From Escherichia phage IME08, in sequence record NC_014260.1: a DNA stretch of 64,000 nt. One strand, 5' to 3'. The translations under genes and the position numbers were made by a program. A model generated the notes under the pieces. That model worked only from the letters and a program-made list of their open reading frames with translations. It was not told where the DNA came from and made no database searches. Shown here piece by piece: positions 1 to 64,000 of this stretch. How positions within the stretch are numbered: the stretch's first letter is position 1; every line of letters begins with the position of its first letter.

Positions 1-14
1 AATATTTCCTTAGA

Positions 15-2225
15 TTAAGCCGCTTCCACGGCTTTCATGAATTTAACGATTTGAGCTACAGAAGCCTCGGTAATGGATGTTCCACGACGATACATGTAGT
101 CCGAAACTAAATGGTAATCAGATTCAAACTGTACAGTCATTTTATCATTGTTGCTTGAAGCATTATTGGTTAACGTATTAAACGTATTGTTACAAATTCT
201 CTTGGTGATATTCAATTTATCATCAGTGATATATCCATGGAAATTCATATAACGGAATATATCATAGAAATTGCTCAGACGAGTATATGTTTCAGACACC
301 GGCTTATCACTGAAATATTTAGTCATAAAACCAAGCTCAGGGAACTTAGCAATGATTTCAAGATAATACCTTGCACGGGTATTACTGCCAATATAATCAT
401 CAATATCTACAGCATCTAATGCTTCGGCATAAGCTTCTAACGTGGTTTCCATCAAGCATTCGCACTGGCCTAACTTTTTAATCTTTTTGGCAATCTGAGG
501 GCGAATGATATGGAATTCGGTAGCACCAATCAAATTAGCCATACGGCACATAGTAGTGGTGTTGATGTCAAAGATACCATAAGCTTCGTCCATTCCCATG
601 ATATCAGAACGGCTGCCAAACAGAACATAACCGGTAATTTCTTCTGCTTCAGCTGCGGTCAAATACATGGTCTCTGTTTGCCAGCGCCCGTCTTTAATGA
701 ACCAACGATAAGCACTTGGCGTTTTAGGACGAGGTTCTGACGAACGAACCGTAACCGGAATCCATGGCTTAACAATTTTATTCAGTTCAGAGACTTTATA
801 AAAATGAATTGTGTCACCTTTAAAAAGTTCTTTAACCTTTTCAAGCTGCTGCATTTGCAACATTGAATTTGGGTCGACAAAAATAAGGTCTGTCCCGTAT
901 TTAGGAATATTGTGCTCTTTAACAATTTTCTTGGCTGAAGCACTGTTGTCCATTGCCAGGGCCCAAAGTCCTCGAACTAATGGCACACGGCCCTTTTCAT
1001 CATCATAAACAACATGGATTTCTTTCTTATTAATGCCTAATAAATTACTAAGTCCTGCTACCGAAGAAGTATTACCACTTGACTTAATTCGTTTCAAACG
1101 CGGGTCTATACAAACTTCATAAACAACGCCTAAATTAAGAAGGTCGTTTTGAAGTGTATAACGCTGGTATAATTTCTCGTATGTTAATTTTTCAGTTGTG
1201 AACTGTTTAGTAATGCCTCTTTTAGAAAGATAATCACGGGCACTATAACCAAGGTTAGAGAGGTCACGATAAACATGGCGCGGATTATCAGATTCAACCC
1301 ATTCCTTCGTATCATTTTTAAAGACTACCGCATCTAGTGCTTCAATACGGGTTGCAATATTTTCCATTGTACGTTTATCAAGAGACAGCACTTCACGAGA
1401 TGGAGCAATATCTAACGAACCCATAGGGAACTTAATATAAACTACATCATGGCGAGTACGCATCCATGTGCCTTTATTATAAGCTGAATCTAATGGATAG
1501 ACGATGCCACCATAAACTGCATAAAGACCTGAACGTTCGAAATCGCCATAACCTGTATCGGTTACCGGGTAGTAGTCTTCGAATTCAGGGAAATAATCAA
1601 CTTCAGCACCGTCAACATCGCCAAGTCCAATGAAAGGCCGCATGATATAACGAACTTCAGTTTCGAACTTACGGAAGTCTTCTTCGTCCACAGGAACTGT
1701 GATTTCGATACCTGTTTTATCACCTGGCTGCATAGGTTCGACGAAAGTAGGTTTAATCTGCGGCCCATCACCGTCCATATACGCTACATATCCACGAACT
1801 TCACCGTTATGCCATGACGTGATATTAAACGTTTCGGTATAACTGAACGGAGATTTTGAACCAAGACCAAAGCCACCGATAAAATCGTTAGAAGCTGTTT
1901 TGGATGATGCGAAATAAGAGTTATACAACCCCGTTTCGTTTTCATCACCACGAATTTGGAAATCACTCATGCCTGGCCCGAAATCACGGCATACGAAACG
2001 TGGGTCTAGTTTACCGGGAACCTGTACTTTCCAACGTTCTTTATTACCATTCAGAATATGGGCGTCAATCATATTAGTAATTAGTTCACGTACTACAGCA
2101 CGTACTTTATTACTATAAAGGTCTGATGACAGAATTTTAAAGACCTTAGGCGATGCCTGGATAGTAAAGCCTGTGGACTTAGCGCCATTACCAATGATTT
2201 GTTCTTTTTCGGTTTCAATAATCAT
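15..2225 (-). CDS. rIIA: rIIA membrane-associated protein with N-terminal GHKL-type ATPase region
   Basis: 736 aa; N-terminal 150 aa near-identical in pattern to T4 RIIA as recalled (RAVVRELITNMIDAH, FVCRDFGPGMS, GGFGLGSKSPFSYT); first gene in T4 coordinate order. Confidence 0.95.
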   Translation of the reverse strand: MIIETEKEQIIGNGAKSTGFTIQASPKVFKILSSDLYSNKVRAVVRELITNMIDAHILNGNKERWKVQVPGKLDPRFVCRDFGPGMSDFQIRGDENETGLYNSYFASSKTASNDFIGGFGLGSKSPFSYTETFNITSWHNGEVRGYVAYMDGDGPQIKPTFVEPMQPGDKTGIEITVPVDEEDFRKFETEVRYIMRPFIGLGDVDGAEVDYFPEFEDYYPVTDTGYGDFERSGLYAVYGGIVYPLDSAYNKGTWMRTRHDVVYIKFPMGSLDIAPSREVLSLDKRTMENIATRIEALDAVVFKNDTKEWVESDNPRHVYRDLSNLGYSARDYLSKRGITKQFTTEKLTYEKLYQRYTLQNDLLNLGVVYEVCIDPRLKRIKSSGNTSSVAGLSNLLGINKKEIHVVYDDEKGRVPLVRGLWALAMDNSASAKKIVKEHNIPKYGTDLIFVDPNSMLQMQQLEKVKELFKGDTIHFYKVSELNKIVKPWIPVTVRSSEPRPKTPSAYRWFIKDGRWQTETMYLTAAEAEEITGYVLFGSRSDIMGMDEAYGIFDINTTTMCRMANLIGATEFHIIRPQIAKKIKKLGQCECLMETTLEAYAEALDAVDIDDYIGSNTRARYYLEIIAKFPELGFMTKYFSDKPVSETYTRLSNFYDIFRYMNFHGYITDDKLNITKRICNNTFNTLTNNASSNNDKMTVQFESDYHLVSDYMYRRGTSITEASVAQIVKFMKAVEAA

Positions 2226-2232
2226 ATTTTTC

Positions 2233-2436
2233 TCAATTCAGGTTACGTTTAAAAATATCTGCCACTTCAAGGAGCTCGTCCTTAGTAGCGATGTCGTTGA
2301 GTATTTTATATCTGATTTCTTTAAAGCGTTCTTTAAAATCCTCAGCTGCATTGATATCAAAAAATCGCTGGATTAGCCGGAATTCTTTATGGACGGCTTT
2401 ATCGAACAAATCAATATTCACTTTAAAGTTTGTCAT
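2233..2436 (-). CDS. small protein immediately upstream of rIIA (rIIA.1 position)
   Basis: 67 aa ORF abutting the rIIA start, same strand; assigned by position only. Confidence 0.5.
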   Translation of the reverse strand: MTNFKVNIDLFDKAVHKEFRLIQRFFDINAAEDFKERFKEIRYKILNDIATKDELLEVADIFKRNLN

Positions 2437-2773
2437 TTTTAACTATCTCATGTTGAACATATTCTCTGGTAGAACCCAGTTCAGCCAGAATTCTTCTCAT
2501 AGAACCCATTGTACTTTTGTGCTCTCTGTGGCGATACATTATCTCTAAAACCTTTTCCTGGACAACAGGAGAGAGCGCCTGGTTATCTTTAATCTTTAAG
2601 GCAATAGATTTTACAGCCTTAAGGTATTCAAGTCCCTTACCGCTTGTAGTCACTACTCCTTCATCTTTACAGTTACGAATAGCCGTTTCCATAAAGGATA
2701 AAGCCAGGTTGTCAGTGTTCACTATACTGTTATCTTGCATAATCATATTCTCACCTCTAGATAATCCTATCAC
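2423..2773 (-). CDS. hypothetical protein
   Basis: 116 aa ORF between gene 39 and rIIA.1; no motif recognised; start may be an internal Met. Confidence 0.45.
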   Translation of the reverse strand: MIGLSRGENMIMQDNSIVNTDNLALSFMETAIRNCKDEGVVTTSGKGLEYLKAVKSIALKIKDNQALSPVVQEKVLEIMYRHREHKSTMGSMRRILAELGSTREYVQHEIVKNDKL

Positions 2774-2795
2774 GGTTTTGTTATGTTGTAAACCC

Positions 2796-2816
2796 CGAAA
2801 AGGGCCTTGCGGCCCT
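2796..2816 (-). terminator. stem-loop GGGCC-ttgc-GGCCC followed by U-run on minus-strand transcript
   Basis: perfect 5-bp GC stem, 4-nt loop, then TTTTC on the minus strand; downstream of gene 39. Confidence 0.5.
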
Positions 2817-3015
2817 TAATTATTCAATTTTGTAGACTTGTCCTCGAACTTGATAAAATTCGCCTTCCCAGGTTTCTACCATAATGGTCACGTACTCTGC
2901 GAACAAAGGTCTCTTCTCAGCCCAGAGATATCCAAATTCACCGGTGGCTAGCGTTATCCAGTACTTTCTCATAAAGTCTCCTAATTGTATGGCACTCATG
3001 TACCATACATATTTA

Positions 3016-4833
3016 TTACGACATCCAGGCCTTACGGAGTTGAGGGTCGTTTCCGAGGAGCATTTCGAACTGTTCTTTCCAATCTTCAGGCAATTGAACC
3101 ACATCAAATTTAGGGTCTTGAATCATTCGACGGTATTCAGCCTTCTCAAGAGAACCTAGTCCTTTGATATAACGAATGGAGTGTTTTGGTAGAGAGTCCT
3201 TAGCTTTGGTATAACTAGGAACATCATAGAACCATTCCTGTTCTTTACCCACCTGAGCAATAATTACTGGAGTTTTACAGAATCGTACTCGGCCTTGTTC
3301 GAACAATTCAGGCCATTGACTAAAGAAGGCTAGCAATGATGGATAAATCGAACCAGTACCATCCACATCGGCATCAGTCATGATAGCGATATTACGATAG
3401 TTAGTTTTCTCTGCAGGTTCGCCAATAACCAGTCCAGTGATTGCACAGATATCAAATAGTTCCTTGTTCTTCATGATATCTGTTGCTGTCATTCCCCAGG
3501 TATTCATAACCTTACCACGTAATGGATAACCACCTTGAAGGTCTTTATTACGAACTTCAATGAAAGGACCCATAGCGGAATCGCCTTCGGTTAAGAACAA
3601 AGTCGTATCAGCATCTTTGCCGTATAAGTTGGCTTTAATATGCTTATGGACCTTGGCTTTAGAAGCTTTCTTAGCGGCTTTAGTTTCAGCTGCCTTTTCA
3701 GCTGCTAATTTACGTGCTAAAGCAGCTTCAACGATAGGCATAATCAACCCTTCGTCTTTAAGAATATACTGTGAGATTTTCTTTGCATCAATTTGAATAT
3801 GATTACGAATTTCACCGAATGGTGACGTCAAACGTTCTTTAGTCTGGGAATCAAAACGCATATTACTCATATCGCGAATGAACATCAGCATAGTTAAGCA
3901 TTCTTTAACTCGTGCCTTACTTACTTCGATGCCTTTATATTTCTTCTTGATGCCTGGCAAGAGATGTTCGCAGATATCATCAAACACACATTCAACATGA
4001 TGACCACCATTCTTAGTATGAATATTGTTCACATAAGTTAGGTGACGGAATCCATCCGGAGATGTAGTAAATGCCATTGAGACATTATCGGTTTCTTGAA
4101 TTACTACATCTTTACCAAATTGATTAGCATACTTTTTAAAGTTACCATCTACTTTTTTACCATTAAAAGTAAATTGGATACTAGGATAAATTACAGCTAG
4201 AGTTTTAAGACGATCTAGAGTAATATCCAGATAAATTTGTGATAGAGAGTTCTCTTCAAAATGATTAAAGTCTGGAGTGAATATAACCGAAGTACCCTTA
4301 CCTTTAGATTTCTTAGTAGACCAACCTTTGTTTTCCATTCCATTGGAACAGTTAACTGTAATTTCATTCTCGCCATCAGAGGTGATGCCTGTGAACAAAA
4401 CAGAGAAGATATTAGTTAAACTACTACCGACACCATTCATGCCGCCTGTCTTACGCTCTGCGTCATCTCCAAAGTTACCGCCAGCCTTTGGAATAGTCCA
4501 TGCAGCTACAGGACCTGGAATCTGTTCACCATTTTGGTCGGTGACCATTGCTTGTGGAATACCACGACCATTATCAGAAACCGAAACCTGGTTATTCTTA
4601 ATTTGAACATCAATTTTATTTGCGAATTTAAAATTGGTACGAATAGCTTCATCGACAGAGTTATCAATGATTTCGTCAATTAATTTAACCAGTCCAGGAA
4701 CATAGTTCACCTGAGTAAAATTACCAAACAGGAATCGACCGTGGGCTTCATTAGCACTGGAGCCAATATACATCCCACTACGTTTTTTGATATGTTCAAT
4801 GTCGGACAGTACTTTAATTTCATTCTTAATCAT
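3016..4833 (-). CDS. 39: DNA topoisomerase II large subunit, continuous ATPase + Toprim ORF (T4 39 and 60 equivalents fused)
   Basis: 605 aa; GyrB-like ATPase motifs (SDNGRGIP, GGMNGVGSS) and C-terminal Toprim motif (IMTDADVDG) in one reading frame. Confidence 0.9.
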   Translation of the reverse strand: MIKNEIKVLSDIEHIKKRSGMYIGSSANEAHGRFLFGNFTQVNYVPGLVKLIDEIIDNSVDEAIRTNFKFANKIDVQIKNNQVSVSDNGRGIPQAMVTDQNGEQIPGPVAAWTIPKAGGNFGDDAERKTGGMNGVGSSLTNIFSVLFTGITSDGENEITVNCSNGMENKGWSTKKSKGKGTSVIFTPDFNHFEENSLSQIYLDITLDRLKTLAVIYPSIQFTFNGKKVDGNFKKYANQFGKDVVIQETDNVSMAFTTSPDGFRHLTYVNNIHTKNGGHHVECVFDDICEHLLPGIKKKYKGIEVSKARVKECLTMLMFIRDMSNMRFDSQTKERLTSPFGEIRNHIQIDAKKISQYILKDEGLIMPIVEAALARKLAAEKAAETKAAKKASKAKVHKHIKANLYGKDADTTLFLTEGDSAMGPFIEVRNKDLQGGYPLRGKVMNTWGMTATDIMKNKELFDICAITGLVIGEPAEKTNYRNIAIMTDADVDGTGSIYPSLLAFFSQWPELFEQGRVRFCKTPVIIAQVGKEQEWFYDVPSYTKAKDSLPKHSIRYIKGLGSLEKAEYRRMIQDPKFDVVQLPEDWKEQFEMLLGNDPQLRKAWMS

Positions 4834-4882
4834 GTTATTTCCTCATGTAGTAGGAGAATATTATCCCATTTCACTTAAAGCA

Positions 4883-4900
4883 TAAAAGGGCCGAAGCCCT
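4883..4900 (-). terminator. GGGC-UUCG-GCCC tetraloop hairpin plus U-run
   Basis: on minus strand reads GGGCttcgGCCCtttt; overlaps stop of the lipoprotein ORF. Confidence 0.5.
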
Positions 4901-5160
4901 TAATCAAATCGAATGGTCGACTTTTTAAAGAACAACCCAGAACAAACGGTTCCTTCAACCCTTTTACCTGTCGGACCCACAGCAATAAAGCCTGTACGTT
5001 GGAAATCATCTTCAGAGCAGCCAAATAGGTTGTATCCCGTGATTTGGATTTGTTCGTAGCCATTTGCATCCAATACACGGGTAGCATTATCAGCATCAGT
5101 ACAACCAACCAACGAAACGGCTAATACAAGAGCTGCAATAGAACGATTAATATATTTCAT
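4900..5160 (-). CDS. putative lipoprotein
   Basis: 86 aa; N-terminal signal peptide with lipobox LVGC. Confidence 0.6.
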   Translation of the reverse strand: MKYINRSIAALVLAVSLVGCTDADNATRVLDANGYEQIQITGYNLFGCSEDDFQRTGFIAVGPTGKRVEGTVCSGLFFKKSTIRFD

Positions 5161-5166
5161 AATTTC

Positions 5167-5343
5167 TCACTTAGTCAGCAGGTCGTAAAAACCGCCATTA
5201 ACATGTTTAGGAGCCGAGACTAACCGAACAGCCAGCCGATGGCAATCAGGACAAACATCATTATCTCTTTCAGAGATTTTCTTGATTTTTTCGTATTCTT
5301 TTGCACAGTCTTCAGATTGGCATTTGTAATCATAAAGTGGCAT
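5167..5343 (-). CDS. small zinc-ribbon protein (FmdB-like CxxC...CPxC)
   Basis: 58 aa ORF below the track cutoff, hand-translated: MPLYDYKCQSEDCAKEYE...CPDCHRL; AAGGA Shine-Dalgarno 5 nt upstream of ATG. Confidence 0.6.
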   Translation of the reverse strand: MPLYDYKCQSEDCAKEYEKIKKISERDNDVCPDCHRLAVRLVSAPKHVNGGFYDLLTK

Positions 5344-5344
5344 A

Positions 5345-5782
5345 TTATTCCTTAAAGTGCGCTTTCAGCATCTGGTAAACAGTCCAGGCTTCAGAATTAT
5401 TAGAGATAGTGATTTTAGTCAAAGGGAAATCACTCGGTTCAGATGGAGCTGCATCTTCAGATTGGTCTTCGTCTTCAGAGAAACCATCTTCAGCCCATTC
5501 GTCTTCACTGTCAACTACAACCATTTCTGTAAAGAATTTACGCTCGCTTGGATATAAAACCATATCAGTGTTATCACCATAGGCCAAGTCCACGTTCATT
5601 ACATAACCGGCCGCTAATCTAGCAGGGCAAAAACCTTCAGAATTGACAATAATATCTGCTATAGAAGAATTATCAAGACTCCTAATATTACTGGAATTCA
5701 GGTTACGGAATTCGGCTTCAGCCGCATCATCTTTAAAATAATACCATTTACCTTTTTCAAATTCAAGTTCTTGATTAAGCAT
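5345..5782 (-). CDS. hypothetical acidic protein
   Basis: start moved to internal ATG at 5782 with GGAAGGAGA SD, abutting the stop of the upstream gene (ATGCTTAA); strongly acidic stretch DSEDEWAEDGFSEDEDQSEDAAPSEPSD. Confidence 0.6.
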   Translation of the reverse strand: MLNQELEFEKGKWYYFKDDAAEAEFRNLNSSNIRSLDNSSIADIIVNSEGFCPARLAAGYVMNVDLAYGDNTDMVLYPSERKFFTEMVVVDSEDEWAEDGFSEDEDQSEDAAPSEPSDFPLTKITISNNSEAWTVYQMLKAHFKE

Positions 5783-5993
5783 TATAAGTCTCCTTCCAGA
5801 AGTCGGTGCCTTCAGCAGTGATTTCACGGAACACTGCATAGATAGGATTTTTATCGCCTTGGTTTTCGTATACATAAACCGACGATAAATGAGAAAACGT
5901 ATCAGAATGTTCCTTTTGAACCACGATTAAATCAGGGTTGAACAGAACATCTTCAAATTCTTCACGAGTCGAGTTCATAGTAACTTTAGCCAT
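5775..5993 (-). CDS. hypothetical protein
   Basis: 72 aa ORF with promoter-like element upstream. Confidence 0.5.
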   Translation of the reverse strand: MAKVTMNSTREEFEDVLFNPDLIVVQKEHSDTFSHLSSVYVYENQGDKNPIYAVFREITAEGTDFWKETYNA

Positions 5994-6015
5994 TTTATTT
6001 TCCTCTCATTTGTTG

Positions 6016-6053
6016 ATAGGGTAATAATATCACTACCCTACCATATTGTATAC
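6016..6053 (-). promoter_or_regulatory. sigma70-type early promoter (variant -35 GTATAC, -10 TATTAT) with conserved CTATCAAC block
   Basis: plus strand shows gttgatagg...ataata...gtatac 20-60 nt above the start of ORF 5775..5993. Confidence 0.45.
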
Positions 6054-6065
6054 TGTTTTTAAACT

Positions 6066-6632
6066 TTATGCAAAATGAATATCAGCATACTCAACGATAT
6101 AGCTCTCAGGGACAACCTTAAAGGTTCCAAGGAACACGATGTTATAGAGCTTAACGCCTTCTTCAACCCACTGGTCGGTGATGTAACCGGACATACTAGT
6201 GGTTTCATAAGTACCGAAAATTTCGTCATAGTATTCAAACGGCTTAGGGGAAACGAAAAAGACACCTTTACCCAATTCCCATTTAAAATCGACACCCACA
6301 TGAGACTGGTCAATAGTTTCAACGTCTTGAGCTACTACGCCACGGATATCATTGCTTTCACATACATACCCATCATGGGATTCAACTTCTTCAACTACAG
6401 GAGCGATGTACCCAGTGAATTCAGTTGATTCCAAGAATTTAGCACGCACATAAGCGAATTGGGTTTCAGTTTGACCATTTTTAGGAATGATGCGCACTTT
6501 TACTTCAGAATTTTCTTCACTGACACCTTCTTTAAGTTGGATGCTAACAACTTCAACTAAATGGCCTGCAGCTTTTGAACGAGACTTTTTGGATACACGA
6601 ACAATACCGCCGATATCGGAAATAGTAATCAT
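6066..6632 (-). CDS. hypothetical protein, paralog A
   Basis: 188 aa; C-terminal 32 aa (GYITDQWVEEGVKLYNIVFLGTFKVVPESYIV) closely matches the C-terminus of the adjacent 183-aa ORF. Confidence 0.6.
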   Translation of the reverse strand: MITISDIGGIVRVSKKSRSKAAGHLVEVVSIQLKEGVSEENSEVKVRIIPKNGQTETQFAYVRAKFLESTEFTGYIAPVVEEVESHDGYVCESNDIRGVVAQDVETIDQSHVGVDFKWELGKGVFFVSPKPFEYYDEIFGTYETTSMSGYITDQWVEEGVKLYNIVFLGTFKVVPESYIVEYADIHFA

Positions 6633-6674
6633 AATTTTTCTCTCTTGGTTAAAGGTTTATTCTCCATGAGAGCC

Positions 6675-6703
6675 ATTATAACATGGCTCTCGATAAAGTA
6701 AAC
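6675..6703 (-). promoter_or_regulatory. sigma70-type early promoter: -35 GTTTAC, 17-nt spacer, -10 TATAAT, embedded in a 9-bp inverted repeat
   Basis: minus strand reads GTTTACtttatcgagagccatgtTATAATggctctc; GAGAGCCAT / ATGGCTCTC are perfect inverted repeats (6668-6691). Confidence 0.6.
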
Positions 6704-7255
6704 TTAATTATAAATTTTAACCACCATAGAACGAGGTACTACACTAAAACTACCACAGTGAACAACGTTAAGAAGTTCAACACCATCTTCAACCCACTGG
6801 TCTGTTACCCAACCACATATAGGATTATCAAAAGGACGACGGATAGACACAGCAGCACACAGCAGGTCAGTAGGGTCTTGTTCGACTTCAACTTCTTGGA
6901 ACAGGATGAACTCTGCTTCATAAACCAAGATTTTCTCTATTTTGTTATTATCTAATCGACGGCCGTGGATGACGTAAGATTTGGCAAACCAGTCACTTTT
7001 GGTAAATTCTTCAACAATAAATTCGCCTTCGCCAAAAACCTCAGTCAGAGTTTTATGGCCGGAAATCAAGGCATTAGTTTTAATTTCAGGTTCAACCAGT
7101 TTGTAGGTTTTGCCGATTTTGATAGTCTGAGTAGTCATAGTAGGTTCCTTAATTTCCAGTGGTTTAACAGGGCATACATAAGTGCTTAAAACATCAAAAT
7201 CAATCAGTTTAGCTGCCGGATTCGGGGTATATTTAGGGTTATAATTAAATTTCAT
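6704..7255 (-). CDS. hypothetical protein, paralog B
   Basis: 183 aa; C-terminus GWVTDQWVEDGVELLNVVHCGSFSVVPRSMVV similar to paralog A. Confidence 0.6.
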   Translation of the reverse strand: MKFNYNPKYTPNPAAKLIDFDVLSTYVCPVKPLEIKEPTMTTQTIKIGKTYKLVEPEIKTNALISGHKTLTEVFGEGEFIVEEFTKSDWFAKSYVIHGRRLDNNKIEKILVYEAEFILFQEVEVEQDPTDLLCAAVSIRRPFDNPICGWVTDQWVEDGVELLNVVHCGSFSVVPRSMVVKIYN

Positions 7256-7761
7256 ATTGTTCTCAATTCAATAAAATCTACGAGTTCGGCATGAGATTTG
7301 CGGAACATTACTTGGCGACCGCCGATGACAACCTCATCTTCTGGTATTTCGTAAACAGCAAGATAGAATCCTTTAGAAGATAATTCAGCACGCTCTTCAC
7401 GAGTGAACCAGCGCATCATATCATACTCGCTGGCAAAAGCAAAATGGTAGAGGTTAACAAACCAACTAGGGATATAGTTATCTACATCTTTATAATCTTC
7501 ATGTTCGAATTTGGTTTTAATTACCGTATTAGAATTTCTAACCAACAACTTGTCTTGACTTGGTAGTGGAATGTTTGCATTATTGGTGTGGTGGTGTCTA
7601 AAATTAGGTCTGTCGAAACCCACTTCTAATAACCAACCTTCACTCCATTCGTCAAATGAGCCTCTATACGGGGTTAATTGGCGACATTGTTGACGAGTGA
7701 TTGCGATAACATCGCTGTTGTCTAAGATACTGAACGATGACTCCACTCGATAAATTTTCAT
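7252..7761 (-). CDS. hypothetical protein
   Basis: 169 aa ORF with its own early promoter upstream. Confidence 0.55.
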   Translation of the reverse strand: MKIYRVESSFSILDNSDVIAITRQQCRQLTPYRGSFDEWSEGWLLEVGFDRPNFRHHHTNNANIPLPSQDKLLVRNSNTVIKTKFEHEDYKDVDNYIPSWFVNLYHFAFASEYDMMRWFTREERAELSSKGFYLAVYEIPEDEVVIGGRQVMFRKSHAELVDFIELRTI

Positions 7762-7775
7762 TTTGTTCTCCTCAT

Positions 7776-7817
7776 GTTGATAGGGTAGATAATATCATGT
7801 CATGAGGAGAAGTAAAC
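7776..7817 (-). promoter_or_regulatory. sigma70-type early promoter (GTTTAC, 17 nt, TATTAT)
   Basis: plus strand gttgatagggtagataatatcat...gtaaac 15-55 nt above ORF start at 7761. Confidence 0.6.
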
Positions 7818-7821
7818 ACTT

Positions 7822-8496
7822 TTATCGATTTTTTATACTTAATGGGTCAGGATTCTCAGGGACATCTTCCAGGCTCAAGGCGTATCGTTGGGCATATTTA
7901 AGCATCAAGATATCCTTAGCACAGTCATGGATGGAGTCATGAGCAACAAAGCCATTCAATGTTCCGTTAGGCAGAGGACACATGCTCAATCCACGAGTCA
8001 GTGAATAGGCTTCAATGGCCGTACGGATATCGCGTTGGTTCCAGAATTTAACCGGTTCTAATTTACTGGTATCAATTTCATTCTCAGGAACACCTTCAGA
8101 ACGATAAGCATCACGAATTAGGTCGACTAAGATAGGAAAGTCAAAGGACATTCCACGGCACCACATCTGAGATTTCCATTGGTCTACTTCGTTTTTACGG
8201 CAGTATTCCAGGAAATTACCAAGGCCTATAGAAGTGGACACATCAATTTCGGATGGAGCCAGGTTTTTACGTGCTTCAGGCCCTTGCTCTTTCCACCACT
8301 GCAACGTGCTTTTAGAAAACAGTCGTTTATCACGTTGAGAAGCGAGGTCAAATTTAATGCGAAGGCCGCGTTGAGTAAGCTCTTCAAACGTTTCTACAAC
8401 CTCTGGATTAGGGTCGTAAGCAATTACGGCGAGGTCGATAACCGCTGCATTTTGGGTAGTGGCAAAGGTTTCAAAGTCAATAATTATATCTTTCAT
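7822..8496 (-). CDS. dexA: exonuclease A, DnaQ-like 3'-5' exonuclease
   Basis: 224 aa; N-terminal IIIDFETF exonuclease motif; position matches T4 dexA between the motB region and dda. Confidence 0.85.
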   Translation of the reverse strand: MKDIIIDFETFATTQNAAVIDLAVIAYDPNPEVVETFEELTQRGLRIKFDLASQRDKRLFSKSTLQWWKEQGPEARKNLAPSEIDVSTSIGLGNFLEYCRKNEVDQWKSQMWCRGMSFDFPILVDLIRDAYRSEGVPENEIDTSKLEPVKFWNQRDIRTAIEAYSLTRGLSMCPLPNGTLNGFVAHDSIHDCAKDILMLKYAQRYALSLEDVPENPDPLSIKNR

Positions 8497-8732
8497 TTAA
8501 CGTACCTCATAAGGTCGCGGATTTGGCCAACGGTGTAGTCTTCAATATAAACCGAAGAGATATTGTCGTCCATCAGTTTTTGTACAGCAATAAAATCACT
8601 TTCAATCTCTTTAAGAGAATGCAAGACCTTATGAGCCTTGCCACGGATAGTGGTATTGTCTTGGTTGACCTTAATAATATATTCAGTTTCAAATTTCAAC
8701 TTATAAAATTGGTCTTTAGTTACTTTAATCAT
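8493..8732 (-). CDS. hypothetical protein
   Basis: start moved to internal ATG at 8732 with GAGGA SD, just after the dda stop at 8740. Confidence 0.5.
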   Translation of the reverse strand: MIKVTKDQFYKLKFETEYIIKVNQDNTTIRGKAHKVLHSLKEIESDFIAVQKLMDDNISSVYIEDYTVGQIRDLMRYVK

Positions 8733-8739
8733 ATTTTCC

Positions 8740-10071
8740 TCAAACGTAATAAGCATCAGTACGAGCACGAGTAATACTAACATAAGCTAGCTGTGAAGCT
8801 AAACTCACATCAGCCATATGCATACACGGCGTATAGATGAAACTGTTCTGGACTGTGAGGCCCTGAGATTTATGAACAGTGCTCACCGGAAGAGCTCGAA
8901 CCTTAGTAAACATTCTCTTAGCTTTCCAAAAATCAGCCCACTTAGGTTTCTTACCTGTTCCACGCATGGCTTTGTATTCAGTAGCAACCTTAGCCAAGAA
9001 ATAATGGAACTTCTCGACTGAAGCCTCATCGATAACCTTTAAATGCTCTACATAGTACTCGTCGTCTTCATCAACGGATTCTACTTGCAGGTCCCAGTAA
9101 TTAATCATTTGTCGAGTGCCTACATCCTTAGCAGACAAGAACAATGAGGTGTGGTTCACATCCAGAATACGAACCATTTGGCCATTATTAAAAATGGTTT
9201 CAGAGAATTTCTTACCGTCGTATTCAAGTTCCTTCATAAAAGGCTCTTGCATTACTAGGATTTCACCTTTGATATAAGGTGCATCGGTTTCATAAAGCTT
9301 TTTACGAATAATGCTATTCAGCTTTTCAACCGATTTATTTGTATAAGCAAACATCCTATTTTCAAATAAGGCATCCGCGTCTTTTACGATGGAAAAATAA
9401 TTCATCATAAAATCTTTTAAAGCAGTTTGGGATTTAAAGCCATGGACACCATGTCCTTCGAATACACAATCTCTAAACCACCCGCCATTACGGATTTCAG
9501 TAGCAACCTCAATGATAGGAGCATTACTACGCATTACTTCGGTCAAATGCAATTGCTTGATTTTTGGATGAGTAAAGAACGGAGACAACTGTGGACTACC
9601 ATCACTTCCTGGTTCCACTGGCTGAAGCTGAGCTCTGTCGCCAATCCCTAATACAGTACACCATGGAGGCACGGAAGATTCGATAATCTTAAACAGCTTA
9701 CCGTCAATCATCGAGCCTTCATCAACAACTAACACATTACATTTGCTCAAGTCAGGAGCTTCGCGTTGTTCAAAGATATCCTGGTCTTCGTATGTAGTAG
9801 GGTTAATCTTTAGAATTCTGTGGATTGTTGATGCTTCTTGACCTGCGAGTTTAGACAACACCTTTTTGGCCGCATGGGTGGGTGCAGTCAAAATAACTCC
9901 GAGTTCACCATTCTTGACTAGATGGTCAAGAATAAATTTGGTAAGGGTTGTTTTACCCGTACCAGCAGGACCGTTCAATGTAATCCATTCACCCTTACGT
10001 CGTTTAATAGCTTCAATGATTTCTTTAAAAGCCGTCCTCTGGCCGATGTTCAAGTCTTCAAATGTAATCAT
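8740..10071 (-). CDS. dda: Dda 5'-3' DNA helicase (SF1)
   Basis: 443 aa; Walker A GPAGTGKTT; alignable along its length with recalled T4 Dda (AAPTHAAKK, VKALPASTFHKAQG, YVGVTRGR-like end). Confidence 0.95.
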   Translation of the reverse strand: MITFEDLNIGQRTAFKEIIEAIKRRKGEWITLNGPAGTGKTTLTKFILDHLVKNGELGVILTAPTHAAKKVLSKLAGQEASTIHRILKINPTTYEDQDIFEQREAPDLSKCNVLVVDEGSMIDGKLFKIIESSVPPWCTVLGIGDRAQLQPVEPGSDGSPQLSPFFTHPKIKQLHLTEVMRSNAPIIEVATEIRNGGWFRDCVFEGHGVHGFKSQTALKDFMMNYFSIVKDADALFENRMFAYTNKSVEKLNSIIRKKLYETDAPYIKGEILVMQEPFMKELEYDGKKFSETIFNNGQMVRILDVNHTSLFLSAKDVGTRQMINYWDLQVESVDEDDEYYVEHLKVIDEASVEKFHYFLAKVATEYKAMRGTGKKPKWADFWKAKRMFTKVRALPVSTVHKSQGLTVQNSFIYTPCMHMADVSLASQLAYVSITRARTDAYYV

Positions 10072-10367
10072 GCCAATTTTACTCGCTTAACATATAAAGT
10101 GTCTAAAACTAATTTAAGTTCTCGAGCCCGTTCTTCAGTAGGATATACGGTTTTTGTTTCCCGCTTATCAAACCACCATTTTCTAGGTGTGTACACTGTT
10201 TCAATGCGTCCTTTACTTAAATATCGTTTTGTAGTGTATGAATACCCAGCGCATTCTAAATCAGCAGCGGCTTTTGTGGAATATAAGGTCACCTTTCCGT
10301 CATATTCCAATGGAATTTCATACCCATCTTTGTCCTTGTGAACCAATACATATGCGTAATACATCAC
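10068..10367 (-). CDS. hypothetical protein (dda.1 position)
   Basis: 99 aa ORF overlapping the dda start by 4 nt. Confidence 0.55.
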   Translation of the reverse strand: MMYYAYVLVHKDKDGYEIPLEYDGKVTLYSTKAAADLECAGYSYTTKRYLSKGRIETVYTPRKWWFDKRETKTVYPTEERARELKLVLDTLYVKRVKLA

Positions 10368-10368
10368 G

Positions 10369-11103
10369 TTAACCTCTAATCAGTGAAAAAATTGAAGCAT
10401 TCAGCGGAAGACCTTTTTTCAACTTCAATTTGTCAATAAAAGAAAGGTGTTCTAAACGCTCCAGACCTTGAATAATTTTATCATACATATCGTAACGCGT
10501 TTCTGCTTCAGATAATTTAAACTTGACGCGCCAATCAGGCCCACCAATTAAAGATTTAAGACCCTTTTCCATCATACCAATCGAAGCGTTAGAACCGTGG
10601 ATACGAGCTTTAACCGCGATAACAGAAGGGGTCTTATCAGTAGCTCCTGATTTAATAAGGTCCTTAAGACGTTTTTCACGCTTTTTAAGACCTCTTTGGG
10701 TATCTTTAATATTTTTAACGATTTTACGAATTTTATAATAATTATCTGGGGTAACTTTAAAACTATTAGGCATTTTAGAACCACCTGAAATACGAACCGC
10801 CAAACGAGTCTGGGCCCGTTTAAGTTCGTCAAGAGATAAATCGGCACGTAAGCTGTTGTACTTAACTTTAACCGGGATTACATTACCCTCAATATAGCCG
10901 ATATCGTTGTTAAAACGTTCAAATGAAATCTTATCATTAACTGAATTCTCATCAAAGCGCTCGCCTGAATAAGCACACACTTTTTGTTCGAGAAGTCTAC
11001 GAACATACTTACTAGATAGGTTGAAGTCCTTACCACGTTTATAAGCAGAAGCTTTGGTGTGTTTGCGGCGGTTGTAAACCTTTAACTCAAATTCAGTAGT
11101 CAT
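10369..11103 (-). CDS. srd: putative anti-sigma factor Srd-like protein
   Basis: 244 aa, basic; size and position between dda and modA match T4 srd; no independent motif. Confidence 0.6.
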   Translation of the reverse strand: MTTEFELKVYNRRKHTKASAYKRGKDFNLSSKYVRRLLEQKVCAYSGERFDENSVNDKISFERFNNDIGYIEGNVIPVKVKYNSLRADLSLDELKRAQTRLAVRISGGSKMPNSFKVTPDNYYKIRKIVKNIKDTQRGLKKREKRLKDLIKSGATDKTPSVIAVKARIHGSNASIGMMEKGLKSLIGGPDWRVKFKLSEAETRYDMYDKIIQGLERLEHLSFIDKLKLKKGLPLNASIFSLIRG

Positions 11104-11130
11104 GATATTTTCTCATCTTACGGACGATTA

Positions 11131-11171
11131 GTTGATAGGTCTATAGTATCATGTTGCTTGGTAAAGTAAAC
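11131..11171 (-). promoter_or_regulatory. sigma70-type early promoter with full conserved block
   Basis: minus strand GTTTAC + 17 nt + TACTAT + AGACCTATCAAC; 28 nt above srd ATG. Confidence 0.7.
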
Positions 11172-11240
11172 ACTTTTTTGCTTTAAATTTTCGACGGTAT
11201 AATGAATCAAGGACTTTGCCTTTCAATTAAATCGGGCGGT

Positions 11241-11855
11241 TCAGTAAGAAAGAACGGAAAGATTCCAAATGGTGTAATTATTCCATTTAGGATTTCTCTC
11301 AATAGAGTCTACGCGCAGCGTAGTTCCCGCAGGGAACATCATCTCATCTTCATCATTGATTAATTGTAAGTTTGCTACACGGGTAGATTCAGGAAATGCG
11401 CCTGGGAACTCTTCAGGGGGCGCGGCACATAACATTTTAAAGATTTCTTCCTGATAATTGTACACAAATGGTGCATCATTAATACAAAAGATATTAAATG
11501 TGCCGTAGAAGTTATAAGATGCGAAATTCCTTGCCACGTTGAAGTCTTTAGAGAAGCTCATTACTCGGTCGAATTCAATTACGGCACCTACACACATCGT
11601 AGATTCAAGATATGCCATAGTCTTCTTAGAAATCCCACGATACAACTTATCAGGCACTACAGAAGTCAGGTTCTTACGAATAATTTTGTTCAGAGTTTCC
11701 TGGATAGTATCTGGTTTATTTTCCATACACTGCCAGAGGGTACTCTGTTCTAAATCAGAATACACCTCATCAATTTCTATCTGAGTATTCTCACGGAAAT
11801 CATCGCATTTAGCGTTGTTGATAAATTCTGCTAATTTATGGCTTGGGTATAACAT
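11241..11855 (-). CDS. modA: ADP-ribosyltransferase (ModA/ModB family)
   Basis: 204 aa; shares LYRGI...FS...ARNFA motifs with the adjacent paralog; position matches T4 modA. Confidence 0.7.
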   Translation of the reverse strand: MLYPSHKLAEFINNAKCDDFRENTQIEIDEVYSDLEQSTLWQCMENKPDTIQETLNKIIRKNLTSVVPDKLYRGISKKTMAYLESTMCVGAVIEFDRVMSFSKDFNVARNFASYNFYGTFNIFCINDAPFVYNYQEEIFKMLCAAPPEEFPGAFPESTRVANLQLINDEDEMMFPAGTTLRVDSIERNPKWNNYTIWNLSVLSY

Positions 11856-11862
11856 ATTATTC

Positions 11863-11910
11863 TCCTCAGTTGATAGAAAGATAGTACCACAAGCTTCCTT
11901 GCCTGTAAAC
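11863..11910 (-). promoter_or_regulatory. sigma70-type early promoter (GTTTAC, 18 nt, TACTAT)
   Basis: gttgatagaaagatagta...gtaaac directly above modA start. Confidence 0.5.
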
Positions 11911-12479
11911 TAAAAATCCAACATTTTTAAATGAATTGTTTTGTACTCGATTTCGTACGGGTCCCTTTTGATGGTTTCGATTTCAACAATCTCGAAACGT
12001 GATAGGCTGGAGACCATGAACTCACATTCAGTTTCAACCATATCATAGAGGTCGATACGGGTTTCATCTATTTCAAGCTCATCCACATTCCCTGCAAGAA
12101 CAAGGTCGATAGCATGATTGTAGTAGTCGAAAATGAACGGTGCATTCCTGAGACTTAAAATGGTTTTGGTTCCATACTCCCATGCCCCTGCGAACTGACG
12201 AGCCTGGGAGTATTGTGTACTAAAAGAAGTAACTCGACCAGGAGACCATTGACACCCTACTGAAAGGAGCTCTAATTGCTCAAGTTCTCTGGTGGTAATC
12301 CCACGATACAACTCTACTGGAACCGCTGAAGTAACATGCTTACGAACCAGTTTGTCGAGGTCGTAATGGAAGTTAGGGTCTTTTTTGGCATCTAGACATT
12401 TTTCTAAAAGATTCTGTTCGTGTTTTGAGAATTTGGAATTGATTCGGTCTTGATAAAGACATTTTTGTTCGATGTTCAT
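11910..12479 (-). CDS. modB: ADP-ribosyltransferase (ModA/ModB family)
   Basis: 189 aa; paralog of preceding ORF (ELYRGIT, SFSTQYSQARQFA). Confidence 0.7.
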   Translation of the reverse strand: MNIEQKCLYQDRINSKFSKHEQNLLEKCLDAKKDPNFHYDLDKLVRKHVTSAVPVELYRGITTRELEQLELLSVGCQWSPGRVTSFSTQYSQARQFAGAWEYGTKTILSLRNAPFIFDYYNHAIDLVLAGNVDELEIDETRIDLYDMVETECEFMVSSLSRFEIVEIETIKRDPYEIEYKTIHLKMLDF

Positions 12480-12504
12480 ATGACCTCCAGTGATTTAGAG
12501 GTCA

Positions 12505-12532
12505 TTATAACATGAAGGGAGGAGGTGTAAAC
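12505..12532 (-). promoter_or_regulatory. sigma70-type early promoter (GTTTAC, 16-17 nt, TATAAT)
   Basis: minus strand GTTTACacctcctcccttcatgtTATAATgacc above modB. Confidence 0.55.
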
Positions 12533-12786
12533 TACTTAAACACCCCAAGTGGGACGCCAAACACTGCAATGTCAGCAGCTTGACCCATTAGGGATTGGGT
12601 ATATGAAGTATAAGAGCTTTTTGATTCATAAGAGCTTTTTGTTTCTGGAGCCTTGGCCGTAATCTTAGGAGCTTTTGCCTGAATATTTTTTTGCTCGATT
12701 TCCTTACGAGCTTGTTTACGGTCGATATCCAACGCCGATGTAGGTATATTAGTTAGCCAATTCATCATTTTACCCAAGGAGCCCAT
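12532..12786 (-). CDS. hypothetical protein with Ser/Tyr-rich segment
   Basis: 84 aa; KSSYESKSSYTSYT low-complexity stretch. Confidence 0.45.
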   Translation of the reverse strand: MGSLGKMMNWLTNIPTSALDIDRKQARKEIEQKNIQAKAPKITAKAPETKSSYESKSSYTSYTQSLMGQAADIAVFGVPLGVFK

Positions 12787-12990
12787 GGAGGAGGGTCTAA
12801 GTAATAAGAAGCTAGGTCGCTAAGAGCATCTTTAGGCAACTTAAACCATGCTTCTGTATAATCATATCAAGCTCATTGACGAGGTCAACAGGCGGCTCCT
12901 GAGTTGTTTCAGGCTCAGGGTCCGGAATGACAAACATATCAAATAAGTCCATTAGTAACCACCGATAGGACCGTACTCGTACATACGAGC

Positions 12991-13443
12991 TCACACCTTA
13001 GCATCAAAAATAGCGTCTTCAGTCATGGTAAAGCGCAATCCAATATCAAAGTGTTTCCAAATCTGACGTTCGACTTCAGTAAGGTCTTCGGTGGTAGAAA
13101 TCAGATATGTGCGACCTTGGAGACGTTCAGTGGCCATTTTATCTCTATCTTTATAGAAAATATCCATGGTTCCTTCGGCATATGGGTCTGCCGGATAACG
13201 ATAACCCTTGATATGTAATGCTTCAGCCAGGCTAAAAGGACAGCCTTCAGCAACATCAACATTTTTATTATGATACGCCTTCATCAGAATATTTTCTGGC
13301 AGCTTAATATCTTTTAATCTTGTTTCTAACTGGGTTATAGAATTCATACCATTATCGACAAGGATAAGACACGCCGTAGCATCATAAGGACGCGTTTGTC
13401 CGGCAGAATCACGAACAAAGAATTCTAGTTCATAAACTTTCAT
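12991..13443 (-). CDS. hypothetical protein (mrh region)
   Basis: 150 aa ORF; positional assignment only. Confidence 0.5.
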
Positions 13444-13593
13444 TATGTTTTCCTCTTCTTAGTTTACCTACTAAAGGGCCATCCGGAATTTTATTTTCTT
13501 GGATGTATTTCTCGTTTTCTTCCATCATTTTACTACCAATTTTAAGAAGCAAATCCAATGCCTCTTTAGCACGTTCTTCAGCCTCTTTAATAG

Positions 13594-13794
13594 TCATGAT
13601 TTATCCCCATAGATATCACGCATAATTCTAAGAGCTTCGCGTTCTAATTTCTTTTCACGTTCTTCACGGATACCTTTAAGAATCCATTCTTCGGAGTCAC
13701 GTTTCATTTCTGCATTGGCTTGGTCTAACCACCCGTCATCAAGATAATCACTAGGACGGTCCAGCCAATCTTTAAGCCATGATAAAGGTTTCAT
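13594..13794 (-). CDS. hypothetical protein
   Basis: 66 aa ORF, stop/start abutting neighbour. Confidence 0.4.
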
Positions 13795-14129
13795 TAATCA
13801 CACGAGCTAGACGACGAGTCACAGCTTCCTGAGTCATAAGACGAATAAGAAGAATCACCAGTCCAAGAACTGACAGCAGCCGCAACCATAATAGGAGTGG
13901 TATCAATATGGCTTGTGCGACGAGCTTCTAAATGTTCTTTTAACTTTTTAGAATTCAAAGGAAGAGCGCCCGGGCCTACATTACCGGCTTTTTCAGGTTG
14001 ACGAATAACTTCTTCCATCATACCATCGCCTACATAAACATATTCCCTTAACTTAACGTATGATGGACTAATAGGAACCGGCCCTTCGCCAGGGGTAATC
14101 TTGAAAAAATTCTTAAGCCAACGAATCAT
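13794..14129 (-). CDS. hypothetical protein with Ser-rich C-terminus
   Basis: 111 aa; C-terminal DSSYSSYDSGSCDSSSSSCD. Confidence 0.45.
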   Translation of the reverse strand: MIRWLKNFFKITPGEGPVPISPSYVKLREYVYVGDGMMEEVIRQPEKAGNVGPGALPLNSKKLKEHLEARRTSHIDTTPIMVAAAVSSWTGDSSYSSYDSGSCDSSSSSCD

Positions 14130-14371
14130 AAGAAACCTCGTTTAAATTCAACCTTATCAATATCATCAGTCTCGTGACGGATTTCGGCATTAAATTCGAT
14201 AGAACCGTCTTCATGCATCATAAATGAATGGACAATAACTTCGGTATACCAAGGAGTATAAAAGTACTTTTTCAATACATGATTAGCGATAATTTCATCC
14301 AAAGTTTTATTTGGTTTAATCCAACGATTTAACATAGTGTTCTCCTCTATAAGATAATACCATCTTAACAC
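14126..14371 (-). CDS. hypothetical protein
   Basis: 81 aa ORF overlapping next start by 4 nt. Confidence 0.45.
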   Translation of the reverse strand: MLRWYYLIEENTMLNRWIKPNKTLDEIIANHVLKKYFYTPWYTEVIVHSFMMHEDGSIEFNAEIRHETDDIDKVEFKRGFL

Positions 14372-14400
14372 AACCTTCCTAAAAAGTAAACCCTTAAAAC

Positions 14401-14426
14401 CAAAAAAAGGAACCCGAAGGTTCCTT
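14401..14426 (-). terminator. GGAACC-UUCG-GGUUCC tetraloop hairpin + U7
   Basis: minus strand GGAACCttcgGGTTCCttttttt immediately after the soc stop. Confidence 0.7.
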
Positions 14427-14430
14427 ATAA

Positions 14431-14664
14431 TTAAACTACTGGGGTCGGCGTGAACATTGCTGCGTTCTTAGTTCGCCAATCGGCTGCATCAGTCACTACA
14501 GTAGTATAGGCTGCAACGGCCGAAGGGAAAGTCTGATAATGAGAGTCTGCAATACGGTGCTCGTTTGAATAAATCTCAAACGGGACCGAAACCTCAGTAC
14601 CTTTAACTTCTTTACCTTCACCAGCTGGATGTGTAAAGGTTTTGATATTAACGAAACCACCCAT
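14431..14664 (-). CDS. soc: small outer capsid protein
   Basis: 77 aa; VNIKTF...HYQTFPS...AAY match recalled T4 Soc. Confidence 0.9.
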   Translation of the reverse strand: MGGFVNIKTFTHPAGEGKEVKGTEVSVPFEIYSNEHRIADSHYQTFPSAVAAYTTVVTDAADWRTKNAAMFTPTPVV

Positions 14665-14695
14665 AATTAACTCCTTTGTTGTTTAATTACAGGTG

Positions 14696-14703
14696 TATTT
14701 ATA
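14696..14703 (-). promoter_or_regulatory. late promoter TATAAATA upstream of soc
   Basis: minus strand TATAAATAcacctgtaattaaacaacaaaggagttaattATG. Confidence 0.7.
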
Positions 14704-14705
14704 AC

Positions 14706-15227
14706 TTAATAACCTCGGTCTTGACGAGCAAAGTTCTCGGCATTTTTCAGATAATACAACTTAAAGATTTCTTCAGCAGTCAGTCCAAGGCCTTGGAACA
14801 TATTCAGAACGAAATGGAGAATATCAATCATTTCAAATTTAATTTCGAGCTGGTCTTCAGGAGAGAGTTCGTCAATACGACGGTTACGGAATTCACCATG
14901 TTGAGCTTTCCAAGGCTTCCACACACTAGATGCGGCTTTCTCGCCATTGCTCATGCCACCAAGAGAAGTCAACAGTTCACGGAATTCGTCATCAATATAA
15001 TCTTTCTGGTTGCGAAGCCAATCGACAACTTGACCTGCAGTAGCCAGTTCATCGGGGTTAGAGTTAAATTCAGATTTTTCAGTAGCCAAACGGACCTGTA
15101 ATGATTTCTGCATATCAAGCATAACCTGCAGAGGGTCTTTATCTTCATGAATCAGAGCATTAAAATAAGCTTCCTCAGCTTTATCAACACCAGAAATCAA
15201 ACCACTACATTCGTTAAAAAATGCCAT
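14706..15227 (-). CDS. 56: dCTP pyrophosphatase (MazG-like dCTPase)
   Basis: 173 aa; position after soc; all-alpha MazG-like sequence with the EExxE signature pattern; size matches T4 gp56. Confidence 0.85.
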   Translation of the reverse strand: MAFFNECSGLISGVDKAEEAYFNALIHEDKDPLQVMLDMQKSLQVRLATEKSEFNSNPDELATAGQVVDWLRNQKDYIDDEFRELLTSLGGMSNGEKAASSVWKPWKAQHGEFRNRRIDELSPEDQLEIKFEMIDILHFVLNMFQGLGLTAEEIFKLYYLKNAENFARQDRGY

Positions 15228-15231
15228 TATA

Positions 15232-15888
15232 TTATTTCCTATTAAAGTTTTCTATCATTCGTCGATAACAAATATCAGGATATCCATTATCAACAGCTAT
15301 TTTATTAAATTTGGTGCGTTTAGGTTTATTATTGTAAACCCATAATTCATAAAGCATATCGTAACTATTCCATATTTCTCCGCGCCTAGGATTTGGCAAA
15401 CCATATCGAGGGGAATCTTTACCACTAAATCTTCCTTTTCTAGCTTTACTCATATTGGCCTTAGCTTCATCAGATATAATTTTATCTTTATGAGCCAGGC
15501 GCATTTTGGCTTTAGTTTCTTCAGGAGTTTTCATCCCTCTAATCCAGGAAGGTTTACCAAACATCGGGTTATTTTTTCCTGAAAATGCTTTAGCGTTATT
15601 TTCTCTTAACGTGGCTATAGTTCTACTAGTTAATTTAACTCCTTTATTATATCTCATTAAATTAACAGCATAATGTAGACCTTTTACTTCGGGATATATT
15701 TTTGTTAAAAGCCTATGAGCTACAAAGTGTTCTCTTGGCAATAAAGCAACTAAATTGTTTTTATCATCAGAACCATTCATACATCTAGGTATAACATGGT
15801 GTTCTTCCGTATAATATGATAAAGACCGCTTAGAACCTCTTAATTTTCCTTTAGATATTAATTCCTGGTATATTTTTTCGTAATTCAT
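15232..15888 (-). CDS. HNH homing endonuclease with NUMOD-like repeats
   Basis: 218 aa; HNH motif EEHHVIPRCMNGSDDKNNLVALLPREHFVAHR; repeated NPMFGK/KDSPRYG modules; AT-rich ORF inserted between gene 56 and gene 61. Confidence 0.8.
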   Translation of the reverse strand: MNYEKIYQELISKGKLRGSKRSLSYYTEEHHVIPRCMNGSDDKNNLVALLPREHFVAHRLLTKIYPEVKGLHYAVNLMRYNKGVKLTSRTIATLRENNAKAFSGKNNPMFGKPSWIRGMKTPEETKAKMRLAHKDKIISDEAKANMSKARKGRFSGKDSPRYGLPNPRRGEIWNSYDMLYELWVYNNKPKRTKFNKIAVDNGYPDICYRRMIENFNRK

Positions 15889-15921
15889 GGGATAATTGTA
15901 TCATTAATTTGTAAAGCAAGT

Positions 15922-15929
15922 TATAAATA
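15922..15929 (+). promoter_or_regulatory. late-promoter-like TATAAATA on the plus strand
   Basis: TATAAATA 10 nt upstream of AGGAGG SD and the ATG at 15951. Confidence 0.45.
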
Positions 15930-15950
15930 TTAATTTAACAGGAGGATAAT

Positions 15951-16151
15951 ATGGGCAGTATTTTTTACCAAATCTGGAAATTGGCCGAAAAGAAAGACAA
16001 GAAAATGATGTTAGGTTTTCTTGCGCTAGACGTATTCCTTTGGAATCTTTTAGTAGTCCCTGTAGCCGCTAGCCAAGGGATAATTTTACCAGCGGTTACA
16101 ATGGAACACGTATTAAGCATAATTGGATTCTTTAGCGGAATTCCTGCCTAA
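15951..16151 (+). CDS. small hydrophobic protein, only plus-strand gene candidate
   Basis: 66 aa; consensus AGGAGG SD with 5-nt spacing; two hydrophobic segments; convergent with primase gene. Confidence 0.45.
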   Translation: MGSIFYQIWKLAEKKDKKMMLGFLALDVFLWNLLVVPVAASQGIILPAVTMEHVLSIIGFFSGIPA

Positions 16152-17176
16152 ATTTTAGAATATTTCGAAAGTCTCATTTTAGCCATTAGACCTTGGGCTA
16201 TATTAGCTTTCATATATGCCAGTACATCATTTATATCAGCTTTATCTTTCATAATCATATCATTTATATCTTTAGAAGGCCATGGAGCCTTGTCCCAGAA
16301 TAGAACCCTTTCGCCAGCATCAACTAATCGTTGCATACGCTTAATTGTGTCAGGATGGCGGGGTTCATTGTCCATTACCCAAGCTCGAGTTTCTTTACAC
16401 GGAACCATAGCCAAGTCCAATGACCCACCAGTAATTGCTATTGCATTAGGTACGAATAATGAATCAATAGGACCTTCCATTACCCACACCAACTGACGTT
16501 CGTCAACTGTATCCATTCCATATATTTTTGTAGCTTGGTCATGAGCTTTTATTGTAATATATTTTTGTGGAGCATCTTTACGTAAGGCTCGACCCTGAAA
16601 ACTTTCAATTTGTTTATTCTTATTGAAAATTGGAATAACCAAACGCGGTTCAGGCATTTCTTTAGAATAGGTCCCTGGATTCACAGAGTTAACTAATGCG
16701 GGCCATTCTTTAGTAAACCACAGCCGATTCCATTTGTTTTCAGGAATGCAACGTAGTGTCACATATTTGATAATAGGATGGTCCTTTGGCATTCTATCTA
16801 ATCGTTCACAGAAATTAAGCTTTTCGATAACAGGCATCTTAGCTTTAATTTTTTCAGATATCTCCACCTTAGGTGCAGCTTGTCTCCCGAACGATTGCTC
16901 TTTATGTTTCTCAAGAATATATTCACGATATAAATCAGGCTCATATTCGTATAGATACTTCTTAATTCCTGCTGAATAATCACAGTTAAAACAGTGCAGC
17001 ATTACAGAGCCGTCATTGGCCGGATAGGCCCAAAAACGCGCTTTGTTCTCATCTTTTAGGGAGTCGCCACATACACGACAACGGCAATTTAATTTAAAAT
17101 CACTACCAGTTACTTGTCTGAATTTAGGTTGGTAATTCAAGGCACGTACAGCAAATTCTCTATCGACATATGACAT
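16148..17176 (-). CDS. 61: DNA primase
   Basis: 342 aa; N-terminal zinc ribbon CRCRVC...CFNC; same length as T4 gp61. Confidence 0.9.
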   Translation of the reverse strand: MSYVDREFAVRALNYQPKFRQVTGSDFKLNCRCRVCGDSLKDENKARFWAYPANDGSVMLHCFNCDYSAGIKKYLYEYEPDLYREYILEKHKEQSFGRQAAPKVEISEKIKAKMPVIEKLNFCERLDRMPKDHPIIKYVTLRCIPENKWNRLWFTKEWPALVNSVNPGTYSKEMPEPRLVIPIFNKNKQIESFQGRALRKDAPQKYITIKAHDQATKIYGMDTVDERQLVWVMEGPIDSLFVPNAIAITGGSLDLAMVPCKETRAWVMDNEPRHPDTIKRMQRLVDAGERVLFWDKAPWPSKDINDMIMKDKADINDVLAYMKANIAQGLMAKMRLSKYSKI

Positions 17177-17214
17177 TATTTTTCCTTGGGCTCTAAATTA
17201 ATAGAGCCATTATA

Positions 17215-17376
17215 TCATTCGTTTTCGGATTTTTCTTTACGCTTTTTAGATGGGATTTGTTCAGGCCCTTTGTTGACGACCGCGCCTGAGGTAGTTCCGG
17301 AGGCAATAGCAGTAGGATTACCGCCTGCATCGCCTGCGACCATATCTTCGTTCATAACTTCTTTAAAAGATTTCAT
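17215..17376 (-). CDS. small Gly/Ala-rich basic-tailed protein
   Basis: 53 aa hand-translated ORF (MKSFKEVMNEDMVAGDAGGNPTAIASG...KKRKEKSENE); AGGAG SD; TATAAATA late-type motif at 17390-17397. Confidence 0.4.
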   Translation of the reverse strand: MKSFKEVMNEDMVAGDAGGNPTAIASGTTSGAVVNKGPEQIPSKKRKEKSENE

Positions 17377-17392
17377 AGGCTCCTGGCCTTAT

Positions 17393-17584
17393 TTATATTA
17401 CGAAAATAGCTTTATCACCATTTGCATCAGTGACTTCATAGGTATCTTCGTGGTAAAGTGGAATAATCCAAGTCGCACCATCACCAGCAATAATATGGAT
17501 AGCTTCTTGGTCTTTTGATACGATTTCATATTCTTCGAATAATTCGAATACAGAAATCTTAGAGCCCGTACACATTGCACTCAT
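17393..17584 (-). CDS. hypothetical acidic small protein
   Basis: 63 aa ORF; preferred over the overlapping alternative frame 17398..17580. Confidence 0.35.
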   Translation of the reverse strand: MSAMCTGSKISVFELFEEYEIVSKDQEAIHIIAGDGATWIIPLYHEDTYEVTDANGDKAIFVI

Positions 17585-17780
17585 ATTGTTCCCTTCTTTT
17601 AATCAGTTGGCGATGAGCCTTTTTAAGTTTGCGAATCTGGCGCTTAGTTGGCCGTGCCACATAAGCTTGAGTAGTTACTCGTCCAAAAACACCATACTTA
17701 GGTGAAGGAGAATCTATAAAGACTTCCCACTGACAAGAGTAATTATACACGGCTTTAGAGAATTGAGTTAAGACAAACAT
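17559..17780 (-). CDS. hypothetical protein with basic PTKRQIR tail
   Basis: 73 aa; RPTKRQIRKLKKAHRQ motif shared with ORF 18568..18807. Confidence 0.45.
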   Translation of the reverse strand: MFVLTQFSKAVYNYSCQWEVFIDSPSPKYGVFGRVTTQAYVARPTKRQIRKLKKAHRQLIKRREQYECNVYGL

Positions 17781-17781
17781 A

Positions 17782-18222
17782 TTAACCTCGATTCATAAAA
17801 GCATTAAAAATCTGGTCATCGATTGAATAAACCGGAGCTTCCAGAATTTTCAACAGACTATTTTTGATGTACTTACTAGGGATATCCATAGTAATGCCGT
17901 CATTCAATTCATTGTCCGGGAGGATATCTTTAAATTCAAACCCATCAAACTCGACCCTATCAGGAATACCTTCAGCGAAAAAATAAACCAATTGGTGCAT
18001 TGCATTGCACGAAAATAATTTAGACTTGACCGCAATAAGTTCTTGCCAATGGTTTAATTCTCTGTTAAGAAGTTTATGAGCCATTGTAATTCTATCATCA
18101 CTATCAACAAGAAAATAACCTAGGTATTGGTGGTCGTCGCTCCAATACATCCTGTATGCTTGCGCATTTGGATTTTTACAACGAAGTTTTTTGATAACTA
18201 AATTTCTGTTAATCTTATTCAC
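17782..18222 (-). CDS. hypothetical protein
   Basis: 146 aa ORF in gene 61.x region. Confidence 0.5.
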   Translation of the reverse strand: MNKINRNLVIKKLRCKNPNAQAYRMYWSDDHQYLGYFLVDSDDRITMAHKLLNRELNHWQELIAVKSKLFSCNAMHQLVYFFAEGIPDRVEFDGFEFKDILPDNELNDGITMDIPSKYIKNSLLKILEAPVYSIDDQIFNAFMNRG

Positions 18223-18508
18223 CTGTCACCTCTTTAACGATATTTTTGTTATCGAAATTGGCATCACAATACAAAACATAGTTATATTGCATAACACCAC
18301 CTGAAGCCAATTGGTCTGACACTTCTTTAACCATATCAGGGCGGTCGCGTTTAGTGATATTCATGATATCGGCATAAATCTGATGTTCGACCGATTCTTG
18401 GTCTGCAGTCATAGACCATTCACAAAGGTCTTTATCCAATCCAGCCGTAACTGGAGCCGTACCACATGATGCTACTGTAAGGATTGCTGCGATTAATAAC
18501 TTTTTCAT
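18215..18508 (-). CDS. sp: spackle periplasmic protein
   Basis: start set at internal ATG (MKKLLIAAILTVASCG signal peptide) with GAGGAG SD; mature region DKDLCEWSMTADQ...GGVMQYNYVLYCD matches recalled T4 Sp; the longer track ORF would include the promoter. Confidence 0.8.
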   Translation of the reverse strand: MKKLLIAAILTVASCGTAPVTAGLDKDLCEWSMTADQESVEHQIYADIMNITKRDRPDMVKEVSDQLASGGVMQYNYVLYCDANFDNKNIVKEVTGE

Positions 18509-18524
18509 TTTTAACTCCTCGTTA

Positions 18525-18566
18525 GTTGATAGGTCTATAGTATCACTACCATAGACCGTTGTAAAC
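18525..18566 (-). promoter_or_regulatory. sigma70-type early promoter with full conserved block
   Basis: gttgataggtctatagtatca...gtaaac above sp. Confidence 0.7.
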
Positions 18567-18567
18567 A

Positions 18568-18807
18568 CTATTTCAGCGAATCTTCCAAATAAATTTTACG
18601 GAATTTACGTTTTGTCTGACGAATCTGACGCTTAGTAGGCTTCACAGGAAAATCGAAGAACTCTACGTATTCTTGTTCATAATCGTTGTGACCGACTGAA
18701 AGAACCAGTTCCCAGTTGCTTACAGTACGTTGGATAAACATATTATGCTTACCGAAAGATTTATTCCAAAAAGAACTAGGAGTTGGTTTCATTAATACAA
18801 TATTCAT
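18568..18807 (-). CDS. hypothetical protein with basic PTKRQIR tail
   Basis: 79 aa; KPTKRQIRQTKRKFRK. Confidence 0.45.
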   Translation of the reverse strand: MNIVLMKPTPSSFWNKSFGKHNMFIQRTVSNWELVLSVGHNDYEQEYVEFFDFPVKPTKRQIRQTKRKFRKIYLEDSLK

Positions 18808-18948
18808 TTATTCCTCGCCTTCATGTTTATGGGCAATTTCTTCGAATTCGCTGTCACAGTCTAAACAGGTTGCGTTATCCCAAGCATCAAATACCGCTTG
18901 GTCTTCAAAAACAGAACAACCACATACTACACATTCAAATTCTTCCAT
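18808..18948 (-). CDS. small zinc-ribbon protein
   Basis: 46 aa hand-translated ORF MEEFECVVCGCSVF...CLDCDSEF; GAGGA SD; stop overlaps next start. Confidence 0.5.
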   Translation of the reverse strand: MEEFECVVCGCSVFEDQAVFDAWDNATCLDCDSEFEEIAHKHEGEE

Positions 18949-19143
18949 TTAGATTTCCTCAATACGGGCATCATGTTCATAAACTTCTACGTCGTCGACA
19001 TACGCCTTAACCAAAATACTATTGACTTCAGCGAATTGGGTGGTCACCCACCCAATATCGTTTTCACGCACTGAAGCTTCTTTGGTAGCGGTATCACCGT
19101 TGGCGAAATGGCCAACAAATTTTACTTTAATTGATTCGGACAT
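18949..19143 (-). CDS. dmd: Dmd-like antitoxin (discriminator of mRNA degradation)
   Basis: 64 aa; W.TTQ.AEVN..LVKA..DD pattern matches my recollection of T4 Dmd; recollection not verified. Confidence 0.55.
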   Translation of the reverse strand: MSESIKVKFVGHFANGDTATKEASVRENDIGWVTTQFAEVNSILVKAYVDDVEVYEHDARIEEI

Positions 19144-19473
19144 TTAGATTTCCTCACAGAAGGCCCATTCAGCATGGTAAACCGTGGCGCCTTTAGTATC
19201 ATTTAAACAAACCACATCTACCGGAGCAATTACACGATAAAGACGGGGTTCTCCTCCCACTGAACGAGCTGCACGTCCAGCATAAATCTTAGCCAAACCG
19301 ATATCTTCAGTAAAGAACACACGATTCAGGTTTTTCTTACGACCGGTTTCAGACAGAACTCCTGTTTCCTCAGGAGGGCAAAGCATATTACCGATATTAG
19401 CAACACTACAACTTCCGTGATAATACACTTTATATTCTGCTTTACAGTCGATGGTTTTCATTTTGTTCTCCAA
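19144..19473 (-). CDS. hypothetical protein
   Basis: 109 aa ORF with its own early promoter. Confidence 0.55.
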   Translation of the reverse strand: MENKMKTIDCKAEYKVYYHGSCSVANIGNMLCPPEETGVLSETGRKKNLNRVFFTEDIGLAKIYAGRAARSVGGEPRLYRVIAPVDVVCLNDTKGATVYHAEWAFCEEI

Positions 19474-19514
19474 GTTGATAGGTCTATAGTATCACGCCTA
19501 CAGGAGATGTAAAC
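19474..19514 (-). promoter_or_regulatory. sigma70-type early promoter with full conserved block
   Basis: gttgataggtctatagtatca + 17 nt + gtaaac. Confidence 0.7.
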
Positions 19515-19521
19515 CCTTAAA

Positions 19522-19546
19522 AACAAAAAAGGAGCCGAAGCTCCTT
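19522..19546 (-). terminator. GGAGC-UUCG-GCUCC tetraloop hairpin + U-run
   Basis: minus strand GGAGCttcgGCTCCttttttgttttt right after the gene 41 stop. Confidence 0.65.
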
Positions 19547-20984
19547 AAAATTTGATAGATGCTGCTAAATCGTCCAAATCACTTCTATTAACACGCGTCT
19601 GTCGATTGACCTCGGCTTGACGATTCATTTCACCTGTAGCCTCACGAACAGTGTTCACTGGGCCTGGGTTGGAATCGTCTTCAACTTCGTACCAACGTTG
19701 ATTTCCTTTCTTAACACCAATCTTAAATTTGTTGTAGTAGCTCTTATCACCATAACGAGATTTAAGCTGCTTAACCATCTGCATACCCATTTGGGCAAAC
19801 TCTTCTGTCTCGACCACACCTAACATGAAGTCTGCAGTATGTGCAATACCAAAGGATTCGGCAATATCAGCCATATCGATTTCGGCTGCAACGTTCGCAC
19901 CACGAGTAGTCTGGGCTGCAGTCCACAACAATAATTTCTTCTCTACTGCCAGTCCACGTAGTTCTTCGGCTACCATCTTAATCAATCCGTAACTGTTTTC
20001 AGAGAAAACTTTCGTACGAGACGATGCACAGATGGCCAAGTAGTCGACGATAACGACCTGTGGGACAAAGTTTTGTTTGAGCTTATATTCGTTTAATAAT
20101 GCACGGAATGTATCGGCATTAGCACCACCAGTAGGGTACTGTTTAATCTTTAAACGTCCTAAGGTAGCAGTCGAACGCCATTTATCCATCTTAGCTTTAT
20201 ATTCAGGCCAAGAGACATGACCATCATCGATATCGTCTAGTGATACATCCAGAAGGTTGGCATCGATACGCTTAGCACATACTTCCTCTGCCATCTCCAT
20301 GGAGATATAAAGAACATCGTAACCGGATTGAAGGTAATCAGCAGCCAATGAACACAGACCAAGAGACTTACCTACGTTTGTTCCTGCCAACAGTACGTTT
20401 TCAGTACCAAACTCAGCACCACCCTTGGTAATCTTATTCAGAATATTAAGACGGAACGGAACCTTACGCGCTTTATCGGAATAACTTTTGAATCGTTCTT
20501 CATAGTCATCCATCCAGTCATGACCTAATTCAGAATCGAAACAAATCGATAATGCATCACGCATGATATCTGGAATAGCACCAATACCTGGAAGTTTTCT
20601 ATTTTGTTGCTCAACCGGAAGGTCGGCATTAGTTTGGATTTCAATGATTTTTGAAGTTGCATTATACATCGCTGCTTTCTGAACGTATTTCTCCGTCTCT
20701 TTAACCAACCATTCTTGGTCTTCGGGTCTGGCATTCAGCGAACTTAAAAGCTCTTTAGCTCCTTGATGTTCGACTTCTGAAAGCGTGCTGTTATCTAATG
20801 CAATGCTCAATGCGTTCTTAGAAGGCACTGCATTATATTCATTGACGTGTTTTTTAATTTCTTTGAAAAGGGTCTTTGCAGGACCCTGGTCAAAATAAGA
20901 ATCATTCATATAAGGCCAGACCTTAGTGAAATAATCACTATTGCCTAGCAGTTGAGCCAAAATAGTTTCTACCACTTCCACCAC
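19545..20984 (-). CDS. 41: replicative DNA helicase (DnaB family)
   Basis: 479 aa; Walker A AGTNVGKS, RecA-like core; T4 gp41 size. Confidence 0.95.
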   Translation of the reverse strand: MVEVVETILAQLLGNSDYFTKVWPYMNDSYFDQGPAKTLFKEIKKHVNEYNAVPSKNALSIALDNSTLSEVEHQGAKELLSSLNARPEDQEWLVKETEKYVQKAAMYNATSKIIEIQTNADLPVEQQNRKLPGIGAIPDIMRDALSICFDSELGHDWMDDYEERFKSYSDKARKVPFRLNILNKITKGGAEFGTENVLLAGTNVGKSLGLCSLAADYLQSGYDVLYISMEMAEEVCAKRIDANLLDVSLDDIDDGHVSWPEYKAKMDKWRSTATLGRLKIKQYPTGGANADTFRALLNEYKLKQNFVPQVVIVDYLAICASSRTKVFSENSYGLIKMVAEELRGLAVEKKLLLWTAAQTTRGANVAAEIDMADIAESFGIAHTADFMLGVVETEEFAQMGMQMVKQLKSRYGDKSYYNKFKIGVKKGNQRWYEVEDDSNPGPVNTVREATGEMNRQAEVNRQTRVNRSDLDDLAASIKF

Positions 20985-21304
20985 CTCTTAGATTTAATTT
21001 TATCCAGTTCTTCTTGTATTTGCATTGTAACACATTTTTCTACATGAAGCGCTAGCTCTTCTTTTCGGTCTTCGGAAGGTGTTCCGAAATCAACCGACAC
21101 TTTTCCATCTTTCTCAATAACAATATTCATCACATAAACGATGTGAGCAGTGCCATCGGGTAAAGTAAGCATAATTTCCTGCTTAACAGAACCCATTGAC
21201 TTACGGATTATATCTAATGATTTCTCATAATAACGAGGGTCACTAGGACCCTCTTCGGTATCTTTAACAAAATTATCTAAATCAGATAAATCAGTCATGG
21301 TCAC
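20969..21304 (-). CDS. 40: gene 40-like head assembly protein
   Basis: 111 aa between uvsX and 41; positional assignment. Confidence 0.55.
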   Translation of the reverse strand: MTMTDLSDLDNFVKDTEEGPSDPRYYEKSLDIIRKSMGSVKQEIMLTLPDGTAHIVYVMNIVIEKDGKVSVDFGTPSEDRKEELALHVEKCVTMQIQEELDKIKSKRWWKW

Positions 21305-22472
21305 TCACAAAATTCATATTTTCTAAATCGTTTTCGATGTCAGCAGCGCTTTGGGTATTTCCACCTAATTTAACAGCAACGTTCTTAGAGACACGAGAGT
21401 TAATAAGGTCGTTCACTGCATCGTCAACTTCTTTAATAGAATTAATTGCACCGAGCTTATACTTATTCTCGATTGCTTCACGGAACGGGGCATGTTTAAA
21501 CAGCGGTCCCCAGAACTCAACACAATCGGTAGCTTTAGCACGCCATGCTTTTTCTTCTTGAACCATTTCGCCTGTGGTTTCGTCAAGGAATGCACGATTA
21601 TACCAACCAGCTTTAGGTTTCACGACAAAGCCGATATCAGTAGCCATTTCAAGCAATCCACTGAATGGGTCGATACCGCCTTCAAAGTTAACGGTGATAG
21701 GGAACGTTGATTTCTCTTTAACCGTACGAGATTTCTCAGCCTTCAGTGTAAAGTCATAACCTGTGAGCTCGGTACCATCTTTAACCTGACGTTTAGAGAT
21801 AAAGAACACGGTAGAAGCAGAGTACAGAATACCAGTACCACCACCCATAATCTCTTTAGGGTACATTCCACCAATTTCCATAGCCGTGTGGTTAATTGCT
21901 ACACAAGGGATGTCCTTGATGGTCAGATAAGGTGTTACGATACGGAACAGAGATTTCAGTGACTTAGCACGAGTCATATCACCTACAACTTTCTCGTTCA
22001 AAGCATCTTCAGTTTCTTTCTTAGAAGCGGTGTTACCAATGGAGTCGATAAAGATGATAACCTTTTCGCCACGAGTAATTTCTTCTAACTGGTTGGTCAT
22101 ATCAACCTTAAGCTGTTCGACTGATTGGATTGGTGTATGAACCACACGTTCCAGGTCAACACCCATCGAACGGAAATAAGATTCTGAAGCACCAAACTCA
22201 GAGTCATAGAACAAACAAATTGCGTCTGGATATTTCTTCATATATGCCGCAACCATGGTAAGTCCAAACAATGTTTTAAAGTGTTTAGATGGAGCAGCAA
22301 AGATTGTCAAACCTGATTGTAAGCCTGCATTCAACGCACCACCTAATGCAATATTCAACATAGGGATACGAGTAGGAACTTCGTCACGACCATTAAACAA
22401 TTTAGATTTGGTCAGGTCGGCAGTCATTTTAGAAGTAGAAGCTTTAATCAAACGGGATTTTAAATCGGACAT
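21291..22472 (-). CDS. uvsX: UvsX RecA-like recombinase
   Basis: 393 aa; first 15 aa MSDLKSRLIKASTSK identical to recalled T4 UvsX, homology throughout. Confidence 0.95.
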   Translation of the reverse strand: MSDLKSRLIKASTSKMTADLTKSKLFNGRDEVPTRIPMLNIALGGALNAGLQSGLTIFAAPSKHFKTLFGLTMVAAYMKKYPDAICLFYDSEFGASESYFRSMGVDLERVVHTPIQSVEQLKVDMTNQLEEITRGEKVIIFIDSIGNTASKKETEDALNEKVVGDMTRAKSLKSLFRIVTPYLTIKDIPCVAINHTAMEIGGMYPKEIMGGGTGILYSASTVFFISKRQVKDGTELTGYDFTLKAEKSRTVKEKSTFPITVNFEGGIDPFSGLLEMATDIGFVVKPKAGWYNRAFLDETTGEMVQEEKAWRAKATDCVEFWGPLFKHAPFREAIENKYKLGAINSIKEVDDAVNDLINSRVSKNVAVKLGGNTQSAADIENDLENMNFVSDHD

Positions 22473-22549
22473 TATATTTTTCCATAGGCACCATTATATT
22501 TTACTCACGTTTTAAGATAGGGTAATTATATCACTTCACATTTACAGCG

Positions 22550-22681
22550 TTATTTTATTCCTCGGTTGATAGCCTTATCGACTATCTTCCGGACTTCTCG
22601 TTTCTCGAGCCAGCATAATAATAACAAGGCTCCGAAAGAGAATAATAACAAAATTATAAAAAGCAATAAAGGACCTAGCAT
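22550..22681 (-). CDS. small single-pass membrane peptide
   Basis: 43 aa hand-translated (MLGPLLLFIILLLFSFGALLLLCWLEKRE...); GAGGA SD 6 nt upstream; ATG overlaps stop of the 297-aa ORF. Confidence 0.45.
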   Translation of the reverse strand: MLGPLLLFIILLLFSFGALLLLCWLEKREVRKIVDKAINRGIK

Positions 22682-23568
22682 ACTACGTCCTCATAACTTG
22701 GCATTTCGTGCTCAGAATGGATATGGGCACCGAAATAAATGAATTCAGCTAGACCAGGATGGAATACTAAACCAGGATTCTCATGATAAATGATATGAGG
22801 TCTTGATTTCAGAATCTGGTAATATTCAACCTTACTCGGTTTGAATTTAATAATCTCTACATCAGGACGATAGTCTTCGCGCTTAAATGAATCATTCGGG
22901 TCGGTGATATAAAGACGAGCACCTTCAGCTGCAGCTTGGTCTACAACTCTTTCGAATTGATAGCATTTATCTGAGATACGGAACGGATGGAAAATACCAT
23001 CAATTTTAATAGGCGCTAGACCTTCAGAGTAACGCTCAATTACTGCAGGATTAATTACCTTTTGGTCTACAAAAATCTTATCAGAGGATGCACCTCGTGA
23101 CACCAGGACGTCTTTCTGGCATTGATTCAGGACTGTAGTATAAATCGAACGTTCAACTGAAGACACGTCGATATCAATGAACTCATCAATATAATAACGA
23201 GGAACTTCAGGGTCCATTGTAATGTTAAAGTTGAATTGTACAGTCTGAGCACCATCATAACCTGTGATATCGGTTACTAATCCTGAGCAGTCATAGTATT
23301 CGATTAACGAATCAACGACGAACTCATTTTCAGACCAAAAATGTTTACGAGTTTCATAAGCATTTTCTTTATACCAAAGCGGCACAAAATTCAGTTCAGG
23401 AAATAATTCAATGCATTCTTTGATATCGCTCGAATTTCTAGGATAAGCCAGATAATCACCTGGGCGAGCACGGTTTAAATGGAGTTGAAAATTACCGTCC
23501 TTAAGGACGGCATATTCACCTGTTTCGTAACTACGCATACTGAAAATAGGAACGATAAACAGACTCAT
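22675..23568 (-). CDS. unknown protein occupying the beta-glucosyltransferase slot; candidate DNA-modifying transferase
   Basis: 297 aa between uvsX and gene 42 where T4 has beta-gt; no resemblance to recalled T4 beta-gt; function inferred from synteny only. Confidence 0.6.
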   Translation of the reverse strand: MSLFIVPIFSMRSYETGEYAVLKDGNFQLHLNRARPGDYLAYPRNSSDIKECIELFPELNFVPLWYKENAYETRKHFWSENEFVVDSLIEYYDCSGLVTDITGYDGAQTVQFNFNITMDPEVPRYYIDEFIDIDVSSVERSIYTTVLNQCQKDVLVSRGASSDKIFVDQKVINPAVIERYSEGLAPIKIDGIFHPFRISDKCYQFERVVDQAAAEGARLYITDPNDSFKREDYRPDVEIIKFKPSKVEYYQILKSRPHIIYHENPGLVFHPGLAEFIYFGAHIHSEHEMPSYEDVVC

Positions 23569-24263
23569 TTCAGGAATCCTCGAACGTAGTCAAAATCGCG
23601 TTCAAATACGTGTGCACTAACCATAGTATGGGAATATGTACCCAGACCAACACCACACTGTTCGGCAATAAAGGCCATCAGTTTACCTTGCAGATAGAAA
23701 TCCAGCTGCATAACGATAGCACAGTTCTGTGAACGCATATGAGTGTGTGCATACAGACGTCCATCACGAATATAATATGTTACCGAATCGGTGCATGGAT
23801 ATTCTAGGGACTCGTCAGAATCAAGGAGTGCTTGGTCTTGTTCTTGGAGAATTTGGAATACTACACGTCGTGAGTTTTCTTTTTCTTTAAGCTCTTTAAG
23901 TAAAGCTGGAAGTTGTGCGACAATGCGAGGGCCATAAAAGGTATTGAAATTCGCAGGCAATACGTCACTTTTCGGCTTATCAATGAACTTAGCAACATTA
24001 GGGTATTCCTTAAATGCTTCGGCGGCATCAGTACCACCGGAAATCATAAACTTCCAGAAAGATTCGGCATAATCATAGTTGATACGATTAATACGAGGGT
24101 CTGTGAATTTATAGGTGCTTGCATCCAGTACTTCTACCGAAGCAGAACCAATTTCATAACAACGGCCGATACGAGAATCAACTGCAAACTGTGGAGCTTC
24201 CAGGATTTCTTCGTTCATTTGCTTAAACGCGTTTTCAAAACTAACAGCGGTAATGTGTTTCAT
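23565..24263 (-). CDS. 42: dCMP hydroxymethylase-like (thymidylate synthase fold)
   Basis: 232 aa; catalytic-Cys region PCTDSVTYYIRDGRLYAHTHMRSQNCAIVMQLDFY parallels T4 gp42 MCTNTVQYLIRDKK..NMRSNDVVFGF. Confidence 0.75.
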   Translation of the reverse strand: MKHITAVSFENAFKQMNEEILEAPQFAVDSRIGRCYEIGSASVEVLDASTYKFTDPRINRINYDYAESFWKFMISGGTDAAEAFKEYPNVAKFIDKPKSDVLPANFNTFYGPRIVAQLPALLKELKEKENSRRVVFQILQEQDQALLDSDESLEYPCTDSVTYYIRDGRLYAHTHMRSQNCAIVMQLDFYLQGKLMAFIAEQCGVGLGTYSHTMVSAHVFERDFDYVRGFLK

Positions 24264-24796
24264 TTATTCACCTTATTTTCAATATATTCATTCAGACGTT
24301 TTAATTCTACCATATCGACGTTAAGCAAGTTATTATGGCCGTCGTGATTTAAGATTTTAAACACGTTTTCAAAACATGTTTCATATTGCCTGATAGTTAG
24401 GTTGAACTCATCTTTGGTTAATTTAATAAGGTCGTCTTCAAAGTCTTTATCCAGTGGATTACGGGTTAAAATAACCTCAATAATATTGAATTCAGATTTA
24501 AACCCTTTCCAATCTTCCAGTTCTACATAAGGGTCCATTTCACCACGAAGGAATCCAGAGTAAACAATATTACTAGGATATCCACGGTCTAAGATGTAGA
24601 CAAAATTAGGGTCTAAAAACTTATACAACGTCTCGACTAAAGCCTTGTCATTATCGGTCCCTAATGAAATGCATTTGCCATTAATCTTTTTAGGGAAATC
24701 AATAAGACGATATTTCTTATCAGATAAAAGTGATTCAATTAAAGTAGACTTCCCGGAATTATCCGGGCCGTCGATAACAATTATTTTTGGTTTCAC
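24260..24796 (-). CDS. P-loop kinase (dNMP/thymidylate-kinase-like or polynucleotide-kinase-like)
   Basis: 178 aa; Walker A IVIDGPDNSGKST at N-terminus. Confidence 0.7.
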   Translation of the reverse strand: MKPKIIVIDGPDNSGKSTLIESLLSDKKYRLIDFPKKINGKCISLGTDNDKALVETLYKFLDPNFVYILDRGYPSNIVYSGFLRGEMDPYVELEDWKGFKSEFNIIEVILTRNPLDKDFEDDLIKLTKDEFNLTIRQYETCFENVFKILNHDGHNNLLNVDMVELKRLNEYIENKVNK

Positions 24797-25191
24797 GGAT
24801 GATATGCCTTATAGGTTTCAAGAGTTCCTTCACGAACCATTTCTTTAAAGTGGTCAGGACGGATTGCTCGGTCATCGATGATAAAAGTATAACTCGGCTT
24901 ATGTGTAAGCAGATTATGATATTTCAATCCAATCTTTTCAAGGTTCTTAACCAATGCAGGAACTACTTCAACCAAGATTCGACCAGGGCCGCATGAAGTC
25001 ATACCACGAGCAGTGAACAATGTAATCTCGTACCCTTCATCATAAAGCTTATTAATCATAGACACCATTTCGGTGTCCGGTTTAAAGTTTTCGTAATCAC
25101 GGTCATGGTTCCAAATCGTGATTGTGTTATCGATGTCAAAACATAAATGAGGCTTATTTTCTACTCGATGTGACATTAAATTTTCTTCCAT
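24793..25191 (-). CDS. HAD-superfamily phosphatase
   Basis: 132 aa; motif I CFDIDNTIT (DxDxT) near N-terminus. Confidence 0.7.
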   Translation of the reverse strand: MEENLMSHRVENKPHLCFDIDNTITIWNHDRDYENFKPDTEMVSMINKLYDEGYEITLFTARGMTSCGPGRILVEVVPALVKNLEKIGLKYHNLLTHKPSYTFIIDDRAIRPDHFKEMVREGTLETYKAYHP

Positions 25192-26849
25192 TGTTTGTGG
25201 AGTTCAGTAGAACCTGTAGGTTTATATTTTACACCAGTTTCTTGGTCAAGCAAAACCCACTTATCAGGACAACGAGTGATAATTTGAGCCGTGATAGGGT
25301 CGCGAACTTCATCAACGAATTCACCTGTGATAAGCTTACGCTTACGAGGATGCCGCTTCAGCAGCACACTCAGTTGATATAAACCATTGTAATAAGCACC
25401 CAGAGCTTTCAGAGGGTTATTTTTAAAGTAACCTGCCAATGCCATCCAGATAACAGCAATCCAGAGCTTGTGCTTAAATGTACACATTGGAATATCATCT
25501 AATGGCATAACCTTTTCAATATCAACGAATACACGAGTTCCGTTACGAGTTAAGCCACCCCATAGAGGGTCGGAGTTAAATTTGTCATAACCATCGATAG
25601 AATAAAGCACCTTAGCTTCGTCATAAATCGCAGGGCCTTTAGAACTATTACCAAAATAACCACGTGGGTCGATGATTTTAATATCACCTTCGTCCGACAA
25701 CATAATATTACTGTAGTGCGGGTCACCATGAATAAGTTGGTACGGTTCTTTATGTTCAGACAGAATTTCTAAGGCGTGACGAAGAAGTTTTTCTGGGTCA
25801 CCTACCTTAAAGTCATTGACATGGGTAATGCCCTGTGGAGCAAAGCCTTCAATCAATCCAGCAATAGAAGCATTACGAATAAGGACCTTGTCCAATACTT
25901 CTTTCTTAACATCAGAATACCATTGCTCATCAGATGGATTATCGATAGTCCCACCGAATGAACGCAATGCACTAATGACCTTATAAACCATGAGGACTTT
26001 AGTTTCTTTAGACATAAACCGGTAGGCATCTGCCATAGTACGACCAAAGATACGTTCCATTTTAATGAATTCACCTGGAGCAAAGTCTACAATGCTCGGA
26101 ACGAATTCAGAATCAATAGAATTGTACCAATTGATTTCTTTAGATTGGATTTCTTTACCTAATTCGTTGGTAGGTACTTTAATAGCCAGATTCTCAGTGA
26201 ACTCTAATTTATTAAATTCACGGTTAATTTCAGAATCTTCATGAGCCTTAGCCAGTTTCAGTTTGTCACCGACATCAACTACAAAGTCCAGCTTACGTTC
26301 AGTCAAATGGACCATTGAATCCAGATTGTCAGCAAGGTCTTCGCCGTAATTAGAACCGTTAAAACCTGTCCAATTGGCTACTTGATACAAACCAACTACA
26401 CCGCCACCGGTACCAATTTCACGCAGGTACGGTTCTTCAAATGTAAAACGACAGTCGGTCCCATAGGTATAACAGTAGTCGTTATCCCACTCAACTTTAT
26501 GGCCCTCAGGAATGATGTCACACCAGTTAAACAGGACATTGTGCCCGATGATATCTTCAGCAATGCAATCGATAGCATGAGCTGAGCCATTGGCAACATC
26601 TACGTTACGAATAGTGAATTTAGGCTTATCGCTGGTAATCATGTTAATGGATTTAATATAACCCTTAACGAGGTCATTAAATTTGCTATGAATTACCAAA
26701 ATGATTTCATCTGATTGGTTACTATACAAATCATACAAATGTTTTAGTACTGTATGTTGTTTGTAGTTAACCAATACCTTCGGGATTTCGTTAGTAATTG
26801 GATACAACCGTGAGCCAAGACCCGCGCCTAAAATAACAACCTTTTTCAT
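25176..26849 (-). CDS. bifunctional nucleotidyltransferase / APH-choline-kinase-like kinase
   Basis: N-terminal ILGAGLGSRL sugar-phosphate nucleotidyltransferase signature; C-terminal LIHGDPHYSNIM...IIDPRGY kinase motifs; start set at MKKVVILGAG with GAGGAA SD. Confidence 0.8.
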   Translation of the reverse strand: MKKVVILGAGLGSRLYPITNEIPKVLVNYKQHTVLKHLYDLYSNQSDEIILVIHSKFNDLVKGYIKSINMITSDKPKFTIRNVDVANGSAHAIDCIAEDIIGHNVLFNWCDIIPEGHKVEWDNDYCYTYGTDCRFTFEEPYLREIGTGGGVVGLYQVANWTGFNGSNYGEDLADNLDSMVHLTERKLDFVVDVGDKLKLAKAHEDSEINREFNKLEFTENLAIKVPTNELGKEIQSKEINWYNSIDSEFVPSIVDFAPGEFIKMERIFGRTMADAYRFMSKETKVLMVYKVISALRSFGGTIDNPSDEQWYSDVKKEVLDKVLIRNASIAGLIEGFAPQGITHVNDFKVGDPEKLLRHALEILSEHKEPYQLIHGDPHYSNIMLSDEGDIKIIDPRGYFGNSSKGPAIYDEAKVLYSIDGYDKFNSDPLWGGLTRNGTRVFVDIEKVMPLDDIPMCTFKHKLWIAVIWMALAGYFKNNPLKALGAYYNGLYQLSVLLKRHPRKRKLITGEFVDEVRDPITAQIITRCPDKWVLLDQETGVKYKPTGSTELHKQWKKI

Positions 26850-26909
26850 TATCTGTTCCTCAAGTGAATGTAGGTACATTATACACTATTTTTAATAAAT
26901 TGATATTGC

Positions 26910-27410
26910 TTAAATCTTATCTTTACCGATTTCAATGCACTGTTCTATTGCTGCTGGCACTTTGGTCTTGAGCTTATTGATTTGTTTCTTATAATCACGG
27001 GCCTTATCGAAGCTCTCGGTTTCGAGCATTTCGTAATAACGAGCCTCGTGGATGGAAATCTGTAGATTGATATGGTTTACGCACATCGCATACAGTTTCT
27101 GCTTTTTGTACAAATCATCTTGGCGCTTCATTTCTGCCTGGTGTTTGGCTAGTACCGCTTCACGCTTAGACTCTTGTTCACGTTGGAATTCAATTTCTCG
27201 TTGAGCATATTTTGCACAGTTATTACCGCATTGATTATTAGCTCGGGTATACACAAGTCCAGAACCTGCACGGAATTTCATTTCGCCATCGAATTGTTTC
27301 TGTTCAGCTGCGATACGAGCTTTACCGACTTCATCAGCCGAAACTGCATCACCATATTGGACCGCGCAACCTGATAGGAGCATACTCATTGCGATAATTA
27401 ACTTTTTCAT
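26910..27410 (-). CDS. putative lipoprotein
   Basis: 166 aa; signal peptide with lipobox LSGC; coiled-coil-like charged body. Confidence 0.6.
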   Translation of the reverse strand: MKKLIIAMSMLLSGCAVQYGDAVSADEVGKARIAAEQKQFDGEMKFRAGSGLVYTRANNQCGNNCAKYAQREIEFQREQESKREAVLAKHQAEMKRQDDLYKKQKLYAMCVNHINLQISIHEARYYEMLETESFDKARDYKKQINKLKTKVPAAIEQCIEIGKDKI

Positions 27411-27419
27411 TGGATTCCC

Positions 27420-27656
27420 TTACTGTTTAACAATGATGATTTGTGCATTTGATTTACGTTCAGCGACGATAGCCCAGATTAAAGCCACTACCCAACCAAT
27501 CATCGTCCAACCTAACAGGAGATTAAGGAAGAAAATTCCTACATTACTACGAGTGCCTCGCAGAAGAGCCAAAATCCATGGTAAAAAGTAACCGATGAAC
27601 ATAATAGCCAGAGAACCAAATCCTAAAACACCAGCACTAACGATTAAAGCTTCCAT
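27420..27656 (-). CDS. imm: immunity to superinfection membrane protein
   Basis: internal start MEALIVSAGVLGFGSLAIMFIGYFLPWILALLRG matches recalled T4 Imm; two TM segments. Confidence 0.8.
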   Translation of the reverse strand: MEALIVSAGVLGFGSLAIMFIGYFLPWILALLRGTRSNVGIFFLNLLLGWTMIGWVVALIWAIVAERKSNAQIIIVKQ

Positions 27657-27674
27657 TATAATTTCCTCTAAGTA

Positions 27675-27717
27675 GTTGATAGGAAGGATACTACCACGTT
27701 CCATGTGGTATGTAAAC
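27675..27717 (-). promoter_or_regulatory. sigma70-type early promoter (GTTTAC, 18 nt, TAGTAT)
   Basis: gttgatagg...gtaaac between gene 43 stop and imm start. Confidence 0.5.
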
Positions 27718-27719
27718 AC

Positions 27720-30491
27720 TTAAAAGTCGAACATGTCAAATAATGTTGCTTTTTTCTCGTAGTCGATTTTAGCAGACTCGGTAAAACCAGTCAGAGGCTT
27801 GATAAAGGTCTTTTGGAACAGTACGTTGTAGTCCATCCAACGGAGGACTTGGTCACGAATCTGAACCGGAAGTTCAATACCTGACGGCCATGCCATACAG
27901 GCTTCACCAAACGGGTTGCCTTCTTTAAGTGGCAGTACGTATACCTTTTCACCATCAACGATACGAGGCATAGTCAAATCACCAGCAGAAGCACGCATGT
28001 AAGCTAAGCAACCTTTGATGTGGTACGGGCATTTAGAACCAGGGAATCCACCTTCATTATATTTCTCGATGTTGTTAGCACTGGATACTGCTGCAATGCT
28101 TACATAGTCCAGTTCGTTAAATTCCTTATTAAACTGTTTGAAATATTCTTGCAAAGATGCCTCGCCTTCCTGAAGCATACGACGGATACATTCTTTCAGA
28201 GCTTTCTGAACCGCTTTAGGTGTACTTGATTTCTGAGTTTCGAGACCCATGATTTTCAAGTGTGGTTCGGCATAACGAGTACCTTCCATGTCCCAAACGT
28301 TCAGTGCATAACGTTTCTTGCCTGTCCAGAATCCACCAAGACCTTTAGAACCAAGAGGAGGACCTGCGATAGCTTCTCGGTCCATGAACATCAAGTGCTG
28401 TTTGTTGTTCATGTACTCACACATCTCACGGAAGCCTGCATCAATAGCCGGTTCCATACGTTCACGTGCAAATTTATCTAAGAAGTCGACCCAGTGGTTA
28501 GTGTCACGGAATTTATCTTCGCCTACTTTATTGATGATTGCATCTGCCTTAACATAAATGGAGTCAGTATCACCATAGAGCACGAACTTCTGATTTTCAG
28601 TCTTACACACGCTATTCAGATATTCGTTAACCTTACGTTCAATCCATTGGAGGGCCATTTGACCAAACAGTGTGATTGCAGTTGCGTTCCTGAGGTCGTA
28701 GTAACGGAACCATACGTTACCAAGTGCACCATAAAGGGAGTTGATAAGCAACTTACGGTTAATCTGAGCAGTCATACCTGCAACTTCGGTACGTTCAGCT
28801 CTGAACAACATTTCTCTTAAAGAAGGTGCTGACAGTGTTTTAATCTTGGCTTTGATTTCGTCAGAGAAGTCAAAACGATAATCGATATCCAGTGGACTAT
28901 CAACTGACAGATTAGGATTTTCTAATGCTTCTTTAATTAACTCGCCATTACGTTGAGCTGCAAGCATATAACCTTTATGTTCTTTACGCTGTAAGAACAC
29001 CTTCGTGATTTCTGTAGGAATCACACCATCACGGTCTTTATAGTACATCATGCCGTTAGGAGAGCAACTGTAGACGTCGCTAGGACGCGGAGCTGTTCCG
29101 GCAATATATTCATGTATCGGTGCGTTAGCGAATGTGCCTGCGATGGTCTCTGGGCTTATATTCACTTGTCGAATGATACTCGGGTACAGAGATGTAAGGT
29201 CGAAACTCATTACATATTTGTAAGCGTTAGGAATCGGTTCCTTAACGAAAGCACCAGGATAAGGTTGGACCACGTGTGAACGAGCCTGTGGAATGACCCT
29301 GCCTTGTTCTTTAAGGCTATTAAAGATAATAGCATCCCAAGTCTTAATTGGACTGAACACCGACTGAATCTGCATCTTAGCATAATAACCCATGTCCAAA
29401 CTCAGAAGAATGAACTGGCGTTTCATATCAATCTGCACTACACGATATACGTCGATAATGTTATAGGAAATATATCGTTGGTGGTTCGTCTCACGCAACT
29501 TGGAGATTGGGCCATCATATTTCAACTTACCTACTTTCAATTCATATTCAGAAACATAATCCAGAGAATAAGAAGGCTGGTTGGTAAAGCTGAATTTTTT
29601 ATACAGGTCGATATAATCCAGAACAGAGATACCGAACAATGTAATAATTTCACGAGCACCGTACATGTTCTCGATAACTTTAACACGAGTCTTACGATGT
29701 GGGCTTAATCGCTTAGCAGTGTTCTCACCAAACAGATTTTTCAGACGGTTATAAACGTATGGTACGTCAAACGACTCAACGTTCCACCCAGTCAAAATCA
29801 CAGGAGTTTTCTGTTGCCAGAAATTCAAATACTCAAGCATCATTTCTTCTTCGGAATTAAACGGAAGATAAACGATTTTGTCAATGATTTCTTGTGGAAC
29901 TTCGTCACCACCTTCGTCTTGGAGTTTCTCAGCGATTTTAATCGACCACTCTTTGACTCTACCGTAAGGTGAAACTAAAAGGTCGAATACATAGAATTTA
30001 TCGTCAATCGAGTCGTAGTGGGTAATAGCATCGATAGGGTGTTTAGCCTGAGCTGGTTCAGGGAATCCATCAGGAGATGTTACCTCGATGTCGAAGTTAG
30101 CAATACGAATCTTAGAAGAATCATATTTGATTTCTTTACGATAGGTATCGGACAAATAGGCTAATTTGTAGTCGTCCATACCCAGGGCTTCGAGACCCAT
30201 ATCGTCCATACGTTTCATCCATTGGGATGCATCACGCATAGAGTCGAATTCTTTCTTAACACAACCCTTACCATAGATATCAATATATTTTACGGCTTGC
30301 TCTGGATTGGCATGCATAAACATTGTAGGCTTGTAAGGAACTTCACGACTACGTTCTTTACCATTTTTATCGATGTAACGTTCGAGAATATTATCACCGA
30401 TTTGTTCGACTGTCAAATAGAATTCTTGCATTTCATTTCCTTTATAGACGAGTGATTGTCTTTTGTTTGTTGATGAATCATTATACTCCAA
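27720..30491 (-). CDS. 43: DNA polymerase (family B) with 3'-5' exonuclease
   Basis: 923 aa; YGDTDS polymerase motif, FDIE exonuclease motif. Confidence 0.95.
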   Translation of the reverse strand: MEYNDSSTNKRQSLVYKGNEMQEFYLTVEQIGDNILERYIDKNGKERSREVPYKPTMFMHANPEQAVKYIDIYGKGCVKKEFDSMRDASQWMKRMDDMGLEALGMDDYKLAYLSDTYRKEIKYDSSKIRIANFDIEVTSPDGFPEPAQAKHPIDAITHYDSIDDKFYVFDLLVSPYGRVKEWSIKIAEKLQDEGGDEVPQEIIDKIVYLPFNSEEEMMLEYLNFWQQKTPVILTGWNVESFDVPYVYNRLKNLFGENTAKRLSPHRKTRVKVIENMYGAREIITLFGISVLDYIDLYKKFSFTNQPSYSLDYVSEYELKVGKLKYDGPISKLRETNHQRYISYNIIDVYRVVQIDMKRQFILLSLDMGYYAKMQIQSVFSPIKTWDAIIFNSLKEQGRVIPQARSHVVQPYPGAFVKEPIPNAYKYVMSFDLTSLYPSIIRQVNISPETIAGTFANAPIHEYIAGTAPRPSDVYSCSPNGMMYYKDRDGVIPTEITKVFLQRKEHKGYMLAAQRNGELIKEALENPNLSVDSPLDIDYRFDFSDEIKAKIKTLSAPSLREMLFRAERTEVAGMTAQINRKLLINSLYGALGNVWFRYYDLRNATAITLFGQMALQWIERKVNEYLNSVCKTENQKFVLYGDTDSIYVKADAIINKVGEDKFRDTNHWVDFLDKFARERMEPAIDAGFREMCEYMNNKQHLMFMDREAIAGPPLGSKGLGGFWTGKKRYALNVWDMEGTRYAEPHLKIMGLETQKSSTPKAVQKALKECIRRMLQEGEASLQEYFKQFNKEFNELDYVSIAAVSSANNIEKYNEGGFPGSKCPYHIKGCLAYMRASAGDLTMPRIVDGEKVYVLPLKEGNPFGEACMAWPSGIELPVQIRDQVLRWMDYNVLFQKTFIKPLTGFTESAKIDYEKKATLFDMFDF

Positions 30492-30512
30492 AAGGGACCG
30501 AAGTCCCTTTGC

Positions 30513-30728
30513 TTAAATTTCTATTGTAAAACGTTTAGTGGTTGGATTGCCATATTCGTCTTTAGTTCTAATCATAGCCTGGAAGACTTGCTGTCCTGGA
30601 TGTAATAACTTATGGAGGTCCTTTTGAAATTCTATTTGGAGCTCTTCGGAAAGGTCAAAAACAGTTTGAGTTGGGGAAAGTCCGTATACCTCTTTAAGAC
30701 GTTCACACGTTTCAATTTCAAGAATCAT
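30513..30728 (-). CDS. hypothetical small protein between regA and 43
   Basis: 71 aa from internal ATG immediately after the regA stop; longer track ORF overlaps regA out of frame. Confidence 0.4.
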   Translation of the reverse strand: MILEIETCERLKEVYGLSPTQTVFDLSEELQIEFQKDLHKLLHPGQQVFQAMIRTKDEYGNPTTKRFTIEI

Positions 30729-30729
30729 A

Positions 30730-31092
30730 TTAATTACCAATGGTGTACTTAGACAGTAGTTCCCAATCATTTTTCTGTTTAAAGGAAATGACACGGAAGT
30801 TATTGGTGATTTCGAACAGTTCAGATTCATCTACAATATCAATCAGTCCCCAATCCTTAAGAAGCTGAGCTATGGAATCACGACGCTGATAATCTTCACC
30901 GTCGATATCGACTTGTCGACCATCCATACGCAACATCTCTTTAAAGTGGACAATATAATATCGACCTTGCTTTTGCAAAATGTGACAGGATTGATATAGT
31001 TTCTTTTCTTTATTATTAGCGATACCCATACGAGTTAGGGTCTCTTTCACTTTTAGGAAGTCTTCAGGTTGTTTCAGAGTAATTTCAATCAT
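30730..31092 (-). CDS. regA: RegA translational repressor
   Basis: 120 aa; MIEITLKQPEDFLKVKETLTRMGIANNK... nearly identical to recalled T4 RegA. Confidence 0.95.
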   Translation of the reverse strand: MIEITLKQPEDFLKVKETLTRMGIANNKEKKLYQSCHILQKQGRYYIVHFKEMLRMDGRQVDIDGEDYQRRDSIAQLLKDWGLIDIVDESELFEITNNFRVISFKQKNDWELLSKYTIGN

Positions 31093-31098
31093 TTTAAT

Positions 31099-31671
31099 TT
31101 ACCATTCCAATGCTTTCTTTTTCAAGTCTTTTTGTTCTTTAACATTTTTGGTTACGGATTTCAGGAACTCGTCCGTAACCAACCCTTTCATCTTCTTAAG
31201 CACCGCCGGAAGATGGCCTTTAATTTTATAAGTCTCGAGATAACGATAAGCGTCATCATTATTAATTGAATGGTATTTCATCAATAAACGAGTAATAAAA
31301 ACTACACTAACTTCATCATCATGGGCCTTAGCCCATTTACCAAATCTCTTACCCTTAGGAACGGCATGTAAAAGATAGTTGAAATGACTTTGGTCATCAA
31401 GTTTCAAACAGTTAACCATTGCAGCCGGCATAATGCAATCCACATGTTGGCTCAAACTATTATCGAGCCAAAATTGATTGTAGTTTTCAGACTGAGCCAA
31501 GTTACGTTGGTTCTTACCATATGTGATATCGTTCATAATGGCAAACAATTCATTTTCAGCCTTTTCTTTAAATGAATCGGCCAAGGCTTGGATAGCAGCA
31601 TCGTTACGTTGTTTCCAAGCAACTTCATGTTCGTTCAGTTCAACGTCATCATCAAAAAGACTTATAGCCAT
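31099..31671 (-). CDS. 62: clamp loader small subunit
   Basis: 190 aa; LNEHEVAW, FNYLLHAVPKGKRFGKWAK, LKEVTKNVKEQK match recalled T4 gp62. Confidence 0.9.
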   Translation of the reverse strand: MAISLFDDDVELNEHEVAWKQRNDAAIQALADSFKEKAENELFAIMNDITYGKNQRNLAQSENYNQFWLDNSLSQHVDCIMPAAMVNCLKLDDQSHFNYLLHAVPKGKRFGKWAKAHDDEVSVVFITRLLMKYHSINNDDAYRYLETYKIKGHLPAVLKKMKGLVTDEFLKSVTKNVKEQKDLKKKALEW

Positions 31672-32621
31672 TGGAGCTCCAGAGCAAGTTGGATGAACAG
31701 ATAAGTCATGTGAATTTCCGGGTTGGCCGCAATACCGTGGTATTGGTTATTTTCACCGACAATTTCATACATTCTAACAATGCTTGGTCCAGGCAATTTA
31801 CCATAGAGTTCGTTAGCCAGTGTCATAATAAAGTTGGAATAGTCATTGACATGGCGTGGAGCTAATGCACGGAGTTCTTTAAAGTTTTTATCTTTAAGCG
31901 CAGCCACTACTTCATCGATAGGCGAATTGGTATTCATTACAATACTCAAAATGCCTGTATCGATTTTACCACTGGATGAGTAACGGTCCAGTTGGTTAAC
32001 TGTTTTACGGAAGTCAGGAAAGTTTTGCTTAACTAAGGCAGCAATAACTTTAAGGTCTTCGACTTCGACATTTTCGTTTTTACAGATTGCTACAGCACGA
32101 TGAATCATTTCTTTCATCATGGATGTTTGGTCTGCCGGAGTGGCTTCACCAAATTTAATAACACGACAACGGGATTGAAGTGGACCGATAATACCATCAA
32201 TATTGTTTGCTGTAATAATTACAGAACAGTTTGAGGAATAGGCTTCTAAGAACGAACGAAGGTGACGTTGAGCTTCAGCAACACCGGCACGGTCGAATTC
32301 GTCGATAACAATTACCTTACGCTTACCTTCGATAGATTTAGAAGATGCAAAACGAGTAAGTTCATTACGAACGAAATCAATACGGCAGTCAGAACCGTTA
32401 ACAAACAGCATGTCTGAATTTGTATCAGCACACAATGCTTTAGCTACGGTAGTTTTGCCCGTGCCTGGTGAAGCAGAGACTAGGATAATGTTAGGGATTA
32501 GGCCCTTATTAACAATGGCTTGGAGAGTTTCTTTATCATGTGCAGGCAGAATACATTCAGATAAAGTACCCGGACGATATTTCTGTTCCCACATGAATTC
32601 ATTATTATTTACTGTAAGCAT
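31662..32621 (-). CDS. 44: clamp loader AAA+ ATPase subunit
   Basis: 319 aa; EQKYRP...ECILP N-terminus and Walker A SPGTGKTT. Confidence 0.95.
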   Translation of the reverse strand: MLTVNNNEFMWEQKYRPGTLSECILPAHDKETLQAIVNKGLIPNIILVSASPGTGKTTVAKALCADTNSDMLFVNGSDCRIDFVRNELTRFASSKSIEGKRKVIVIDEFDRAGVAEAQRHLRSFLEAYSSNCSVIITANNIDGIIGPLQSRCRVIKFGEATPADQTSMMKEMIHRAVAICKNENVEVEDLKVIAALVKQNFPDFRKTVNQLDRYSSSGKIDTGILSIVMNTNSPIDEVVAALKDKNFKELRALAPRHVNDYSNFIMTLANELYGKLPGPSIVRMYEIVGENNQYHGIAANPEIHMTYLFIQLALELQWL

Positions 32622-32659
32622 ATTAATTTCCTCAGGTTTGTTTTTACATTATACTCCAA

Positions 32660-32676
32660 GGGAGGAGATTCCTCCC
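32660..32676 (-). promoter_or_regulatory. intercistronic stem-loop GGGAGGA-n3-UCCUCCC between genes 45 and 44
   Basis: perfect 7-bp inverted repeat with 3-nt loop; contains SD-like GGAGG; no following U-run so not a classic terminator. Confidence 0.4.
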
Positions 32677-32682
32677 TATGCT

Positions 32683-33381
32683 TTAGAACGAGTGGCTTGA
32701 GCCTGCTTCCATAGCTAATACGTAAGAAGCTTGTGAACCTTCAAACTTAGCAGCGAAACGAGCATCTTGACCTTCACCGCGTGCCCATAGCAATACATGA
32801 TAATCAGCCGGCATCATTTTCATATTAGTTTTGTTAATAATGAATTTGAATTCAGGGCCATCATGGTCTGCAACCACTAAGGAATACAACGGTCGAGTCA
32901 ATTCTTTATCGTCAACTTGTTTATAACCGTTGATAACGATTTTACCATTGTCTACAGTGATAGCAAATGTATCAATACTCAGTCCAGAGGACACACGCAT
33001 CAACTGTTGATAATCTTCGGCTTTAAGGTCAAAAATAACTTCAGCCACCGGGAACGGAATAGCTTTGCTTGGGAATGCAATTGTGCTTGGGTCGGCAATA
33101 GGCCACTTAATAGTTGAACGTTGGTCTTTAATAATTAAAGTGGTTTGGTCTTCACTTACTGAAACTTCAGCACTATCGGATACCAATGACAGGATACTTA
33201 AGAAGCCATTCAAATCATAGATTGCGGCTTCGATATCAAAGGTGTCATTTACAGTAGCTTCACCATAACTGGCACCCGTTACTGAACGGGTTAGAATAGT
33301 GTTACCAGGTTTAAGCATGATACCTGGGTTAATACCGGAGAAGTTTTTCAGAATGTTCAGAGTTTCTTTAGAGAATTTCAT
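32683..33381 (-). CDS. 45: sliding clamp
   Basis: 232 aa; alignable with recalled T4 gp45 (ILSLV.D.AE.S.SED, ITV..GKIVINGF). Confidence 0.95.
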   Translation of the reverse strand: MKFSKETLNILKNFSGINPGIMLKPGNTILTRSVTGASYGEATVNDTFDIEAAIYDLNGFLSILSLVSDSAEVSVSEDQTTLIIKDQRSTIKWPIADPSTIAFPSKAIPFPVAEVIFDLKAEDYQQLMRVSSGLSIDTFAITVDNGKIVINGYKQVDDKELTRPLYSLVVADHDGPEFKFIINKTNMKMMPADYHVLLWARGEGQDARFAAKFEGSQASYVLAMEAGSSHSF

Positions 33382-33409
33382 AATGTTTCCTTATCAAGTC
33401 AAAAATTAA

Positions 33410-33865
33410 TTAAGCAATAACGATCATTTGTTTACGAATGGATTCAGGCAGAGATTCAATATACTCTGGGATTTGGGAAGCAACAATAGCACCGGCTTCA
33501 AGCAATTGTTCGTCAAAATCTACGCAATAATCATCTTCGAGACGTTCAGAACCATCACGGTCGATAACCAGTTTAGCACCTGCGGCCAGTGAATCATTAT
33601 AGTGGCGACGCATAATTTCTACCCACTTATCGGATACGTCGTTATCAATGATACCGTAGAGCATGAACTTAGTTTCTTGTGGAAGAGACTGCAGACGACG
33701 TGCAGAGTCGGTATCAATGTTCAGTACCCATGATTTACGGATACGGTTTTGATTATGTGGGTTGGAATCAGTACGGATAGTTTTAACTTGGATATCTTTA
33801 ACAGTAATAGCGTTAGCAAACATAATATTTTCTCTCATTTGGTTGGTAGATGTATTATAAATCAA
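33410..33865 (-). CDS. hypothetical protein (rpbA position)
   Basis: 151 aa ORF after gene 45; positional assignment only. Confidence 0.5.
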   Translation of the reverse strand: MIYNTSTNQMRENIMFANAITVKDIQVKTIRTDSNPHNQNRIRKSWVLNIDTDSARRLQSLPQETKFMLYGIIDNDVSDKWVEIMRRHYNDSLAAGAKLVIDRDGSERLEDDYCVDFDEQLLEAGAIVASQIPEYIESLPESIRKQMIVIA

Positions 33866-33885
33866 TATTTTAAAGCACTTAACGT

Positions 33886-34077
33886 TTAATCAAAGTATTC
33901 ATAAACGAACCAGGCAGGGTTCCTGTTCGACATGATTCTATCATACTCTGACTTAAAAGCATTTCGGAGATAATCTTCAGTAACAAGATGTTCGTCTCCA
34001 GAGAAGTTGTTAACTAAAACATAACGCCTTAGTTCAGGAACGGCCAACAGATGTTGGCCTGTTATAAAATCACTCAT
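33886..34077 (-). CDS. hypothetical protein
   Basis: 63 aa ORF abutting gene 46 start. Confidence 0.4.
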   Translation of the reverse strand: MSDFITGQHLLAVPELRRYVLVNNFSGDEHLVTEDYLRNAFKSEYDRIMSNRNPAWFVYEYFD

Positions 34078-35756
34078 TCCATCACCGTGAATCGTCCAAC
34101 TTTCTTCATTTGAAGATGTTGGCCATAAGCTTGTGGGTCATGGTCTCGGTGAGAGATAATAAACACGTTCGTATCCTCAAGGCTATTCAAGATGGTTGCA
34201 ATGGTCTTAACGCCTTCAGCGTCAGTAGCACTGTCAAATACCTCATCAAGAATTAACGTGCTGATATTAACACCAGATACCTTTGAAGCAATATCACGCC
34301 ATGTAAAAAGTAGTGCGATATCAATACGTGCTTTCTCACCCTGTGAAAATGAAGCATAACTAAAGTCTTCACGTCCACGTGATTTAATCGTCTCATTGAA
34401 CTCTTCATCTAGTGTAAAGACGTAGTCGGCTTCCATAATCTTCAAATAAGAATTTATCTGCTTATTAAAGATAGGAATGTATTTCTTAATAATGGAGCCT
34501 TTAATACCCGTGTCCTTCAACATTTCTGTCAGAATTCCACGATGATATTTTTCCATTACCAAGGACGATTTGGTAGAGACGATTTTATCAAGCTCTGCTT
34601 GAAGCGCGGCAATCTCTTCGGCATTACTTACGAACTCAGCAGCTGCTTGGTCGATTAATACTTTAACTTTTTTAGCTTTCTCTACAGCAGTAATGGCTTG
34701 TTGCTTATGAGTAGCTATCTGAGATTTAATAGCCAGCGCTTTATTACGTTGTTCGGTTACTTGGTCCTTAATGAGCTTGAGTTCTTGGTACTGCTCATTA
34801 ATCTTATCCAAAGATTTTTGAAGTTCAAAGTTCTTATCCTTAATTTTAGTAAGGATATTTCCATGCTCTTCCAATCCTTGCATACATGTAGGACAACTAC
34901 CACCGGTTTCGTATAATTTCACAACCTTAGTAAAGGTTGCCATATCATTCTTGATTGCAAATCCTTTATTGCTCAGGTCACTCATAGAGTTGCTAGGGTC
35001 ATCATCGACGATGACATTGAGTAATTCATCAGTCAGTTTTTCTATATTGCCCTTCGCAGTCCTGGCTTCTTTAACCAGCTCATCGTACATTAACTGTAGA
35101 CGTGCTGCGTTCTCGCCGGATAATTTACGCTGACGTTCTTCGTTGTCATTATAAATTTTAATTTGCTGGGTAATAGAATCCTGTTTAACGTCGATTACCT
35201 GGATTTGGCTATTAGTCTCACGAATCAAAGATTTGTTCAACTTGTCCATATCCGCTAATACAGAAACCTCTAACAGGTCTTCCACAAGCTTTCGGCGCGC
35301 AGGGGTCGACAAACCCATGAAAGGGGTATACCCTGCTGTACCAAGTACGACAATCTGTTTGAAACTGGCATATGACATTCCGATAAGCTGTTCAAATTCT
35401 GCTTGGAAGTCTTTACTGCTGGCAGATTCATCAAGACGTTCACCGCCACAAGTGATTTCAAAAATATTGGGTTTTTGCCCGCGCTTGATATAGTATTCTT
35501 TGCCATCATATTCCATCCACAGTTCGACCAAAAGGTCTTTCTTATTACTTGAGTTAATCAACTGCCCTTTCTTAACATCACGAAAAGGCTTACCAAACAG
35601 AGCAAATGTAACGGCTTCAAGGAACGTAGATTTACCAGCGCCATTTTTACCGGTGACTAAGGTCTTTTGGACCTTGTCAAGTTGGATTGTAATAGGTTGC
35701 TGGCCTACCGACATAATATTTTTATACGTTACTTTCTTTAACTTAAACGTTTTCAT
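34074..35756 (-). CDS. 46: recombination endonuclease subunit (SbcC/Rad50-like)
   Basis: 560 aa; N-terminal Walker A GKNGAGKST, long coiled-coil, C-terminal signature/Walker B LILDEVFD. Confidence 0.95.
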   Translation of the reverse strand: MKTFKLKKVTYKNIMSVGQQPITIQLDKVQKTLVTGKNGAGKSTFLEAVTFALFGKPFRDVKKGQLINSSNKKDLLVELWMEYDGKEYYIKRGQKPNIFEITCGGERLDESASSKDFQAEFEQLIGMSYASFKQIVVLGTAGYTPFMGLSTPARRKLVEDLLEVSVLADMDKLNKSLIRETNSQIQVIDVKQDSITQQIKIYNDNEERQRKLSGENAARLQLMYDELVKEARTAKGNIEKLTDELLNVIVDDDPSNSMSDLSNKGFAIKNDMATFTKVVKLYETGGSCPTCMQGLEEHGNILTKIKDKNFELQKSLDKINEQYQELKLIKDQVTEQRNKALAIKSQIATHKQQAITAVEKAKKVKVLIDQAAAEFVSNAEEIAALQAELDKIVSTKSSLVMEKYHRGILTEMLKDTGIKGSIIKKYIPIFNKQINSYLKIMEADYVFTLDEEFNETIKSRGREDFSYASFSQGEKARIDIALLFTWRDIASKVSGVNISTLILDEVFDSATDAEGVKTIATILNSLEDTNVFIISHRDHDPQAYGQHLQMKKVGRFTVME

Positions 35757-35977
35757 GTATTGTTCTCACGAATTGTTTGTTCAGCATATTCTAGCATTTC
35801 TTCGGAAGAAGCAAACACGTCGTCAAGTTCCATGGCCCATGAAACACCTTCAGAATATTCAGAAGTGATATACATAGTTCCGGTATACCAAGAACCATCC
35901 ACGTCCCATTCTACATTACCGAACCAGCCATCGCCAATATGAAAATCATGTTTATACATTTTCATCATTATAAGCAT
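35753..35977 (-). CDS. hypothetical protein
   Basis: 74 aa ORF, overlapping start/stop with neighbours. Confidence 0.45.
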   Translation of the reverse strand: MLIMMKMYKHDFHIGDGWFGNVEWDVDGSWYTGTMYITSEYSEGVSWAMELDDVFASSEEMLEYAEQTIRENNT

Positions 35978-36215
35978 CCTTGATGCATGATTCAGCCATA
36001 TGAATTAATGTTTCTGGAGTATCATCTACCATTACATTAAAGCTAAATTCCACAGCCCAATCAGTGAAAACATAAACCTTTACGACATCTTCGCTTTCAC
36101 CGTCAGTACAGCCTTCGAACCAGAATTTAATGATTGAAGGATTGCCATCGTCGTCAATAACCATACAATCATGTTTAAAGCATAATCCTGATTTTTTGAA
36201 TTCATCTAAAGTCAT
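35952..36215 (-). CDS. hypothetical protein
   Basis: 87 aa ORF. Confidence 0.45.
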   Translation of the reverse strand: MTLDEFKKSGLCFKHDCMVIDDDGNPSIIKFWFEGCTDGESEDVVKVYVFTDWAVEFSFNVMVDDTPETLIHMAESCIKDAYNDENV

Positions 36216-37234
36216 CGTGTAACCTCATTATAAAGTTGTGCAGCCATAGTCTTAAGGGCTTTAACATCGTCTTCAGTGTGGCCATCAGGAAGGGCGTCGA
36301 TATAATCATACATCATATCCAAGAGGGACTTAACTTCATCTTCCTCTTCAGAATCATCGATATCAACACTGTTATCTACCTTAGACACGATACGTAAAGA
36401 ATGGACGACCTTTTCAAGCTCTGATTCGAACTTAGTAAGGCCATCATCGATTTTATCGACTATAACACGAACTGCAATATTTGTAAAATCTTTGTAATCG
36501 ATAGTCGCGTTAGGATAATGAATCTTACGGTGCCAACAGGTTTCATTGATGACGAAATCCATTGTATGGGTTTCTGTATCGAAAATCCAGAAGCCGCGAG
36601 GGTCGTTTTCATCACCTGCAGTCAGGGTCCATGGCGTACCAATATACTTAACGTTTGCTGCATCAGAAATAGTGTGGAAGTGGCCTGACCAAACTTGCTT
36701 ATACCTCTTAAGGAAATCAGGTTCTAAACCATGAGATTTCATTCCTTTATAGAAATAGAAACCATTTAATTCCCAGTGACCTATACAGAAATCTGCTGTA
36801 GTATTTTTGATATGGTCCATGATATCAGTAGTGTTTTCTTCACACATCCATGGAATCAAATCAATTTCGGTACCATCAAAGTTAACCGTAGTAGGTTTCT
36901 CAATAACCTTGATATGGTCGTATTTACCCAGAACTTCAGAAGCAGCGTTCGGAGTCAAGGTATTTTTGTAGTGTGCATCATGGTTGCCGACGACAGTATA
37001 CATGGTAATGCCGTTGGTTTTAAGCAAATCTGAAATATGTCTAGCAAATTCCATACACTTATGAGTAATTGCTTTACGAACATCAAAAATATCACCATAC
37101 TGAATCCAGACAGTGATACCATTTGCTTTAGAATAATTGATGGCATCTTTGATGCCTGCCAATTGGATGTTTTGCACCCAAGGGTCGTCGTTCTTCACTC
37201 CAAGGTGCCAGTCACCCGTATTAAGAATTTTCAT
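36212..37234 (-). CDS. 47: recombination endonuclease subunit (Mre11/SbcD-like phosphoesterase)
   Basis: start set at MKILNTGDWHLG (phosphoesterase motif I); GNHD motif present. Confidence 0.9.
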   Translation of the reverse strand: MKILNTGDWHLGVKNDDPWVQNIQLAGIKDAINYSKANGITVWIQYGDIFDVRKAITHKCMEFARHISDLLKTNGITMYTVVGNHDAHYKNTLTPNAASEVLGKYDHIKVIEKPTTVNFDGTEIDLIPWMCEENTTDIMDHIKNTTADFCIGHWELNGFYFYKGMKSHGLEPDFLKRYKQVWSGHFHTISDAANVKYIGTPWTLTAGDENDPRGFWIFDTETHTMDFVINETCWHRKIHYPNATIDYKDFTNIAVRVIVDKIDDGLTKFESELEKVVHSLRIVSKVDNSVDIDDSEEEDEVKSLLDMMYDYIDALPDGHTEDDVKALKTMAAQLYNEVTR

Positions 37235-37838
37235 TACGTATTCGTTCCCACATTTTGGAGGCTGCTTTAGAAGCAGAGCCAGGAAGTTTACCTTTGACCC
37301 ACCCATCAGGAATATTAGATGGGTTAATCAGTTTATGTTCTATTCCGTTATTATACCACTTCCTGCCCTTATTATGACTAGATGCTTTATAATTAGGTGA
37401 ACGACCTTCTACATATCCTTCGGGGACTGTAGGTGCAAAGGTTTGTTCTAATGTAACAGGATTATAGGAATGAATATACCCTTTAGCATTATGAGAGCCG
37501 TAAAGAGGGTGTTGCTCTTTAGGTAGCGAAAGCCCAAAGAATCCTTTAGGAGCTGCGACAGCCCTATTAAAGAATAGAGGATTTTGGGCTGCATCGGTTC
37601 TTAACTGGTACATTCTTTCAGCTTCTAAAGCCTCTTCTCTTGTAGGGTGTTCACTTACAATACATGAGTCAAATAATTCTGGATGCTCTAAAAGCTCATT
37701 TTTATAGATTTCTTTATATGCTTTAGAAAGGACACTCCCGTGATATCCTTTTAAATGCTTCTCTAAAGTGGTAGACCCTATATAAAACGGTGGAAGCTTA
37801 GTCCCGGAATATATTGTCAGGTATGTGATGTATTTCAT
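37221..37838 (-). CDS. GIY-YIG homing endonuclease (Seg-like)
   Basis: 205 aa; N-terminal YLTIYSG...FYIGST GIY-YIG motif; C-terminal NUMOD-like GRKWYNNG. Confidence 0.7.
   Translation of the reverse strand: MKYITYLTIYSGTKLPPFYIGSTTLEKHLKGYHGSVLSKAYKEIYKNELLEHPELFDSCIVSEHPTREEALEAERMYQLRTDAAQNPLFFNRAVAAPKGFFGLSLPKEQHPLYGSHNAKGYIHSYNPVTLEQTFAPTVPEGYVEGRSPNYKASSHNKGRKWYNNGIEHKLINPSNIPDGWVKGKLPGSASKAASKMWERIRNENS
37221..37838 (-). mobile_element. seg-like homing endonuclease gene where T4 carries alpha-gt
   Basis: located between gene 47 and gene 55. Confidence 0.55.
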
Positions 37839-37865
37839 AGATTTATTTTATCATCCATTCAGAAA

Positions 37866-37890
37866 GCAAAAAAGGAGCCTAAGCTCCTTT
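37866..37890 (-). terminator. GGAGC-UUAG-GCUCC hairpin + U6
   Basis: minus strand GGAGCttagGCTCCttttttgc. Confidence 0.6.
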
Positions 37891-38110
37891 ACCAACTAAT
37901 ACACCATACAGAGGTTCGTGATTAGACCTGAACTTGATAGGCTTATATGTAATAGTACCTTCATTTTCTGCTTTAATACGAGCGGCTTCAAATTTAAGCA
38001 ACATCTCATTTTTGTCAGATTTAATCTTATCAAAATCCATCGAATTCGTCATTCATACAACCTCTTAAACTTTTTCGTATTCGTCTTTCATTAGCCACCT
38101 GTCCATGTTA

Positions 38111-38311
38111 TCATCGTTGCCACCATTTCTTAAGTTGGTGTGAATCCACCCAAACCTTGGCTACAGGCTCAATCCGAAAAATTTCATCGGAATATTGACC
38201 CATCATTTTGTATTCGGTTTCGGACTGCTTAATACAGATATTACCGTATGAGCGAAGTCTAAAGGCGGCTCCAATAAGAAGCCGTTTAAAGGGTTTATTT
38301 ACTAGAGCCAT
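38111..38311 (-). CDS. hypothetical protein
   Basis: 66 aa ORF. Confidence 0.35.
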   Translation of the reverse strand: MALVNKPFKRLLIGAAFRLRSYGNICIKQSETEYKMMGQYSDEIFRIEPVAKVWVDSHQLKKWWQR

Positions 38312-38606
38312 TGACGATTTCCCAAATTTGTTTGCGGGTAGATTCCCACATCAATTGAACAAGTTCATCAGTAACAGGTTGACGGTAAATACCACGTAAT
38401 TTAATTAAAGCGTACTTATATGCTTCAAAGTTGTTTTCAAGTACAGCGCCTTGGGCATGGAGATTTAAACGACGGATTTCACGAGCATTCTTCTTAAGAA
38501 TCTTAGCCGCTTGAGAATTAGCTTCTTTAATATTGTGCTCTTCTAAACGTTGCTGGGCTTCTTCAATTTGCTCATCAGTCAATTGAGAAATGTCATGGCT
38601 TTGCAT
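38295..38606 (-). CDS. hypothetical protein
   Basis: 103 aa ORF. Confidence 0.4.
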   Translation of the reverse strand: MQSHDISQLTDEQIEEAQQRLEEHNIKEANSQAAKILKKNAREIRRLNLHAQGAVLENNFEAYKYALIKLRGIYRQPVTDELVQLMWESTRKQIWEIVNGSSK

Positions 38607-38607
38607 A

Positions 38608-38838
38608 TTAATCCTTTGGAGTCAATTCAATAGTGAAGTAGAAATTAGCGTTCTCAACATGATAACGATAATCTACGTTATTGTCAGGAGAAGTGAATTC
38701 AATATTCCTGACGTTAAGTGGGTCAATATCAATAGGAAGGCCTTTAACATCCCGTAATATCAATTTAATAAAATAAGGGAGTGCTTCGAAGTCTTCCATT
38801 CCATCTAAAAGTGGAGTGATATTAATCTGATGTTCCAT
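38608..38838 (-). CDS. hypothetical protein
   Basis: internal Met start chosen to limit overlap with gene 55. Confidence 0.4.
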
Positions 38839-39379
38839 ATAAAAAATCCAGTTCACCGACTTTAGGTTCGGCACTCTTATCAGACCCTGGTGCTTTAGTT
38901 AAAGAGGTTTCATACTGAGTCATTTTGTCGTAGATATCTTGGATAAAGGTTTCATCTGCGATACCTACCATGTCGTCATCATTACTGTCATAGACGTTAT
39001 GGACGAAGTAGCTATATTTCTTTGCCATTTCTTTACGTTCTTTTTTGATACGCTGAACGAAGGCATTAAAACAAGCCATAGTGATATATGCATGTGGGTT
39101 GTCGTATTTTGTTTCGTCGAAGTTGTGAAGACCTTTAATCGAAGCTTCGATTCCATCAGCAATCATTTCTTGCTTCCAAGATTGGGTATATCCTGAGAAG
39201 TTGAAACGTTTACTTAGTCCTTCAGCAATGAGCATAATAGCCAAGCCAATAACGTCGTTCTGGCGAACTATTTTATTAGGATCAGTATTTTCTCTGAGCT
39301 CTGTTTTCCATTGGGTAATAGCTTTCAGAAGCTCCTTATTATTTACATAGTTATTTTTAGTCAGTTTAATTTCGGTCAT
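38822..39379 (-). CDS. 55: late-transcription sigma factor
   Basis: 185 aa; same length as T4 gp55; position after gene 47. Confidence 0.85.
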
Positions 39380-39445
39380 TGTTACCTCAGATAACTCAAA
39401 TCATAGGTCTATTATATCATGGTATTTGAAGACCCTTTTAAAGCA

Positions 39446-39709
39446 TCAACGGAGTAAGCAATAAGCCTGAAATACTGTTTCAAGGATTTTTTTGAACTCT
39501 TCAAAGGAAGGAGCTCCTTCAAACCCTTGGCTTTGAATGTAAAGACAGAATTGTTGGTAAAGGACCAAATATTCTGATTGGTTATATTTGGAAATATGGG
39601 ACTTCCATACTTCAGAAGTCTCTCCACAAATAAACTCAACATTCATATAACTATCTATTAAGAAAATCCCTAGTCCTTCGTAGGCGAGGGTAGTGGATAC
39701 AGGGGTCAT
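39446..39709 (-). CDS. hypothetical protein
   Basis: 87 aa ORF; preferred over overlapping 39412..39642 frame. Confidence 0.4.
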   Translation of the reverse strand: MTPVSTTLAYEGLGIFLIDSYMNVEFICGETSEVWKSHISKYNQSEYLVLYQQFCLYIQSQGFEGAPSFEEFKKILETVFQAYCLLR

Positions 39710-39972
39710 TGTAGGAATCGAGCTCCTTCCAGTGCGTCATCAAGATTATCAAACTCATCGACGTAATCAACACCGCCAACTTCATCCTTCGCATAAAGCC
39801 AGTACTGTTTAAATTCGTATTCGATGATAAAGTGGTCACCCTCAATCTGGAGAGTCCCATCACCATTAAATTGAACTGCATAACCTGTAAAGCGGACATC
39901 ATTCAAGAGTTCTTCTTTCATAGCAATCATTTCCAAGTTTTTATCGTAATTAGAGAGTTTTATTTTAATCAT
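39706..39972 (-). CDS. hypothetical protein
   Basis: 88 aa ORF with 4-nt stop/start overlaps on both sides. Confidence 0.45.
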   Translation of the reverse strand: MIKIKLSNYDKNLEMIAMKEELLNDVRFTGYAVQFNGDGTLQIEGDHFIIEYEFKQYWLYAKDEVGGVDYVDEFDNLDDALEGARFLQ

Positions 39973-40213
39973 TCAAATAATCCTCAAATTCATTTAATGT
40001 CATGCCTTCATCCCAAGCTATTTTTGGGTCAGGCATTTTCATATAAGTGGTTTTAGAGCTTATAGGAAATATCCTGAAATCACGATGACTTCCACTTAGC
40101 ATCTTAGCCGCTTTTATAATAGTTTCAATATTATTCATCATGGGTGTACGTTGGAACCCGGCTAAAGCTTTAAGGACTATTATAACCGATACACCCTCAG
40201 GCAAATTATTCAT
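39965..40213 (-). CDS. hypothetical protein
   Basis: 82 aa ORF. Confidence 0.45.
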   Translation of the reverse strand: MNNLPEGVSVIIVLKALAGFQRTPMMNNIETIIKAAKMLSGSHRDFRIFPISSKTTYMKMPDPKIAWDEGMTLNEFEDYLND

Positions 40214-40596
40214 TTAGCTGCCTTAACAATTTTCAGGTCGACGAATTTTTTCTTACGTTGGTTTTTCATACGACGGATAGTTTTATCCGTGATTTCACCA
40301 GGGCACCAAGCTTTGGATTCAACACCAAAGGCAGCGACATCGAATTCATCAAGGATATATTGGACCAGGATTTCACGAATACCATTCTTACCAATTTTCT
40401 GGTCTTTGGAGTGCATGATTGGTAACAGTTCGGCAACCCATTGGTCAAGAACCTGAGGAGTTACAAAACCTGTTTTCATCAGTTCGTTTACTTTATCGAA
40501 AGCGAAAGAGTTCAGTACGTTTTTAATTGCTTGTGACATAATAATTTCCTCAGTTTTAAAGTTATAATCCGTAGGACCATTATACTCTGGTCCCAA
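40210..40596 (-). CDS. hypothetical protein
   Basis: 128 aa ORF. Confidence 0.5.
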   Translation of the reverse strand: MGPEYNGPTDYNFKTEEIIMSQAIKNVLNSFAFDKVNELMKTGFVTPQVLDQWVAELLPIMHSKDQKIGKNGIREILVQYILDEFDVAAFGVESKAWCPGEITDKTIRRMKNQRKKKFVDLKIVKAAK

Positions 40597-40607
40597 GAGT
40601 TTGTAAA

Positions 40608-40808
40608 CTATTTTTGTGCTTTAGCGCCTTTCCAACCTTCGAACATCATTGCTGCGGAAATTAACAAAGCGCCTGAACAAGCTGAATATTTGTGGTTCCA
40701 AAACCAGTTCAGAAAAACTTCGTCATCAATACCTTGGGCTATCATATTTTCAAAGAACTGACGACGGGCTTCAGAAATTTGCTGTGATAATTTAGATTCA
40801 GGATTCAT
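40608..40808 (-). CDS. hypothetical protein
   Basis: 66 aa ORF. Confidence 0.4.
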   Translation of the reverse strand: MNPESKLSQQISEARRQFFENMIAQGIDDEVFLNWFWNHKYSACSGALLISAAMMFEGWKGAKAQK

Positions 40809-40947
40809 TTAAATTTTCCAATTGCCATTTTCATCAATGAATTTAACCCAGTCATTTACTGACCACTTGGTTGTATCGCCTTTTGGAGCAACATTTAAAG
40901 TATACAACCCTTGCTTAAAAAGCATTCGTTTGATATTCATAGTTTCC

Positions 40948-41241
40948 TCAGCTGTAACGATAACATTCGTTTGATTTACGTTTTGCAACTTGATGAGAAG
41001 TATTGTAATCAGGTTCATCATCGTTGTAAACATCTTTTTTCAGCTTTCTCACTTCTTTACGAAGTTGGCGGTTCATTTCATTCTTAACTTCTGAGTCAAC
41101 GCCTCTCATACGTTTCCACTTGTCGGAACGGAAGATATTTTCTTCAACCAAATCCTGACTTACGCCGACCGGTGCTTTACGACGCCCGGAATAATAAAAA
41201 TCTTTTACAGACAATTCTTTACGACGGATAGTTTTACCCAT
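40948..41241 (-). CDS. hypothetical basic protein
   Basis: 97 aa, Lys/Arg-rich. Confidence 0.4.
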   Translation of the reverse strand: MGKTIRRKELSVKDFYYSGRRKAPVGVSQDLVEENIFRSDKWKRMRGVDSEVKNEMNRQLRKEVRKLKKDVYNDDEPDYNTSHQVAKRKSNECYRYS

Positions 41242-41243
41242 AG

Positions 41244-41498
41244 TTACCTCAGCAGTTTGTATCCAATAAGATTTTTAATGTATTGGACATCTTTGACATC
41301 CAAATCTAACTTAATATCTTTCAGGCGTTCAGCCAGAGTAAGAAATGTTACACGTTTCCAATTCTTAACAGGACAGCAATAAGTTTTAGGGCCGTTGGCG
41401 ATTTCAATATTCTTATCAGTGACGGTGAGAAAAATCAGGCGCTCATCATCCAGATTAAGGGTAATGATATTTTTCATTGAATGTAATTTCAGGCTCAT
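41244..41498 (-). CDS. hypothetical protein
   Basis: 84 aa ORF. Confidence 0.4.
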   Translation of the reverse strand: MSLKLHSMKNIITLNLDDERLIFLTVTDKNIEIANGPKTYCCPVKNWKRVTFLTLAERLKDIKLDLDVKDVQYIKNLIGYKLLR

Positions 41499-41677
41499 AA
41501 TTTAATTTCCTTAGCTATCGAACAAAACAAACTACGGTCACATACCATCAATGGAATATTTCTATGGTCTAGTACACGATACCATACGTCTGAATCGCTA
41601 GCAGCAATTACACGAACCGCACGCCCATTTACCAAATAATACTGGTCGGCTTTAATTTCTTTATCTTGGATAGTCAT
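41495..41677 (-). CDS. hypothetical protein
   Basis: 60 aa ORF with early promoter upstream. Confidence 0.4.
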   Translation of the reverse strand: MTIQDKEIKADQYYLVNGRAVRVIAASDSDVWYRVLDHRNIPLMVCDRSLFCSIAKEIKL

Positions 41678-41696
41678 AATGTTCTCCTCATGTGTT

Positions 41697-41735
41697 GATA
41701 GGATAGACTATAACATGTGAGGAGAGGAAGTAAAC
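41697..41735 (-). promoter_or_regulatory. sigma70-type early promoter (GTTTAC, 17 nt, TATAGT)
   Basis: gttgataggatagactata...gtaaac. Confidence 0.5.
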
Positions 41736-41736
41736 A

Positions 41737-42054
41737 CTAATCTTCAATTAAATCTCGGTCATAACCAAGTTCAATCAAAAGTGACTTAAAGGCAGGAATA
41801 TTTTCTATTTTCTTATTATCGACAAATATGACAGGATAGCGTATCGCTAAGCTCTTGAAGCCTGCACGTTTGGCCAATGATACTATAAGAGGCTTGTCAT
41901 ATACTGCGCCTGACGGCGTCTGATTAATCACAGGATAGAAAGTATGTGGGATAGAAAGGGAATTTAGGAGCGATAGAACAGCAATGCACCCTGGACAGCG
42001 CATGACTGTCTCAGGGATACCATAAATCTCAATTTTAGTTAACTTTTGGTCCAC
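41737..42054 (-). CDS. glutaredoxin-like protein (CPGC active site), possibly NrdH
   Basis: 105 aa; CxxC motif RCPGCIAV early in sequence. Confidence 0.5.
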   Translation of the reverse strand: MDQKLTKIEIYGIPETVMRCPGCIAVLSLLNSLSIPHTFYPVINQTPSGAVYDKPLIVSLAKRAGFKSLAIRYPVIFVDNKKIENIPAFKSLLIELGYDRDLIED

Positions 42055-42331
42055 AGGAAATAACTCCTTGGTAGTCCCAGGTTTTTAGAACTTCGTCTTC
42101 ATTAGTTCCGTATGGAACGTAAACCTGTACAAGGAACCCGGTATCATCAAAAGAGAAGTAGACAGTAGGTTTAATACCATGAATCTCTGACAGAGCATAG
42201 ATGTCCTTGAGGTCGTCTTCCTTACCTTTAAAGAATTCCGGGTTCAGGTCACAGTCATGGAAGTACCAATCATCACCGAATTTGTCCCAGGCGGTCCAAT
42301 TGGTAGCTACATACTCTTCAAAACGTTTCAT
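42035..42331 (-). CDS. hypothetical protein
   Basis: 98 aa ORF. Confidence 0.45.
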   Translation of the reverse strand: MKRFEEYVATNWTAWDKFGDDWYFHDCDLNPEFFKGKEDDLKDIYALSEIHGIKPTVYFSFDDTGFLVQVYVPYGTNEDEVLKTWDYQGVISCGPKVN

Positions 42332-42543
42332 TCTTTCACCTTCATCATTTTAGAAATAACACCGTGAACAGCCTGGATTCGTTTTTCGAACTCAGACCCT
42401 TCAAGACCTTTTTCAGTACTCAGGGCACCGATAATAACAAACAGTAATCCAAACGGGATGACCAGGATTAAAAGGCATACGATAAACAGGGCAAATGTAA
42501 TATTGGCCAGGATATCGGAAACAGCATTACGAAATTTGTTCAT
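42328..42543 (-). CDS. small membrane protein
   Basis: ATG at 42543 (MNKFRNAVSD...), hydrophobic core; the track's longer form starts at GTG. Confidence 0.45.
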   Translation of the reverse strand: MNKFRNAVSDILANITFALFIVCLLILVIPFGLLFVIIGALSTEKGLEGSEFEKRIQAVHGVISKMMKVKE

Positions 42544-42668
42544 TAAAGAACCCACATGTTAGTTACAACAAATAACCATTGAGCAGGATACTCAACACCC
42601 ATAATACGCACCGCATCGTTCAGAGATTCGGTTAAAGCATAAAATGTGTAGCCATAAAAATTAATCAT
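42543..42668 (-). CDS. small hypothetical protein
   Basis: 41 aa hand-translated; ATGA overlap with gene 49 stop and TAATG overlap with next gene. Confidence 0.35.
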   Translation of the reverse strand: MINFYGYTFYALTESLNDAVRIMGVEYPAQWLFVVTNMWVL

Positions 42669-43138
42669 TTAAGCGATTTCCTCAGTTGTTTTTTAAACGA
42701 ATCGACCATTTGTTTCTTAGTAGCAGATTCATTATAAGTCATTCCATGTGAAAGCATTTCAGCAATCATTTCTTCCTTACCCAACCTGCTGAACTCTTTG
42801 GTTTTATCGGGAACGAAATTAGGATGAATATTGTTTTCAGTATAATCAGCTTTCAGATAGACCAGCAAATTCTCTAACCATTCGAGGTAGTCAACGTTTT
42901 GACCTTTAAGACCAGAACGGTTGAACTTATGCTTCATTTGTCCTTCTGCAGCATTGCACAGGTTACATAGTAAACCACGAACCTTACCGGCTTTTGGCCC
43001 GTTTAACTCGTGGTCGTGGTCAAGGTGGTTACTTTGAACATCAGGGTTTAATTCACGTTTACAAATCAAACACTTACCACATTGTGCATCATAAAGTTTT
43101 TGTTTTTCTTCTTTGTATAATTTGCCGGTCAACAACAT
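42665..43138 (-). CDS. 49: endonuclease VII (Holliday junction resolvase)
   Basis: 157 aa; MLLTGKLYKEEKQK...HLDHDHELNGPKAGKVRGLLCNLCNAAEG nearly identical to recalled T4 gp49. Confidence 0.95.
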   Translation of the reverse strand: MLLTGKLYKEEKQKLYDAQCGKCLICKRELNPDVQSNHLDHDHELNGPKAGKVRGLLCNLCNAAEGQMKHKFNRSGLKGQNVDYLEWLENLLVYLKADYTENNIHPNFVPDKTKEFSRLGKEEMIAEMLSHGMTYNESATKKQMVDSFKKQLRKSLK

Positions 43139-43443
43139 AATAAACCCTTACCATTATTAGATAAGGGTATTTATTAATATCCTAATAGTTTAGCAGTGCA
43201 ACTTAGCACTAACAACAATCCGAATAAAACAACTCCTACCCAAAATACCGTAATAAGAGCATCCATATCAGACCCCATAGAACGAACGATGCAAACGTTT
43301 GAATTGACGAATCATCTTTTTAGTAGGACGGGTGTATAATCCTACACAGGTGGCCATAAACTGGTCGGTAGGACTTCCTTTGATAAGAAGTTTCCAGACC
43401 TTACCACCATTCAACTTTTCGGTATAGACTAATTTAGTTTTCA

Positions 43444-43659
43444 TCAGAACGCCTCGTCGGAAAAGCGAAGTTGAGCTTCAAGCCAATGAATATAATCGGC
43501 TGCAGCTTTAATCAAATCGGATTCTAAGTCAGGTAAAGAACCCGAATCCGACAATTCGTAAAGCGAATGTTCAATCAGACGGCCTTTATGACGGCCAACT
43601 TCAATTTTGGTACCCATATCCAAACTCCATATCGATGAAATCATTGTTTGAAGGTTCAT
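43444..43659 (-). CDS. hypothetical protein
   Basis: 71 aa ORF. Confidence 0.4.
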   Translation of the reverse strand: MNLQTMISSIWSLDMGTKIEVGRHKGRLIEHSLYELSDSGSLPDLESDLIKAAADYIHWLEAQLRFSDEAF

Positions 43660-43733
43660 TATACTCTATTTCGGAATCGTTGTAAACCGGTTCCTCTGGC
43701 TCGGTAGTTTTCCACCGAGCGACATACCATGGC

Positions 43734-44042
43734 TTAACGGTCACACCACCAACTACTTACTTCAAAATCAGGTTCACCGTGTTCCCAGTACCAAGGGCCG
43801 ACTGGATGCCAATCGCCATGTTCATCTTCTTCAAATTCTTCAGATTCAAGCCCAACATATTGCCATTGGACTTCATAAGCGGTGCCACCTATTACAACGG
43901 TGTTCTCGCCATATGGGTGAGCTACAGCAAAGTCTATACCTTCTGCTTTAGCCAACCAAACCATATATTCGTATAGTTTATATTCCAGGTCATCTTCGGT
44001 GCCATCACCTAGAAAAATGGTTTGTTCGTTTAATTCAATCAT
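43734..44042 (-). CDS. hypothetical acidic protein
   Basis: 102 aa, Trp/Glu-rich. Confidence 0.45.
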   Translation of the reverse strand: MIELNEQTIFLGDGTEDDLEYKLYEYMVWLAKAEGIDFAVAHPYGENTVVIGGTAYEVQWQYVGLESEEFEEDEHGDWHPVGPWYWEHGEPDFEVSSWWCDR

Positions 44043-44215
44043 AATTCCACCATAAATTCAAATAGCTGGTCACGTACACAAGTATCAGTCCAGCCCCATT
44101 CGTTGGCTTCTTCTTTTAACCAATCCGGGAGATTTGCCAATACGGTTTCTTTACTAGGCGCAGGAGTATCAAACTCACTTGCGCAGGTTCCATAAGCTAT
44201 ATCAAATTCAGTCAT
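44039..44215 (-). CDS. hypothetical protein
   Basis: internal ATG at 44215 chosen; ATGA overlap with upstream small ORF. Confidence 0.4.
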   Translation of the reverse strand: MTEFDIAYGTCASEFDTPAPSKETVLANLPDWLKEEANEWGWTDTCVRDQLFEFMVEL

Positions 44216-44379
44216 TTGAAGTTCCAGAATGAAGCACCAACCAGAAATAAAGGCCAACAAATCATAGACGTCAGCCACCAACAAAAGTCACCTGCACCGA
44301 AATCATCTAATTTAGCTAGGGTCTTAGCATAACCAATACCGATGATAAGATACAAAATACCCAACAATAATTCAATCAT
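44212..44379 (-). CDS. small membrane protein
   Basis: 55 aa hand-translated (MIELLLGILYLIIGIGYAKTLAKL...); ATGA overlap with nrdC stop. Confidence 0.4.
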   Translation of the reverse strand: MIELLLGILYLIIGIGYAKTLAKLDDFGAGDFCWWLTSMICWPLFLVGASFWNFK

Positions 44380-44639
44380 TTGAAATACGCTCGCAGTTGG
44401 TCAAAGCCGCCAATAGAAGTTCCGTCTGGAGCAAATACCTGAGGCATAGTCAAACCTACCTGAGATTCACGTCCAAGAGCAGCCAGGAGTTCAGCAATCT
44501 TCTCATCATCAAATACGCCTTTTTCCGGCATCACGTTAATGAATTCGTAAGGTTGTTTCTTAACATCAAGCAGACGTTTGGCGTTATCACAGAAAACACA
44601 ACGGTGGATATTTGAATCGTAACCATAAACTTTAAACAT
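44376..44639 (-). CDS. nrdC: thioredoxin/glutaredoxin NrdC
   Basis: 87 aa; MFKVYGYDSNIHRCVFCDNAKRLL... nearly identical to recalled T4 NrdC; CxxC present. Confidence 0.9.
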   Translation of the reverse strand: MFKVYGYDSNIHRCVFCDNAKRLLDVKKQPYEFINVMPEKGVFDDEKIAELLAALGRESQVGLTMPQVFAPDGTSIGGFDQLRAYFK

Positions 44640-44640
44640 T

Positions 44641-44880
44641 TTAAATTCCTAATATTTGTTTGAATGCTTCAGAACGGTCAAGTTCTGTTCCATATTTTTC
44701 CATGTGCTCATATTTTAAATCATACACATCAGATAGTACATTATTATATGAGCGAGTTAAAGCAGATTTCAATACTGAATAACTGTCCGGGAATTTACCA
44801 TGCTCTTTATAATAAGCTACGGTGAGTTCGCGGACTGCCTTATCGGCAGCCTCTACATATTCTTTACGCTTTGCCATTTT
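44641..44880 (-). CDS. hypothetical protein
   Basis: internal Met start [13 protein letters not shown]... chosen to remove the 128-nt overlap. Confidence 0.45.
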
Positions 44881-45175
44881 CGTCTCGCTCAAATTTGTGT
44901 TTACAATGGCGGCATTTGTAACGAAGATTACTAGTCTGCCAATGGACCAATTGGACCTGTTCTGTACCACACTCAGGACAGTTAGGAACATCCTTAGAAG
45001 CTTGTTCTCGTCGTGCGACCATAGCCATTACAGCATCCCAATTAACGGCATCACCATAATCATCACAACCATGAATTTTACCAACCAATTCAACTTCAAC
45101 ATCCGCGGCTTTAATAAATTTCAATAAACCGGTATTAGATGCTGAAGCAATATCTTCAGCTAAACGTTGTTTCAT
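44864..45175 (-). CDS. zinc-ribbon protein
   Basis: 103 aa; CPECGTEQ...CRHCKHKF. Confidence 0.5.
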
Positions 45176-46182
45176 TTCAGCAGCTCCAGAGCTTGTTCAA
45201 GACGGTCTAAACGATTGGTAGACTCTTCCCAAAGTTTCTTGGCGGCGGTATATTGGCCGGTCAGTTTTTTGTTAATAGCAAGGGCATCTTTATACGCTTT
45301 TTCTAAGGCCACGATTTCCGGTAACTTGGATTTAGTAATTGGTGTAGGGGCCATGATAGGGCTGTTCAAGTCGTTAATCAAATCTTCTAATGTAGCAGGC
45401 TCTTTATCAGTATTCACAATTTCCTCACATTTTTCTTGGTAAATTTCAGCGTCAGTTTTTGGAACGGTACATTTGATTTCACGGACTGTTACTAAAACTT
45501 CATATCCTTTCCAGCCTAAGTGATGTTTAACTTCTTGGGTCTCATATTTCTCTACGGTATCCATCAGAGCTAAAGCTTGTTCGATAGTATTCAAGGTATC
45601 GTAAGCAATATCTTGATACTTTACAACTTCCGCATCATCTTTAGGTTTCCTATTAGGTGACCAAATAACAGAAATAATAGCTTTTCCTTTATAACTATTT
45701 GTTTTAATCATGCAATTGGCCATCGGGTGAATAGTACGACAATCACCGGAAACTATAGTTTTAGAGGCCGCTTTGAGAATTAATGCAGAGTTAGCTTTGA
45801 ATTCGGTAACCCAACGTTGTGGAAATAAACTACTAGGGTCCATACCTTTAATTTTGATATAACTTTTTATGGTATCACCAAACCATTTGTAGCTAACAGC
45901 ATGGCTAGAACCCGGATGTTTCTCTTTGCCAAACTCTGAAAGGATGTCCTTATTGACCAGTCGCGAAAGCAGTCGAGAACCTTTAAATGTTTTAATGATA
46001 TCATGAATGCACAAACGGCCTGCAATCTTTTCGATTTCAGCTTTGAAACAGCGCGATAATGCATCATCAATTTGGTCGACCCATTTATTGATATTAGAAA
46101 CTATTACCACATATGGGGTTAATGGAGGGGTGTTGGCAGTGATATACGTAGTAAAGGCATTGATGTATTCAGTACGAGTCAT
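45172..46182 (-). CDS. hypothetical protein (nrdC.x region)
   Basis: 336 aa ORF with early promoter upstream. Confidence 0.6.
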   Translation of the reverse strand: MTRTEYINAFTTYITANTPPLTPYVVIVSNINKWVDQIDDALSRCFKAEIEKIAGRLCIHDIIKTFKGSRLLSRLVNKDILSEFGKEKHPGSSHAVSYKWFGDTIKSYIKIKGMDPSSLFPQRWVTEFKANSALILKAASKTIVSGDCRTIHPMANCMIKTNSYKGKAIISVIWSPNRKPKDDAEVVKYQDIAYDTLNTIEQALALMDTVEKYETQEVKHHLGWKGYEVLVTVREIKCTVPKTDAEIYQEKCEEIVNTDKEPATLEDLINDLNSPIMAPTPITKSKLPEIVALEKAYKDALAINKKLTGQYTAAKKLWEESTNRLDRLEQALELLK

Positions 46183-46197
46183 GATATTCTCCTCAAG

Positions 46198-46238
46198 TTG
46201 ATAGAAAGATTATACTCCATCCATCCTTGGATGTAAAC
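46198..46238 (-). promoter_or_regulatory. sigma70-type early promoter (GTTTAC, 18 nt, TATAAT)
   Basis: gttgatagaaagattata...gtaaac. Confidence 0.55.
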
Positions 46239-46239
46239 A

Positions 46240-47133
46240 TTATTTTAGAGCTAATACTGCGGCGCGGAGCTTGTCACGCTGGAGTTCCATGTTCTTGATG
46301 CGAATCAATACGTCTTGAATACTCTTTTTCTCATCTTCGATCTGACCATTTAAACGGTGGATTGATTCCTGGAGGTGGTCCTCATGATACTTCTCGATAG
46401 GTTTCATCGTAGGGTTAGTAACCACCATAGAATTCTCAGGCTTGATTTTCCACTGATACTGTTTGGAATTGAATGGACTAGGCACAGCCGTGGTTTTGAA
46501 TTTGTCATAGGCTGCATACTGGCCTACGCTGTCACATGATACTGCAGAGATACGTCGTTCCATTTGTGGGTCCTTTTGTTGGGATTGATAAGGGGCATAA
46601 GACAAAAGATATTCACGAGTTAGTTTAATATTAAAATAAACTGCATCAGCCCGACCAGAACAATCAGCGTATTCATCGGTTGTAACCTTATATGATTCTA
46701 CTGCCTTAATACGAGTCATTGCTTCTCTGAATAAGGTTTCAAATGCTCCACGAAGGGCCTTATTACCTTTTGAGGTAGGACGGAAACGAACTTGAATACC
46801 GTCAGCCAAAATATTAATGACTAGGTTACGAGCCGTAAAATTAATATTCTTGATATTGATATGAACCGTAGAAATACGTCCTGCGGTAGCCAAGAGGTCT
46901 TTGATATTAGCTCGTAATGTTGCACCGAACAGGTGGGCTGGGCAAAGGCAATAATCGTTCAAAGAACTAATATAAGTCCCTTTACGGCCTACGCCGTAAG
47001 TATAATTACCATTACAAATATGGCCAAAGTCGGCCAGACGGTCAATAGCGATACGACGTGTGGTATCAAAATCATATCGGGAATATTCTTTACGTGTTTT
47101 AATGTTCATATTAAAGTCCAAATAATTTTTCAT
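46240..47133 (-). CDS. hypothetical protein
   Basis: 297 aa ORF. Confidence 0.6.
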   Translation of the reverse strand: MKNYLDFNMNIKTRKEYSRYDFDTTRRIAIDRLADFGHICNGNYTYGVGRKGTYISSLNDYCLCPAHLFGATLRANIKDLLATAGRISTVHINIKNINFTARNLVINILADGIQVRFRPTSKGNKALRGAFETLFREAMTRIKAVESYKVTTDEYADCSGRADAVYFNIKLTREYLLSYAPYQSQQKDPQMERRISAVSCDSVGQYAAYDKFKTTAVPSPFNSKQYQWKIKPENSMVVTNPTMKPIEKYHEDHLQESIHRLNGQIEDEKKSIQDVLIRIKNMELQRDKLRAAVLALK

Positions 47134-47317
47134 AGAGTTTAGCGATAGGCCAGGTTATAATAAAAACTATCCCAAACATAGCAAGAACTGGCCAGATAAA
47201 GGTGGCAAACACTGCTTCACCACCCGAGTTAATTTCCATATGATTGCGGCCAATAAGGACGGTAATGAATCCTATCACAAGGTATCCAAAAATAAAACTG
47301 ATAATTAAAGTAGCCAT
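47111..47317 (-). CDS. small two-TM membrane protein
   Basis: 68 aa, two hydrophobic helices. Confidence 0.5.
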   Translation of the reverse strand: MATLIISFIFGYLVIGFITVLIGRNHMEINSGGEAVFATFIWPVLAMFGIVFIITWPIAKLYEKLFGL

Positions 47318-47318
47318 A

Positions 47319-48161
47319 TTAATCCTTAAGAAGATTTAGGATATCGATATATTTTTGACGTTCAGCCTTAGCTTTAGCGTTCAGACCGGAGAGTCGGAAA
47401 ATCTCATCATCTTGTTGTTGAATTGTAACATTCAAGCAAGTAAGCAAATTACTAAAATACTCAATCTGGGCTTGATGCTTCTCATTGCTGCGCACCGGCA
47501 CAGGTTCCGGTTTAGGAGCTTCTGAATGACTCTTAACTTCATTACCTGGCTTAACAAGTTTAATACGCCAGCCTGTACTGGTATTAACATTATCAAAGGT
47601 AAGAATACCGCTACGTTCGAGTTCGGACAAAGCCAGTCGAAGATGGAATTTCCAATTGTCATATTGACAACCACTAAAAGTTGAAGTAAGATACTCGTTT
47701 TCGTTACCTGGTTGGTTGACAATATTAAAGATAATCCAATCGCCTGAACCATTAGTCTTAAATGGCATTTGCTTATCTTTACCTAAAGCCAGACGAGCAC
47801 CCAGTGCTAGTAAACGACGTTGGTTAGTACGAAGGTCTTTAACAACTTCATCAAATGACATCGCCGGGATTAAACGACCATAGAGGTCATAGCCTTTGTT
47901 ATAATTTCTAAGAATAATTCTGGCGTTAGCACGAGTCAACATACCGGCCCTGTGAAGAGATTTCATGACTCGGTCTTCTAACGTAAACAAACCTTTAGTC
48001 TTGTCAAAGATTTTAGTGAATTCATCTACAGAAATACAAACTTCAAACTTTTCCCACATCATGGCCAAAACCTTTTCAACCACTTCTTTATTCAGTGGAA
48101 TACGACCAAATTTAATAACCTTTTTAACTTCAGAACGAATTTGATTAATTGCCTGTGACAT
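47319..48161 (-). CDS. hypothetical protein
   Basis: 280 aa ORF. Confidence 0.6.
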   Translation of the reverse strand: MSQAINQIRSEVKKVIKFGRIPLNKEVVEKVLAMMWEKFEVCISVDEFTKIFDKTKGLFTLEDRVMKSLHRAGMLTRANARIILRNYNKGYDLYGRLIPAMSFDEVVKDLRTNQRRLLALGARLALGKDKQMPFKTNGSGDWIIFNIVNQPGNENEYLTSTFSGCQYDNWKFHLRLALSELERSGILTFDNVNTSTGWRIKLVKPGNEVKSHSEAPKPEPVPVRSNEKHQAQIEYFSNLLTCLNVTIQQQDDEIFRLSGLNAKAKAERQKYIDILNLLKD

Positions 48162-48224
48162 AATAATTTCCTCAGTAAGTAATTAAGAACCTAGAACCAT
48201 TATACCATCCTTGGTATAAAGCGT

Positions 48225-48749
48225 TTATGCGAGAACCGTCTTTAAACGCTCTTCAAATTTCTGAAGCAGAGCTTGGCGTTCAGCTCGTTGTGATTTGTAC
48301 TGCTCGATACGACCTGAAGTGAGGGCGTACTGTTCGTTTACTGATTCCCGCATGAATTCAGGAATCTCTTTACAAGCTTTTATTTCGTCAAACTTATCAA
48401 TAACCGCTTGTTCCTCGGCAATCAGATTATCGAAATAAGCGATATCAGATTTAACGTTTGCCAGGTCAGATTCAGTAGGCATTAAACGTTTGTTACGTTC
48501 AGCTTGATAAGCTTGATTGGTTTCACGACTCCAGTGAAGAGTACGTTTTTTGTTAGTGTTTTTATAGAGCTCTACAATACCAACTGAATCGATGACTGCA
48601 ATCCAGTTCCAACGGCTTTTGTAAATCTCTCCTCCAGATACGGTAATCTCATTACCACAAGCAACGTCGTTAAAGAACTTGCTTTGTTTTTCAGATTTGA
48701 AATTACCGTTGTTGAAATTAATCAGTGAAAAAATATCTTTAGCGTTCAT
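48225..48749 (-). CDS. hypothetical protein
   Basis: 174 aa ORF with early promoter. Confidence 0.55.
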   Translation of the reverse strand: MNAKDIFSLINFNNGNFKSEKQSKFFNDVACGNEITVSGGEIYKSRWNWIAVIDSVGIVELYKNTNKKRTLHWSRETNQAYQAERNKRLMPTESDLANVKSDIAYFDNLIAEEQAVIDKFDEIKACKEIPEFMRESVNEQYALTSGRIEQYKSQRAERQALLQKFEERLKTVLA

Positions 48750-48763
48750 GATAACCTCCAGTA

Positions 48764-48804
48764 GTTGATAGGTCTATAGTATCATTTCTACCGGAGATGT
48801 AAAC
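48764..48804 (-). promoter_or_regulatory. sigma70-type early promoter with full conserved block
   Basis: gttgataggtctatagtatca + 17 nt + gtaaac. Confidence 0.7.
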
Positions 48805-48806
48805 AA

Positions 48807-49148
48807 CTAATAGAAACTTTTTTCACCTGCTTGTCCACTAAACCACGCTGATTGGGTGTTCTCTTTCCGTTGATGTTCAATACGAATGCGATATTCATTC
48901 CTGATGGCGCAGAGTTCACCTCGGAAGTCGCCTGTCAACTTTACCTGCTTGTGGTCTAGATTTATTAAGGCCTGGGTCTTCGCGGCCAGGAGCAGTCTCT
49001 TGTAGTCTCCTTCTTCACAATCAGTTTTATAAACTCTATTAGTATATCCATCGATAAGTTCTTTATCATAGTCCTCGACAGACTGTTTCATGGCTTTGGA
49101 AAAAGTCTGACCTGCGTTATAAAGATTGTAACTAAATTGTTCGAACAT
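48807..49148 (-). CDS. hypothetical protein
   Basis: 113 aa ORF. Confidence 0.5.
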   Translation of the reverse strand: MFEQFSYNLYNAGQTFSKAMKQSVEDYDKELIDGYTNRVYKTDCEEGDYKRLLLAAKTQALINLDHKQVKLTGDFRGELCAIRNEYRIRIEHQRKENTQSAWFSGQAGEKSFY

Positions 49149-49158
49149 AATTTCACCT

Positions 49159-50139
49159 TTATTTCAGAAGTGTAACTTCAGCGATTTCGTTCCAGTCATT
49201 TTTATCGGTGGCAATGAAGTCCGCCAGATAAAGAGCTGTACGTAATGATACGTTACGAAGACGAGATACATTAGCCTTCATCCATGCTAAAGCTTGATAA
49301 GTCTCAGCATCAGTCAGACCTCGATTTTGCATCATATCAGTAGACAGGATAACGTCTTCAACACGAACCATAATCTCTTCGTTCGAGTGAACTCCGAGGT
49401 CTAAGTAAACTGAACGAGATACTAAAGCCTGGAGGTGCGGAGCAAGTTTAGTTCCACGCTCTAATTCACGGTCAATATCTACGTTGGTGATGAACACGAT
49501 GGTGCCTTCGTATTCGAATTCTTTATCGATGTTTTTATCATCGAGGTAAGAACTTGAAGTGCTCCAGCACACCTTACGTTTTTCACCAGTATCCAATGCT
49601 GCTTTTAACAGGTTCAGGATATCCATATCAGAGAATACATCAACATCATCGATAAGAAGAACACTATTAGGGCCGCGGTTATTCCAAAGCTGCTCGTAAA
49701 GACCGATTCCACTAATCTTTCCGTTGATTGATTTATATTCGATAGTTTCATTTTCGTGGGCATTTTGTAATGCTTTATCCAAAGAATACGTTTTACCAAT
49801 ACCTGCGGCACCAGAGATGATAAGGGAACGAATTTTACCATCGATGATTCCGTTGGTCATCATGTTCATTACTTTAAAACGTTTGTTGATGCGATGTTTC
49901 ATTTCTTCGGCGGATTCAGTAACCATTGCAGGAGCTTCAGCACCTTCCATTTCAACGTCACATTTGAACACCCATACACCACGTTCAACACCATCAATCT
50001 GTACGAATACCTTACCATCACCGAGATGAGCTTCGGATTCATGAATTTTATTAGGGAACCAGGTTTTACCTGAACTCATGAACGTACCAGAGATTTCATT
50101 ACCGCGATAGATACCTTTGTTGATTTTGATAGTTAACAT
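49159..50139 (-). CDS. P-loop NTPase (AAA-like)
   Basis: Walker A GAAGIGKT, Walker B LLIDDVD; start moved to ATG 50139 (GGAGA SD) because the track start lies above the promoter. Confidence 0.65.
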   Translation of the reverse strand: MLTIKINKGIYRGNEISGTFMSSGKTWFPNKIHESEAHLGDGKVFVQIDGVERGVWVFKCDVEMEGAEAPAMVTESAEEMKHRINKRFKVMNMMTNGIIDGKIRSLIISGAAGIGKTYSLDKALQNAHENETIEYKSINGKISGIGLYEQLWNNRGPNSVLLIDDVDVFSDMDILNLLKAALDTGEKRKVCWSTSSSYLDDKNIDKEFEYEGTIVFITNVDIDRELERGTKLAPHLQALVSRSVYLDLGVHSNEEIMVRVEDVILSTDMMQNRGLTDAETYQALAWMKANVSRLRNVSLRTALYLADFIATDKNDWNEIAEVTLLK

Positions 50140-50166
50140 TATATTCTCCGTTTCACTCAGTAGATT

Positions 50167-50205
50167 TGATAGGTCCATAATAACATGCTCTACGAGGGTG
50201 TAAAC
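50167..50205 (-). promoter_or_regulatory. sigma70-type early promoter (GTTTAC, 17 nt, TATTAT)
   Basis: tttgataggtccataata...gtaaac. Confidence 0.6.
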
Positions 50206-50221
50206 TCTTTTTTGCACTAAA

Positions 50222-50246
50222 CCCAAAAAAGGCCCGAAGGCCTTTT
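50222..50246 (-). terminator. GGCC-UUCG-GGCC tetraloop hairpin + U6
   Basis: minus strand GGCCttcgGGCCttttttgggttt after stop of ORF 50248..51258. Confidence 0.6.
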
Positions 50247-50247
50247 A

Positions 50248-51258
50248 TCATTTATAATACGAGTTATGGTTTTCTAGGTAAACCTCTTCAACGAACTTGT
50301 CCCAGAACTTCATGTCTACCTTCTCAGGCATACCATTCTTAGCGGCCCAGATAGCATTAGTTTCGACTTCATCAACGATGGCTTCAAGTTCAGCCTGTAC
50401 ATCTTTAAAAGCATGAAGCCCTTGTTTGATTTCAAGGATAAACGGTGCTGTACGTAAAGGATATTGGAGGTCGCCTGTTTGATAGATTTCCTTCAACTGA
50501 TATCCAGCACGATAAGCATGGCTCAGAGCTTTCCAGTCAATACCTTCGTTAGCTTCAGCTTTACGAGCACGTTCGCCATATTCCGAATCGAGCTTATTCA
50601 GAGATTGCTTGAGCTCGATTAATGACAGAGTGGTTTGGTATTTACGTCCGAGAACAGTATAGAACGTTTGAGGACCTGTTTTCTCATGGTTGTAGAATAC
50701 CCATTCACAGAACTCGTTTTCAGGGAGTCGATGTTTGATATCTTCTACCTTAGTGCGACGTTGCTTAGTAGAACCATCTTCTTGATAATCGACCCACTGT
50801 TCGGGAATCTGGTTAACAATAGCCAGTACACCACGCAGAGCAGCCAGTCGAGAACCTTTAACGCCATATTTAGAAGCTTGCTTACGGACATACCCTAAAT
50901 AGGCTTTCATGTTGGTTGTATAGAACCGTGAACGATTATCTTGGATAAATTTCCATACATCAGGTAAATCAGATTTAACCACCAGTTCAGCTGGAGTGTG
51001 GAGCATATCCAGAGCAACGGTTTCGCCATCAGCCGCTAGTTTAAAGAAATATTTCAGGCTGTAAAGCTCATGGTCAACATCATCTTTAGTGTTTTTGGAA
51101 GCAGTGTTATTCGTGTTCAGGTTGGTATGGTTCATAGCCGTACCTAACAGAATATCACGCGGATGTGGAACAAAGATTTCTTTAAAATCGACATCAGATT
51201 CCGGAGTACTTGTTCCATAAAGGTGGCTACCGAAGTAGCCTTTCATAACTGTTCTCAT
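50248..51258 (-). CDS. putative nucleotidyltransferase-fold protein
   Basis: 336 aa; N-terminal GSHLYGTSTPESDVD resembles the pol-beta-superfamily G[GS]x(9-13)DxD motif. Confidence 0.5.
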   Translation of the reverse strand: MRTVMKGYFGSHLYGTSTPESDVDFKEIFVPHPRDILLGTAMNHTNLNTNNTASKNTKDDVDHELYSLKYFFKLAADGETVALDMLHTPAELVVKSDLPDVWKFIQDNRSRFYTTNMKAYLGYVRKQASKYGVKGSRLAALRGVLAIVNQIPEQWVDYQEDGSTKQRRTKVEDIKHRLPENEFCEWVFYNHEKTGPQTFYTVLGRKYQTTLSLIELKQSLNKLDSEYGERARKAEANEGIDWKALSHAYRAGYQLKEIYQTGDLQYPLRTAPFILEIKQGLHAFKDVQAELEAIVDEVETNAIWAAKNGMPEKVDMKFWDKFVEEVYLENHNSYYK

Positions 51259-51707
51259 TCTTTGTTCTCGAAGTGGATTACAGGGCAGACCTTAGATTTA
51301 CGAGCTTTGATATATTGGATGACAACGTTTTCTTTAGTTTCTCGGCCTTCACGCTCAGCTTGAATACGCTGCCATTCCTTTTCTTCTCTACGTGCGTCAT
51401 ACCACGAGTGTAAATTCATCGCACCGAATGCCAAACCAATGGATAGCGCAATAATAAGAGATATTGCAACCAACCCTAAAACAAACCCGAGGCTCAACAG
51501 AACAGGGGTACTTAATACAAAGAAATGCTCTAATACACCAGCACCTGCTACAGTTAATCCAAAAAGCGTACTACCTGCAACAACAGCACAAGCAAAACAA
51601 GCCCAAACCATTTTCCAGAAGTAAGCACATAAAGAGTGCGGTCGAGAATGACGGTCATAAAAACGGTCGTGTAATTTAACGTGCCAAGAGTTTGTATTGA
51701 TAATCAT
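51255..51707 (-). CDS. membrane protein
   Basis: 150 aa; two long hydrophobic helices. Confidence 0.5.
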   Translation of the reverse strand: MIINTNSWHVKLHDRFYDRHSRPHSLCAYFWKMVWACFACAVVAGSTLFGLTVAGAGVLEHFFVLSTPVLLSLGFVLGLVAISLIIALSIGLAFGAMNLHSWYDARREEKEWQRIQAEREGRETKENVVIQYIKARKSKVCPVIHFENKE

Positions 51708-51717
51708 AATATTTTCC

Positions 51718-52278
51718 TTAAGAGTTCATAGTTGGGATAACAGAGTTCAGATAAGAGACTAAAGCTTTGAGCTCGTCCTTAGTAAATACCACTTCATTTT
51801 CACCGTCGTGTCTTTGGGTCAAGGATAGCAAATCACGGCCCTGATGTTGATACACGGATAATTCAGTATCGTAATCCATTTCTTCTTCATCACCTTCAAA
51901 GGTTTCACTAGAACGAATTACCGCATCTTGGCCAGGGACTTTCCATTCAACTTCCGGATGGCATTCTTCCTGGAACAGTTTAAAAATACATTTAAAGAAA
52001 TTAGCAGAATCACTAATGCTTAGACATTCCCCATCCGTTTCCAAATTAAACCCGTTGTCATGGTTATAAATCTGGGCCCACATATCATCGTTAATATTAA
52101 ATACACCTCTAAAACTACCATTAAGATATTGGTGTTTGTCCAAAACCTTTAAATCGTAAAGTGGTTTGATATCTTGGATAGTCAGTACGATTTTATCGTC
52201 TTCTTGTGAAAGCACAATTGCATTATCAACTACTTCAGCGGTCAGGTCACCAAACAACCCAGATGTTTCAATAATCAT
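51718..52278 (-). CDS. hypothetical protein
   Basis: 186 aa ORF. Confidence 0.55.
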   Translation of the reverse strand: MIIETSGLFGDLTAEVVDNAIVLSQEDDKIVLTIQDIKPLYDLKVLDKHQYLNGSFRGVFNINDDMWAQIYNHDNGFNLETDGECLSISDSANFFKCIFKLFQEECHPEVEWKVPGQDAVIRSSETFEGDEEEMDYDTELSVYQHQGRDLLSLTQRHDGENEVVFTKDELKALVSYLNSVIPTMNS

Positions 52279-52288
52279 TTCCCGTTCC

Positions 52289-52471
52289 TCATTTCACATT
52301 TTGTTTAATAAAATTTAACAACTCTTTAAGAGCTTCATCTTCTTCTTTAGAAAGCCTGCTGCATTCACTAGCTGGGTAATTACGACAAAACGCGGTTTCA
52401 AATCTGGTCACTGCTCCAGCATATGACTCGATAAGCTCTTCAAGTTTTAAATGCTTTTCTTCAGTTTTCAT
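52289..52471 (-). CDS. hypothetical protein
   Basis: 60 aa ORF. Confidence 0.35.
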   Translation of the reverse strand: MKTEEKHLKLEELIESYAGAVTRFETAFCRNYPASECSRLSKEEDEALKELLNFIKQNVK

Positions 52472-52474
52472 AAA

Positions 52475-52747
52475 TCACCGGTTGTGTTTTAAAATACTAT
52501 AAAGCTCTTCGACCTGGCTTGCGTTCAGACAAATCATATCATTTTCTTGTTGGAGCGTAATTCCACCTTTTTCTTCCCAATCTTTAACAAAGATGTCATC
52601 GTCAGACTCTTCAACATCGGCCAAAAGGACGATAATACCGTCTTCAGAATTACCACTCGGGTCATATAACATTACAGTTTCCTCGCTAACCATGAAAAGA
52701 ATAAACCAATTAAAATGGGCCCTACAGCCATTGTTAGCCAAGCCCAA
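52475..52747 (-). CDS. hypothetical protein
   Basis: 90 aa ORF. Confidence 0.4.
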   Translation of the reverse strand: MGLANNGCRAHFNWFILFMVSEETVMLYDPSGNSEDGIIVLLADVEESDDDIFVKDWEEKGGITLQQENDMICLNASQVEELYSILKHNR

Positions 52748-52791
52748 GGCTCAAGATAGTAAATCATCTCATGCTCCTATGCCATCAGCCA

Positions 52792-52974
52792 TTATGCTTT
52801 CAATTCTTCTAAATAATCAACCAAAGCCTGTTTTGATTTAGCCAAATCTCGTTTACACCGTTCTATTCCGGAATATGAATAACCTTCACACATCTCAACC
52901 GCAAGGTCGTTAGAATCTCTTTCAATTTCAATAGCCAATTTAAGAATTTTTGCACACTGTTCAGTAGTTAACAT
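52792..52974 (-). CDS. hypothetical protein
   Basis: 60 aa ORF. Confidence 0.35.
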   Translation of the reverse strand: MLTTEQCAKILKLAIEIERDSNDLAVEMCEGYSYSGIERCKRDLAKSKQALVDYLEELKA

Positions 52975-52978
52975 AATA

Positions 52979-53215
52979 TCACCAGTATTTGTTAATGGTA
53001 GAAATTAATTCTTGGGCCTGGGCTGTATTCAATTTACATCCACAACCCTTTAATGTGTCTTTAAGGAGCCACGGTTCCTTGAGCTCATCCTTTTCCAGAC
53101 GAATTCTGTATCCTCGATAATCGGCAAATATACTTCGGTCGTCGAATATCTTAATCTCAAGGATACGACCGTTGATTTCATATTCTAATGAAACCGTAGT
53201 ACTTGTAAGTTTCAT
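52979..53215 (-). CDS. hypothetical protein
   Basis: 78 aa ORF. Confidence 0.4.
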   Translation of the reverse strand: MKLTSTTVSLEYEINGRILEIKIFDDRSIFADYRGYRIRLEKDELKEPWLLKDTLKGCGCKLNTAQAQELISTINKYW

Positions 53216-53228
53216 ACTGTTTTCCTCA

Positions 53229-53459
53229 TTAAATTTTTTCGAATAATGCTAAAGCTTTTTCGATAGCTACAGATTTGGTACCAATAACCATTTTAGGCTG
53301 AGATTGGAACTTAGTAGCTTCGTAAACTTCTAAACCGGTTACTTTACCATTTTGTTCGATAATAGCAAAGGTGGCGTTTTCAAAATCTTCAGCTTTAACT
53401 TTAAGTGCTTTAGAAGCTTTAGCGATATCGATAACTTTCAGGTTGGTGATGGTTTTCAT
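53229..53459 (-). CDS. hypothetical protein
   Basis: 76 aa ORF with early promoter upstream. Confidence 0.45.
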   Translation of the reverse strand: MKTITNLKVIDIAKASKALKVKAEDFENATFAIIEQNGKVTGLEVYEATKFQSQPKMVIGTKSVAIEKALALFEKI

Positions 53460-53475
53460 TTTGTTCTCCTCATTA

Positions 53476-53516
53476 GTTGATAGGTCTATAGTATCATGTT
53501 CCTAGAGGATGTAAAC
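53476..53516 (-). promoter_or_regulatory. sigma70-type early promoter with full conserved block
   Basis: gttgataggtctatagtatca + 17 nt + gtaaac. Confidence 0.7.
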
Positions 53517-53522
53517 ACCTAA

Positions 53523-53553
53523 ACGAAAAAAGGTCCCACCGAAGTGAGACCTT
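53523..53553 (-). terminator. GGUCUCAC-UUCG-GUGGGACC tetraloop hairpin + U6
   Basis: minus strand GGTCTCACttcgGTGGGACCttttttcg after the rI.-1 stop. Confidence 0.6.
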
Positions 53554-53556
53554 TGA

Positions 53557-53940
53557 TTATTCTAACGTCAGCAAATACTTAGTCTGGTAAAAGACGCCAG
53601 TGATATCGTCCAAAGTCGACTGGATGGCCTTGGGAAGGGTGTCATAGATTTTATCAGTTGCTTTAAGAAGCTCATCAAGGAAATCTACAGGGTCCTTAGG
53701 CAAGTCTGAAGCAGACGGTAATGATGCTTTATATTCTTTGCCACTGAATCCAAGATATTGCTCACTAAATTGGTCCAGAGGTCCTTGAACTTCTACATAA
53801 TAGAAGTCATACGCTTTGTGTCTTGCATAGCTTTTGGTTTCTAAATGGGCTGACTTAAAATAGGCTAAAGAAACCAGTAGCCAACCAATATAAGAATCCA
53901 CTTCAGACCCTCGACCGGGTACGAAATCATTGAATTTCAT
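53557..53940 (-). CDS. hypothetical protein (rI.-1 position)
   Basis: 127 aa ORF immediately after rI. Confidence 0.5.
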   Translation of the reverse strand: MKFNDFVPGRGSEVDSYIGWLLVSLAYFKSAHLETKSYARHKAYDFYYVEVQGPLDQFSEQYLGFSGKEYKASLPSASDLPKDPVDFLDELLKATDKIYDTLPKAIQSTLDDITGVFYQTKYLLTLE

Positions 53941-54220
53941 CTTCTACCTTCATTAGTTTTGCATAACGCTCTCCGATGGCACGACCTTCAATTGAGCATG
54001 CTTCTATAGTCCGACAACTTGAATTCTTCCAGGAAGCCGTAACATAGGCCCAATAGTCTTCGGAGGCCTTTACGCTTGGTCTACTCATTTGCGCATAAAC
54101 AGGCATCGCACTACTAGCAAACGCGTCCATCAATTTATCGTTGGTATCATTTGCTAGTGAAACTGAAGGGCCTAAACATCCCGCCATAAGGATACAAGCC
54201 GCTGTACGGAAAATATCCAT
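53927..54220 (-). CDS. rI: lysis-inhibition regulator RI-like periplasmic protein
   Basis: 97 aa; N-terminal signal-anchor; C..EAC...GERYAKLM parallels recalled T4 RI C..FEC...AQSYARIM. Confidence 0.65.
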   Translation of the reverse strand: MDIFRTAACILMAGCLGPSVSLANDTNDKLMDAFASSAMPVYAQMSRPSVKASEDYWAYVTASWKNSSCRTIEACSIEGRAIGERYAKLMKVEDEIQ

Positions 54221-54312
54221 ACAAATGTCCTTTGTTGTTTTATACTATTTGCCTTTCGGCCTTAACCGATAGCGATTACCAAAAGCTAAAGCTCTACGGT
54301 TAGTATTATTAT

Positions 54313-54591
54313 TTATAGCTTTTTAAGCTTACGACAATAAGAATAGAACACGTCGTTAAAATTATATTCAACCCAATTCCTCTGTATAGGCGAGGTAATG
54401 GAAAGCATATAATGCGCTTTAATTAAATCCATCCCATTTTTATTAGGACACTCTTTATTATTAGCATTATACGTCGCTGCTACAACCTCTATCTCTCTTT
54501 TGTAAGCCACATCATCCATGATAGGCGAAAGAACAATATAAGAAATAGCCACAGCGAACGCTAGAATTAAAATCTTTGAATTTAGGTCCAT
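54313..54591 (-). CDS. membrane protein
   Basis: 92 aa; N-terminal TM helix. Confidence 0.5.
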   Translation of the reverse strand: MDLNSKILILAFAVAISYIVLSPIMDDVAYKREIEVVAATYNANNKECPNKNGMDLIKAHYMLSITSPIQRNWVEYNFNDVFYSYCRKLKKL

Positions 54592-54598
54592 AGTACCC

Positions 54599-55171
54599 TC
54601 AACTCGTTATTTCTATCCAGTGCTTCCTGCACAATGACACGTAAGAATCGTTGCCACCTATAGAAACTTGGGCTCCGTCCTTAATTGCGATACCATCTTG
54701 GATACGAGCCGTCATAGTAGCTTTACGGCCGCAATGGCACACACCTTTATACTCAACGAGTTTATCTGCCGTAGCGAGTAATTCAGCAGAGCCAGGAAAC
54801 AGTTTACCCTGAAAATCAGTTCTTAGTCCATAGCACATAACTGGAACATTATAATTGTCTACTATCTTGGCCAGTTGTTTTATCTGTACAGGTTCTAAGA
54901 ATTGCGCTTCATCCACAAACACACAGTGGATATCTTTTTGAGATTCAGCCCAACGATAGAACTCGTATAGGTCCATATCCGGAGTCACTGCATTAGCCTC
55001 TTGGCTAATCCCTATACGAGATGAAATGCTATGGCTTGATTCTCTATTGTCTATCGCAGGCTTTAAAAGGAGTACGCCCATACCGCGTTCTTTGTAGTTA
55101 TGAGCGGCCGTTAGCAATGAAGCAGTCTTCCCAGAATTCATTGCAGCATAGTGAAAATAAAGTTGAGCCAT
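54599..55171 (-). CDS. tk: thymidine kinase
   Basis: 190 aa; Walker A MNSGKT; C-terminal zinc-binding CHCGRKAT...C..H. Confidence 0.9.
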   Translation of the reverse strand: MAQLYFHYAAMNSGKTASLLTAAHNYKERGMGVLLLKPAIDNRESSHSISSRIGISQEANAVTPDMDLYEFYRWAESQKDIHCVFVDEAQFLEPVQIKQLAKIVDNYNVPVMCYGLRTDFQGKLFPGSAELLATADKLVEYKGVCHCGRKATMTARIQDGIAIKDGAQVSIGGNDSYVSLCRKHWIEITS

Positions 55172-55180
55172 ATTACCTTC

Positions 55181-55387
55181 TTAAAGACTATTTACATAAG
55201 CTATTAATTCATTTTCTTTCTCATCAAATCGATTGGCAAATTCTTCCTGATGTTCGGCATCTATTGGACCGTATTCATCATAAAAGGCGTTTGCTTCCGT
55301 ATGCTCATCCAAAAGCTCATGGATAAGCTCAAATAATTTATCTTTCTGTTCTTTACTCAGACTCATAACCATTGCACCTTTAAGCAA
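55181..55387 (-). CDS. hypothetical acidic protein
   Basis: 68 aa ORF. Confidence 0.4.
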   Translation of the reverse strand: MLKGAMVMSLSKEQKDKLFELIHELLDEHTEANAFYDEYGPIDAEHQEEFANRFDEKENELIAYVNSL

Positions 55388-55575
55388 TATTCTTCTACAT
55401 GCTGTTTACGTTTATTTTTATCTATAAAAGTATATTCAACATATTCACCTATATACCATTTATCGGTGTTGTGTTGACTTTTTATAGGGCATTTAGTTAC
55501 TCGAGTTTCGGTCCAGCGTCGAATAATTTCCGCTTTGTTTTTAGGGTCAAACGGATGTGGGTAATGGGCTTTCAT
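55363..55575 (-). CDS. hypothetical protein
   Basis: 70 aa ORF. Confidence 0.4.
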   Translation of the reverse strand: MKAHYPHPFDPKNKAEIIRRWTETRVTKCPIKSQHNTDKWYIGEYVEYTFIDKNKRKQHVEEYCLKVQWL

Positions 55576-56014
55576 AATCTACCACCACTAAATTGATATC
55601 AGGAGTAAACAAATTAATCAATTGATAAACCTTGTCCCAATCACCACCAGCAATACCACAACCAATGCGAGGAATATAAATTCTTGGTTTAAACAAAAGA
55701 CCTTTTGCGGTACGGTTTAATTCTATCATACAGTTTACTAAAGCACCATAATCAAGATTAGGGCCTGGCTCGTATTGCGTATAAAGATTATAGCAAATTT
55801 GCCCATTATTACCTGTGGCTTGAGTAAATGTGCCAAGTTTTTCTACACCGCCTAAATAAGTGGTTTTATCGATAGCGAGAATAGGCGGATAAGCCTTAGC
55901 CAATTGTCCGGCTACACCTGAACCCATTGTATGGAAACAATTGCACCCGTGTGCAACATTATTACCTTGAAGAAACAGGGCGACGATATCGCCCTTAATA
56001 TAATCAATAATCAT
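55547..56014 (-). CDS. macro-domain protein (ADP-ribose binding/hydrolase fold)
   Basis: 155 aa; GNNVAHGCNCFHTMGSGVAGQLAKAYP and IGCGIAGGDW resemble macrodomain signatures. Confidence 0.65.
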   Translation of the reverse strand: MIIDYIKGDIVALFLQGNNVAHGCNCFHTMGSGVAGQLAKAYPPILAIDKTTYLGGVEKLGTFTQATGNNGQICYNLYTQYEPGPNLDYGALVNCMIELNRTAKGLLFKPRIYIPRIGCGIAGGDWDKVYQLINLFTPDINLVVVDYESPLPTSV

Positions 56015-56367
56015 TTAGAATTTAATCCTCGGTTGTACGAGTCAACGAGTCTGTCTACCATAGACGCGCACATTTCTTTGTACTTTTTATCAGATGGAAC
56101 ACATTCAGTAACGTTTAGACGTTGCTCGTACCTTTTAGAAAGAGTTTTCTCTTTCATTCTGCGATGCTCTACGTCGTTCTGTCCATCTTTAAAAGCCGCT
56201 GTGATTTTTGAACTGAATTCGATAACGCATTCAGTATTACTTGGATGACAATAATCTTTTGCTGTGCGGGTAGCATACTCAACAATTGAATTATTGCTAT
56301 CATCAACTTGTGACGCTAATACTCCCGGAGCTATCAACATAAGCGCTATAGTCATCTGCTTAATCAT
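56011..56367 (-). CDS. secreted/periplasmic protein
   Basis: 118 aa; signal peptide MIKQMTIALMLIAPGVLAS. Confidence 0.5.
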   Translation of the reverse strand: MIKQMTIALMLIAPGVLASQVDDSNNSIVEYATRTAKDYCHPSNTECVIEFSSKITAAFKDGQNDVEHRRMKEKTLSKRYEQRLNVTECVPSDKKYKEMCASMVDRLVDSYNRGLNSK

Positions 56368-56907
56368 TTAGTATACCGCCTCAAACATCTTTTTAGATTT
56401 TAGGTAATTGGCCTTTTCTAGAACTTCAGAAGCATACTTACTGCCTGCTTTGACGTTCCAGCCCGCATTATAAGAAGCAATCGCTTTTCTCAGGTCACCT
56501 TTGTGAACATCAATCCAATAAGACAGCTCAATGTAGGCCCAAGAGGCACTGTTCTGTCGTTTTTGGACCATGCGAATTATTTCTTTGTCTGACATCTTCC
56601 AACCTACCTGTTGAACACGACTTCTTAACGTAGGCAAGTAATTTTGGAACATGCCATAAGCATGGTGCTTATCTTTATTTAAACCCTGATTAATTCCGGC
56701 AGATGATTCCTGCCATAGTAATCCGGCCATGATATATCCTAATCCTTTTTGATTAGGGTTTTCTTTGAACTTTCCCGACTTTTGGTATTGTTCACCGAAA
56801 GCATACGCATAATGTAAATTATCGAGTTGTTCATTACTGAAAGTAGGCTCTACGCTATGGGCAGACATACTAACTGTCAATAGTAAAGTGGCTAATACTT
56901 TTTTCAT
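56368..56907 (-). CDS. periplasmic lytic transglycosylase-like protein (SLT domain)
   Basis: 179 aa; signal peptide; GLLWQESS and AYGMFQ resemble SLT catalytic Glu-Ser and GLMQ motifs. Confidence 0.6.
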   Translation of the reverse strand: MKKVLATLLLTVSMSAHSVEPTFSNEQLDNLHYAYAFGEQYQKSGKFKENPNQKGLGYIMAGLLWQESSAGINQGLNKDKHHAYGMFQNYLPTLRSRVQQVGWKMSDKEIIRMVQKRQNSASWAYIELSYWIDVHKGDLRKAIASYNAGWNVKAGSKYASEVLEKANYLKSKKMFEAVY

Positions 56908-56919
56908 GAGACCTCATTA

Positions 56920-57378
56920 TTAAAGATAGATTACTTTCGTGCTGGTTTTACCTTCTAAACGTTTAGAGTTAACAAATGCCATACGACATTTAAGGGAATA
57001 TCCTTTATCAGGATGTTTACGGTCTACGGTCATACCTAGCCATAAGGTTTTATCGGTAATTTCGAGACGCAATGGACGATACACTTTACCAGGGACAATT
57101 TCGGATTCTACATCAGGCAGAGGTTCCTGGATTAAGAATTCATGGATTTCTTTAACATGGTTATGGAGTTGCTTGAATAAAGCAAAAACGTATTTTTCGT
57201 CGATTTCACGTTGGATAGCACGGTCCAACAAATGATTAGAGTACTTAATAAAGAAGGCTGGGACTCCGCTCTTAACGGCGGCTTTTTTGATGGACGCATT
57301 CAGTTCGCGGAATTCGGTTTCGAACTGACGACGTAATTTGTTGCGGCGGATGAATACTTCTGAATTAATTTCTGACAT
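56920..57378 (-). CDS. regB: RegB endoribonuclease
   Basis: 152 aa; EVFIRRNKLRR...HLLDRAIQREIDE...YRPLRLEITD match recalled T4 RegB. Confidence 0.85.
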   Translation of the reverse strand: MSEINSEVFIRRNKLRRQFETEFRELNASIKKAAVKSGVPAFFIKYSNHLLDRAIQREIDEKYVFALFKQLHNHVKEIHEFLIQEPLPDVESEIVPGKVYRPLRLEITDKTLWLGMTVDRKHPDKGYSLKCRMAFVNSKRLEGKTSTKVIYL

Positions 57379-57394
57379 TTTGTAATCTCCTGTA

Positions 57395-57435
57395 GTTGAT
57401 AGGTTTATAGTATCATGTCTACAGGAGATGTAAAC
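57395..57435 (-). promoter_or_regulatory. sigma70-type early promoter with conserved block (1 mismatch)
   Basis: gttgataggtttatagtatca + 17 nt + gtaaac above regB. Confidence 0.7.
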
Positions 57436-57439
57436 AGCT

Positions 57440-57649
57440 TTATTCTTGGAATGGGGTAAGTTTTCCAGCAGCTGAACAAATTTCTACCAGTACAGGGTAA
57501 AACTCTTTCACTTGTTCAAGGCGTTGGGCTGCATACTGTACTTCGCCTTCTTCGAGACAAGCCATTTGGTCGTCAAGCAAGTATTTGTGGTAGCCTGTAC
57601 AGGCTTCACCGATGATACGCTGGAAATCTTGTAAACTTTCAATTTTCAT
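57440..57649 (-). CDS. hypothetical protein
   Basis: internal Met start at 57649 abutting upstream stop. Confidence 0.4.
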   Translation of the reverse strand: MKIESLQDFQRIIGEACTGYHKYLLDDQMACLEEGEVQYAAQRLEQVKEFYPVLVEICSAAGKLTPFQE

Positions 57650-57927
57650 CAGTATTTTTCCTCGGGTTGGAAAACGGAACGACATGCCCACATGCTTGCT
57701 TCTTTCAAGCGTTCGATTGCCGTACGAATCTGGGCTAGGCGTTCATGGGTGAGGTTGAATTCTTCATCACTCATTTTATCAACACCGGAGCATGTAAAGG
57801 CTTCAACATATTCTTCTTCCAAGGCTTTAAAGATTAACCCTAATCGAACTTCGGCATCTTTAATCGCATTCACTTTACCAATTTTATCGTCGGTATGTGG
57901 CTTATAACCCTTAATATCTTCAATCAT
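57649..57927 (-). CDS. hypothetical protein
   Basis: 92 aa ORF. Confidence 0.4.
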   Translation of the reverse strand: MIEDIKGYKPHTDDKIGKVNAIKDAEVRLGLIFKALEEEYVEAFTCSGVDKMSDEEFNLTHERLAQIRTAIERLKEASMWACRSVFQPEEKY

Positions 57928-58142
57928 TTCACTTCCTCATCAGATGCAATATCGTATTCAACTAAATGAATCCCGTCATATCCGCCACGAACAGAGATAT
58001 ATGTGCTAGGATAAACGGTTTCTTTACCATTCCATTGTCCACCATCCCAACATTCCAAAAAGCCTTGTTCGCCCTGTTCGTGGAACCAGTCAACAAACAT
58101 CTTCAGAGCTTCATCAGAGCCTTCAATTGTCAATTTAGACAT
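57924..58142 (-). CDS. hypothetical acidic protein
   Basis: 72 aa ORF. Confidence 0.4.
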   Translation of the reverse strand: MSKLTIEGSDEALKMFVDWFHEQGEQGFLECWDGGQWNGKETVYPSTYISVRGGYDGIHLVEYDIASDEEVK

Positions 58143-58431
58143 ATTTCTTCCAGTCAGAAATCATATGAATCTCTTGGTCATAAGTTAAGAGACTGCGAGT
58201 AATAATACCCTTACAAGGCCCTGAGATGAACTCGAGGGTGAAGTAAGGAACTTGTTTCATTAATCGGATGCTTGGGGCGTGGCATCTAAAACGAGAGCCC
58301 TTAAAGGGCCCTGTCATGAATACATATTCTAATGGGTAAAAATAAGCATATTCAAAATTCATGGTAAGGTCCTCTCTTCGAACCTTACGTGAGAAATAAC
58401 AGAACTCAAAAAGTTCTTCATCAGTCATCAT
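58135..58431 (-). CDS. hypothetical protein
   Basis: 98 aa ORF. Confidence 0.4.
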   Translation of the reverse strand: MMTDEELFEFCYFSRKVRREDLTMNFEYAYFYPLEYVFMTGPFKGSRFRCHAPSIRLMKQVPYFTLEFISGPCKGIITRSLLTYDQEIHMISDWKKYV

Positions 58432-58973
58432 TGCATTCCTATCACAAAAAACAGAGGACGTGTGGTTTGATTGGTTTCTTCACATGATGCACGGCAGCAA
58501 TGTTGCACCACCTTTATGTGGGCATCATAAATCTTATCCATATCGGGTGTTTTAACAGGCTCATCAATTATATACAGAACCCGTGAAAGTGATAATCCGC
58601 GGAATTTGCATGCAGTATTACCAATAAAACTACGAACAGAATCAATGTACAAACGGTACTTAATACTTTCTGTATGGTTATTAAAATATTCCTTTCGAAT
58701 AGCTGATGCGGAGACATTAGCATAAGCGCTATTTTGCGATAGAACAATAACAGTACCGCCATCAGCTAACCATTCCGTAGCAAAAATGGATACTGCTTTA
58801 GTTTTACCGGATTGGCGCCCACCATCAAGTTTTAAGGTGCAGCATTCTTTAAACAGGGTTTGTGAATCAGGTACATAAAACCCACTATTACAAATGTGTT
58901 CTACTCTAGCATCAGAATGGTTTGCAAAAGCATTCATCAGGGATAGATAACTACCGGTTAAAAACGTTTTCAT
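58428..58973 (-). CDS. putative P-loop protein
   Basis: 181 aa; Walker-A-like GGRQSGKT and possible Walker B YIIDEP. Confidence 0.5.
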   Translation of the reverse strand: MKTFLTGSYLSLMNAFANHSDARVEHICNSGFYVPDSQTLFKECCTLKLDGGRQSGKTKAVSIFATEWLADGGTVIVLSQNSAYANVSASAIRKEYFNNHTESIKYRLYIDSVRSFIGNTACKFRGLSLSRVLYIIDEPVKTPDMDKIYDAHIKVVQHCCRASCEETNQTTRPLFFVIGMQ

Positions 58974-59137
58974 AATTGTCTCTTTTTAAGTGGTGGGGCC
59001 ATTCCTTGGCACATAATTCGTCCATGTATCCGTATGTAAACCCTTTACCGCACTTGGGCTCGACCTTATTACAGGTAGGGAAAGGTCCATCACTCAGAGG
59101 ACGCGACGTTCATGAGGAGAGGGCCGGCTTGCCTTTA

Positions 59138-59437
59138 TTAGAAAGAACCAGAACCTTTAATTGTGTTCTGGCGACCTTTATTTTCTAATTCAGAGTGGTC
59201 GATTTCATATGCTTGTGCTACGCCAAAGGCCTTTTTAACTTTAGCTAAAGAACCTTTAGATGTAACAATATTAAAGGTATTGCCTTTGGTAAAATCAACC
59301 AAATCGACTTGTACACCCTGTTTACCGAGGCTTGCTACAATAGCATCAACATATTCTTGGTCTAAATTGCCTTGAACTCCAATTTGAAATGCTTTAGGAG
59401 CTTTGGCTTCTGTAATAAATTCTTGATAAGTTTTCAT
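59138..59437 (-). CDS. capsid internal protein with N-terminal capsid-targeting sequence
   Basis: 99 aa; begins MKTYQEFITEAK, the conserved targeting peptide of T4 internal proteins. Confidence 0.65.
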   Translation of the reverse strand: MKTYQEFITEAKAPKAFQIGVQGNLDQEYVDAIVASLGKQGVQVDLVDFTKGNTFNIVTSKGSLAKVKKAFGVAQAYEIDHSELENKGRQNTIKGSGSF

Positions 59438-59479
59438 ATTATTCCTTAAGTTGATAGAAGTATTCTATCACGGATTTAA

Positions 59480-59896
59480 TTAAGCGTAAATAGCCTTGCC
59501 ATAATGTTTGTACCAGGTAGGACGCTGTGCAATTTTTTCGTCCAAACGGGCCTGAGATATAGCAATAGAAGCTTCGTGGGGAACATAATCGCCACGGAAT
59601 TCCTGAGGAATATCACTAATGTCCTGGACTGTAGTATCCTTGATATTAAAGCCACGTTTTAAACATTCGGCTATAAGCTCGATTTGACGCTTACGTAAAA
59701 ATTCAAGCTTATCATAAAAGAAAGTAACATGGCCTGTACCAAGGATAAAAGTAGAGCTAATTTTAAAATCACGAACACGTTTACCATTAGCAACATGCTT
59801 ACGAACTGCACCGAAAACACGTGGTAATTCGCGATATTCAGCCATTAAGTGTTGGTCGGCCAATTCAGATACTAAGGTAAGGTTAATACGAGTCAT
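59480..59896 (-). CDS. denV: endonuclease V (pyrimidine dimer DNA glycosylase)
   Basis: start at [31 protein letters not shown]...; essentially identical to recalled T4 DenV. Confidence 0.95.
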
Positions 59897-59956
59897 TTTA
59901 GTGTTCTCCATGTTTGTGTGAGAACACTATATCACAGCTATTGTAAAAGTAAACTG

Positions 59957-60259
59957 TTATTTACCTTTAATTGCTTTAGCTGCTTCGGTAGCCGCTTGCT
60001 GAAGGTCATCCATAGACATACCAAACTTAGAAGCAAAGTTATCAATTTTCTTTTCGACAGAATTCAAAGGCTTGGCCTGTTTACCTTCATTAGCGCCCGG
60101 GAGAGCGAGAATACGCTCTTTGTCAATATAAAGGCTTACAAGTTTCTTACGGTCTTTATCTGGCAAATCATGAAATGAATGGGCCTTTTTATTTACAGCG
60201 GCTTCTAATTTACCTGCGGTTACGCGGGCTTCAGTGATAAATTCATTATAAGTTTTCAT
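59957..60259 (-). CDS. capsid internal protein with capsid-targeting sequence
   Basis: 100 aa; begins [12 protein letters not shown]. Confidence 0.65.
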
Positions 60260-60740
60260 ATGCTTTCCAAGTACCTGTTTTAAATGTTGAAATCACGCGC
60301 TTAGCACGATTAGGAGTTTGTTTATACCAACGGGATTGAGCCAGGTTAACTGCCGCATCGTCCCAACGTTTCTGTTGGAGCATACGTAAAGAGTTAGTGA
60401 ACCCAGCTACACCTGCTTCACCCATCTGGAAGACCATGTTAATTAAAGCACAACGACGAACTTCGTCCAGTACATCATAAACAGGTTTCAATTTAGGATT
60501 ACGCAGAATAGCTCTACGAGCATTTTCAACCGATCGGTTAAAGAGTTGTTCAGCTTCAGCCATAGTAATACGACCGTTGCAAACCCGGCCCATAAGCTTA
60601 TCAAGTTCGGCACGAGCAACATCTTTTGAAGGGTTTTTGGTAATCAACTGGCCAATCCCAATAGTCCAATAACCTTCGGTGTCTTTATAAAGATTTAAAT
60701 CAAGACCTTCGTCTTGACGTAACATATCAAAAATATCCAT
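60246..60740 (-). CDS. e: lysozyme (endolysin)
   Basis: 164 aa; [32 protein letters not shown]... near-identical to T4 lysozyme including catalytic E11/D20/T26 context. Confidence 0.95.
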
Positions 60741-60770
60741 AATACCTCCTGAGTATAGGAGGTATTTATA

Positions 60771-61220
60771 TCAAAAGAGCGAATCTAAAACCTTAAACAT
60801 CGACTTACCCATGACATATTCCCATTGTGGACGTTTAATCAAGGCAAACGCATCGAATTCAGGAATCGTGCGACCGTCAGGGAACGTATGGTAAGCCGTA
60901 CATTTGCAATTCTTGAACTGCTCGTGTTCCACAGGCACCGTATATAAGAACAGATGTAGATTCTTATTGCTTGAATATTTGAACTCACCTAGGTCTTTCA
61001 GGAACGCAGGATCGTATGCTGTGAATCCAATCTCTTCTTCGGTTTCACGCATTGCCGCTTGAATAGGCTCTTCGCCTGGTTCGACATGACCTTTAGGAAT
61101 GTCCCATTTATGACGCATATTCTCTGGATTACGAGAGCCTGTTACACGCCCCATGACCAGTTCTTTATCAACAGTCATGAACAAAATACCTGCCGATAAT
61201 TCCTTAGCTTTCTTACTCAT
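60771..61220 (-). CDS. nudE: Nudix hydrolase
   Basis: Nudix box GHVEPGEEPIQAAMRETEEEIGF; start placed at MSKKAKELSAG. Confidence 0.75.
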   Translation of the reverse strand: MSKKAKELSAGILFMTVDKELVMGRVTGSRNPENMRHKWDIPKGHVEPGEEPIQAAMRETEEEIGFTAYDPAFLKDLGEFKYSSNKNLHLFLYTVPVEHEQFKNCKCTAYHTFPDGRTIPEFDAFALIKRPQWEYVMGKSMFKVLDSLF

Positions 61221-61449
61221 TGTCTCGGTCCCATGATTGTTTAAAGATATCTCGTATAATAATTTCAACACACGTTTCTGTTGACGGACTTTCACTATCA
61301 GATATTTGGACCATATAATCAGAAATAGGTCGGAACATATCCAAGTCGCTTTCTAAATCTTCTTTGATTTTTTCTTCTGACGTTCCGGTATCATAGGAAT
61401 ACAGATAAGAATCACATGACTCAGATTTAATATAAATTGCAATACTCAT
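61213..61449 (-). CDS. hypothetical acidic protein
   Basis: 78 aa ORF. Confidence 0.4.
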   Translation of the reverse strand: MSIAIYIKSESCDSYLYSYDTGTSEEKIKEDLESDLDMFRPISDYMVQISDSESPSTETCVEIIIRDIFKQSWDRDNE

Positions 61450-62033
61450 TTACGGCATTCCTCAATAAAAGAGTTTAATGTATTTTTCTTGGAGATATCA
61501 TCATATACCTTTTTAACTTTAGAAATACGAAAAGGTACTTCGATAACCGAGGTCCATAAAAATGACGCAATAAGACCCGAGATAGCCGCAGACATCGCTG
61601 AAGCGAATACACAAATAGGCAGGTCATTATCTGTTGTCAGGAAAAACCAAAGGAGTGGAAAAAATAATATTCCCATCCAAACATAGAACCTAGAACTCAC
61701 TAATTTGTCATATTCGTCACTCCATGCGCGAAAGCCGTATTTTTTACTATAACAAATCAACGGGTCCGGAGTCTGCTCTTTATGTGGTTCAGGTTGCCAA
61801 CCGTTTACGATATAACCCATTTTATATTCCTCAATTAAAAGCTGTTTCATTTCAGCAGTACAACCTGACCAATCTATTGTACTGGCTGAAATTCCTTCAT
61901 CACCGTCATCGAGATTTCGCCAGGACTTTTTAATAATCATATTCTCACCGCTTGGGATAATAATTCCGGCATTTTCCGACCGACGGATGAAGTTTACATC
62001 AATGCCCATACACCCGGGTTCATAAAGGGCCAT
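61446..62033 (-). CDS. membrane protein
   Basis: 195 aa; C-terminal hydrophobic helices. Confidence 0.5.
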   Translation of the reverse strand: MALYEPGCMGIDVNFIRRSENAGIIIPSGENMIIKKSWRNLDDGDEGISASTIDWSGCTAEMKQLLIEEYKMGYIVNGWQPEPHKEQTPDPLICYSKKYGFRAWSDEYDKLVSSRFYVWMGILFFPLLWFFLTTDNDLPICVFASAMSAAISGLIASFLWTSVIEVPFRISKVKKVYDDISKKNTLNSFIEECRK

Positions 62034-62719
62034 TACCAGCCCTCCATAGGGAATTCCAGATAAACTTGAGCATTAACACGGATTTCATTAGTAATCTTTT
62101 TAACACGGTCGGTATTACGAGAGACACGACCAAACCAGCGCCAACCGTTACTTACTGCACGAGAACCTGTATGCCATGTCTGCCAATCAAATTGGAGCAA
62201 CGTGCGGTCAGGAGCATCCCACTTGGTTAATTCATTGGACTCAATTTTTTCCAGAACTTCTTTATGCCACTGGCGATAGATAAGTTCGCCTTCAGGAATC
62301 TGGCTAAATTGCGCAGTTCCGGTTGCAAAATGGGTAGGACACACATCAGCGTTAACAAGACCAAGAATATGTTCAGAATGGTAACGAGGATTATCATAAT
62401 CAGGCTGCCCTGCGGTAATAAAGTGTTGGCCAACCGGAATATCCGGACGTGGTACATCATCATGGTGATAACCTGGGATAGCAGGGTACCAGCCAGGCAT
62501 CAGCATATGAACACGAGAATCAAATACAACCCGGTCAGTGTTCCAATCATCCGGTAGGTTCATGATGAAGCTGCGAGTAATAGGGCCACCATTATCAAAA
62601 GCGAAGGCCAACGAGCTGTTGAAGAACATAGGTTCGTTTTTGATTTTATCATTAGAAATTTTACCAGCGAAACCACCTACTGCACGAGCTTTAGAATTAA
62701 AAGTTTTTGGACCGTTCAT
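62033..62719 (-). CDS. hypothetical protein
   Basis: 228 aa ORF, His/Trp-rich. Confidence 0.55.
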   Translation of the reverse strand: MNGPKTFNSKARAVGGFAGKISNDKIKNEPMFFNSSLAFAFDNGGPITRSFIMNLPDDWNTDRVVFDSRVHMLMPGWYPAIPGYHHDDVPRPDIPVGQHFITAGQPDYDNPRYHSEHILGLVNADVCPTHFATGTAQFSQIPEGELIYRQWHKEVLEKIESNELTKWDAPDRTLLQFDWQTWHTGSRAVSNGWRWFGRVSRNTDRVKKITNEIRVNAQVYLEFPMEGW

Positions 62720-62733
62720 AATATTTTCCTCAC

Positions 62734-62946
62734 TTACTTTTTGTTGAAAAAGTACATTTTACCTTTAGGGGATAAGGATACACGAAGTGCGTTACCGATA
62801 CCAACTGAACATTTAACCAGGTCAGCAGATTTCAATTCACCGAATGCTTGACGAAGGTCACCGTCACGAGTGTTAACCATCAGGCATTTAGCACCAGCTG
62901 CACGAACTTCGTTTAACATGTTGATTGCTTGGTTAGAAAGTTTCAT
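62734..62946 (-). CDS. hypothetical protein
   Basis: start at ATG 62946 with GGAGA SD, below the promoter; the track's longer form would contain the promoter. Confidence 0.45.
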   Translation of the reverse strand: MKLSNQAINMLNEVRAAGAKCLMVNTRDGDLRQAFGELKSADLVKCSVGIGNALRVSLSPKGKMYFFNKK

Positions 62947-62971
62947 TTTATTCTCCATTTCACTCTGTTGT

Positions 62972-63012
62972 TTTGATAGGTCTATAGTATCATGCCTATA
63001 GACCTTGTAAAC
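62972..63012 (-). promoter_or_regulatory. sigma70-type early promoter with conserved block
   Basis: tttgataggtctatagtatca + 17 nt + gtaaac. Confidence 0.65.
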
Positions 63013-63024
63013 AATTTTATGCAA

Positions 63025-63984
63025 TTATTTTTCGAAAGGACGAATTAAATGATGGTTATCTTGGAATCGTTTGATGTAGTCGTTTTCACCTAAAGTCTTG
63101 TACATATTAACCACAGCTTGGTAGTTTTCCCAGGCGTACTCACGGAACCAACCTGAAGTGATTGAGGTACACACTTTCTCAAGAGCCATATAGAAACTTA
63201 ATGATGGTGAAATATTGAAGTCATTAGGAACCTGTGAACGTTCTAGTGCCAGGACACAAGTTTCTTCATATACACCAGCCAGTTTAATAGCTTCAGGCAA
63301 AGCCTCGAACTTCTCACGAGAGGTCATGACTTCAGAACCTTCCTTCATATAAAAGGTATATGCCGGGCGCCCTGCCAATGCCACGGCTTCATGGATAGAG
63401 TCGTGGTCTAGCGTATAAATGGTATCGTTAAAGAACGATGATTTGTTTACATCCAATTTAGGGTGGGAATAGCTCAACGTTTCTTTTTGACGCTGCAGCA
63501 TAATTTCCTGGAGTTCTTCATTCAGGGTGATACCTTTATTACGAAGGTATTTGATGTGGGACATAGTTTTCAAGAAGAAAGGATTATTCTTCAGGAAACG
63601 ATGAGAGGTTTTGATAGCCAGACAGATATCAGGCGTAGCCCAATAGAAACCTGTAAGACGGTCCTTTTTAATACGATTTTCAGCATATTTCAGGAGACGA
63701 TAACTTGAGGTGAAATCTTCGTCTTGGAGCTCACCAGTGATTTCACGTACGTTAGTCAGAGCACGGACGATATAAGCTTCGAAATAGGTTTCTTTACCAT
63801 TATGCATACATTTGAAAGCCTGAACATCAGGATTGTCAACGTGTACATGGGCGCCGAACATCCGAGCTTTAAAGTGGTTCCATGAGCCTTGGTCGGCAAT
63901 GAAATCCCAATCAGAATTTTCGATATACTTATTTTCAATCAGACCAGCGTGGTGCAGTGCGCGAGAACCAATAACTAGCATCAT
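63025..63984 (-). CDS. hypothetical protein
   Basis: 319 aa ORF reaching the window end region. Confidence 0.55.
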   Translation of the reverse strand: MMLVIGSRALHHAGLIENKYIENSDWDFIADQGSWNHFKARMFGAHVHVDNPDVQAFKCMHNGKETYFEAYIVRALTNVREITGELQDEDFTSSYRLLKYAENRIKKDRLTGFYWATPDICLAIKTSHRFLKNNPFFLKTMSHIKYLRNKGITLNEELQEIMLQRQKETLSYSHPKLDVNKSSFFNDTIYTLDHDSIHEAVALAGRPAYTFYMKEGSEVMTSREKFEALPEAIKLAGVYEETCVLALERSQVPNDFNISPSLSFYMALEKVCTSITSGWFREYAWENYQAVVNMYKTLGENDYIKRFQDNHHLIRPFEK

Positions 63985-64000
63985 AATATTTTCCTCAGTA

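Follow-up and report, generated by a model that had tools for sequence, protein, structure and literature searches.

The question raised by the segment between gene 56 and the primase gene 61 of Escherichia phage IME08 (NC_014260.1) is whether its two genes, an AT-rich endonuclease gene and a small hydrophobic ORF on the opposite strand, were acquired together as one mobile cassette, as stated in the original prediction, or have separate histories. The window, i.e. the whole stretch of 64,000 nucleotides that was analysed, represents a JS98-like Dhakavirus with the gene order soc, gene 56, a 218-aa HNH/NUMOD3 gene, a 66-aa plus-strand ORF and primase gene 61 (Table 1). We favour, with a probability of about 85%, two independent neighbours: a mobile HNH gene of the Mob family and a resident, conserved gene for a small membrane protein. 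Both genes are ordinary for this phage group, a Mob-family member beside an ordinary late gene, and the value of the distinction lies mostly in annotation, where a selfish insert is told apart from a resident gene.

Table 1. Features predicted at the gene 56/gene 61 locus (window coordinates)
Feature	Position	Strand	Basis or remark
Gene 56 (dCTPase/dUTPase)	14706-15227	-	Resident, directly downstream of the insert; annotated gp56 in JS98, VR5 and others
HNH-linked substitution cluster over codons 3-11 of gene 56 (first ~30 nt), with Ser8 (AGT) and Gly9 among them	15195-15221	-	Comparison with C6
Free-standing Mob-type HNH/NUMOD3 homing endonuclease gene, 218 aa	15232-15888	-	Pfam, PHROG, presence/absence polymorphism
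Best NUMOD3 DNA-binding motif, aa 100-112	15553-15591	-	Pfam; one further stretch matches as well
HNH (beta-beta-alpha-metal) nuclease motif, aa 22-59, EEHHVIPR...NNLVALLPREHFVAH	15712-15825	-	Pfam HNH aa 22-49; McrA/IscB alignment
MotA-type middle-promoter motif TTGCTTTA-N11-TACAAT	15895-15919	-	Resident gene-56 promoter; predicted +1 is the A of the HNH ATG
T4 late-promoter consensus box TATAAATA for the small ORF	15922-15929	+	21 nt before the ATG; perfect match
AGGAGG Shine-Dalgarno	15940-15945	+	5 nt before the ATG; conserved in relatives
Gene for a small membrane protein of 66 aa (PHROG 2024), homologous to RB69ORF029w and to a T4 ORF that lies between dam and gene 61 and is unannotated	15951-16151	+	
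Primase gene 61	16148-17176	-	Convergent with the 66-aa ORF; ORF ends overlap by 4 nt

The description of the locus itself was borne out. The HNH/NUMOD gene between gene 56 and primase has the predicted position, domains and AT-rich composition (GC content 0.285-0.37 over positions 15100-15999 vs 0.393 for the whole window), and the hydrophobic 66-aa ORF is present on the opposite strand with its perfect AGGAGG and late-promoter-like box. Minus-strand ORFs cover 92% of the window, and every other confident gene was likewise confirmed to lie on the minus strand: in a crude ORF partition (plus-strand ORFs of 50 aa or more, with little overlap by minus-strand ORFs, an ATG start and a Shine-Dalgarno), the 66-aa ORF was the sole candidate and no second one was found in the 64-kb window. 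The seven plus-strand leftovers comprise six ORFs with TTG starts and one with an ATG start (38590-38757), none of the seven with a ribosome-binding site. A search of the whole window against Rfam at gathering thresholds gave zero matches, and a scan of the window for sigma-70 promoters and terminators performed at chance level and was discarded. The tail-to-tail layout of a 66-aa-type ORF and primase is also found in T4, Marfa, Kosakonia phage 305, SSE1 and RB69.

The 218-aa protein matches PHROG 655 ('homing endonuclease') over its full length (E=2e-54) and PHROG 12434 ('HNH endonuclease'; E=2.8e-11). Two stretches match NUMOD3 in Pfam (28.6 bits vs a curated cut-off of 20.4), and the Pfam HNH match lies under the gathering score (18.4 vs 21.4 bits; E=0.0025); the catalytic motif H30-H31...N44-N45...H54...H58, read from the translation, is intact, and a PDB sequence search aligned the protein to McrA and IscB, as weak matches to the HNH cores only. 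RB6 MobD is 35% identical over 99% of the length, and the endonucleases beside nrdA (the MobE position) are approximately 40% identical. Judged by these matches, the gene is a member of the Mob family with a putative HNH domain fused to NUMOD-type modules and predicted nuclease activity. As in T4 MobA-E (PMC2988022), the N-terminal HNH domain, here a predicted one, is followed by a NUMOD-type DNA-binding region, and the gene is free-standing between conserved genes, promoter-less, without a clear ribosome-binding site and patchy among relatives. Unlike T4 MobA-E, it is located upstream of gene 56; the T4 mob sites are 60.1/39, alpha-gt/alpha-gt.2, nrdG/nrdD, nrdC.11/mobD.1 and nrdB/nrdA (PMC2988022 Table 1), and since none of these matches, the label 'mobE' in the record of phage VR5 is to be read as a family label only. 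Orthology to MobE was rejected, as MobE is inserted between nrdA and nrdB, and the neighbours here are gene 56 on one side and the small ORF/gene 61 on the other; the corrected label would be Mob-family paralogue, with a separate insertion site in front of gene 56. Nothing was found in the literature on an HNH gene at gene 56/61.

Comparison of the junction in related phages separated the two genes. The inserted segment (approximately 15238-15890) places about 650 bp in the stead of about 21-24 bp of the gene-56 leader, with clean junctions against empty-site relatives. The whole block was found at 80% coverage or more in only 8 of 681 matching records; in JS98, C6, WG01, QL01 and others, about 76% of the block is covered and exactly the HNH segment is missing, and most Dhakaviruses, including JS98, C6 and dhabil, have empty sites. 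In Mosigvirus SSE1, Tequatrovirus PYps11T and Jiaodavirus 15882-3-1, the position immediately upstream of gene 56 is taken by an HNH gene of about 78% identity; the HNH-56 linkage is common to at least 53 records, and the gene is distributed patchily at this one site across four genera with about 77-100% amino-acid identity. These observations support, on comparative grounds, an acquired, polymorphic mobile insertion, of which only the HNH part of the block would be mobile. The proposal that the pair is an acquired mobile cassette thus stands for the HNH gene, for which empty-site alleles are common, and falls for the 66-aa ORF, which is present at the same place, about 97% identical and with the same Shine-Dalgarno and upstream box, in the HNH-less JS98, C6 and dhabil; by the refuting condition set in the original prediction (the block at the same site in all relatives, without empty-site alleles), the small ORF fails and the HNH gene passes.

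Joint entry of the HNH gene and the 66-aa ORF, with the ORF as cargo (e.g. an immunity or accessory factor of the endonuclease), would account for two adjacent, divergent genes in a relatively AT-rich stretch, and for the spacer allele with perfect TATAAATA that is common to four HNH-positive phages (window, E33, ABTNLS3 and UGJNEcP3). It is nevertheless extremely unlikely and already refuted by the empty-site genomes: T4, T6, RB69 and several other genera have the ORF without an adjoining HNH gene, HNH-less Bp7 has this same spacer allele and the HNH-positive VR5 and ESCO10 have the other one, and in HNH-positive phages of other genera the small ORF is of the type proper to the genus. Independent acquisition of those ORFs is contradicted by synteny and by the codon-level divergence pattern.

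The small ORF belongs to a widespread family. It matches PHROG 2024 (E=4.8e-28; residues 1-64 of the ORF, 65-position profile), as do the T4-, RB69- and Kanagawavirus-type members and all subtypes tested. Family members are convergent with the 3' end of primase in each of nine genera examined (Dhaka-, Gapriver-, Marfa-, Kanagawa-, Mosuguk-, Gelderland-, Mosig-, Jiaoda- and Tequatrovirus), with T4, T2, T6 and RB69 among the carriers, and among the matches listed, primase is annotated at or beside most of the small-ORF hits. Two subtypes match 120 and 716 phage records, respectively, in largely distinct sets, i.e. about 800 T-even-type genomes; these include T4, in which the copy is intact (NC_000866, 17738-17938, plus strand) and missing from the reference annotation. 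T4 is also the best phage genetic system available for a direct test of the gene. The ORF shares with RB69ORF029w, RB32 ORF030w and RB55_p033 the convergence with primase, a single predicted transmembrane helix and the layout of box and Shine-Dalgarno; the window copy differs from that group in subtype, being of the 'MGSIFYQIWK' type, and identity between this and the T4/RB69 subtype is about 35-45%. Both subtypes occur in tandem in VR7. No family was found in Pfam, and in NCBIfam only a meaningless SspI match of 12.5 bits; a word-indexed protein search with the small ORF gave close relatives only, with uninformative names. A profile search of 1.84 billion representatives yielded seven clusters of short, phage-type proteins, except for one likely spurious hit of 1433 aa, and none of these was a homologue outside the phage family from which a function might be borrowed; in the literature, nothing was found on the 66-aa ORF. 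By its distribution, the ORF is an old, apparently vertically inherited gene of the enterobacterial T-even-type phages and not part of the HNH insert.

For expression of the small ORF, the genome offers a late-type box whose count in the window is at chance level (five TATAAATA found vs 6.8 expected); 21 of 22 homologous loci across genera have an xATAAATA box ahead of the Shine-Dalgarno, at a short distance that does not vary, and it is because of this position and conservation, and not its count, that the box is regarded as non-accidental. The -13 position is A, G or C in JS98, VR5, T4, PM2 and others; the late consensus and its tolerated -13 variants have been described (PMC2988020, PMC1524935), with A at -13 as the commonest natural variant in T4 (PMC2988020). 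For RB69ORF029w, Nolan et al. did not predict a late promoter. Most likely, to judge from the promoter motif, the small ORF is made late from a gp55-type promoter. The unusual regulation that had been anticipated for the pair was not upheld, as late transcripts of T4 run in either direction and several of its sites are transcribed from both strands (PMC2988020).

No plus-strand terminator was detected downstream of the small ORF, in a scan that performed at chance level, and given this and the 4-nt overlap of the ORF ends, a late plus-strand transcript would be antisense to gene 61. The same two features, together with the transcription of both T4 strands, could be taken to mean that the ORF is incidental and that the late promoter makes antisense RNA into the 3' end of gene 61 in order to shut primase off late. 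We regard this as very improbable, since the ORF has the marks of a coding sequence: pN is far below pS (0.088 vs 0.785 for window vs Bp7; 0.05 vs 0.47 for Kos305 vs PEi20), variable sites are distributed over the codon positions as 16/8/49, with a bias to the third, the alignment is gap-free with invariant W-N, P, G and P across 35-97% identity, the strong Shine-Dalgarno is conserved, and Bp7 keeps the ORF intact though another gene separates it from primase. The small ORF is, on this substitution pattern, evidently coding and under strong purifying selection, and an antisense effect could exist in addition to the protein.

The predicted protein has its Kyte-Doolittle hydropathy peak at residues 20-38, with a charge of +3 to +7 on the N-terminal side vs -2 to 0 on the C-terminal side; the AlphaFold2 model (mean pLDDT 72) contains helices at residues 2-11, 14-41 and 51-62, and a transmembrane segment at 21-41 has been published for RB69ORF029w (PMC1524935 Additional File 2). 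From these predictions we infer a single-pass, N-in topology: members of 63-74 aa would reside in the inner membrane, with a basic, cytoplasmic N-terminus, a transmembrane helix at about 19-41 and, outside, a conserved G-x-x-[LVI]-P-x-[VM] turn followed by a short helix. A Foldseek search of viral structures with the AlphaFold2 model retrieved family members only, one of them labelled 'holin'. A holin, an antiholin or another lysis-timing factor would suit the small size, the late-type promoter, the single transmembrane helix and the basic cytoplasmic N-terminus, and the homologue in Escherichia phage OE5505 carries the UniProt label 'Holin'; this label, however, is an annotation without reference, and the charged C-terminal tail typical of small holins is absent, the C-terminus FFSGIPA being uncharged. 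T-even-type phages, moreover, already encode a T-type holin system, and the assignment is doubtful. Our best guess, held with low confidence, is an envelope modulator late in infection (lysis timing or superinfection). A wider proposal appears just as doubtful, namely that this is an overlooked, near-universal late gene of the enterobacterial T-even phages, that its membrane protein is active at the envelope late in infection, in lysis timing, lysis inhibition or superinfection, and that its late transcript, left unterminated, in addition dampens primase mRNA through convergent antisense transcription.

The HNH gene, on the other strand, appears to depend on resident signals. The sequence TTGCTTTA-N11-TACAAT-N6-ATG reads directly into its start, and MotA motifs of this class are more frequent in the window than by chance (12 vs an expected 3.1; 12 reached in none of 100 shuffles). 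The homologous spacer of RB69 holds an in-silico middle promoter, Pm:16038 (PMC1524935 Additional File 4), and the same promoter spacer sequence is present in HNH-less Bp7. The HNH ATG has no Shine-Dalgarno and sits at the predicted +1, and the last codons of the gene, AAT AGG AAA TAA, supply the Shine-Dalgarno of gene 56. T4 free-standing endonucleases typically are promoter-less cassettes without translation-initiation regions (PMC2988022); here, a promoter-less cassette of about 650 bp would have replaced the gene-56 leader exactly between the middle promoter and the gene-56 ribosome-binding site. From this position it follows that the HNH gene and gene 56 would be co-transcribed, and the absent Shine-Dalgarno and the ATG at the predicted +1 imply weak or leaderless translation of the HNH gene; the leaderless start we infer only from the standard spacing of -10 to +1.

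In a mixed infection, the HNH enzyme would nick or cut the HNH-less allele in or beside the gene-56 5' end or leader, and recombinational repair from the HNH-positive genome would copy the HNH gene together with flanking markers (intronless homing). More speculatively, the enzyme may nick at the spot that is annotated as oriA in T4 (nt 23 of gene 56), where origin-proximal forks would convert the nick into a double-strand break for homing. The 5' end of gene 56 carries a candidate trace of such events: empty-site C6 and the window differ at 12 of the first 30 nt of the gene and at none of 180 nt at positions 90-270. This cluster is, from its location, a candidate co-conversion tract and/or a cleavage-resistant target variant. 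Codon 8 is AGT in 10 of 10 HNH-positive genomes (four genera); AGT without HNH occurs in at least 12 genomes (Bp7, MX01, PM2, the IMG/VR loci L027, L029 and L033, and others), so that the association of AGT with HNH may reflect linkage or phylogeny and not target immunity. Codon-8 AGT as a unique marker of HNH-positive genomes was rejected after two IMG/VR pattern scans, with many AGT alleles lacking HNH; the weaker statement that holds is that TCN alleles never carry HNH (0 of 23 genomes with a TCN allele at codon 8).

Alternatively, the HNH gene might no longer be active in homing and persist as a fixed, non-mobile remnant, or it might have been domesticated as a nuclease for some other role. 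Its start lacks a recognisable ribosome-binding site, many T4 mob genes are without demonstrated activity (PMC2988022 Table 1), and several relatives are annotated with shorter ORFs (E33, ABTNLS3 and ESCO10), for which reason some HNH copies may be decaying or mis-called. We consider this unlikely, as the window copy is a full-length ORF with intact catalytic residues and NUMOD3 modules, the gene is patchy at one site in four genera, and the adjacent substitution cluster would be the trace left by ongoing or recent homing.

A homing endonuclease gene beside gene 56 has a counterpart in T4, in which SegF targets gene 56 (PMC2988022); SegF is a GIY-YIG enzyme for which intronless homing at gene 56 is attributed to Belle, Landthaler and Shub 2002, as cited in PMC2988022 and PMC2993671. 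Each of the two endonuclease genes is free-standing and adjoins gene 56, and for each, a localised co-conversion of markers is expected. The two differ in nuclease type, HNH in the window vs GIY-YIG in SegF, and in position, the HNH gene being upstream of gene 56 whereas segF lies between soc and gene 56. In AnYang, VR7 and T4, segF is found on this other side; taking different phages together, gene 56 has a different homing endonuclease on either side.

By megablast of nt 14400-17300, the window belongs with the JS98-like T4-type phages of the genus Dhakavirus, the closest records being those of vB_EcoM-E33 (97.8%), ABTNLS3 (97.0%) and LQ5 (96.2%). From soc to gene 61.1, one gene lies on the plus strand and the rest on the minus strand. 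When the 64 kb were crudely partitioned into ORFs, 118 non-overlapping minus-strand ORFs made up 92% of the sequence, and among plus-strand ORFs of 50 aa or more a credible start was found only for the 66-aa ORF (termed small ORF; the 218-aa ORF is termed HNH gene).

Coordinates of genes and sequence features in the window
Feature	Position	Strand
soc	14431-14664	-
TATAAATA box, directly upstream of soc	14696-14703	-
Gene 56 (dCTPase)	14706-15227	-
HNH-linked substitution cluster	15195-15221	
218-aa ORF (HNH gene)	15232-15888	-
Putative MotA box	15912-15919	-
TATAAATA box, upstream of small ORF	15922-15929	+
AGGAGG, five bases 5' of small-ORF ATG	15940-15945	+
66-aa ORF (small ORF)	15951-16151	+
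Primase gene 61	16148-17176	-
Gene 61.1 (homologue of 53 aa)	17215-17376	-
TATAAATA box, directly upstream of gene 61.1	17390-17397	-
364-aa ORF	36212-37306	
205-aa ORF	37221-37838	-

The 218-aa protein matches Pfam NUMOD3 over the curated cut-off, Pfam HNH slightly under the cut-off, and PHROG 655 'homing endonuclease' (E=2e-54); its residues H30-H31, N44-N45, H54 and H58 align to the HNH cores of McrA and IscB. The GC content of the HNH segment is 0.285-0.37 vs 0.393 for the window. Thus, the original prediction had described both genes accurately (NUMOD3/HNH matches, low GC, AGGAGG, TATAAATA, and the lone credible plus-strand ORF). With 35% identity to MobD over the full length and about 40% to nrdA-adjacent proteins, the HNH protein belongs to the Mob family. 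Near-identical GenBank records already annotate its gene as 'homing endonuclease' or 'mobE'; an identification as MobE was rejected, since the MobE site is nrdA/nrdB. Overall identity between the HNH genes of VR5 and this window is about 90%, with a far more divergent short patch in the NUMOD3 region (columns ~430-500 of alignment A1; window ~15530-15600), which suggests mosaic exchange of DNA-binding modules.

The two genes had been proposed to form one acquired mobile cassette with unusual regulation. The HNH gene does behave as a mobile insertion, as the whole block is covered by only 8 of 681 matching records (megablast) and many empty sites exist, whereas the small ORF is no part of a cassette: it is retained in C6, dhabil, MX01, Bp7 and AnYang, all without the HNH gene, and the 'empty' 292-bp spacer of JS98 holds the same 66-aa ORF (unannotated there), Shine-Dalgarno sequence and box. 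Furthermore, SSE1, PYps11T and 15882-3-1 keep their own genus-type small ORF beside the HNH gene, and hence the small ORF does not travel with it. The observation is correct and its interpretation partly wrong; judged from sequence, the locus is a typical homing-endonuclease insertion adjoining a conserved, putatively late membrane-protein gene.

The Dhakavirus-type small ORF was found at >=95% identity in about 43 records (tblastn), so the eight whole-block records give an HNH occupancy of roughly one in five in the genus. HNH genes of about 78% identity, in the order primase, small ORF, HNH, gene 56, are present in Mosigvirus SSE1, Tequatrovirus PYps11T and Jiaodavirus 15882-3-1, and the linkage of HNH and gene 56 was detected in at least 53 records (query: small ORF, HNH gene and gene 56). 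In Shigella phage SSE1 (extracted locus L015, 2001-3173, own numbering), the HNH ORF lacks a stop codon and continues in frame into gene 56 (...MIENFIRKENNMPHFNEC...), annotated as a single 390-aa 'homing endonuclease', and AV111 looks similar; this fusion is either real or a sequencing or annotation artefact.

The empty site, in gene-56 orientation, reads TATAAT-TATC-TAACTTACTAATGAATTGAAA-AGGAAAAA-ATATA-ATG. In genomes with the HNH gene, about 21-24 nt past TATC are exchanged for CC-ATG...(657-nt ORF)...AAT-AGG-AAA-TAA-TATA-ATG; the insert therefore separates the resident promoter from the gene-56 ribosome-binding site, which the last codons of the insert recreate. Upstream of the HNH ORF the sequence reads TTGCTTTA-N11-TACAAT-N6-ATG, and TTGCTTTA-N11-TACAAT is a putative MotA-box middle promoter by the consensus of T4 middle promoters. 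Motifs of this class are more frequent in the window than expected (12 vs 3.1; no shuffle reached 12), and a middle promoter, Pm:16038, was published in silico for the homologous RB69 spacer (PMC1524935, Additional File 4). At standard spacing, transcription would begin with the A of the HNH start codon ATG, which has no Shine-Dalgarno sequence upstream. Such a start fits the pattern of T4 free-standing endonuclease genes, generally cassettes that lack a promoter and have poor translation signals (PMC2988022). The spacer occurs as two alleles independent of HNH presence: that of the window also in Bp7 (no HNH gene), that of JS98 also in VR5 and ESCO10 (both with it). The MotA box and the plus-strand late box are 2 bp apart and would constitute a very compact divergent promoter pair, untouched by the HNH insertion.

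Among empty-site phages, C6 is the closest; its gene 56 shows no differences from that of the window over nt 90-270 and 12/30 in the first 30 nt, adjoining the insert. Ser8 of gene 56 is encoded by AGT in 10/10 HNH-bearing genomes examined (four genera), and codon 8 of empty-site genomes is mostly TCN or an Ala codon; the HNH gene was present in 0/23 TCN-allele genomes examined (5 GenBank, 18 IMG/VR), and at least 12 genomes carry the AGT allele without it. These findings would fit a TCN-type target open to cleavage, with AGT-type alleles resistant to it, and could equally be a relic of co-conversion or linkage; alternatively, the target may be the leader segment lost through the insertion. 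Gene 56 is a known target of the GIY-YIG endonuclease SegF, encoded on its other side in T4 (PMC2988022); segF is found there in VR7, AnYang and T4. The T4 record annotates the replication origin oriA, with the gene-56 transcript as primer, at gene-56 nt 23 (16763; L024 2764), the same spot as the HNH-linked substitution cluster, which may be coincidence or relevant to the conversion of a nick into a double-strand break.

The 56-61 junction is a hot spot of insertions. In Bp7, an endonuclease gene different from the window's lies between small ORF and primase (L012 1428-2183); MX01 carries dam and an extra ORF (L013 1185-2524); and in Marfa (L005 371-1472), Q7622 and Kosakonia phage 305 (L009 523-1457), gene 56 and the small ORF are separated by other ORFs or another endonuclease. 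An extra ~45-aa ORF between soc and gene 56, absent in the window, is present in E33, dhabil and Klebsiella phage 15882-3-1 (L017 607-747, L014 600-731, L023 2674-2811). Compared with the window, E33 and ABTNLS3 have about 140 nt more in the block, which was joined there from two BLAST pieces.

The small ORF is, by its coding constraint, evidently a real gene. An alignment of 22 homologues is essentially gap-free, with W31, N32, P37, G43 and P47 invariant; variable sites at codon positions 1/2/3 number 16/8/49; and synonymous change is saturated with replacement low (window vs Bp7, pS 0.785, pN 0.088; Kos305 vs PEi20, pS 0.47, pN 0.05). A hydropathy peak at residues 20-38 and the charge bias (N-terminal side +3 to +7, C-terminal side -2 to 0) predict an N-in single-pass protein; AlphaFold2 gives helices at 2-11, 14-41 and 51-62 (mean pLDDT 72), and Nolan et al. 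placed a predicted TM segment at 21-41 in the annotated RB69 copy, RB69ORF029w (PMC1524935, Additional File 2).

Of 22 small-ORF loci, 21 have an xATAAATA box ahead of the Shine-Dalgarno sequence: TATAAATA (perfect) in the window, E33, ABTNLS3, UGJNEcP3, Bp7, MX01, Marfa, Q7622 and Kosakonia phage 305; AATAAATA in JS98, VR5, dhabil, C6, SSE1, T6 and PYps11T, and also in RB69 (outside the 22); GATAAATA in T4 and PM2; and CATAAATA in the VR7 subtype-B copy, PEi20 and Klebsiella phage 15882-3-1. The count of TATAAATA in the window is at chance level (5 vs 6.8 expected), and the box is informative only through position and conservation. Of the T4 late promoters listed, 32/50 are perfect, with A at -13 as the commonest variant, and late transcripts occur in either polarity (PMC2988020); A or T at -13 is tolerated in other T4-like phages too (PMC1524935). 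A plus-strand late gene inside the early cluster is therefore normal, and the proposed 'unusual regulation' was not borne out. Late expression of the small ORF is likely, judging by its promoter-like box; what speaks against it is that Nolan et al. list no late promoter ahead of RB69ORF029w (PMC1524935). The terminator scan found no plus-strand terminator downstream of the small ORF, so a late transcript would run antisense into gene 61, which may have an effect; this cannot be the sole function, because the protein itself is under constraint. Of the other four TATAAATA boxes in the window, one on the minus strand precedes soc, a known late gene, and another on that strand precedes gene 61.1, which suggests a late promoter for 61.1 within the early cluster.

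The window subtype of the small ORF was found in 120 phage records and its sister subtype in 716 (tblastn). Every subtype tested matched PHROG 2024, of which the small ORF is an ordinary member, and a profile search matched only seven clusters among 1.84 billion representatives; the family is thus confined to the T4-like phage group, with no function to borrow. In all 24 records examined (Dhaka-, Gapriver-, Marfa-, Kanagawa-, Mosuguk-, Gelderland-, Mosig-, Jiaoda- and Tequatrovirus) it adjoins the 3' end of primase, except in Bp7, where the other endonuclease gene intervenes. Near-identical GenBank records already annotate it as 'hypothetical protein'. T4 has an intact 66-aa copy (NC_000866.4, 17738-17938, plus strand; L024 3739-3939) after GATAAATA and AGGAGG in the 309-bp gap between dam and gene 61, unannotated in the reference record and termed a hypothetical protein in other T4 records. 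VR7 carries both subtypes in tandem on the plus strand (L004 1295-1492, 1501-1695), the second copy being Dhakavirus-type, unannotated, and frameshifted at its 3' end, which runs on into primase. The Gapriverviruses SP18, TH54, RZ and PSD2001 match residues 28-66 only, which suggests decaying second copies.

Elsewhere in the window, the 205-aa ORF and the end of the 364-aa ORF share 86 nt. The 205-aa ORF is probably a homing endonuclease gene of the Seg type, with its YIGST-type N-terminus and weak GIY-YIG match (E=0.0078, under cut-off).

Follow-up and report, generated by a model that had tools for sequence, protein, structure and literature searches.

A Gene Block Where Glucosyltransferases Are Missing

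Escherichia phage IME08 is a T4-like coliphage of the genus Dhakavirus. The 64,000-nucleotide stretch analyzed here (the window; record NC_014260.1) is 93–97% identical at the nucleotide level to the JS98/IME341/Bp7 group. Homologues of the T4 alpha-gt and beta-gt genes were found neither in the window nor in a complete Dhakavirus genome, which extends what an earlier note on this DNA had observed. The a-gt gene was likewise not found between gp47 and gp55, where homologues of a-gt.2 to a-gt.5 sit. This raises the question of what modification the phage DNA carries and what is encoded by the five genes that run in one direction (22675-26849) between uvsX and the lipoprotein, imm, and DNA polymerase genes (Table 1).

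The earlier note read this interval as a DNA hypermodification cassette with a pathway for an NDP-pentose donor. Homology backs that reading. All five protein families have full-length homologues in the clusters of phages RB69 and HY126, which occupy the same uvsX-to-polymerase interval. There is a strong probability that the five genes encode the Dhakavirus version of the Afh-type pathway, which hypermodifies DNA with arabinosyl-5-hydroxycytosine. The homologies, domain make-up, active-site signature, and GT-B fold were computed in this work, and the chemistry of each step comes from the literature on homologues; we infer that arabinose-5-phosphate is drawn from the host, that a single arabinose is added, and what the TMK-like kinase does.

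Arabinosylation was proposed as a pathway in 2018 and worked out in 2025–2026, and Dhakaviruses are named among the genera carrying the syntenic cluster (Lee et al. 2026, NAR, PMC13326640). Because pathway, enzymes, and distribution are already published, the cassette is known rather than a discovery. All the open reading frames listed previously are present at the positions given for them, all on the minus strand, and the domain calls for the cassette proteins hold by Pfam and motifs. The lipoprotein, however, had been counted as a cassette member and must be removed from the module, because Gaprivervirus VR7 keeps this lipoprotein next to imm while its uvsX-to-polymerase interval lacks all five genes. 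RefSeq relatives label the cassette genes "RNA polymerase binding protein," "thymidylate synthase," "thymidylate kinase," "phosphoheptose isomerase," or "hypothetical protein," and as a practical matter these labels can be corrected.

Table 1. Cassette genes, flanking genes, and related features in the IME08 window
Feature	Coordinates	Strand	Description
dCTPase (gp56 homologue)	14709-15227	-	94% identical to RB69 gp56
uvsX	21291-22472		Cassette flank, one side
43-aa ORF	22550-22681	-	
Predicted DNA (or nucleotide) arabinosyltransferase 1	22675-23568	-	297 aa, GT-B fold
Predicted dCMP 5-hydroxylase (5-hydroxy-dCMP synthase)	23565-24263	-	232 aa, flavin-dependent thymidylate synthase superfamily member
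P-loop nucleotide kinase, thymidylate-kinase/YorR-like	24260-24796	-	178 aa; homologue of RB69 gp45, DLP3 gp78
HAD-type phosphatase	24793-25191	-	132 aa; homologue of HY126 AfhF, RB69 gp51
Predicted bifunctional sugar-1-kinase/NDP-sugar pyrophosphorylase	25176-26849	-	Homologue of HY126 AfhE, RB69 gp52:53
Lipoprotein ORF	26910-27410	-	166 aa; lipobox LSGC
imm	27420-27719		Flank on the other side from uvsX
Gene 43 (DNA polymerase)	27720-30491		Flank on the other side, with imm
gp47	36215-37234		
gp55	38825-39379		

The Sugar Donor and Its Transfer

The largest cassette protein is a fusion. Its open reading frame reaches 26879 (25176-26879, 567 aa), and the start is most likely Met11 at 26849, giving 557 aa, because relatives are annotated in this way and the alignment to HY126 begins there. 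Residues 11–567 align with residues 1–562 of the 562-aa HY126 protein at 43% identity (E 6.5e-145), and identity to RB69 gp52 and gp53 is 41–45%. Pfam assigns NTP_transferase (PF00483) to residues 13–110 and APH (PF01636) to residues 356–427. The GxGxR signature at the N-terminal end reads GAGLGSR (residue 20), and the C-terminal half carries the HxDxxxxN loop HGDPHYSN at 384 and the metal-binding Asp motif IDPRG at 403. The HAD phosphatase is 63% identical to RB69 gp51 and 64% identical to HY126 AfhF, matches the HY126 structure PDB 9iqw (E 5e-55), and has its DxDxT motif as DIDNT at residue 19. Its predicted role is that of an arabinofuranose-1,5-bisphosphate 5-phosphatase, the function of AfhF coming from He et al. 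2026 as cited in PMC13326640. The HY126 homologues of the fusion and phosphatase genes were shown to make UDP-arabinose (PMC13326640).

The 297-aa protein is a homologue of RB69 gp46:47 (65–69% identity), the HY126 299-aa protein (67%), and DLP3 gp79. The transferase fold sought in it is there in the predicted model, which is of the GT-B (GT4-like) type at high confidence. Its gene adjoins the hydroxylase gene with overlapping stop and start, in synteny with RB69 gp46:47. For the DLP3 homologue, first-transferase activity was not demonstrated in vitro by Lee et al., who also left undecided whether DNA or a mononucleotide receives the first sugar (PMC13326640).

Arabinose has been shown chemically for the RB69, HY126, and DLP3 clusters (PMC13326640), and the pentose guess of the earlier note, with arabinose as its example, agrees with the chemistry of these homologous systems. 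For RB69 and DLP3, the species with one arabinose has been reported at m/z 376. It is unlikely that the lineage of Dhakavirus, Marfavirus, and Proteus phages keeps the 5-hydroxycytosine base but activates a different sugar phosphate and attaches a glycosyl group other than arabinose. The idea arises because this lineage lacks a phage isomerase and has a divergent AfhE. An isomerase is missing from both the window and the whole IME341 genome; the AfhE-like protein, at only 43% identity to HY126, clusters separately with the versions from Klebsiella (about 81%) and Proteus (about 72%) phages; and 5-hydroxycytosine carrying hexoses is known in phage RL38J1 (PMC13326640). However, the phosphatase and transferase, both of which must recognize the sugar, share 64% and 67% identity with their HY126 counterparts. 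AfhE is also equally divergent in arabinosylating Serratia and Acinetobacter phages: the IME08 protein is about equally far (42–46%) from the Mosigvirus, Serratia LC53, and Acinetobacter versions, and arabinosylated 5-hydroxycytosine has been reported in phages of such hosts, Serratia and Acinetobacter included (PMC13326640). Its function therefore appears to be kept across this divergence. The E. coli enzymes KdsD and GutQ make arabinose-5-phosphate for Kdo synthesis, making a phage isomerase dispensable. A lesser version might apply, in which a mono-arabinosyl form depends strictly on the host, its synthesis being fed from the host's pool of Kdo precursors. If true, either this form or another sugar would add a variant not yet described to the family of 5-hydroxycytosine glycosylations.

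The Modified Base

With arabinose as the preferred sugar, the identity of the base turns on the 232-aa protein. Pfam places it in the thymidylate synthase family (PF00303, E 5e-13). It shares 78% identity with RB69 gp48 and 79% with the HY126 homologue, and it matches PDB entries 9iqu, 9iqc, and 9ir2 (E 2e-124). For the RB69 and HY126 enzymes, dCMP hydroxylation was proven by 18O2 labelling, LC-MS, and crystal structure (PMC13326640). In E. coli ThyA numbering, the alignment gives Cys146, L143E, N177D, and D169N; the catalytic Cys aligns with C146, and the Asp that aligns with N177 is the dCMP-preference residue. C146, R166, and S167 in the alignment validate the E. coli numbering. Lee et al. 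2026 proposed D169N as the diagnostic residue of dCMP 5-hydroxylases (PMC13326640). The region around position 169 reads RSQNC in the window and in RB69, RSNDV in T4 gp42, and RSCDV in E. coli. It is thus very probable that 5-hydroxycytosine, rather than hydroxymethylcytosine, accepts the sugar, given the close identity to proven 5-hydroxylases together with D169N, where T4 gp42 keeps Asp.

These results do not support the hydroxymethylcytosine base of the earlier note. Its description of the protein as gp42-like is true at the superfamily level and not beyond, because identity to T4 gp42 is just 25% over 159 residues, part of the length. There is very little chance that the sugar is attached to hydroxymethylcytosine made by a gp42-type dCMP hydroxymethylase. 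Membership in the superfamily is compatible with such an enzyme, as are N177D and L143E, which the protein has in common with T4 gp42, and RB69 DNA was first described in 2018 as arabinosyl-hydroxymethylcytosine (PMC6024577). That assignment has since been corrected, and for the 232-aa protein itself Asn at 169 and the low identity to gp42 speak against a gp42-type activity.

The 178-aa kinase is 37% identical to RB69 gp45 and 36% identical to the HY126 protein. It matches phrog_761 "thymidylate kinase" (E 2e-39), has the Walker A motif GPDNSGKST, and matches YorR (PDB 2axp/3kb2) weakly. The likeliest candidate for its substrate is a 5-hydroxy-dC nucleotide.

It is scarcely credible that the kinase, nucleotidyltransferase, and phosphatase work in a pathway unrelated to DNA, such as phosphocholine or capsule/LPS sugar activation: CTP:phosphocholine cytidylyltransferase (1jyk) is among the closest non-phage structures of the fusion protein's N-terminal domain (E 1.5e-4) and relatives are labelled "capsule biosynthesis protein," "GlmU," or "phosphoheptose isomerase," but these labels are automatic annotations, the genes are placed between the hydroxylase/transferase pair and replication genes and co-occur with that pair over 367 phage records, the sister genus Gaprivervirus lacks these genes and the pair alike, and the HY126 homologues yield UDP-arabinose.

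A Minimal Arabinosylation Pathway

For the arabinosyl-5-hydroxycytosine pathway, the following steps are proposed. The dCTPase, which lies outside the interval delimited in the earlier note, is predicted to belong to the same pathway, removing dCTP and giving the hydroxylase its dCMP. With O2 and flavin, the 232-aa protein would hydroxylate dCMP at C5 to form 5-hydroxy-dCMP. The phage dNMP kinase, possibly also the 178-aa TMK-like kinase, would take this to the 5-hydroxy triphosphate, which the phage polymerase would incorporate instead of dC. In parallel, the kinase half of the fusion protein would add a phosphate to C1 of host arabinose-5-phosphate from KdsD/GutQ. The HAD phosphatase would then take off the 5-phosphate, and the nucleotidyltransferase half would use UTP to form UDP-arabinofuranose. 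Finally, the 297-aa GT-B enzyme would move one arabinose to the 5-OH.

Judged by gene content, the Dhakavirus set is a minimal version, with neither a second transferase nor an arabinose-5-phosphate isomerase encoded by the phage. Neither the RB69-type isomerase (gp55) nor the second transferase (gp3) had a tblastn match in the window or the whole IME341 genome, and gp49 and the U32-like gp50 of RB69 were not found in the window or the whole Dhakavirus genome. The slot between rIIA and gene 39 contains nothing but a 116-aa DUF7367 protein. The pathway would not be identical to that of RB69, because the isomerase, U32-like gp50, and second transferase are missing. Since the genus lacks the isomerase, the host is the presumed source of arabinose-5-phosphate, and since one transferase is present, the expected product is mono-arabinosylated 5-hydroxycytosine. 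The searchable literature yielded no chemical analysis of Dhakavirus DNA.

The cassette explains why Dhakaviruses do without both glucosyltransferases. Mosigvirus DNA has been shown to withstand CRISPR nucleases and many type II restriction enzymes while being attacked by type IV systems such as GmrSD/BrxU. The same is predicted for Dhakavirus DNA, which matters when choosing therapeutic coliphages.

Comparison with Known Systems

The closest counterparts are the Mosigviruses RB69, HY126, and Bas46/47, which have the same five families in the same interval and likewise lack alpha-gt and beta-gt. Their arabinosyl-5-hydroxycytosine pathway is reportedly covered by He et al. 2026 in Nat Chem Biol, with its Afh proteins, and by Mahler et al. 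2025 in Cell Host Microbe. Identity to RB69/HY126 is highest for the hydroxylase (78–79%), followed by the transferase (65–69%), HAD phosphatase (63–64%), AfhE-like protein (41–45%), and TMK-like kinase (36–37%). The kinase gene follows the hydroxylase gene in Dhakavirus but is next to uvsX in Mosigvirus, and the lipoprotein gene and imm adjoin the polymerase gene in Dhakavirus, unlike in Mosigvirus. RB69 has gp55, gp50, gp49, and gp3, whereas the Dhakavirus genome lacks all four. The expected Dhakavirus product is mono-arabinosylated, in contrast to the mono- plus di-arabinosylated Mosigvirus DNA.

Shewanella phage Thanatos, which infects another host and is only distantly related within the Straboviridae, has a single syntenic arabinosyltransferase-1-type gene in its published description, like Dhakavirus. 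Its DNA contains mono-pentosylated (mono-arabinosylated) cytosine, and the phage makes 5-hydroxy-dC with a thymidylate-synthase homologue that bears D169N (PMC13326640). The addition of one sugar is expected in Dhakavirus for the same reason, a single gene of this type. Acinetobacter phage DLP3 shares the core, with gp79 (transferase), gp80 (hydroxylase), gp78 (kinase), gp81 (HAD), and gp82 (fusion enzyme). It forms tri-arabinosylated 5-hydroxycytosine and has extra transferases (gp76 and gp77) and its own isomerase (gp83), neither of which is in the window.

T4 uses the same strategy in the same genomic slot: dCMP is altered ahead of replication by a thymidylate-synthase homologue, and the new hydroxyl then receives a sugar from a GT-B enzyme. 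The dCTPase is common to T4 and IME08, but sequence similarity to T4 a-gt or b-gt is undetectable in the window. Folate-dependent hydroxymethylation by gp42 (D169) contrasts with the flavin/O2 hydroxylation predicted for IME08 (D169N). T4 draws on host UDP-glucose and needs no donor pathway, and both sugar and linkage differ from those predicted for Dhakavirus. Rhizobium phage RL38J1 has an adjoining trio of kinase, transferase, and D169N hydroxylase (RL38J1_214-216), as in IME08, but attaches hexoses (galactose and glucose) and lacks an AfhE/AfhF-type donor pathway. The presence of the kinase in this hexose system suggests that the TMK-like kinase is tied to the base rather than to arabinose.

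A probable copy of a known arabinosylation pathway between uvsX and imm

The cassette between uvsX and imm is real and, judged by homology, is most likely the Dhakavirus copy of a system already known, the arabinosyl-5-hydroxycytosine pathway. The earlier note had described a candidate hypermodification cassette, and all of the open reading frames (ORFs) that it listed were found on the minus strand. The cassette proteins carry the motifs DxDxT, Walker A, GxGxR, and HxDxxxxN, and Pfam recovers thymidylate-synthase homology in the 232-aa protein and an NTP_transferase plus APH-kinase fusion in the 567-aa protein. As the note had said, no homologue of the T4 alpha- or beta-glucosyltransferase (a-gt, b-gt) is encoded in the window; the same is true of the complete genome of the Dhakavirus IME341. 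Between gp47 and gp55, the window has homologues of a-gt.2 to a-gt.5 and no a-gt. With the ORFs, domains, and motifs present and the glucosyltransferases absent, the observation is therefore confirmed.

Features of the cassette, its surroundings, and related loci, with protein identities to RB69 and HY126
Feature	Coordinates	Strand	RB69 counterpart	Identity to RB69	Identity to HY126
116-aa DUF7367 protein	2423-2773	-			
dCTPase	14709-15227		gp56	94%	
218-aa ORF	15232-15888	-			
uvsX (flank on one side)	21291-22472				
43-aa hydrophobic ORF	22550-22681	-			
297-aa protein, predicted GT-B transferase	22675-23568	-	gp46:47	65-69%	67%
232-aa protein, thymidylate-synthase homologue	23565-24263	-	gp48	78%	79%
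178-aa protein, TMK/YorR-like kinase	24260-24796	-	gp45	37%	36%
132-aa protein, HAD phosphatase	24793-25191	-	gp51	63%	64%
567-aa NTP_transferase + APH-kinase fusion	25176-26879	-	gp52:53	41-45%	43%, full length, E 6.5e-145
Start region of the 567-aa ORF	26850-26890	-			
166-aa protein with lipobox	26910-27410	-			
imm (flank on other side)	27420-27719				
DNA polymerase (flank on imm side)	27720-30491				
gp47	36215-37234				
205-aa ORF	37221-37838	-			
gp55	38825-39379				

The clusters of RB69 and HY126 were taken from their sequence records and compared with the window proteins by BLAST. All five cassette proteins have homologues in these arabinosyl-5-hydroxycytosine clusters, and the kinase, phosphatase, and nucleotidyltransferase bear out the proposed NDP-sugar donor pathway. 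RB69 gp46:47 is a single gene, split by a sequencing error. In the PDB, the 232-aa protein matches 9iqu/9iqc/9ir2 (E 2e-124) and the 132-aa protein matches 9iqw (E 5e-55), all deposited in one series with 9iqz, "phage HY126 glycosyltransferase." A PDB sequence search with the 297-aa protein found no relative, and Pfam gave no match for it or for the 132-aa protein; the GT-B fold is recognizable only via predicted structure. In PHROGs, these two proteins are labeled only as "unknown function" or, misleadingly, as "phosphoheptose isomerase."

RefSeq labels for the five genes in Dhakavirus relatives are "RNA polymerase binding protein," "thymidylate synthase," "thymidylate kinase," "phosphoheptose isomerase," and "hypothetical protein." In IME341 (3276-7426 of stretch L001) and other Dhakavirus records, misleading public labels make the transferase an "RNA polymerase binding protein," the hydroxylase a "thymidylate synthase" or "dCMP hydroxymethylase," the HAD phosphatase a "phosphoheptose isomerase" or "capsule biosynthesis protein," and the fusion enzyme a "hypothetical protein" or "GlmU." The first ten codons of the 567-aa ORF are likely untranslated. 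Met11, preceded by GAGGAACAGATA, is the start in relatives and in HY126, and the upstream ATG sits within an extended -10-like TGTATAAT sequence.

At four junctions, adjacent genes share a few bases, an operon-like arrangement. The region is indistinct from its surroundings in GC content (0.32-0.42) and is 93-97% identical in nucleotide sequence to about 50 Dhakavirus phages in GenBank, including IME341, vB_EcoM_005, Bp7, MX01, JS10, and JS98. A promoter and terminator scan gave signal no better than in shuffled sequence, and Rfam had no match at 21000-29000. Lying between uvsX and the transferase gene, the strongly hydrophobic 43-aa ORF has a 7-base overlap at the transferase stop codon; in IME341 it is kept (42 of 43 residues) but lacks annotation.

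Base and sugar

The base had been taken to be hydroxymethylcytosine, made by a gp42-like hydroxymethylase, and neither proposal holds up. An alignment for the active-site signature (the 232-aa protein, E. coli ThyA, T4 gp42, and RB69 gp48) places Cys 146, Glu 143, Asp 177, and Asn 169 in the 232-aa protein by ThyA numbering, while T4 gp42, only 25% identical to it, has Asp at 169. D169N has been put forward as the mark of the hydroxylating branch, and this was confirmed on nine further enzymes (PMC13326640). The 232-aa protein is therefore grouped with the hydroxylases and not with gp42, which argues against hydroxymethylcytosine. RB69 gp48 and DLP3 gp80 convert dCMP to 5-hydroxy-dCMP in a reaction that draws its oxygen from O2 and uses a bound flavin (Lee et al. 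2026, PMC13326640).

The suggestion of a pentose such as arabinose fared better. RB69 and DLP3 DNA contains mono- to tri-arabinosylated 5-hydroxycytosine by MS/MS and NMR, with the arabinose ether-linked directly to C5 (Lee et al. 2026, PMC13326640). The older description of the RB69 modification as "arabinosyl-hmC" is now considered mistaken. The note overstated novelty, as comparative genomics had already placed the cluster in Dhakaviruses and further genera (PMC13326640), and Thomas et al. 2018 (PMC6024577) had pointed out that IME08 has a full-length fusion-protein homologue. No paper reporting direct chemistry on Dhakavirus DNA was found in the literature searched.

A minimal form of the pathway

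In the proposed mechanism, dCMP would be supplied by the dCTPase and hydroxylated at C5 by the 232-aa enzyme; kinases would then take 5-hydroxy-dCMP to the triphosphate for incorporation instead of dC. AfhF, the HAD phosphatase of HY126 and homologue of the 132-aa protein, is a Mg-dependent phosphatase converting arabinofuranose-1,5-bisphosphate to the 1-phosphate, according to He et al. 2026 as relayed by PMC13326640. The fusion enzyme and HAD phosphatase together would convert arabinose-5-phosphate to UDP-arabinofuranose, and the single GT-B enzyme would add one arabinose. The arabinose-5-phosphate would presumably be taken from the host; E. coli KdsD and GutQ make it for Kdo synthesis. A mono-arabinosylated product is suggested by the single transferase and by analogy with Thanatos, where a single syntenic transferase goes with one pentose (PMC13326640).

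The Dhakavirus version is a minimal form of the arabinosyl-5-hydroxycytosine pathway. Searches of the window and of the complete IME341 genome turned up no arabinose-5-phosphate isomerase (RB69 gp55), no second transferase (RB69 gp3), and no U32-like gp50.

In RB69, gp3 lies between rIIA and gene 39; the window has only the DUF7367 protein there. The 218-aa ORF, beside the dCTPase gene, is similar to MobB, a T4 homing endonuclease (42% identity over the first 136 residues), and weakly to SegA. The 205-aa ORF fills about 630 bp without counterpart in IME341. It is flanked by gene 47 and the a-gt.2 homologue, in the slot that holds a-gt and mobB in T4. Its GIY-YIG match is weak and below threshold (E 0.008), and it probably represents an inserted homing endonuclease gene of the seg type.

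Module boundary

The lipoprotein, included in the module by the earlier note, was rejected as a member. In the Gaprivervirus VR7, the interval from uvsX to the polymerase contains only the lipoprotein homologue, 42.1, and imm; the five enzymes are therefore gained or lost as a block while the lipoprotein stays beside imm.

The predicted lipoprotein has a signal peptide, the lipobox LSGC, and a match to phrog_1754 (unknown function). Dhakavirus and Gaprivervirus phages have homologues; those of Gaprivervirus are about 50% identical and likewise adjoin imm, but in the absence of a modification cassette. [quoted passage not shown] That the lipoprotein acts in superinfection exclusion is only a guess, prompted by where it lies and by its export signal. 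The gap between imm and the lipoprotein gene is 9 bases in the window (27411-27419) versus about 140 bp in IME341 (147979-148119; 2979-3119 of stretch L008), where it holds a 36-codon homologue of RB69 gp54, the T4 42-imm intercistronic ORF, which the window lacks.

Relationship to other systems

The TMK/YorR-like kinase adjoins the transferase and hydroxylase even in RL38J1, which uses a hexose, and this points to a nucleotide rather than a sugar as its substrate. In the phage collection, 367 records contain a protein like AfhE, the bifunctional sugar-1-kinase/NDP-sugar pyrophosphorylase of HY126; 276 contain the isomerase, and 212 contain the second transferase. The window AfhE (the 567-aa fusion) groups with those of Klebsiella Marfa-like (~81%) and Proteus (~72%) phages and is 42-46% identical to all other versions, including those of the arabinosylating Serratia LC53 and Acinetobacter phages.

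Follow-up and report, generated by a model that had tools for sequence, protein, structure and literature searches.

The 297-aa protein encoded next to uvsX is probably the first, base-proximal sugar transferase of an arabinosyl-5-hydroxycytosine DNA hypermodification. Its fold, its orthology, the gene context and the absence of other glycosyltransferases (GTs) were computed, and from these we infer the sugar donor, the acceptor, the stereochemistry and the level, DNA or nucleotide, at which the acceptor is used. The family has already been described in the literature of 2025-2026, and the protein is its Dhakavirus copy. Lee et al. (NAR 2026, PMC13326640) treat RB69 gp46 and gp47 as a single ORF (gp46:47) that a sequencing error had divided; they assign it as "arabinosyltransferase 1", with 3c4q as its top PDB match, give gp79 of phage DLP3 the same name, and propose that in RB69-type phages this family acts as the first sugar transferase on DNA. 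The presence of O-arabinosylated 5-hydroxycytosine in Dhakavirus was inferred by the same authors from synteny alone. No published figures on the DNA composition of Dhakavirus were found.

The ORF listed in the preliminary description was borne out as a conserved gene, and a chance ORF is ruled out. The protein matches phrog_3891 end to end (residues 1-296, E = 1.3e-158). A tblastn search gave matches in 351 phage records, and a protein search gave 117 relatives with 32-99% identity. The ATG of the gene overlaps the upstream stop codon (ATGA), and the sequence AGGA is located about 10 nt upstream. The protein is judged from its sequence to be the full-length orthologue of RB69 gp47 and gp46 (69% and 64% identity, respectively), LC53 UYM28689 (63%), and TH1_063 of the Shewanella phage Thanatos (51%). 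These proteins and gp79 of the Acinetobacter phage DLP3 have a similar length of about 300 aa. The phage itself is a Dhakavirus (JS98/AnYang-like, T-even). The calculated pI is 4.88 and the median of the family is 5.2, compared with 9.05 for T4 beta-gt and 6.3 for RB69 gp3.

The absence of a recognizable motif, stated in the preliminary description, holds. The Pfam scan gave no family at E <= 0.1, none of the 117 homologues carries a precomputed Pfam domain, and a profile search of the PDB sequences with the family returned noise only and no GT. Membership in Pfam Glycos_transf_1 or Glyco_trans_1_4, or among the GT4 sequences of the PDB, was not found for the protein. All of these sequence-level searches failed, and the GT-B fold was seen from the structure alone. 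In the AlphaFold2 model (pLDDT 95.7, pTM 0.90), strand-helix elements alternate in two halves, forming two Rossmann-like domains with an interdomain cleft. Foldseek gave 85 matches in the PDB at E <= 1e-3, and the best 50 of the 85 were all GT-B-fold enzymes acting with UDP- or NDP-sugars; the probability was 1.00 for many GT-B structures. The top TM-scores belong to retaining GT4 enzymes: MshA (3c4q, 0.64), the pterin glucosyltransferase BGluT (5ze7, 0.59), PglA (0.58), BshA (0.58), HepE (0.58), and WbnH (0.57). The smallest E-values were those of non-hydrolysing UDP-GlcNAc 2-epimerases (TM-scores of 0.45-0.55), which have the fold in common and are not transferases. In the BFVD, members of its own family aside, the majority of the named matches were viral glycosyltransferases. 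The model therefore places the protein confidently in the GT-B glycosyltransferase fold, and the fold comparison suggested in the preliminary description matched no unrelated fold class.

The GT4 enzymes are the nearest structures (TMq of 0.57-0.64, probability of 1.00), and the RB69 gp46:47 family likewise has a GT-B model with MshA (3c4q) as the best PDB match. R197, D200, K246, and H270 are invariant in the 297-aa family, whereas positions 263 and 275 are always occupied by Asp or Glu. R197, D200, K246, H270, and E275 are candidate NDP-sugar residues by putative correspondence with GT4. The sites at which GT4 enzymes bind the phosphates and ribose of UDP would be occupied by a conserved Arg that follows the first C-terminal-domain strand and by an acidic residue of the last helix. 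In contrast, the protein shows 9-12% sequence identity to the GT4 enzymes, is 50-100 residues shorter, and has no Pfam Glycos_transf_1 domain. The EX7E motif of GT4 is not recognizably kept (E263 ... H270-P-G ... E275). Furthermore, the predicted acceptor is a nucleobase; the acceptors of MshA, BshA, and BGluT are small molecules.

The gene occupies the slot of beta-gt in T4, where the order is uvsX - segA - beta-gt - 42; this position, recognized in the preliminary description, is confirmed by the flanking genes (Table 1).

Table 1. Location of the GT gene, its neighbours and the gp56-type gene in the window (the whole stretch of 64,000 nt that was analysed)
Feature	Position	Strand	Evidence or remark
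uvsX	21291-22472		Pfam T4_UVSX_C + RecA
297-aa GT-B-fold protein	22675..23568	minus	ATG start; predicted base-proximal arabinosyltransferase, 5-hydroxycytosine acceptor
232-aa thymidylate-synthase (ThyA) homologue, predicted flavin-dependent 5-hydroxy-dCMP synthase	23565..24263	minus	Pfam Thymidylat_synt, E 5e-13
178-aa P-loop thymidylate-kinase (TMK)-like kinase, RB69 gp45 homologue	24260..24796	minus	GTG start; phrog_761 "thymidylate kinase", E 2.4e-39
HAD-type phosphatase (~120-132 aa), homologue of RB69 gp51 and HY126 AfhF	24793..25191	minus	phrog_1238, E 3.5e-42; 63% to RB69 gp51
567-aa bifunctional nucleotidyltransferase (N-terminal) and APH-type kinase (C-terminal), homologue of RB69 gp52:53 and HY126 AfhE	25176..26879	minus	phrog_4098, E 3.9e-269
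gp56-type dCTP/dUTP pyrophosphohydrolase	14706..15227	minus	phrog_173 nucleoside triphosphate pyrophosphohydrolase, E 2.6e-44

Start and stop codons overlap at four successive junctions, which connect the genes of the 567-aa protein, the HAD phosphatase, the TMK-like kinase, the ThyA homologue, and the GT. The inference of an operon rests on these overlaps, because scanning for promoters and terminators gave no information (19 promoter-like sites, with 16.7 expected). In tblastn, RB69 gp45 was 37% identical to the TMK-like kinase (E = 5e-30). The kinase gene is intact in AnYang, where its seemingly shortened form is an annotation artefact of the GTG start. The 567-aa protein matches Pfam NTP_transferase (E = 3e-8) and APH (E = 1.3e-5), and its identity to RB69 gp52 and gp53 is 41-45%. 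AfhF and AfhE of HY126 are given as UDP-arabinose-forming enzymes, AfhE having UDP-arabinose pyrophosphorylase activity, in the account of He et al. cited by Lee et al. (PMC13326640). By analogy, the 567-aa protein is predicted to act as both arabinose-5-phosphate 1-kinase and UDP-arabinose pyrophosphorylase, and the HAD phosphatase to convert arabinofuranose-1,5-bisphosphate to arabinofuranose-1-phosphate. Arabinose rather than glucose is predicted to be the sugar, because these neighbours match AfhE and AfhF. As judged from T4 gp56 and from Table 1 of Lee et al. (PMC13326640), the gp56-type enzyme may serve the modification pathway by lowering dCTP and providing dCMP.

The RB69 gp46:47 family has the same surroundings: an Asn-type 5-hydroxy-dCMP (5hodCMP) synthase adjoins the GT, and the TMK-like kinase, the HAD phosphatase, and the kinase/nucleotidyltransferase are present. 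The trio of Asn-type ThyA homologue, GT, and kinase also occurs in RB69, in LC53, and, with a GT of 38% identity, in a metagenomic phage contig of 383 kb; the ThyA homologue adjoins the GT in Thanatos too. The gene order is different: the kinase is upstream of the ThyA homologue here, whereas it is downstream of the GT in RB69 and LC53. Compared with the RB69-type modules, that of Dhakavirus is without the arabinose-5-phosphate isomerase, the U32 protein, chorismate mutase, and a second (gp3-type) GT; the isomerase, the U32 protein, and a second GT are absent from the complete genome of AnYang. In addition, there are natural fusions in which a 297-aa-type GT is joined to a domain of the HAD phosphatase or the TMK-like kinase type. 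The fusions with the kinase comprise at least nine representative proteins with the P-loop "EGFDRIGKD" in common, and one of them is located within a full arabinosylation-type cluster. The extra domains were identified by Pfam and motif inspection; BLASTP with the kinase and HAD proteins of the window missed them. The fusions tie this type of GT to the same pathway as the phosphatase and the kinase. Two fusion proteins are on contigs too short for gene context.

The slot of T4 alpha-gt is occupied by an HNH endonuclease in this phage. Searches of the window and of the complete AnYang genome gave no beta-gt, no RB69 gp3, and none of the other GTs tested. Within these two sequences, the 297-aa protein is the sole GT candidate among the GTs searched.

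The adjacent gene was called gene 42 in the preliminary description. It does belong to the ThyA family, but in a three-way alignment its product is nearer to RB69 gp48 (78% identity) than to T4 gp42 (28%). It carries MRSQN, with Asn at the position of D169 of E. coli ThyA, whereas T4 gp42 has MRSND. RB69 gp48 was experimentally shown to be a 5-hydroxy-dCMP synthase. Asn at this position is described as diagnostic of such synthases (Lee et al., PMC13326640). In the complete AnYang genome, tblastn with T4 gp42 and RB69 gp48 gave no ThyA-family gene for dCMP modification apart from the homologue of the Asn-type 5hodCMP synthase and the classical td gene. Because the adjacent homologue is of the 5-hydroxy-dCMP synthase type, the acceptor base is predicted to be 5-hydroxycytosine and not 5-hydroxymethylcytosine (hmC), and the sugar would be ether-linked. 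The earlier suggestion of an enzyme acting on hmC is thus not supported by the neighbour. The idea of a missing DNA sugar transferase survives through the GT-B fold, the lack of another GT candidate, and membership of the family of Lee et al., but the chemistry is that of arabinose and 5-hydroxycytosine and was already described.

These observations suggest the following pathway. The gp56-type dCTPase would supply dCMP, which the adjacent ThyA homologue would convert to 5-hydroxy-dCMP; this might then be phosphorylated and replace C in DNA. Meanwhile, host-made D-arabinose-5-phosphate would be turned into UDP-arabinofuranose (UDP-Araf) by the HAD phosphatase together with the 567-aa kinase/nucleotidyltransferase. 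UDP-Araf might be bound by the C-terminal Rossmann domain of the 297-aa enzyme through the candidate residues given above. The enzyme would transfer arabinose to the 5-OH group of 5-hydroxycytosine, probably with retention of configuration, as in GT4. The resulting O-arabinosylated cytosine would shield the DNA against restriction enzymes and CRISPR nucleases.

Because a second GT is absent, the prediction for Dhakavirus is mono-arabinosylated DNA, made by a minimal module of five genes. The DNA of LC53 contains mono-arabinosyl-5-hydroxy-C, whereas that of Bas46 (Mosigvirus) is di-arabinosylated. Mosigvirus is a genus with gp3-type GTs, and Serratia phages were absent among the tblastn matches of RB69 gp3. 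From the comparison of LC53 with Bas46, phages with only the 297-aa-type GT seem to carry one arabinose, which counts in favour of the base-proximal role. The second and third arabinosyltransferases (RB69 gp3, DLP3 gp76-gp77, "Aat") share the pathway and the GT-B fold with the 297-aa protein, and UDP-Araf was shown to be the donor for DLP3 gp76+gp77. The gp3-type GTs extend an existing arabinose on DNA and form a separate family: hhalign of RB69 gp3 with the 297-aa protein gave 0.2%, and there was no tblastn cross-match.

In the literature surveyed, no transferase activity was found for any member of the 297-aa family. Moreover, DNA containing 5-hydroxycytosine was not arabinosylated by DLP3 GTs used one at a time with either UDP-Araf or UDP-Arap (Lee et al., PMC13326640). 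This result counts against the assignment to the first step on DNA. It would be accounted for if the GT acted on a mononucleotide, forming 5-O-arabinosyl-dCMP from 5-hydroxy-dCMP (or the diphosphate); the TMK-like kinase would then phosphorylate this bulky product, and the resulting triphosphate, already carrying its sugar, would be built into DNA by the T4-type polymerase gp43. We consider this route unlikely. The kinase is beside or near the 297-aa-type GT in every cluster checked for it, as well as being fused to the GT in the proteins described above. The gp1-type dNMP kinase already makes 5hodCDP from 5hodCMP and supports incorporation into DNA, which leaves the extra kinase without an assigned job. 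However, gene fusion indicates a common pathway and not consecutive steps, and 5hodC readily enters DNA unglycosylated. The small-molecule acceptors of MshA, BshA, and BGluT are consistent with a nucleotide acceptor. The acidic pI (4.9) is unexpected for a DNA-binding enzyme, but it is weak evidence in view of the pI of RB69 gp3. To our knowledge, every characterized phage DNA glycosylation is post-replicative, which counts against the nucleotide route; if that route were true, we would know of no earlier case in which phage DNA receives a sugar hypermodification at the nucleotide level, before replication. The experiments of Lee et al. (PMC13326640) cannot tell the nucleotide level from the DNA level for the first arabinosylation, but the third arabinose was added on DNA in vitro.

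TH1_063 showed no pentose transfer with acceptors having no 5-OH group, and UDP-xylose pyrophosphorylase activity was reported instead: given UTP and xylose-1-phosphate, the purified protein formed UDP-xylose in vitro (Brandt et al. 2025). These data count against a transferase. They raise the question of whether the 297-aa protein might be a UDP-pentose pyrophosphorylase, or a GT-B protein that forms or interconverts UDP-sugars in the manner of an epimerase or mutase, with the transferase located elsewhere; the small Foldseek E-values of the UDP-GlcNAc 2-epimerases are in keeping with the latter. This explanation is quite improbable. The control of the TH1_063 assay was a no-enzyme one only, and a co-purified host enzyme could, as we see it, explain the activity. 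The fold is GT-B and not that of a nucleotidyltransferase, no match to Pfam NTP_transferase was found in the 297-aa protein, and the AfhE orthologue in the cluster already contains such a domain. Transferases have the higher TM-scores (0.57-0.64, compared with 0.45-0.55 for epimerases). Furthermore, were the 297-aa protein not the transferase, the Dhakavirus genome would be without any GT candidate among those searched.

A strongly diverged beta-gt, or another enzyme for hmC, is effectively refuted. T4 beta-gt (CAZy GT63, Pfam PF09198) shares with the 297-aa protein the slot between uvsX and a ThyA-family gene, the general GT-B architecture, and the function of a sugar coat on C5-oxygenated cytosine against restriction. 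However, similarity is absent in both sequence and profile, as the preliminary description had stated for the sequence and as sensitive alignment now confirms: BLASTP gave E = 0.59, and hhalign gave probabilities of 0.13% for the family profile against T4 beta-gt and 0.16% against a 31-member beta-gt profile. PF09198 covers all 42 of 42 beta-gt relatives and misses the 297-aa protein, and an hmC-type synthase is absent from the complete AnYang genome by tblastn. T4 beta-gt transfers glucose from UDP-glucose to 5-hydroxymethylcytosine with inversion of configuration, whereas the 297-aa protein is predicted to use UDP-arabinofuranose, to form the ether link directly to the ring of 5-hydroxycytosine, and probably to retain the configuration in a GT4-like manner. 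Finally, an RNA polymerase binding protein, a name found only as a database label of the orthologues in MH051917.1 and OP617331.1, can practically be dismissed: an RpbA homologue is annotated elsewhere in AnYang and LC53, corresponding to 33410-33865 of the window, the ORF there gave E = 0.24 against the 297-aa protein in BLASTP, and the fold of the latter is GT-B. A structural protein was also rejected.

The arabinosyltransferase assignment changes the reading of a gene recorded as "hypothetical protein", and wrongly called an "RNA polymerase binding protein" by two of the GenBank entries that were checked, to that of the likely key transferase for arabinosyl-5-hydroxycytosine DNA in Dhakavirus; the label "dCMP hydroxymethylase" of its neighbour is corrected as well. 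Among the versions of the pathway compared, that of Dhakavirus is the smallest, and its few genes would make it convenient to reconstitute the predicted first glycosylation step in a minimal system, suited to deciding whether this step occurs at the DNA or the nucleotide level. Dhakavirus coliphages feature in phage-therapy studies. If the assignment is true, their DNA would be singly arabinosylated and free of hmC, which bears on restriction, CRISPR, type IV sensitivity, sequencing, and engineering.

The ORF, which has an ATG start and encodes 297 amino acids, is present as first described. Its product matches phrog_3891 ("unknown function") over the whole length (E 1.3e-158). Homologues were found by tblastn in 351 phage records, and a search of 5.8 billion proteins gave 117 relatives with 32-99% identity, none of which (0/117) carries a Pfam domain. 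Only 244 family members emerged when 1.84 billion cluster representatives were searched exhaustively by HMM. The ORF is a conserved gene, and its family is small and phage-associated in each context examined. The window belongs to Dhakavirus (JS98, Bp7, IME341, AnYang; nucleotide identity 93-97%), and the ORF has 99.7% identity to its AnYang counterpart. A segment of about 129 nt (22553-22681), overlapping a 43-aa ORF, is missing in AnYang and present in IME341 and JS98-type genomes.

As the preliminary description had noted, the gene lies between uvsX and a thymidylate-synthase (ThyA)-family gene, in the slot of T4 beta-gt; the order in T4 is uvsX, segA, beta-gt, 42. The reported lack of resemblance to beta-gt holds at the sequence level: the BLASTP E-value was 0.59, and the hhalign probability of the 88-sequence family profile was 0.13% against T4 beta-gt and 0.16% against a 31-member beta-gt family profile. 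These values make a diverged beta-gt very improbable. Nor did a known motif emerge, as the Pfam scan gave no match at E <= 0.1 and the profile search of all PDB sequences gave only noise. By sequence, the protein falls outside GT4, GT63, and the gp3/Aat family.

Features of the window and of related stretches
Sequence	Feature	Position	Strand	Remark
Window	gp56-type dCTPase	14706-15227
Window	Seg-like homing endonuclease	15232-15888	-	Adjoins dCTPase gene
Window	uvsX	21291-22472
Window	43-aa ORF	22550-22681	-	One hydrophobic helix, MLGPLLLFIILLLFSFGALLLLCW...; overlaps stop codon of 297-aa gene
Window	297-aa protein	22675-23568	-	Module gene
Window	ThyA homologue, 232 aa	23565-24263	-	Module gene; 5-hydroxy-dCMP synthase homologue, 78% identity to RB69 gp48
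Window	Thymidylate-kinase (TMK)-like P-loop kinase, 178 aa	24260-24796	-	Module gene; GTG start; 37% identity to RB69 gp45
Window	132-aa protein	24793-25191	-	Module gene; 63% identity to HAD phosphatase RB69 gp51
Window	567-aa protein	25176-26879	-	Module gene; N-terminal nucleotidyltransferase, C-terminal APH-type kinase; 41-45% identity to RB69 gp52/53
Window	166-aa and 99-aa proteins	26910-27719	-	Between module and DNA polymerase
Window	RpbA homologue	33410-33865
Window	HNH endonuclease	37221-37838	-	T4 alpha-gt slot, genes 47-55
L007 (MH051917.1)	Orthologue AWD92164.1	2501-3394
L010 (LC53, OP617331.1)	Orthologue UYM28689.1	5576-6487
L010 (LC53)	Peptidase_U32-family protein	7182-8692
L001 (RB69)	Peptidase_U32-family protein	8257-9662
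L009	Peptidase_U32-family protein	9049-10125
L016	Peptidase_U32-family protein	12642-13742
L008 (383-kb metagenomic contig)	Cluster with homologue of 38% identity	6426-9576

The AlphaFold2 model, built with an 88-sequence alignment, has a mean pLDDT of 95.7 and a pTM of 0.90, with 0 residues below 70. It consists of two halves in which strands and helices alternate. Foldseek gave 85 PDB matches at E <= 1e-3, and the best 50 of these 85 were all GT-B-fold UDP/NDP-sugar enzymes. The lowest E-values (about 1e-5) belong to UDP-GlcNAc 2-epimerases, and the highest TM-scores to retaining GT4 transferases: MshA (3c4q, 0.64), BGluT (5ze7, 0.59), PglA, BshA, and HepE (0.58 each), and WbnH (0.57). Among predicted viral structures, matches beyond the family itself were mostly viral glycosyltransferases. 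Thus, neither a fold match to an unrelated class nor a concealed beta-gt was found. Following the first strand of the C-terminal half, Pro195-Phe196-Arg197, Asp200, and Tyr203 are invariant, as are Thr222, Pro224, Asn225, Lys246, and His270 in the same half; Pro271 and Gly272 are near-invariant, and position 275 is acidic in all members. Arg12, Asp24, Tyr66, Arg74, Asp100, Arg124, and Asp128 are invariant in the N-terminal half. The invariant residues seem to occupy the nucleotide-sugar binding region of GT-B enzymes, and we infer a correspondence with GT4 motifs.

The gene belongs to a module of five closely packed minus-strand genes with overlaps between start and stop codons, as at the ThyA/GT junction, which reads ATGA and has AGGA about 10 nt upstream. 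HY126 counterparts of the 567-aa and HAD proteins are reported in the account of He et al. 2026 given by Lee et al. (NAR 2026, PMC13326640). Beyond the module, the N-terminus of the 166-aa protein (phrog_1754, unknown function) resembles that of a lipoprotein, and the 99-aa protein, which matches the position of T4 imm, has a superinfection-immunity domain (Pfam Imm_superinfect, E 9e-18).

The adjoining ThyA homologue had been taken for gene 42, and the acceptor for hydroxymethylcytosine (hmC). Both assignments require correction. In a three-way alignment, this protein shows only 28% identity to T4 gp42, and it shares MRSQN with RB69 gp48, where T4 gp42 has MRSND. Experiments showed RB69 gp48 to be a 5-hydroxy-dCMP synthase associated with flavin, an activity for which Asn in place of Asp169 of E. 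coli ThyA is the diagnostic residue (Lee et al., PMC13326640). The window protein is not a dCMP hydroxymethylase; MH051917.1 labels the orthologue 'dCMP hydroxymethylase'. From the identity to gp48 and the Asn of MRSQN, the modified base of IME08 should be 5-hydroxycytosine (5hoC), with the sugar ether-linked straight to C5, and hmC is not expected.

Residues 1-179 and 184-296 of the 297-aa protein show 69% and 64% identity to RB69 gp47 and gp46, respectively. [quoted passage not shown] Identity is 63% to LC53 UYM28689 and 51% to TH1_063 of Shewanella phage Thanatos. The closest system is T4 beta-gt by position and biology, the retaining GT4 enzymes by architecture, and RB69/DLP3 "arabinosyltransferase 1" by function. 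The L007 and L010 orthologues are labelled "(putative) RNA polymerase binding protein", which has no support from sequence or fold; the true RpbA homologue lies elsewhere in the window.

The 297-aa protein is probably the base-proximal arabinosyltransferase for 5hoC. In other words, the suggested "missing DNA sugar transferase" stands with regard to the GT-B fold and the orthology to arabinosyltransferase 1, but not with regard to the hmC acceptor. In the proposed pathway, the dCTPase would yield dCMP, the ThyA homologue would convert it to 5-hydroxy-dCMP (5hodCMP), and 5hoC would enter DNA via kinases and gp43. UDP-arabinofuranose would be made by proteins like AfhE and AfhF, HY126 enzymes reported in UDP-arabinose formation, and the GT-B enzyme would move arabinose onto the 5-OH. 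Because the base-proximal arabinose is alpha-linked (Lee et al., PMC13326640) and the fold is GT4-like, we infer that a retaining mechanism is suggested. The best indirect evidence is the contrast between LC53, which carries this GT and has a single arabinose on 5hoC, and Mosigvirus Bas46, which has two. Of 212 phage records with a homologue of RB69 gp3 (the second arabinosyltransferase), none is from a Serratia phage, and this, with the single arabinose of LC53, argues that the GT family adds the base-proximal sugar. The gp3 matches in E. coli/Shigella phages are all at least 95% identical to RB69 gp3, a distribution that agrees with Mosigvirus; the remainder are almost all from Acinetobacter phages. 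In the accessible literature, we found no demonstration of transferase activity for any family member. Individual DLP3 GTs did not arabinosylate 5hoC-DNA (Lee et al., PMC13326640), and TH1_063 did not transfer pentose to acceptors without a 5-OH (Brandt et al., AEM 2025, PMC12838424).

Whether the first arabinose is added to the mononucleotide or to DNA was explicitly left undecided by Lee et al. (PMC13326640). Addition at the nucleotide level appears unlikely, though several features fit it. Each of the clusters checked, in the window, in RB69, in LC53, and on two distant metagenomic contigs, has a second, TMK-like kinase next to the GT or close to it, despite a gp1-type dNMP kinase that phosphorylates 5hodCMP and is enough for its incorporation into DNA (Lee et al., PMC13326640). 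The two are fused in at least nine metagenomic representative proteins (e.g. P0210 and P0220), and one such fusion on an IMG/VR contig adjoins a SIS isomerase, an AfhE-like protein, a KdsC-like HAD, and a U32 protein. In eight other representatives, a KdsC-like HAD domain is fused to the GT. Furthermore, the family is acidic (median pI 5.2 versus 9.05 for T4 beta-gt). These features are compatible with nucleotide-level glycosylation, but are not proof of it. That the family members are UDP-pentose pyrophosphorylases, as the formation of UDP-xylose from UTP and xylose-1-phosphate by TH1_063 might indicate (Brandt et al., PMC12838424), is highly improbable, because the fold differs from that of nucleotidyltransferases, a nucleotidyltransferase domain is already encoded in the cluster, and the phage would be left without any transferase candidate.

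Arabinosylation clusters elsewhere show further variation. A Peptidase_U32-family protein recurs, and in LC53 it adjoins a type II chorismate mutase (Pfam CM_2, E 1.7e-11). In the stretches of L009 and L016 examined, the GT has a U32 neighbour and no ThyA homologue is present. RlhA and TrhP, both U32 proteins, hydroxylate C5 of cytidine and uridine in rRNA and tRNA in a prephenate-dependent manner, so the U32-chorismate mutase pair may represent a second pathway of pyrimidine hydroxylation. On L008, whose structural genes resemble those of T4, a Flavodoxin_2 gene and a 107-aa ORF are followed by genes for an Asn-type ThyA homologue, the GT homologue, and a TMK-like kinase, with no nucleotidyltransferase nearby. 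A dedicated flavin reductase there would fit flavin-dependent hydroxylation.

The Dhakavirus module is minimal, lacking the isomerase, the U32 protein, the chorismate mutase, and a gp3-type second GT. RB69 gp3, gp55 (arabinose-5-phosphate isomerase), and gp50 (U32 family) and T4 beta-gt had no tblastn match within the window at E <= 1; these four and the LC53 chorismate mutase had none in the complete AnYang genome (169,215 bp) at E <= 0.1. The rIIA-gene 39 interval, the site of gp3 in RB69, holds only small ORFs in the window. Homing endonuclease genes fill variable slots (the HNH and Seg-like genes), and identity to AnYang is only about 77% in the dCTPase gene, against 94-97% in its flanks.

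Since Dhakaviruses are already listed among the genera with the arabinosylation cluster (Lee et al., PMC13326640), the protein adds to a described enzyme family and is no discovery. The present analysis adds corrections of "gene 42" and "hmC" and of the database labels "RNA polymerase binding protein" and "dCMP hydroxymethylase", the description of a minimal module of five genes, the prediction of a single arabinose, and the clue from the kinase fusions. In E. coli, KdsD and GutQ produce arabinose-5-phosphate for Kdo synthesis. The lack of the isomerase and of a gp3-type GT implies that Dhakaviruses would take arabinose-5-phosphate from the host, and that their DNA is predicted to be mono-arabinosylated.
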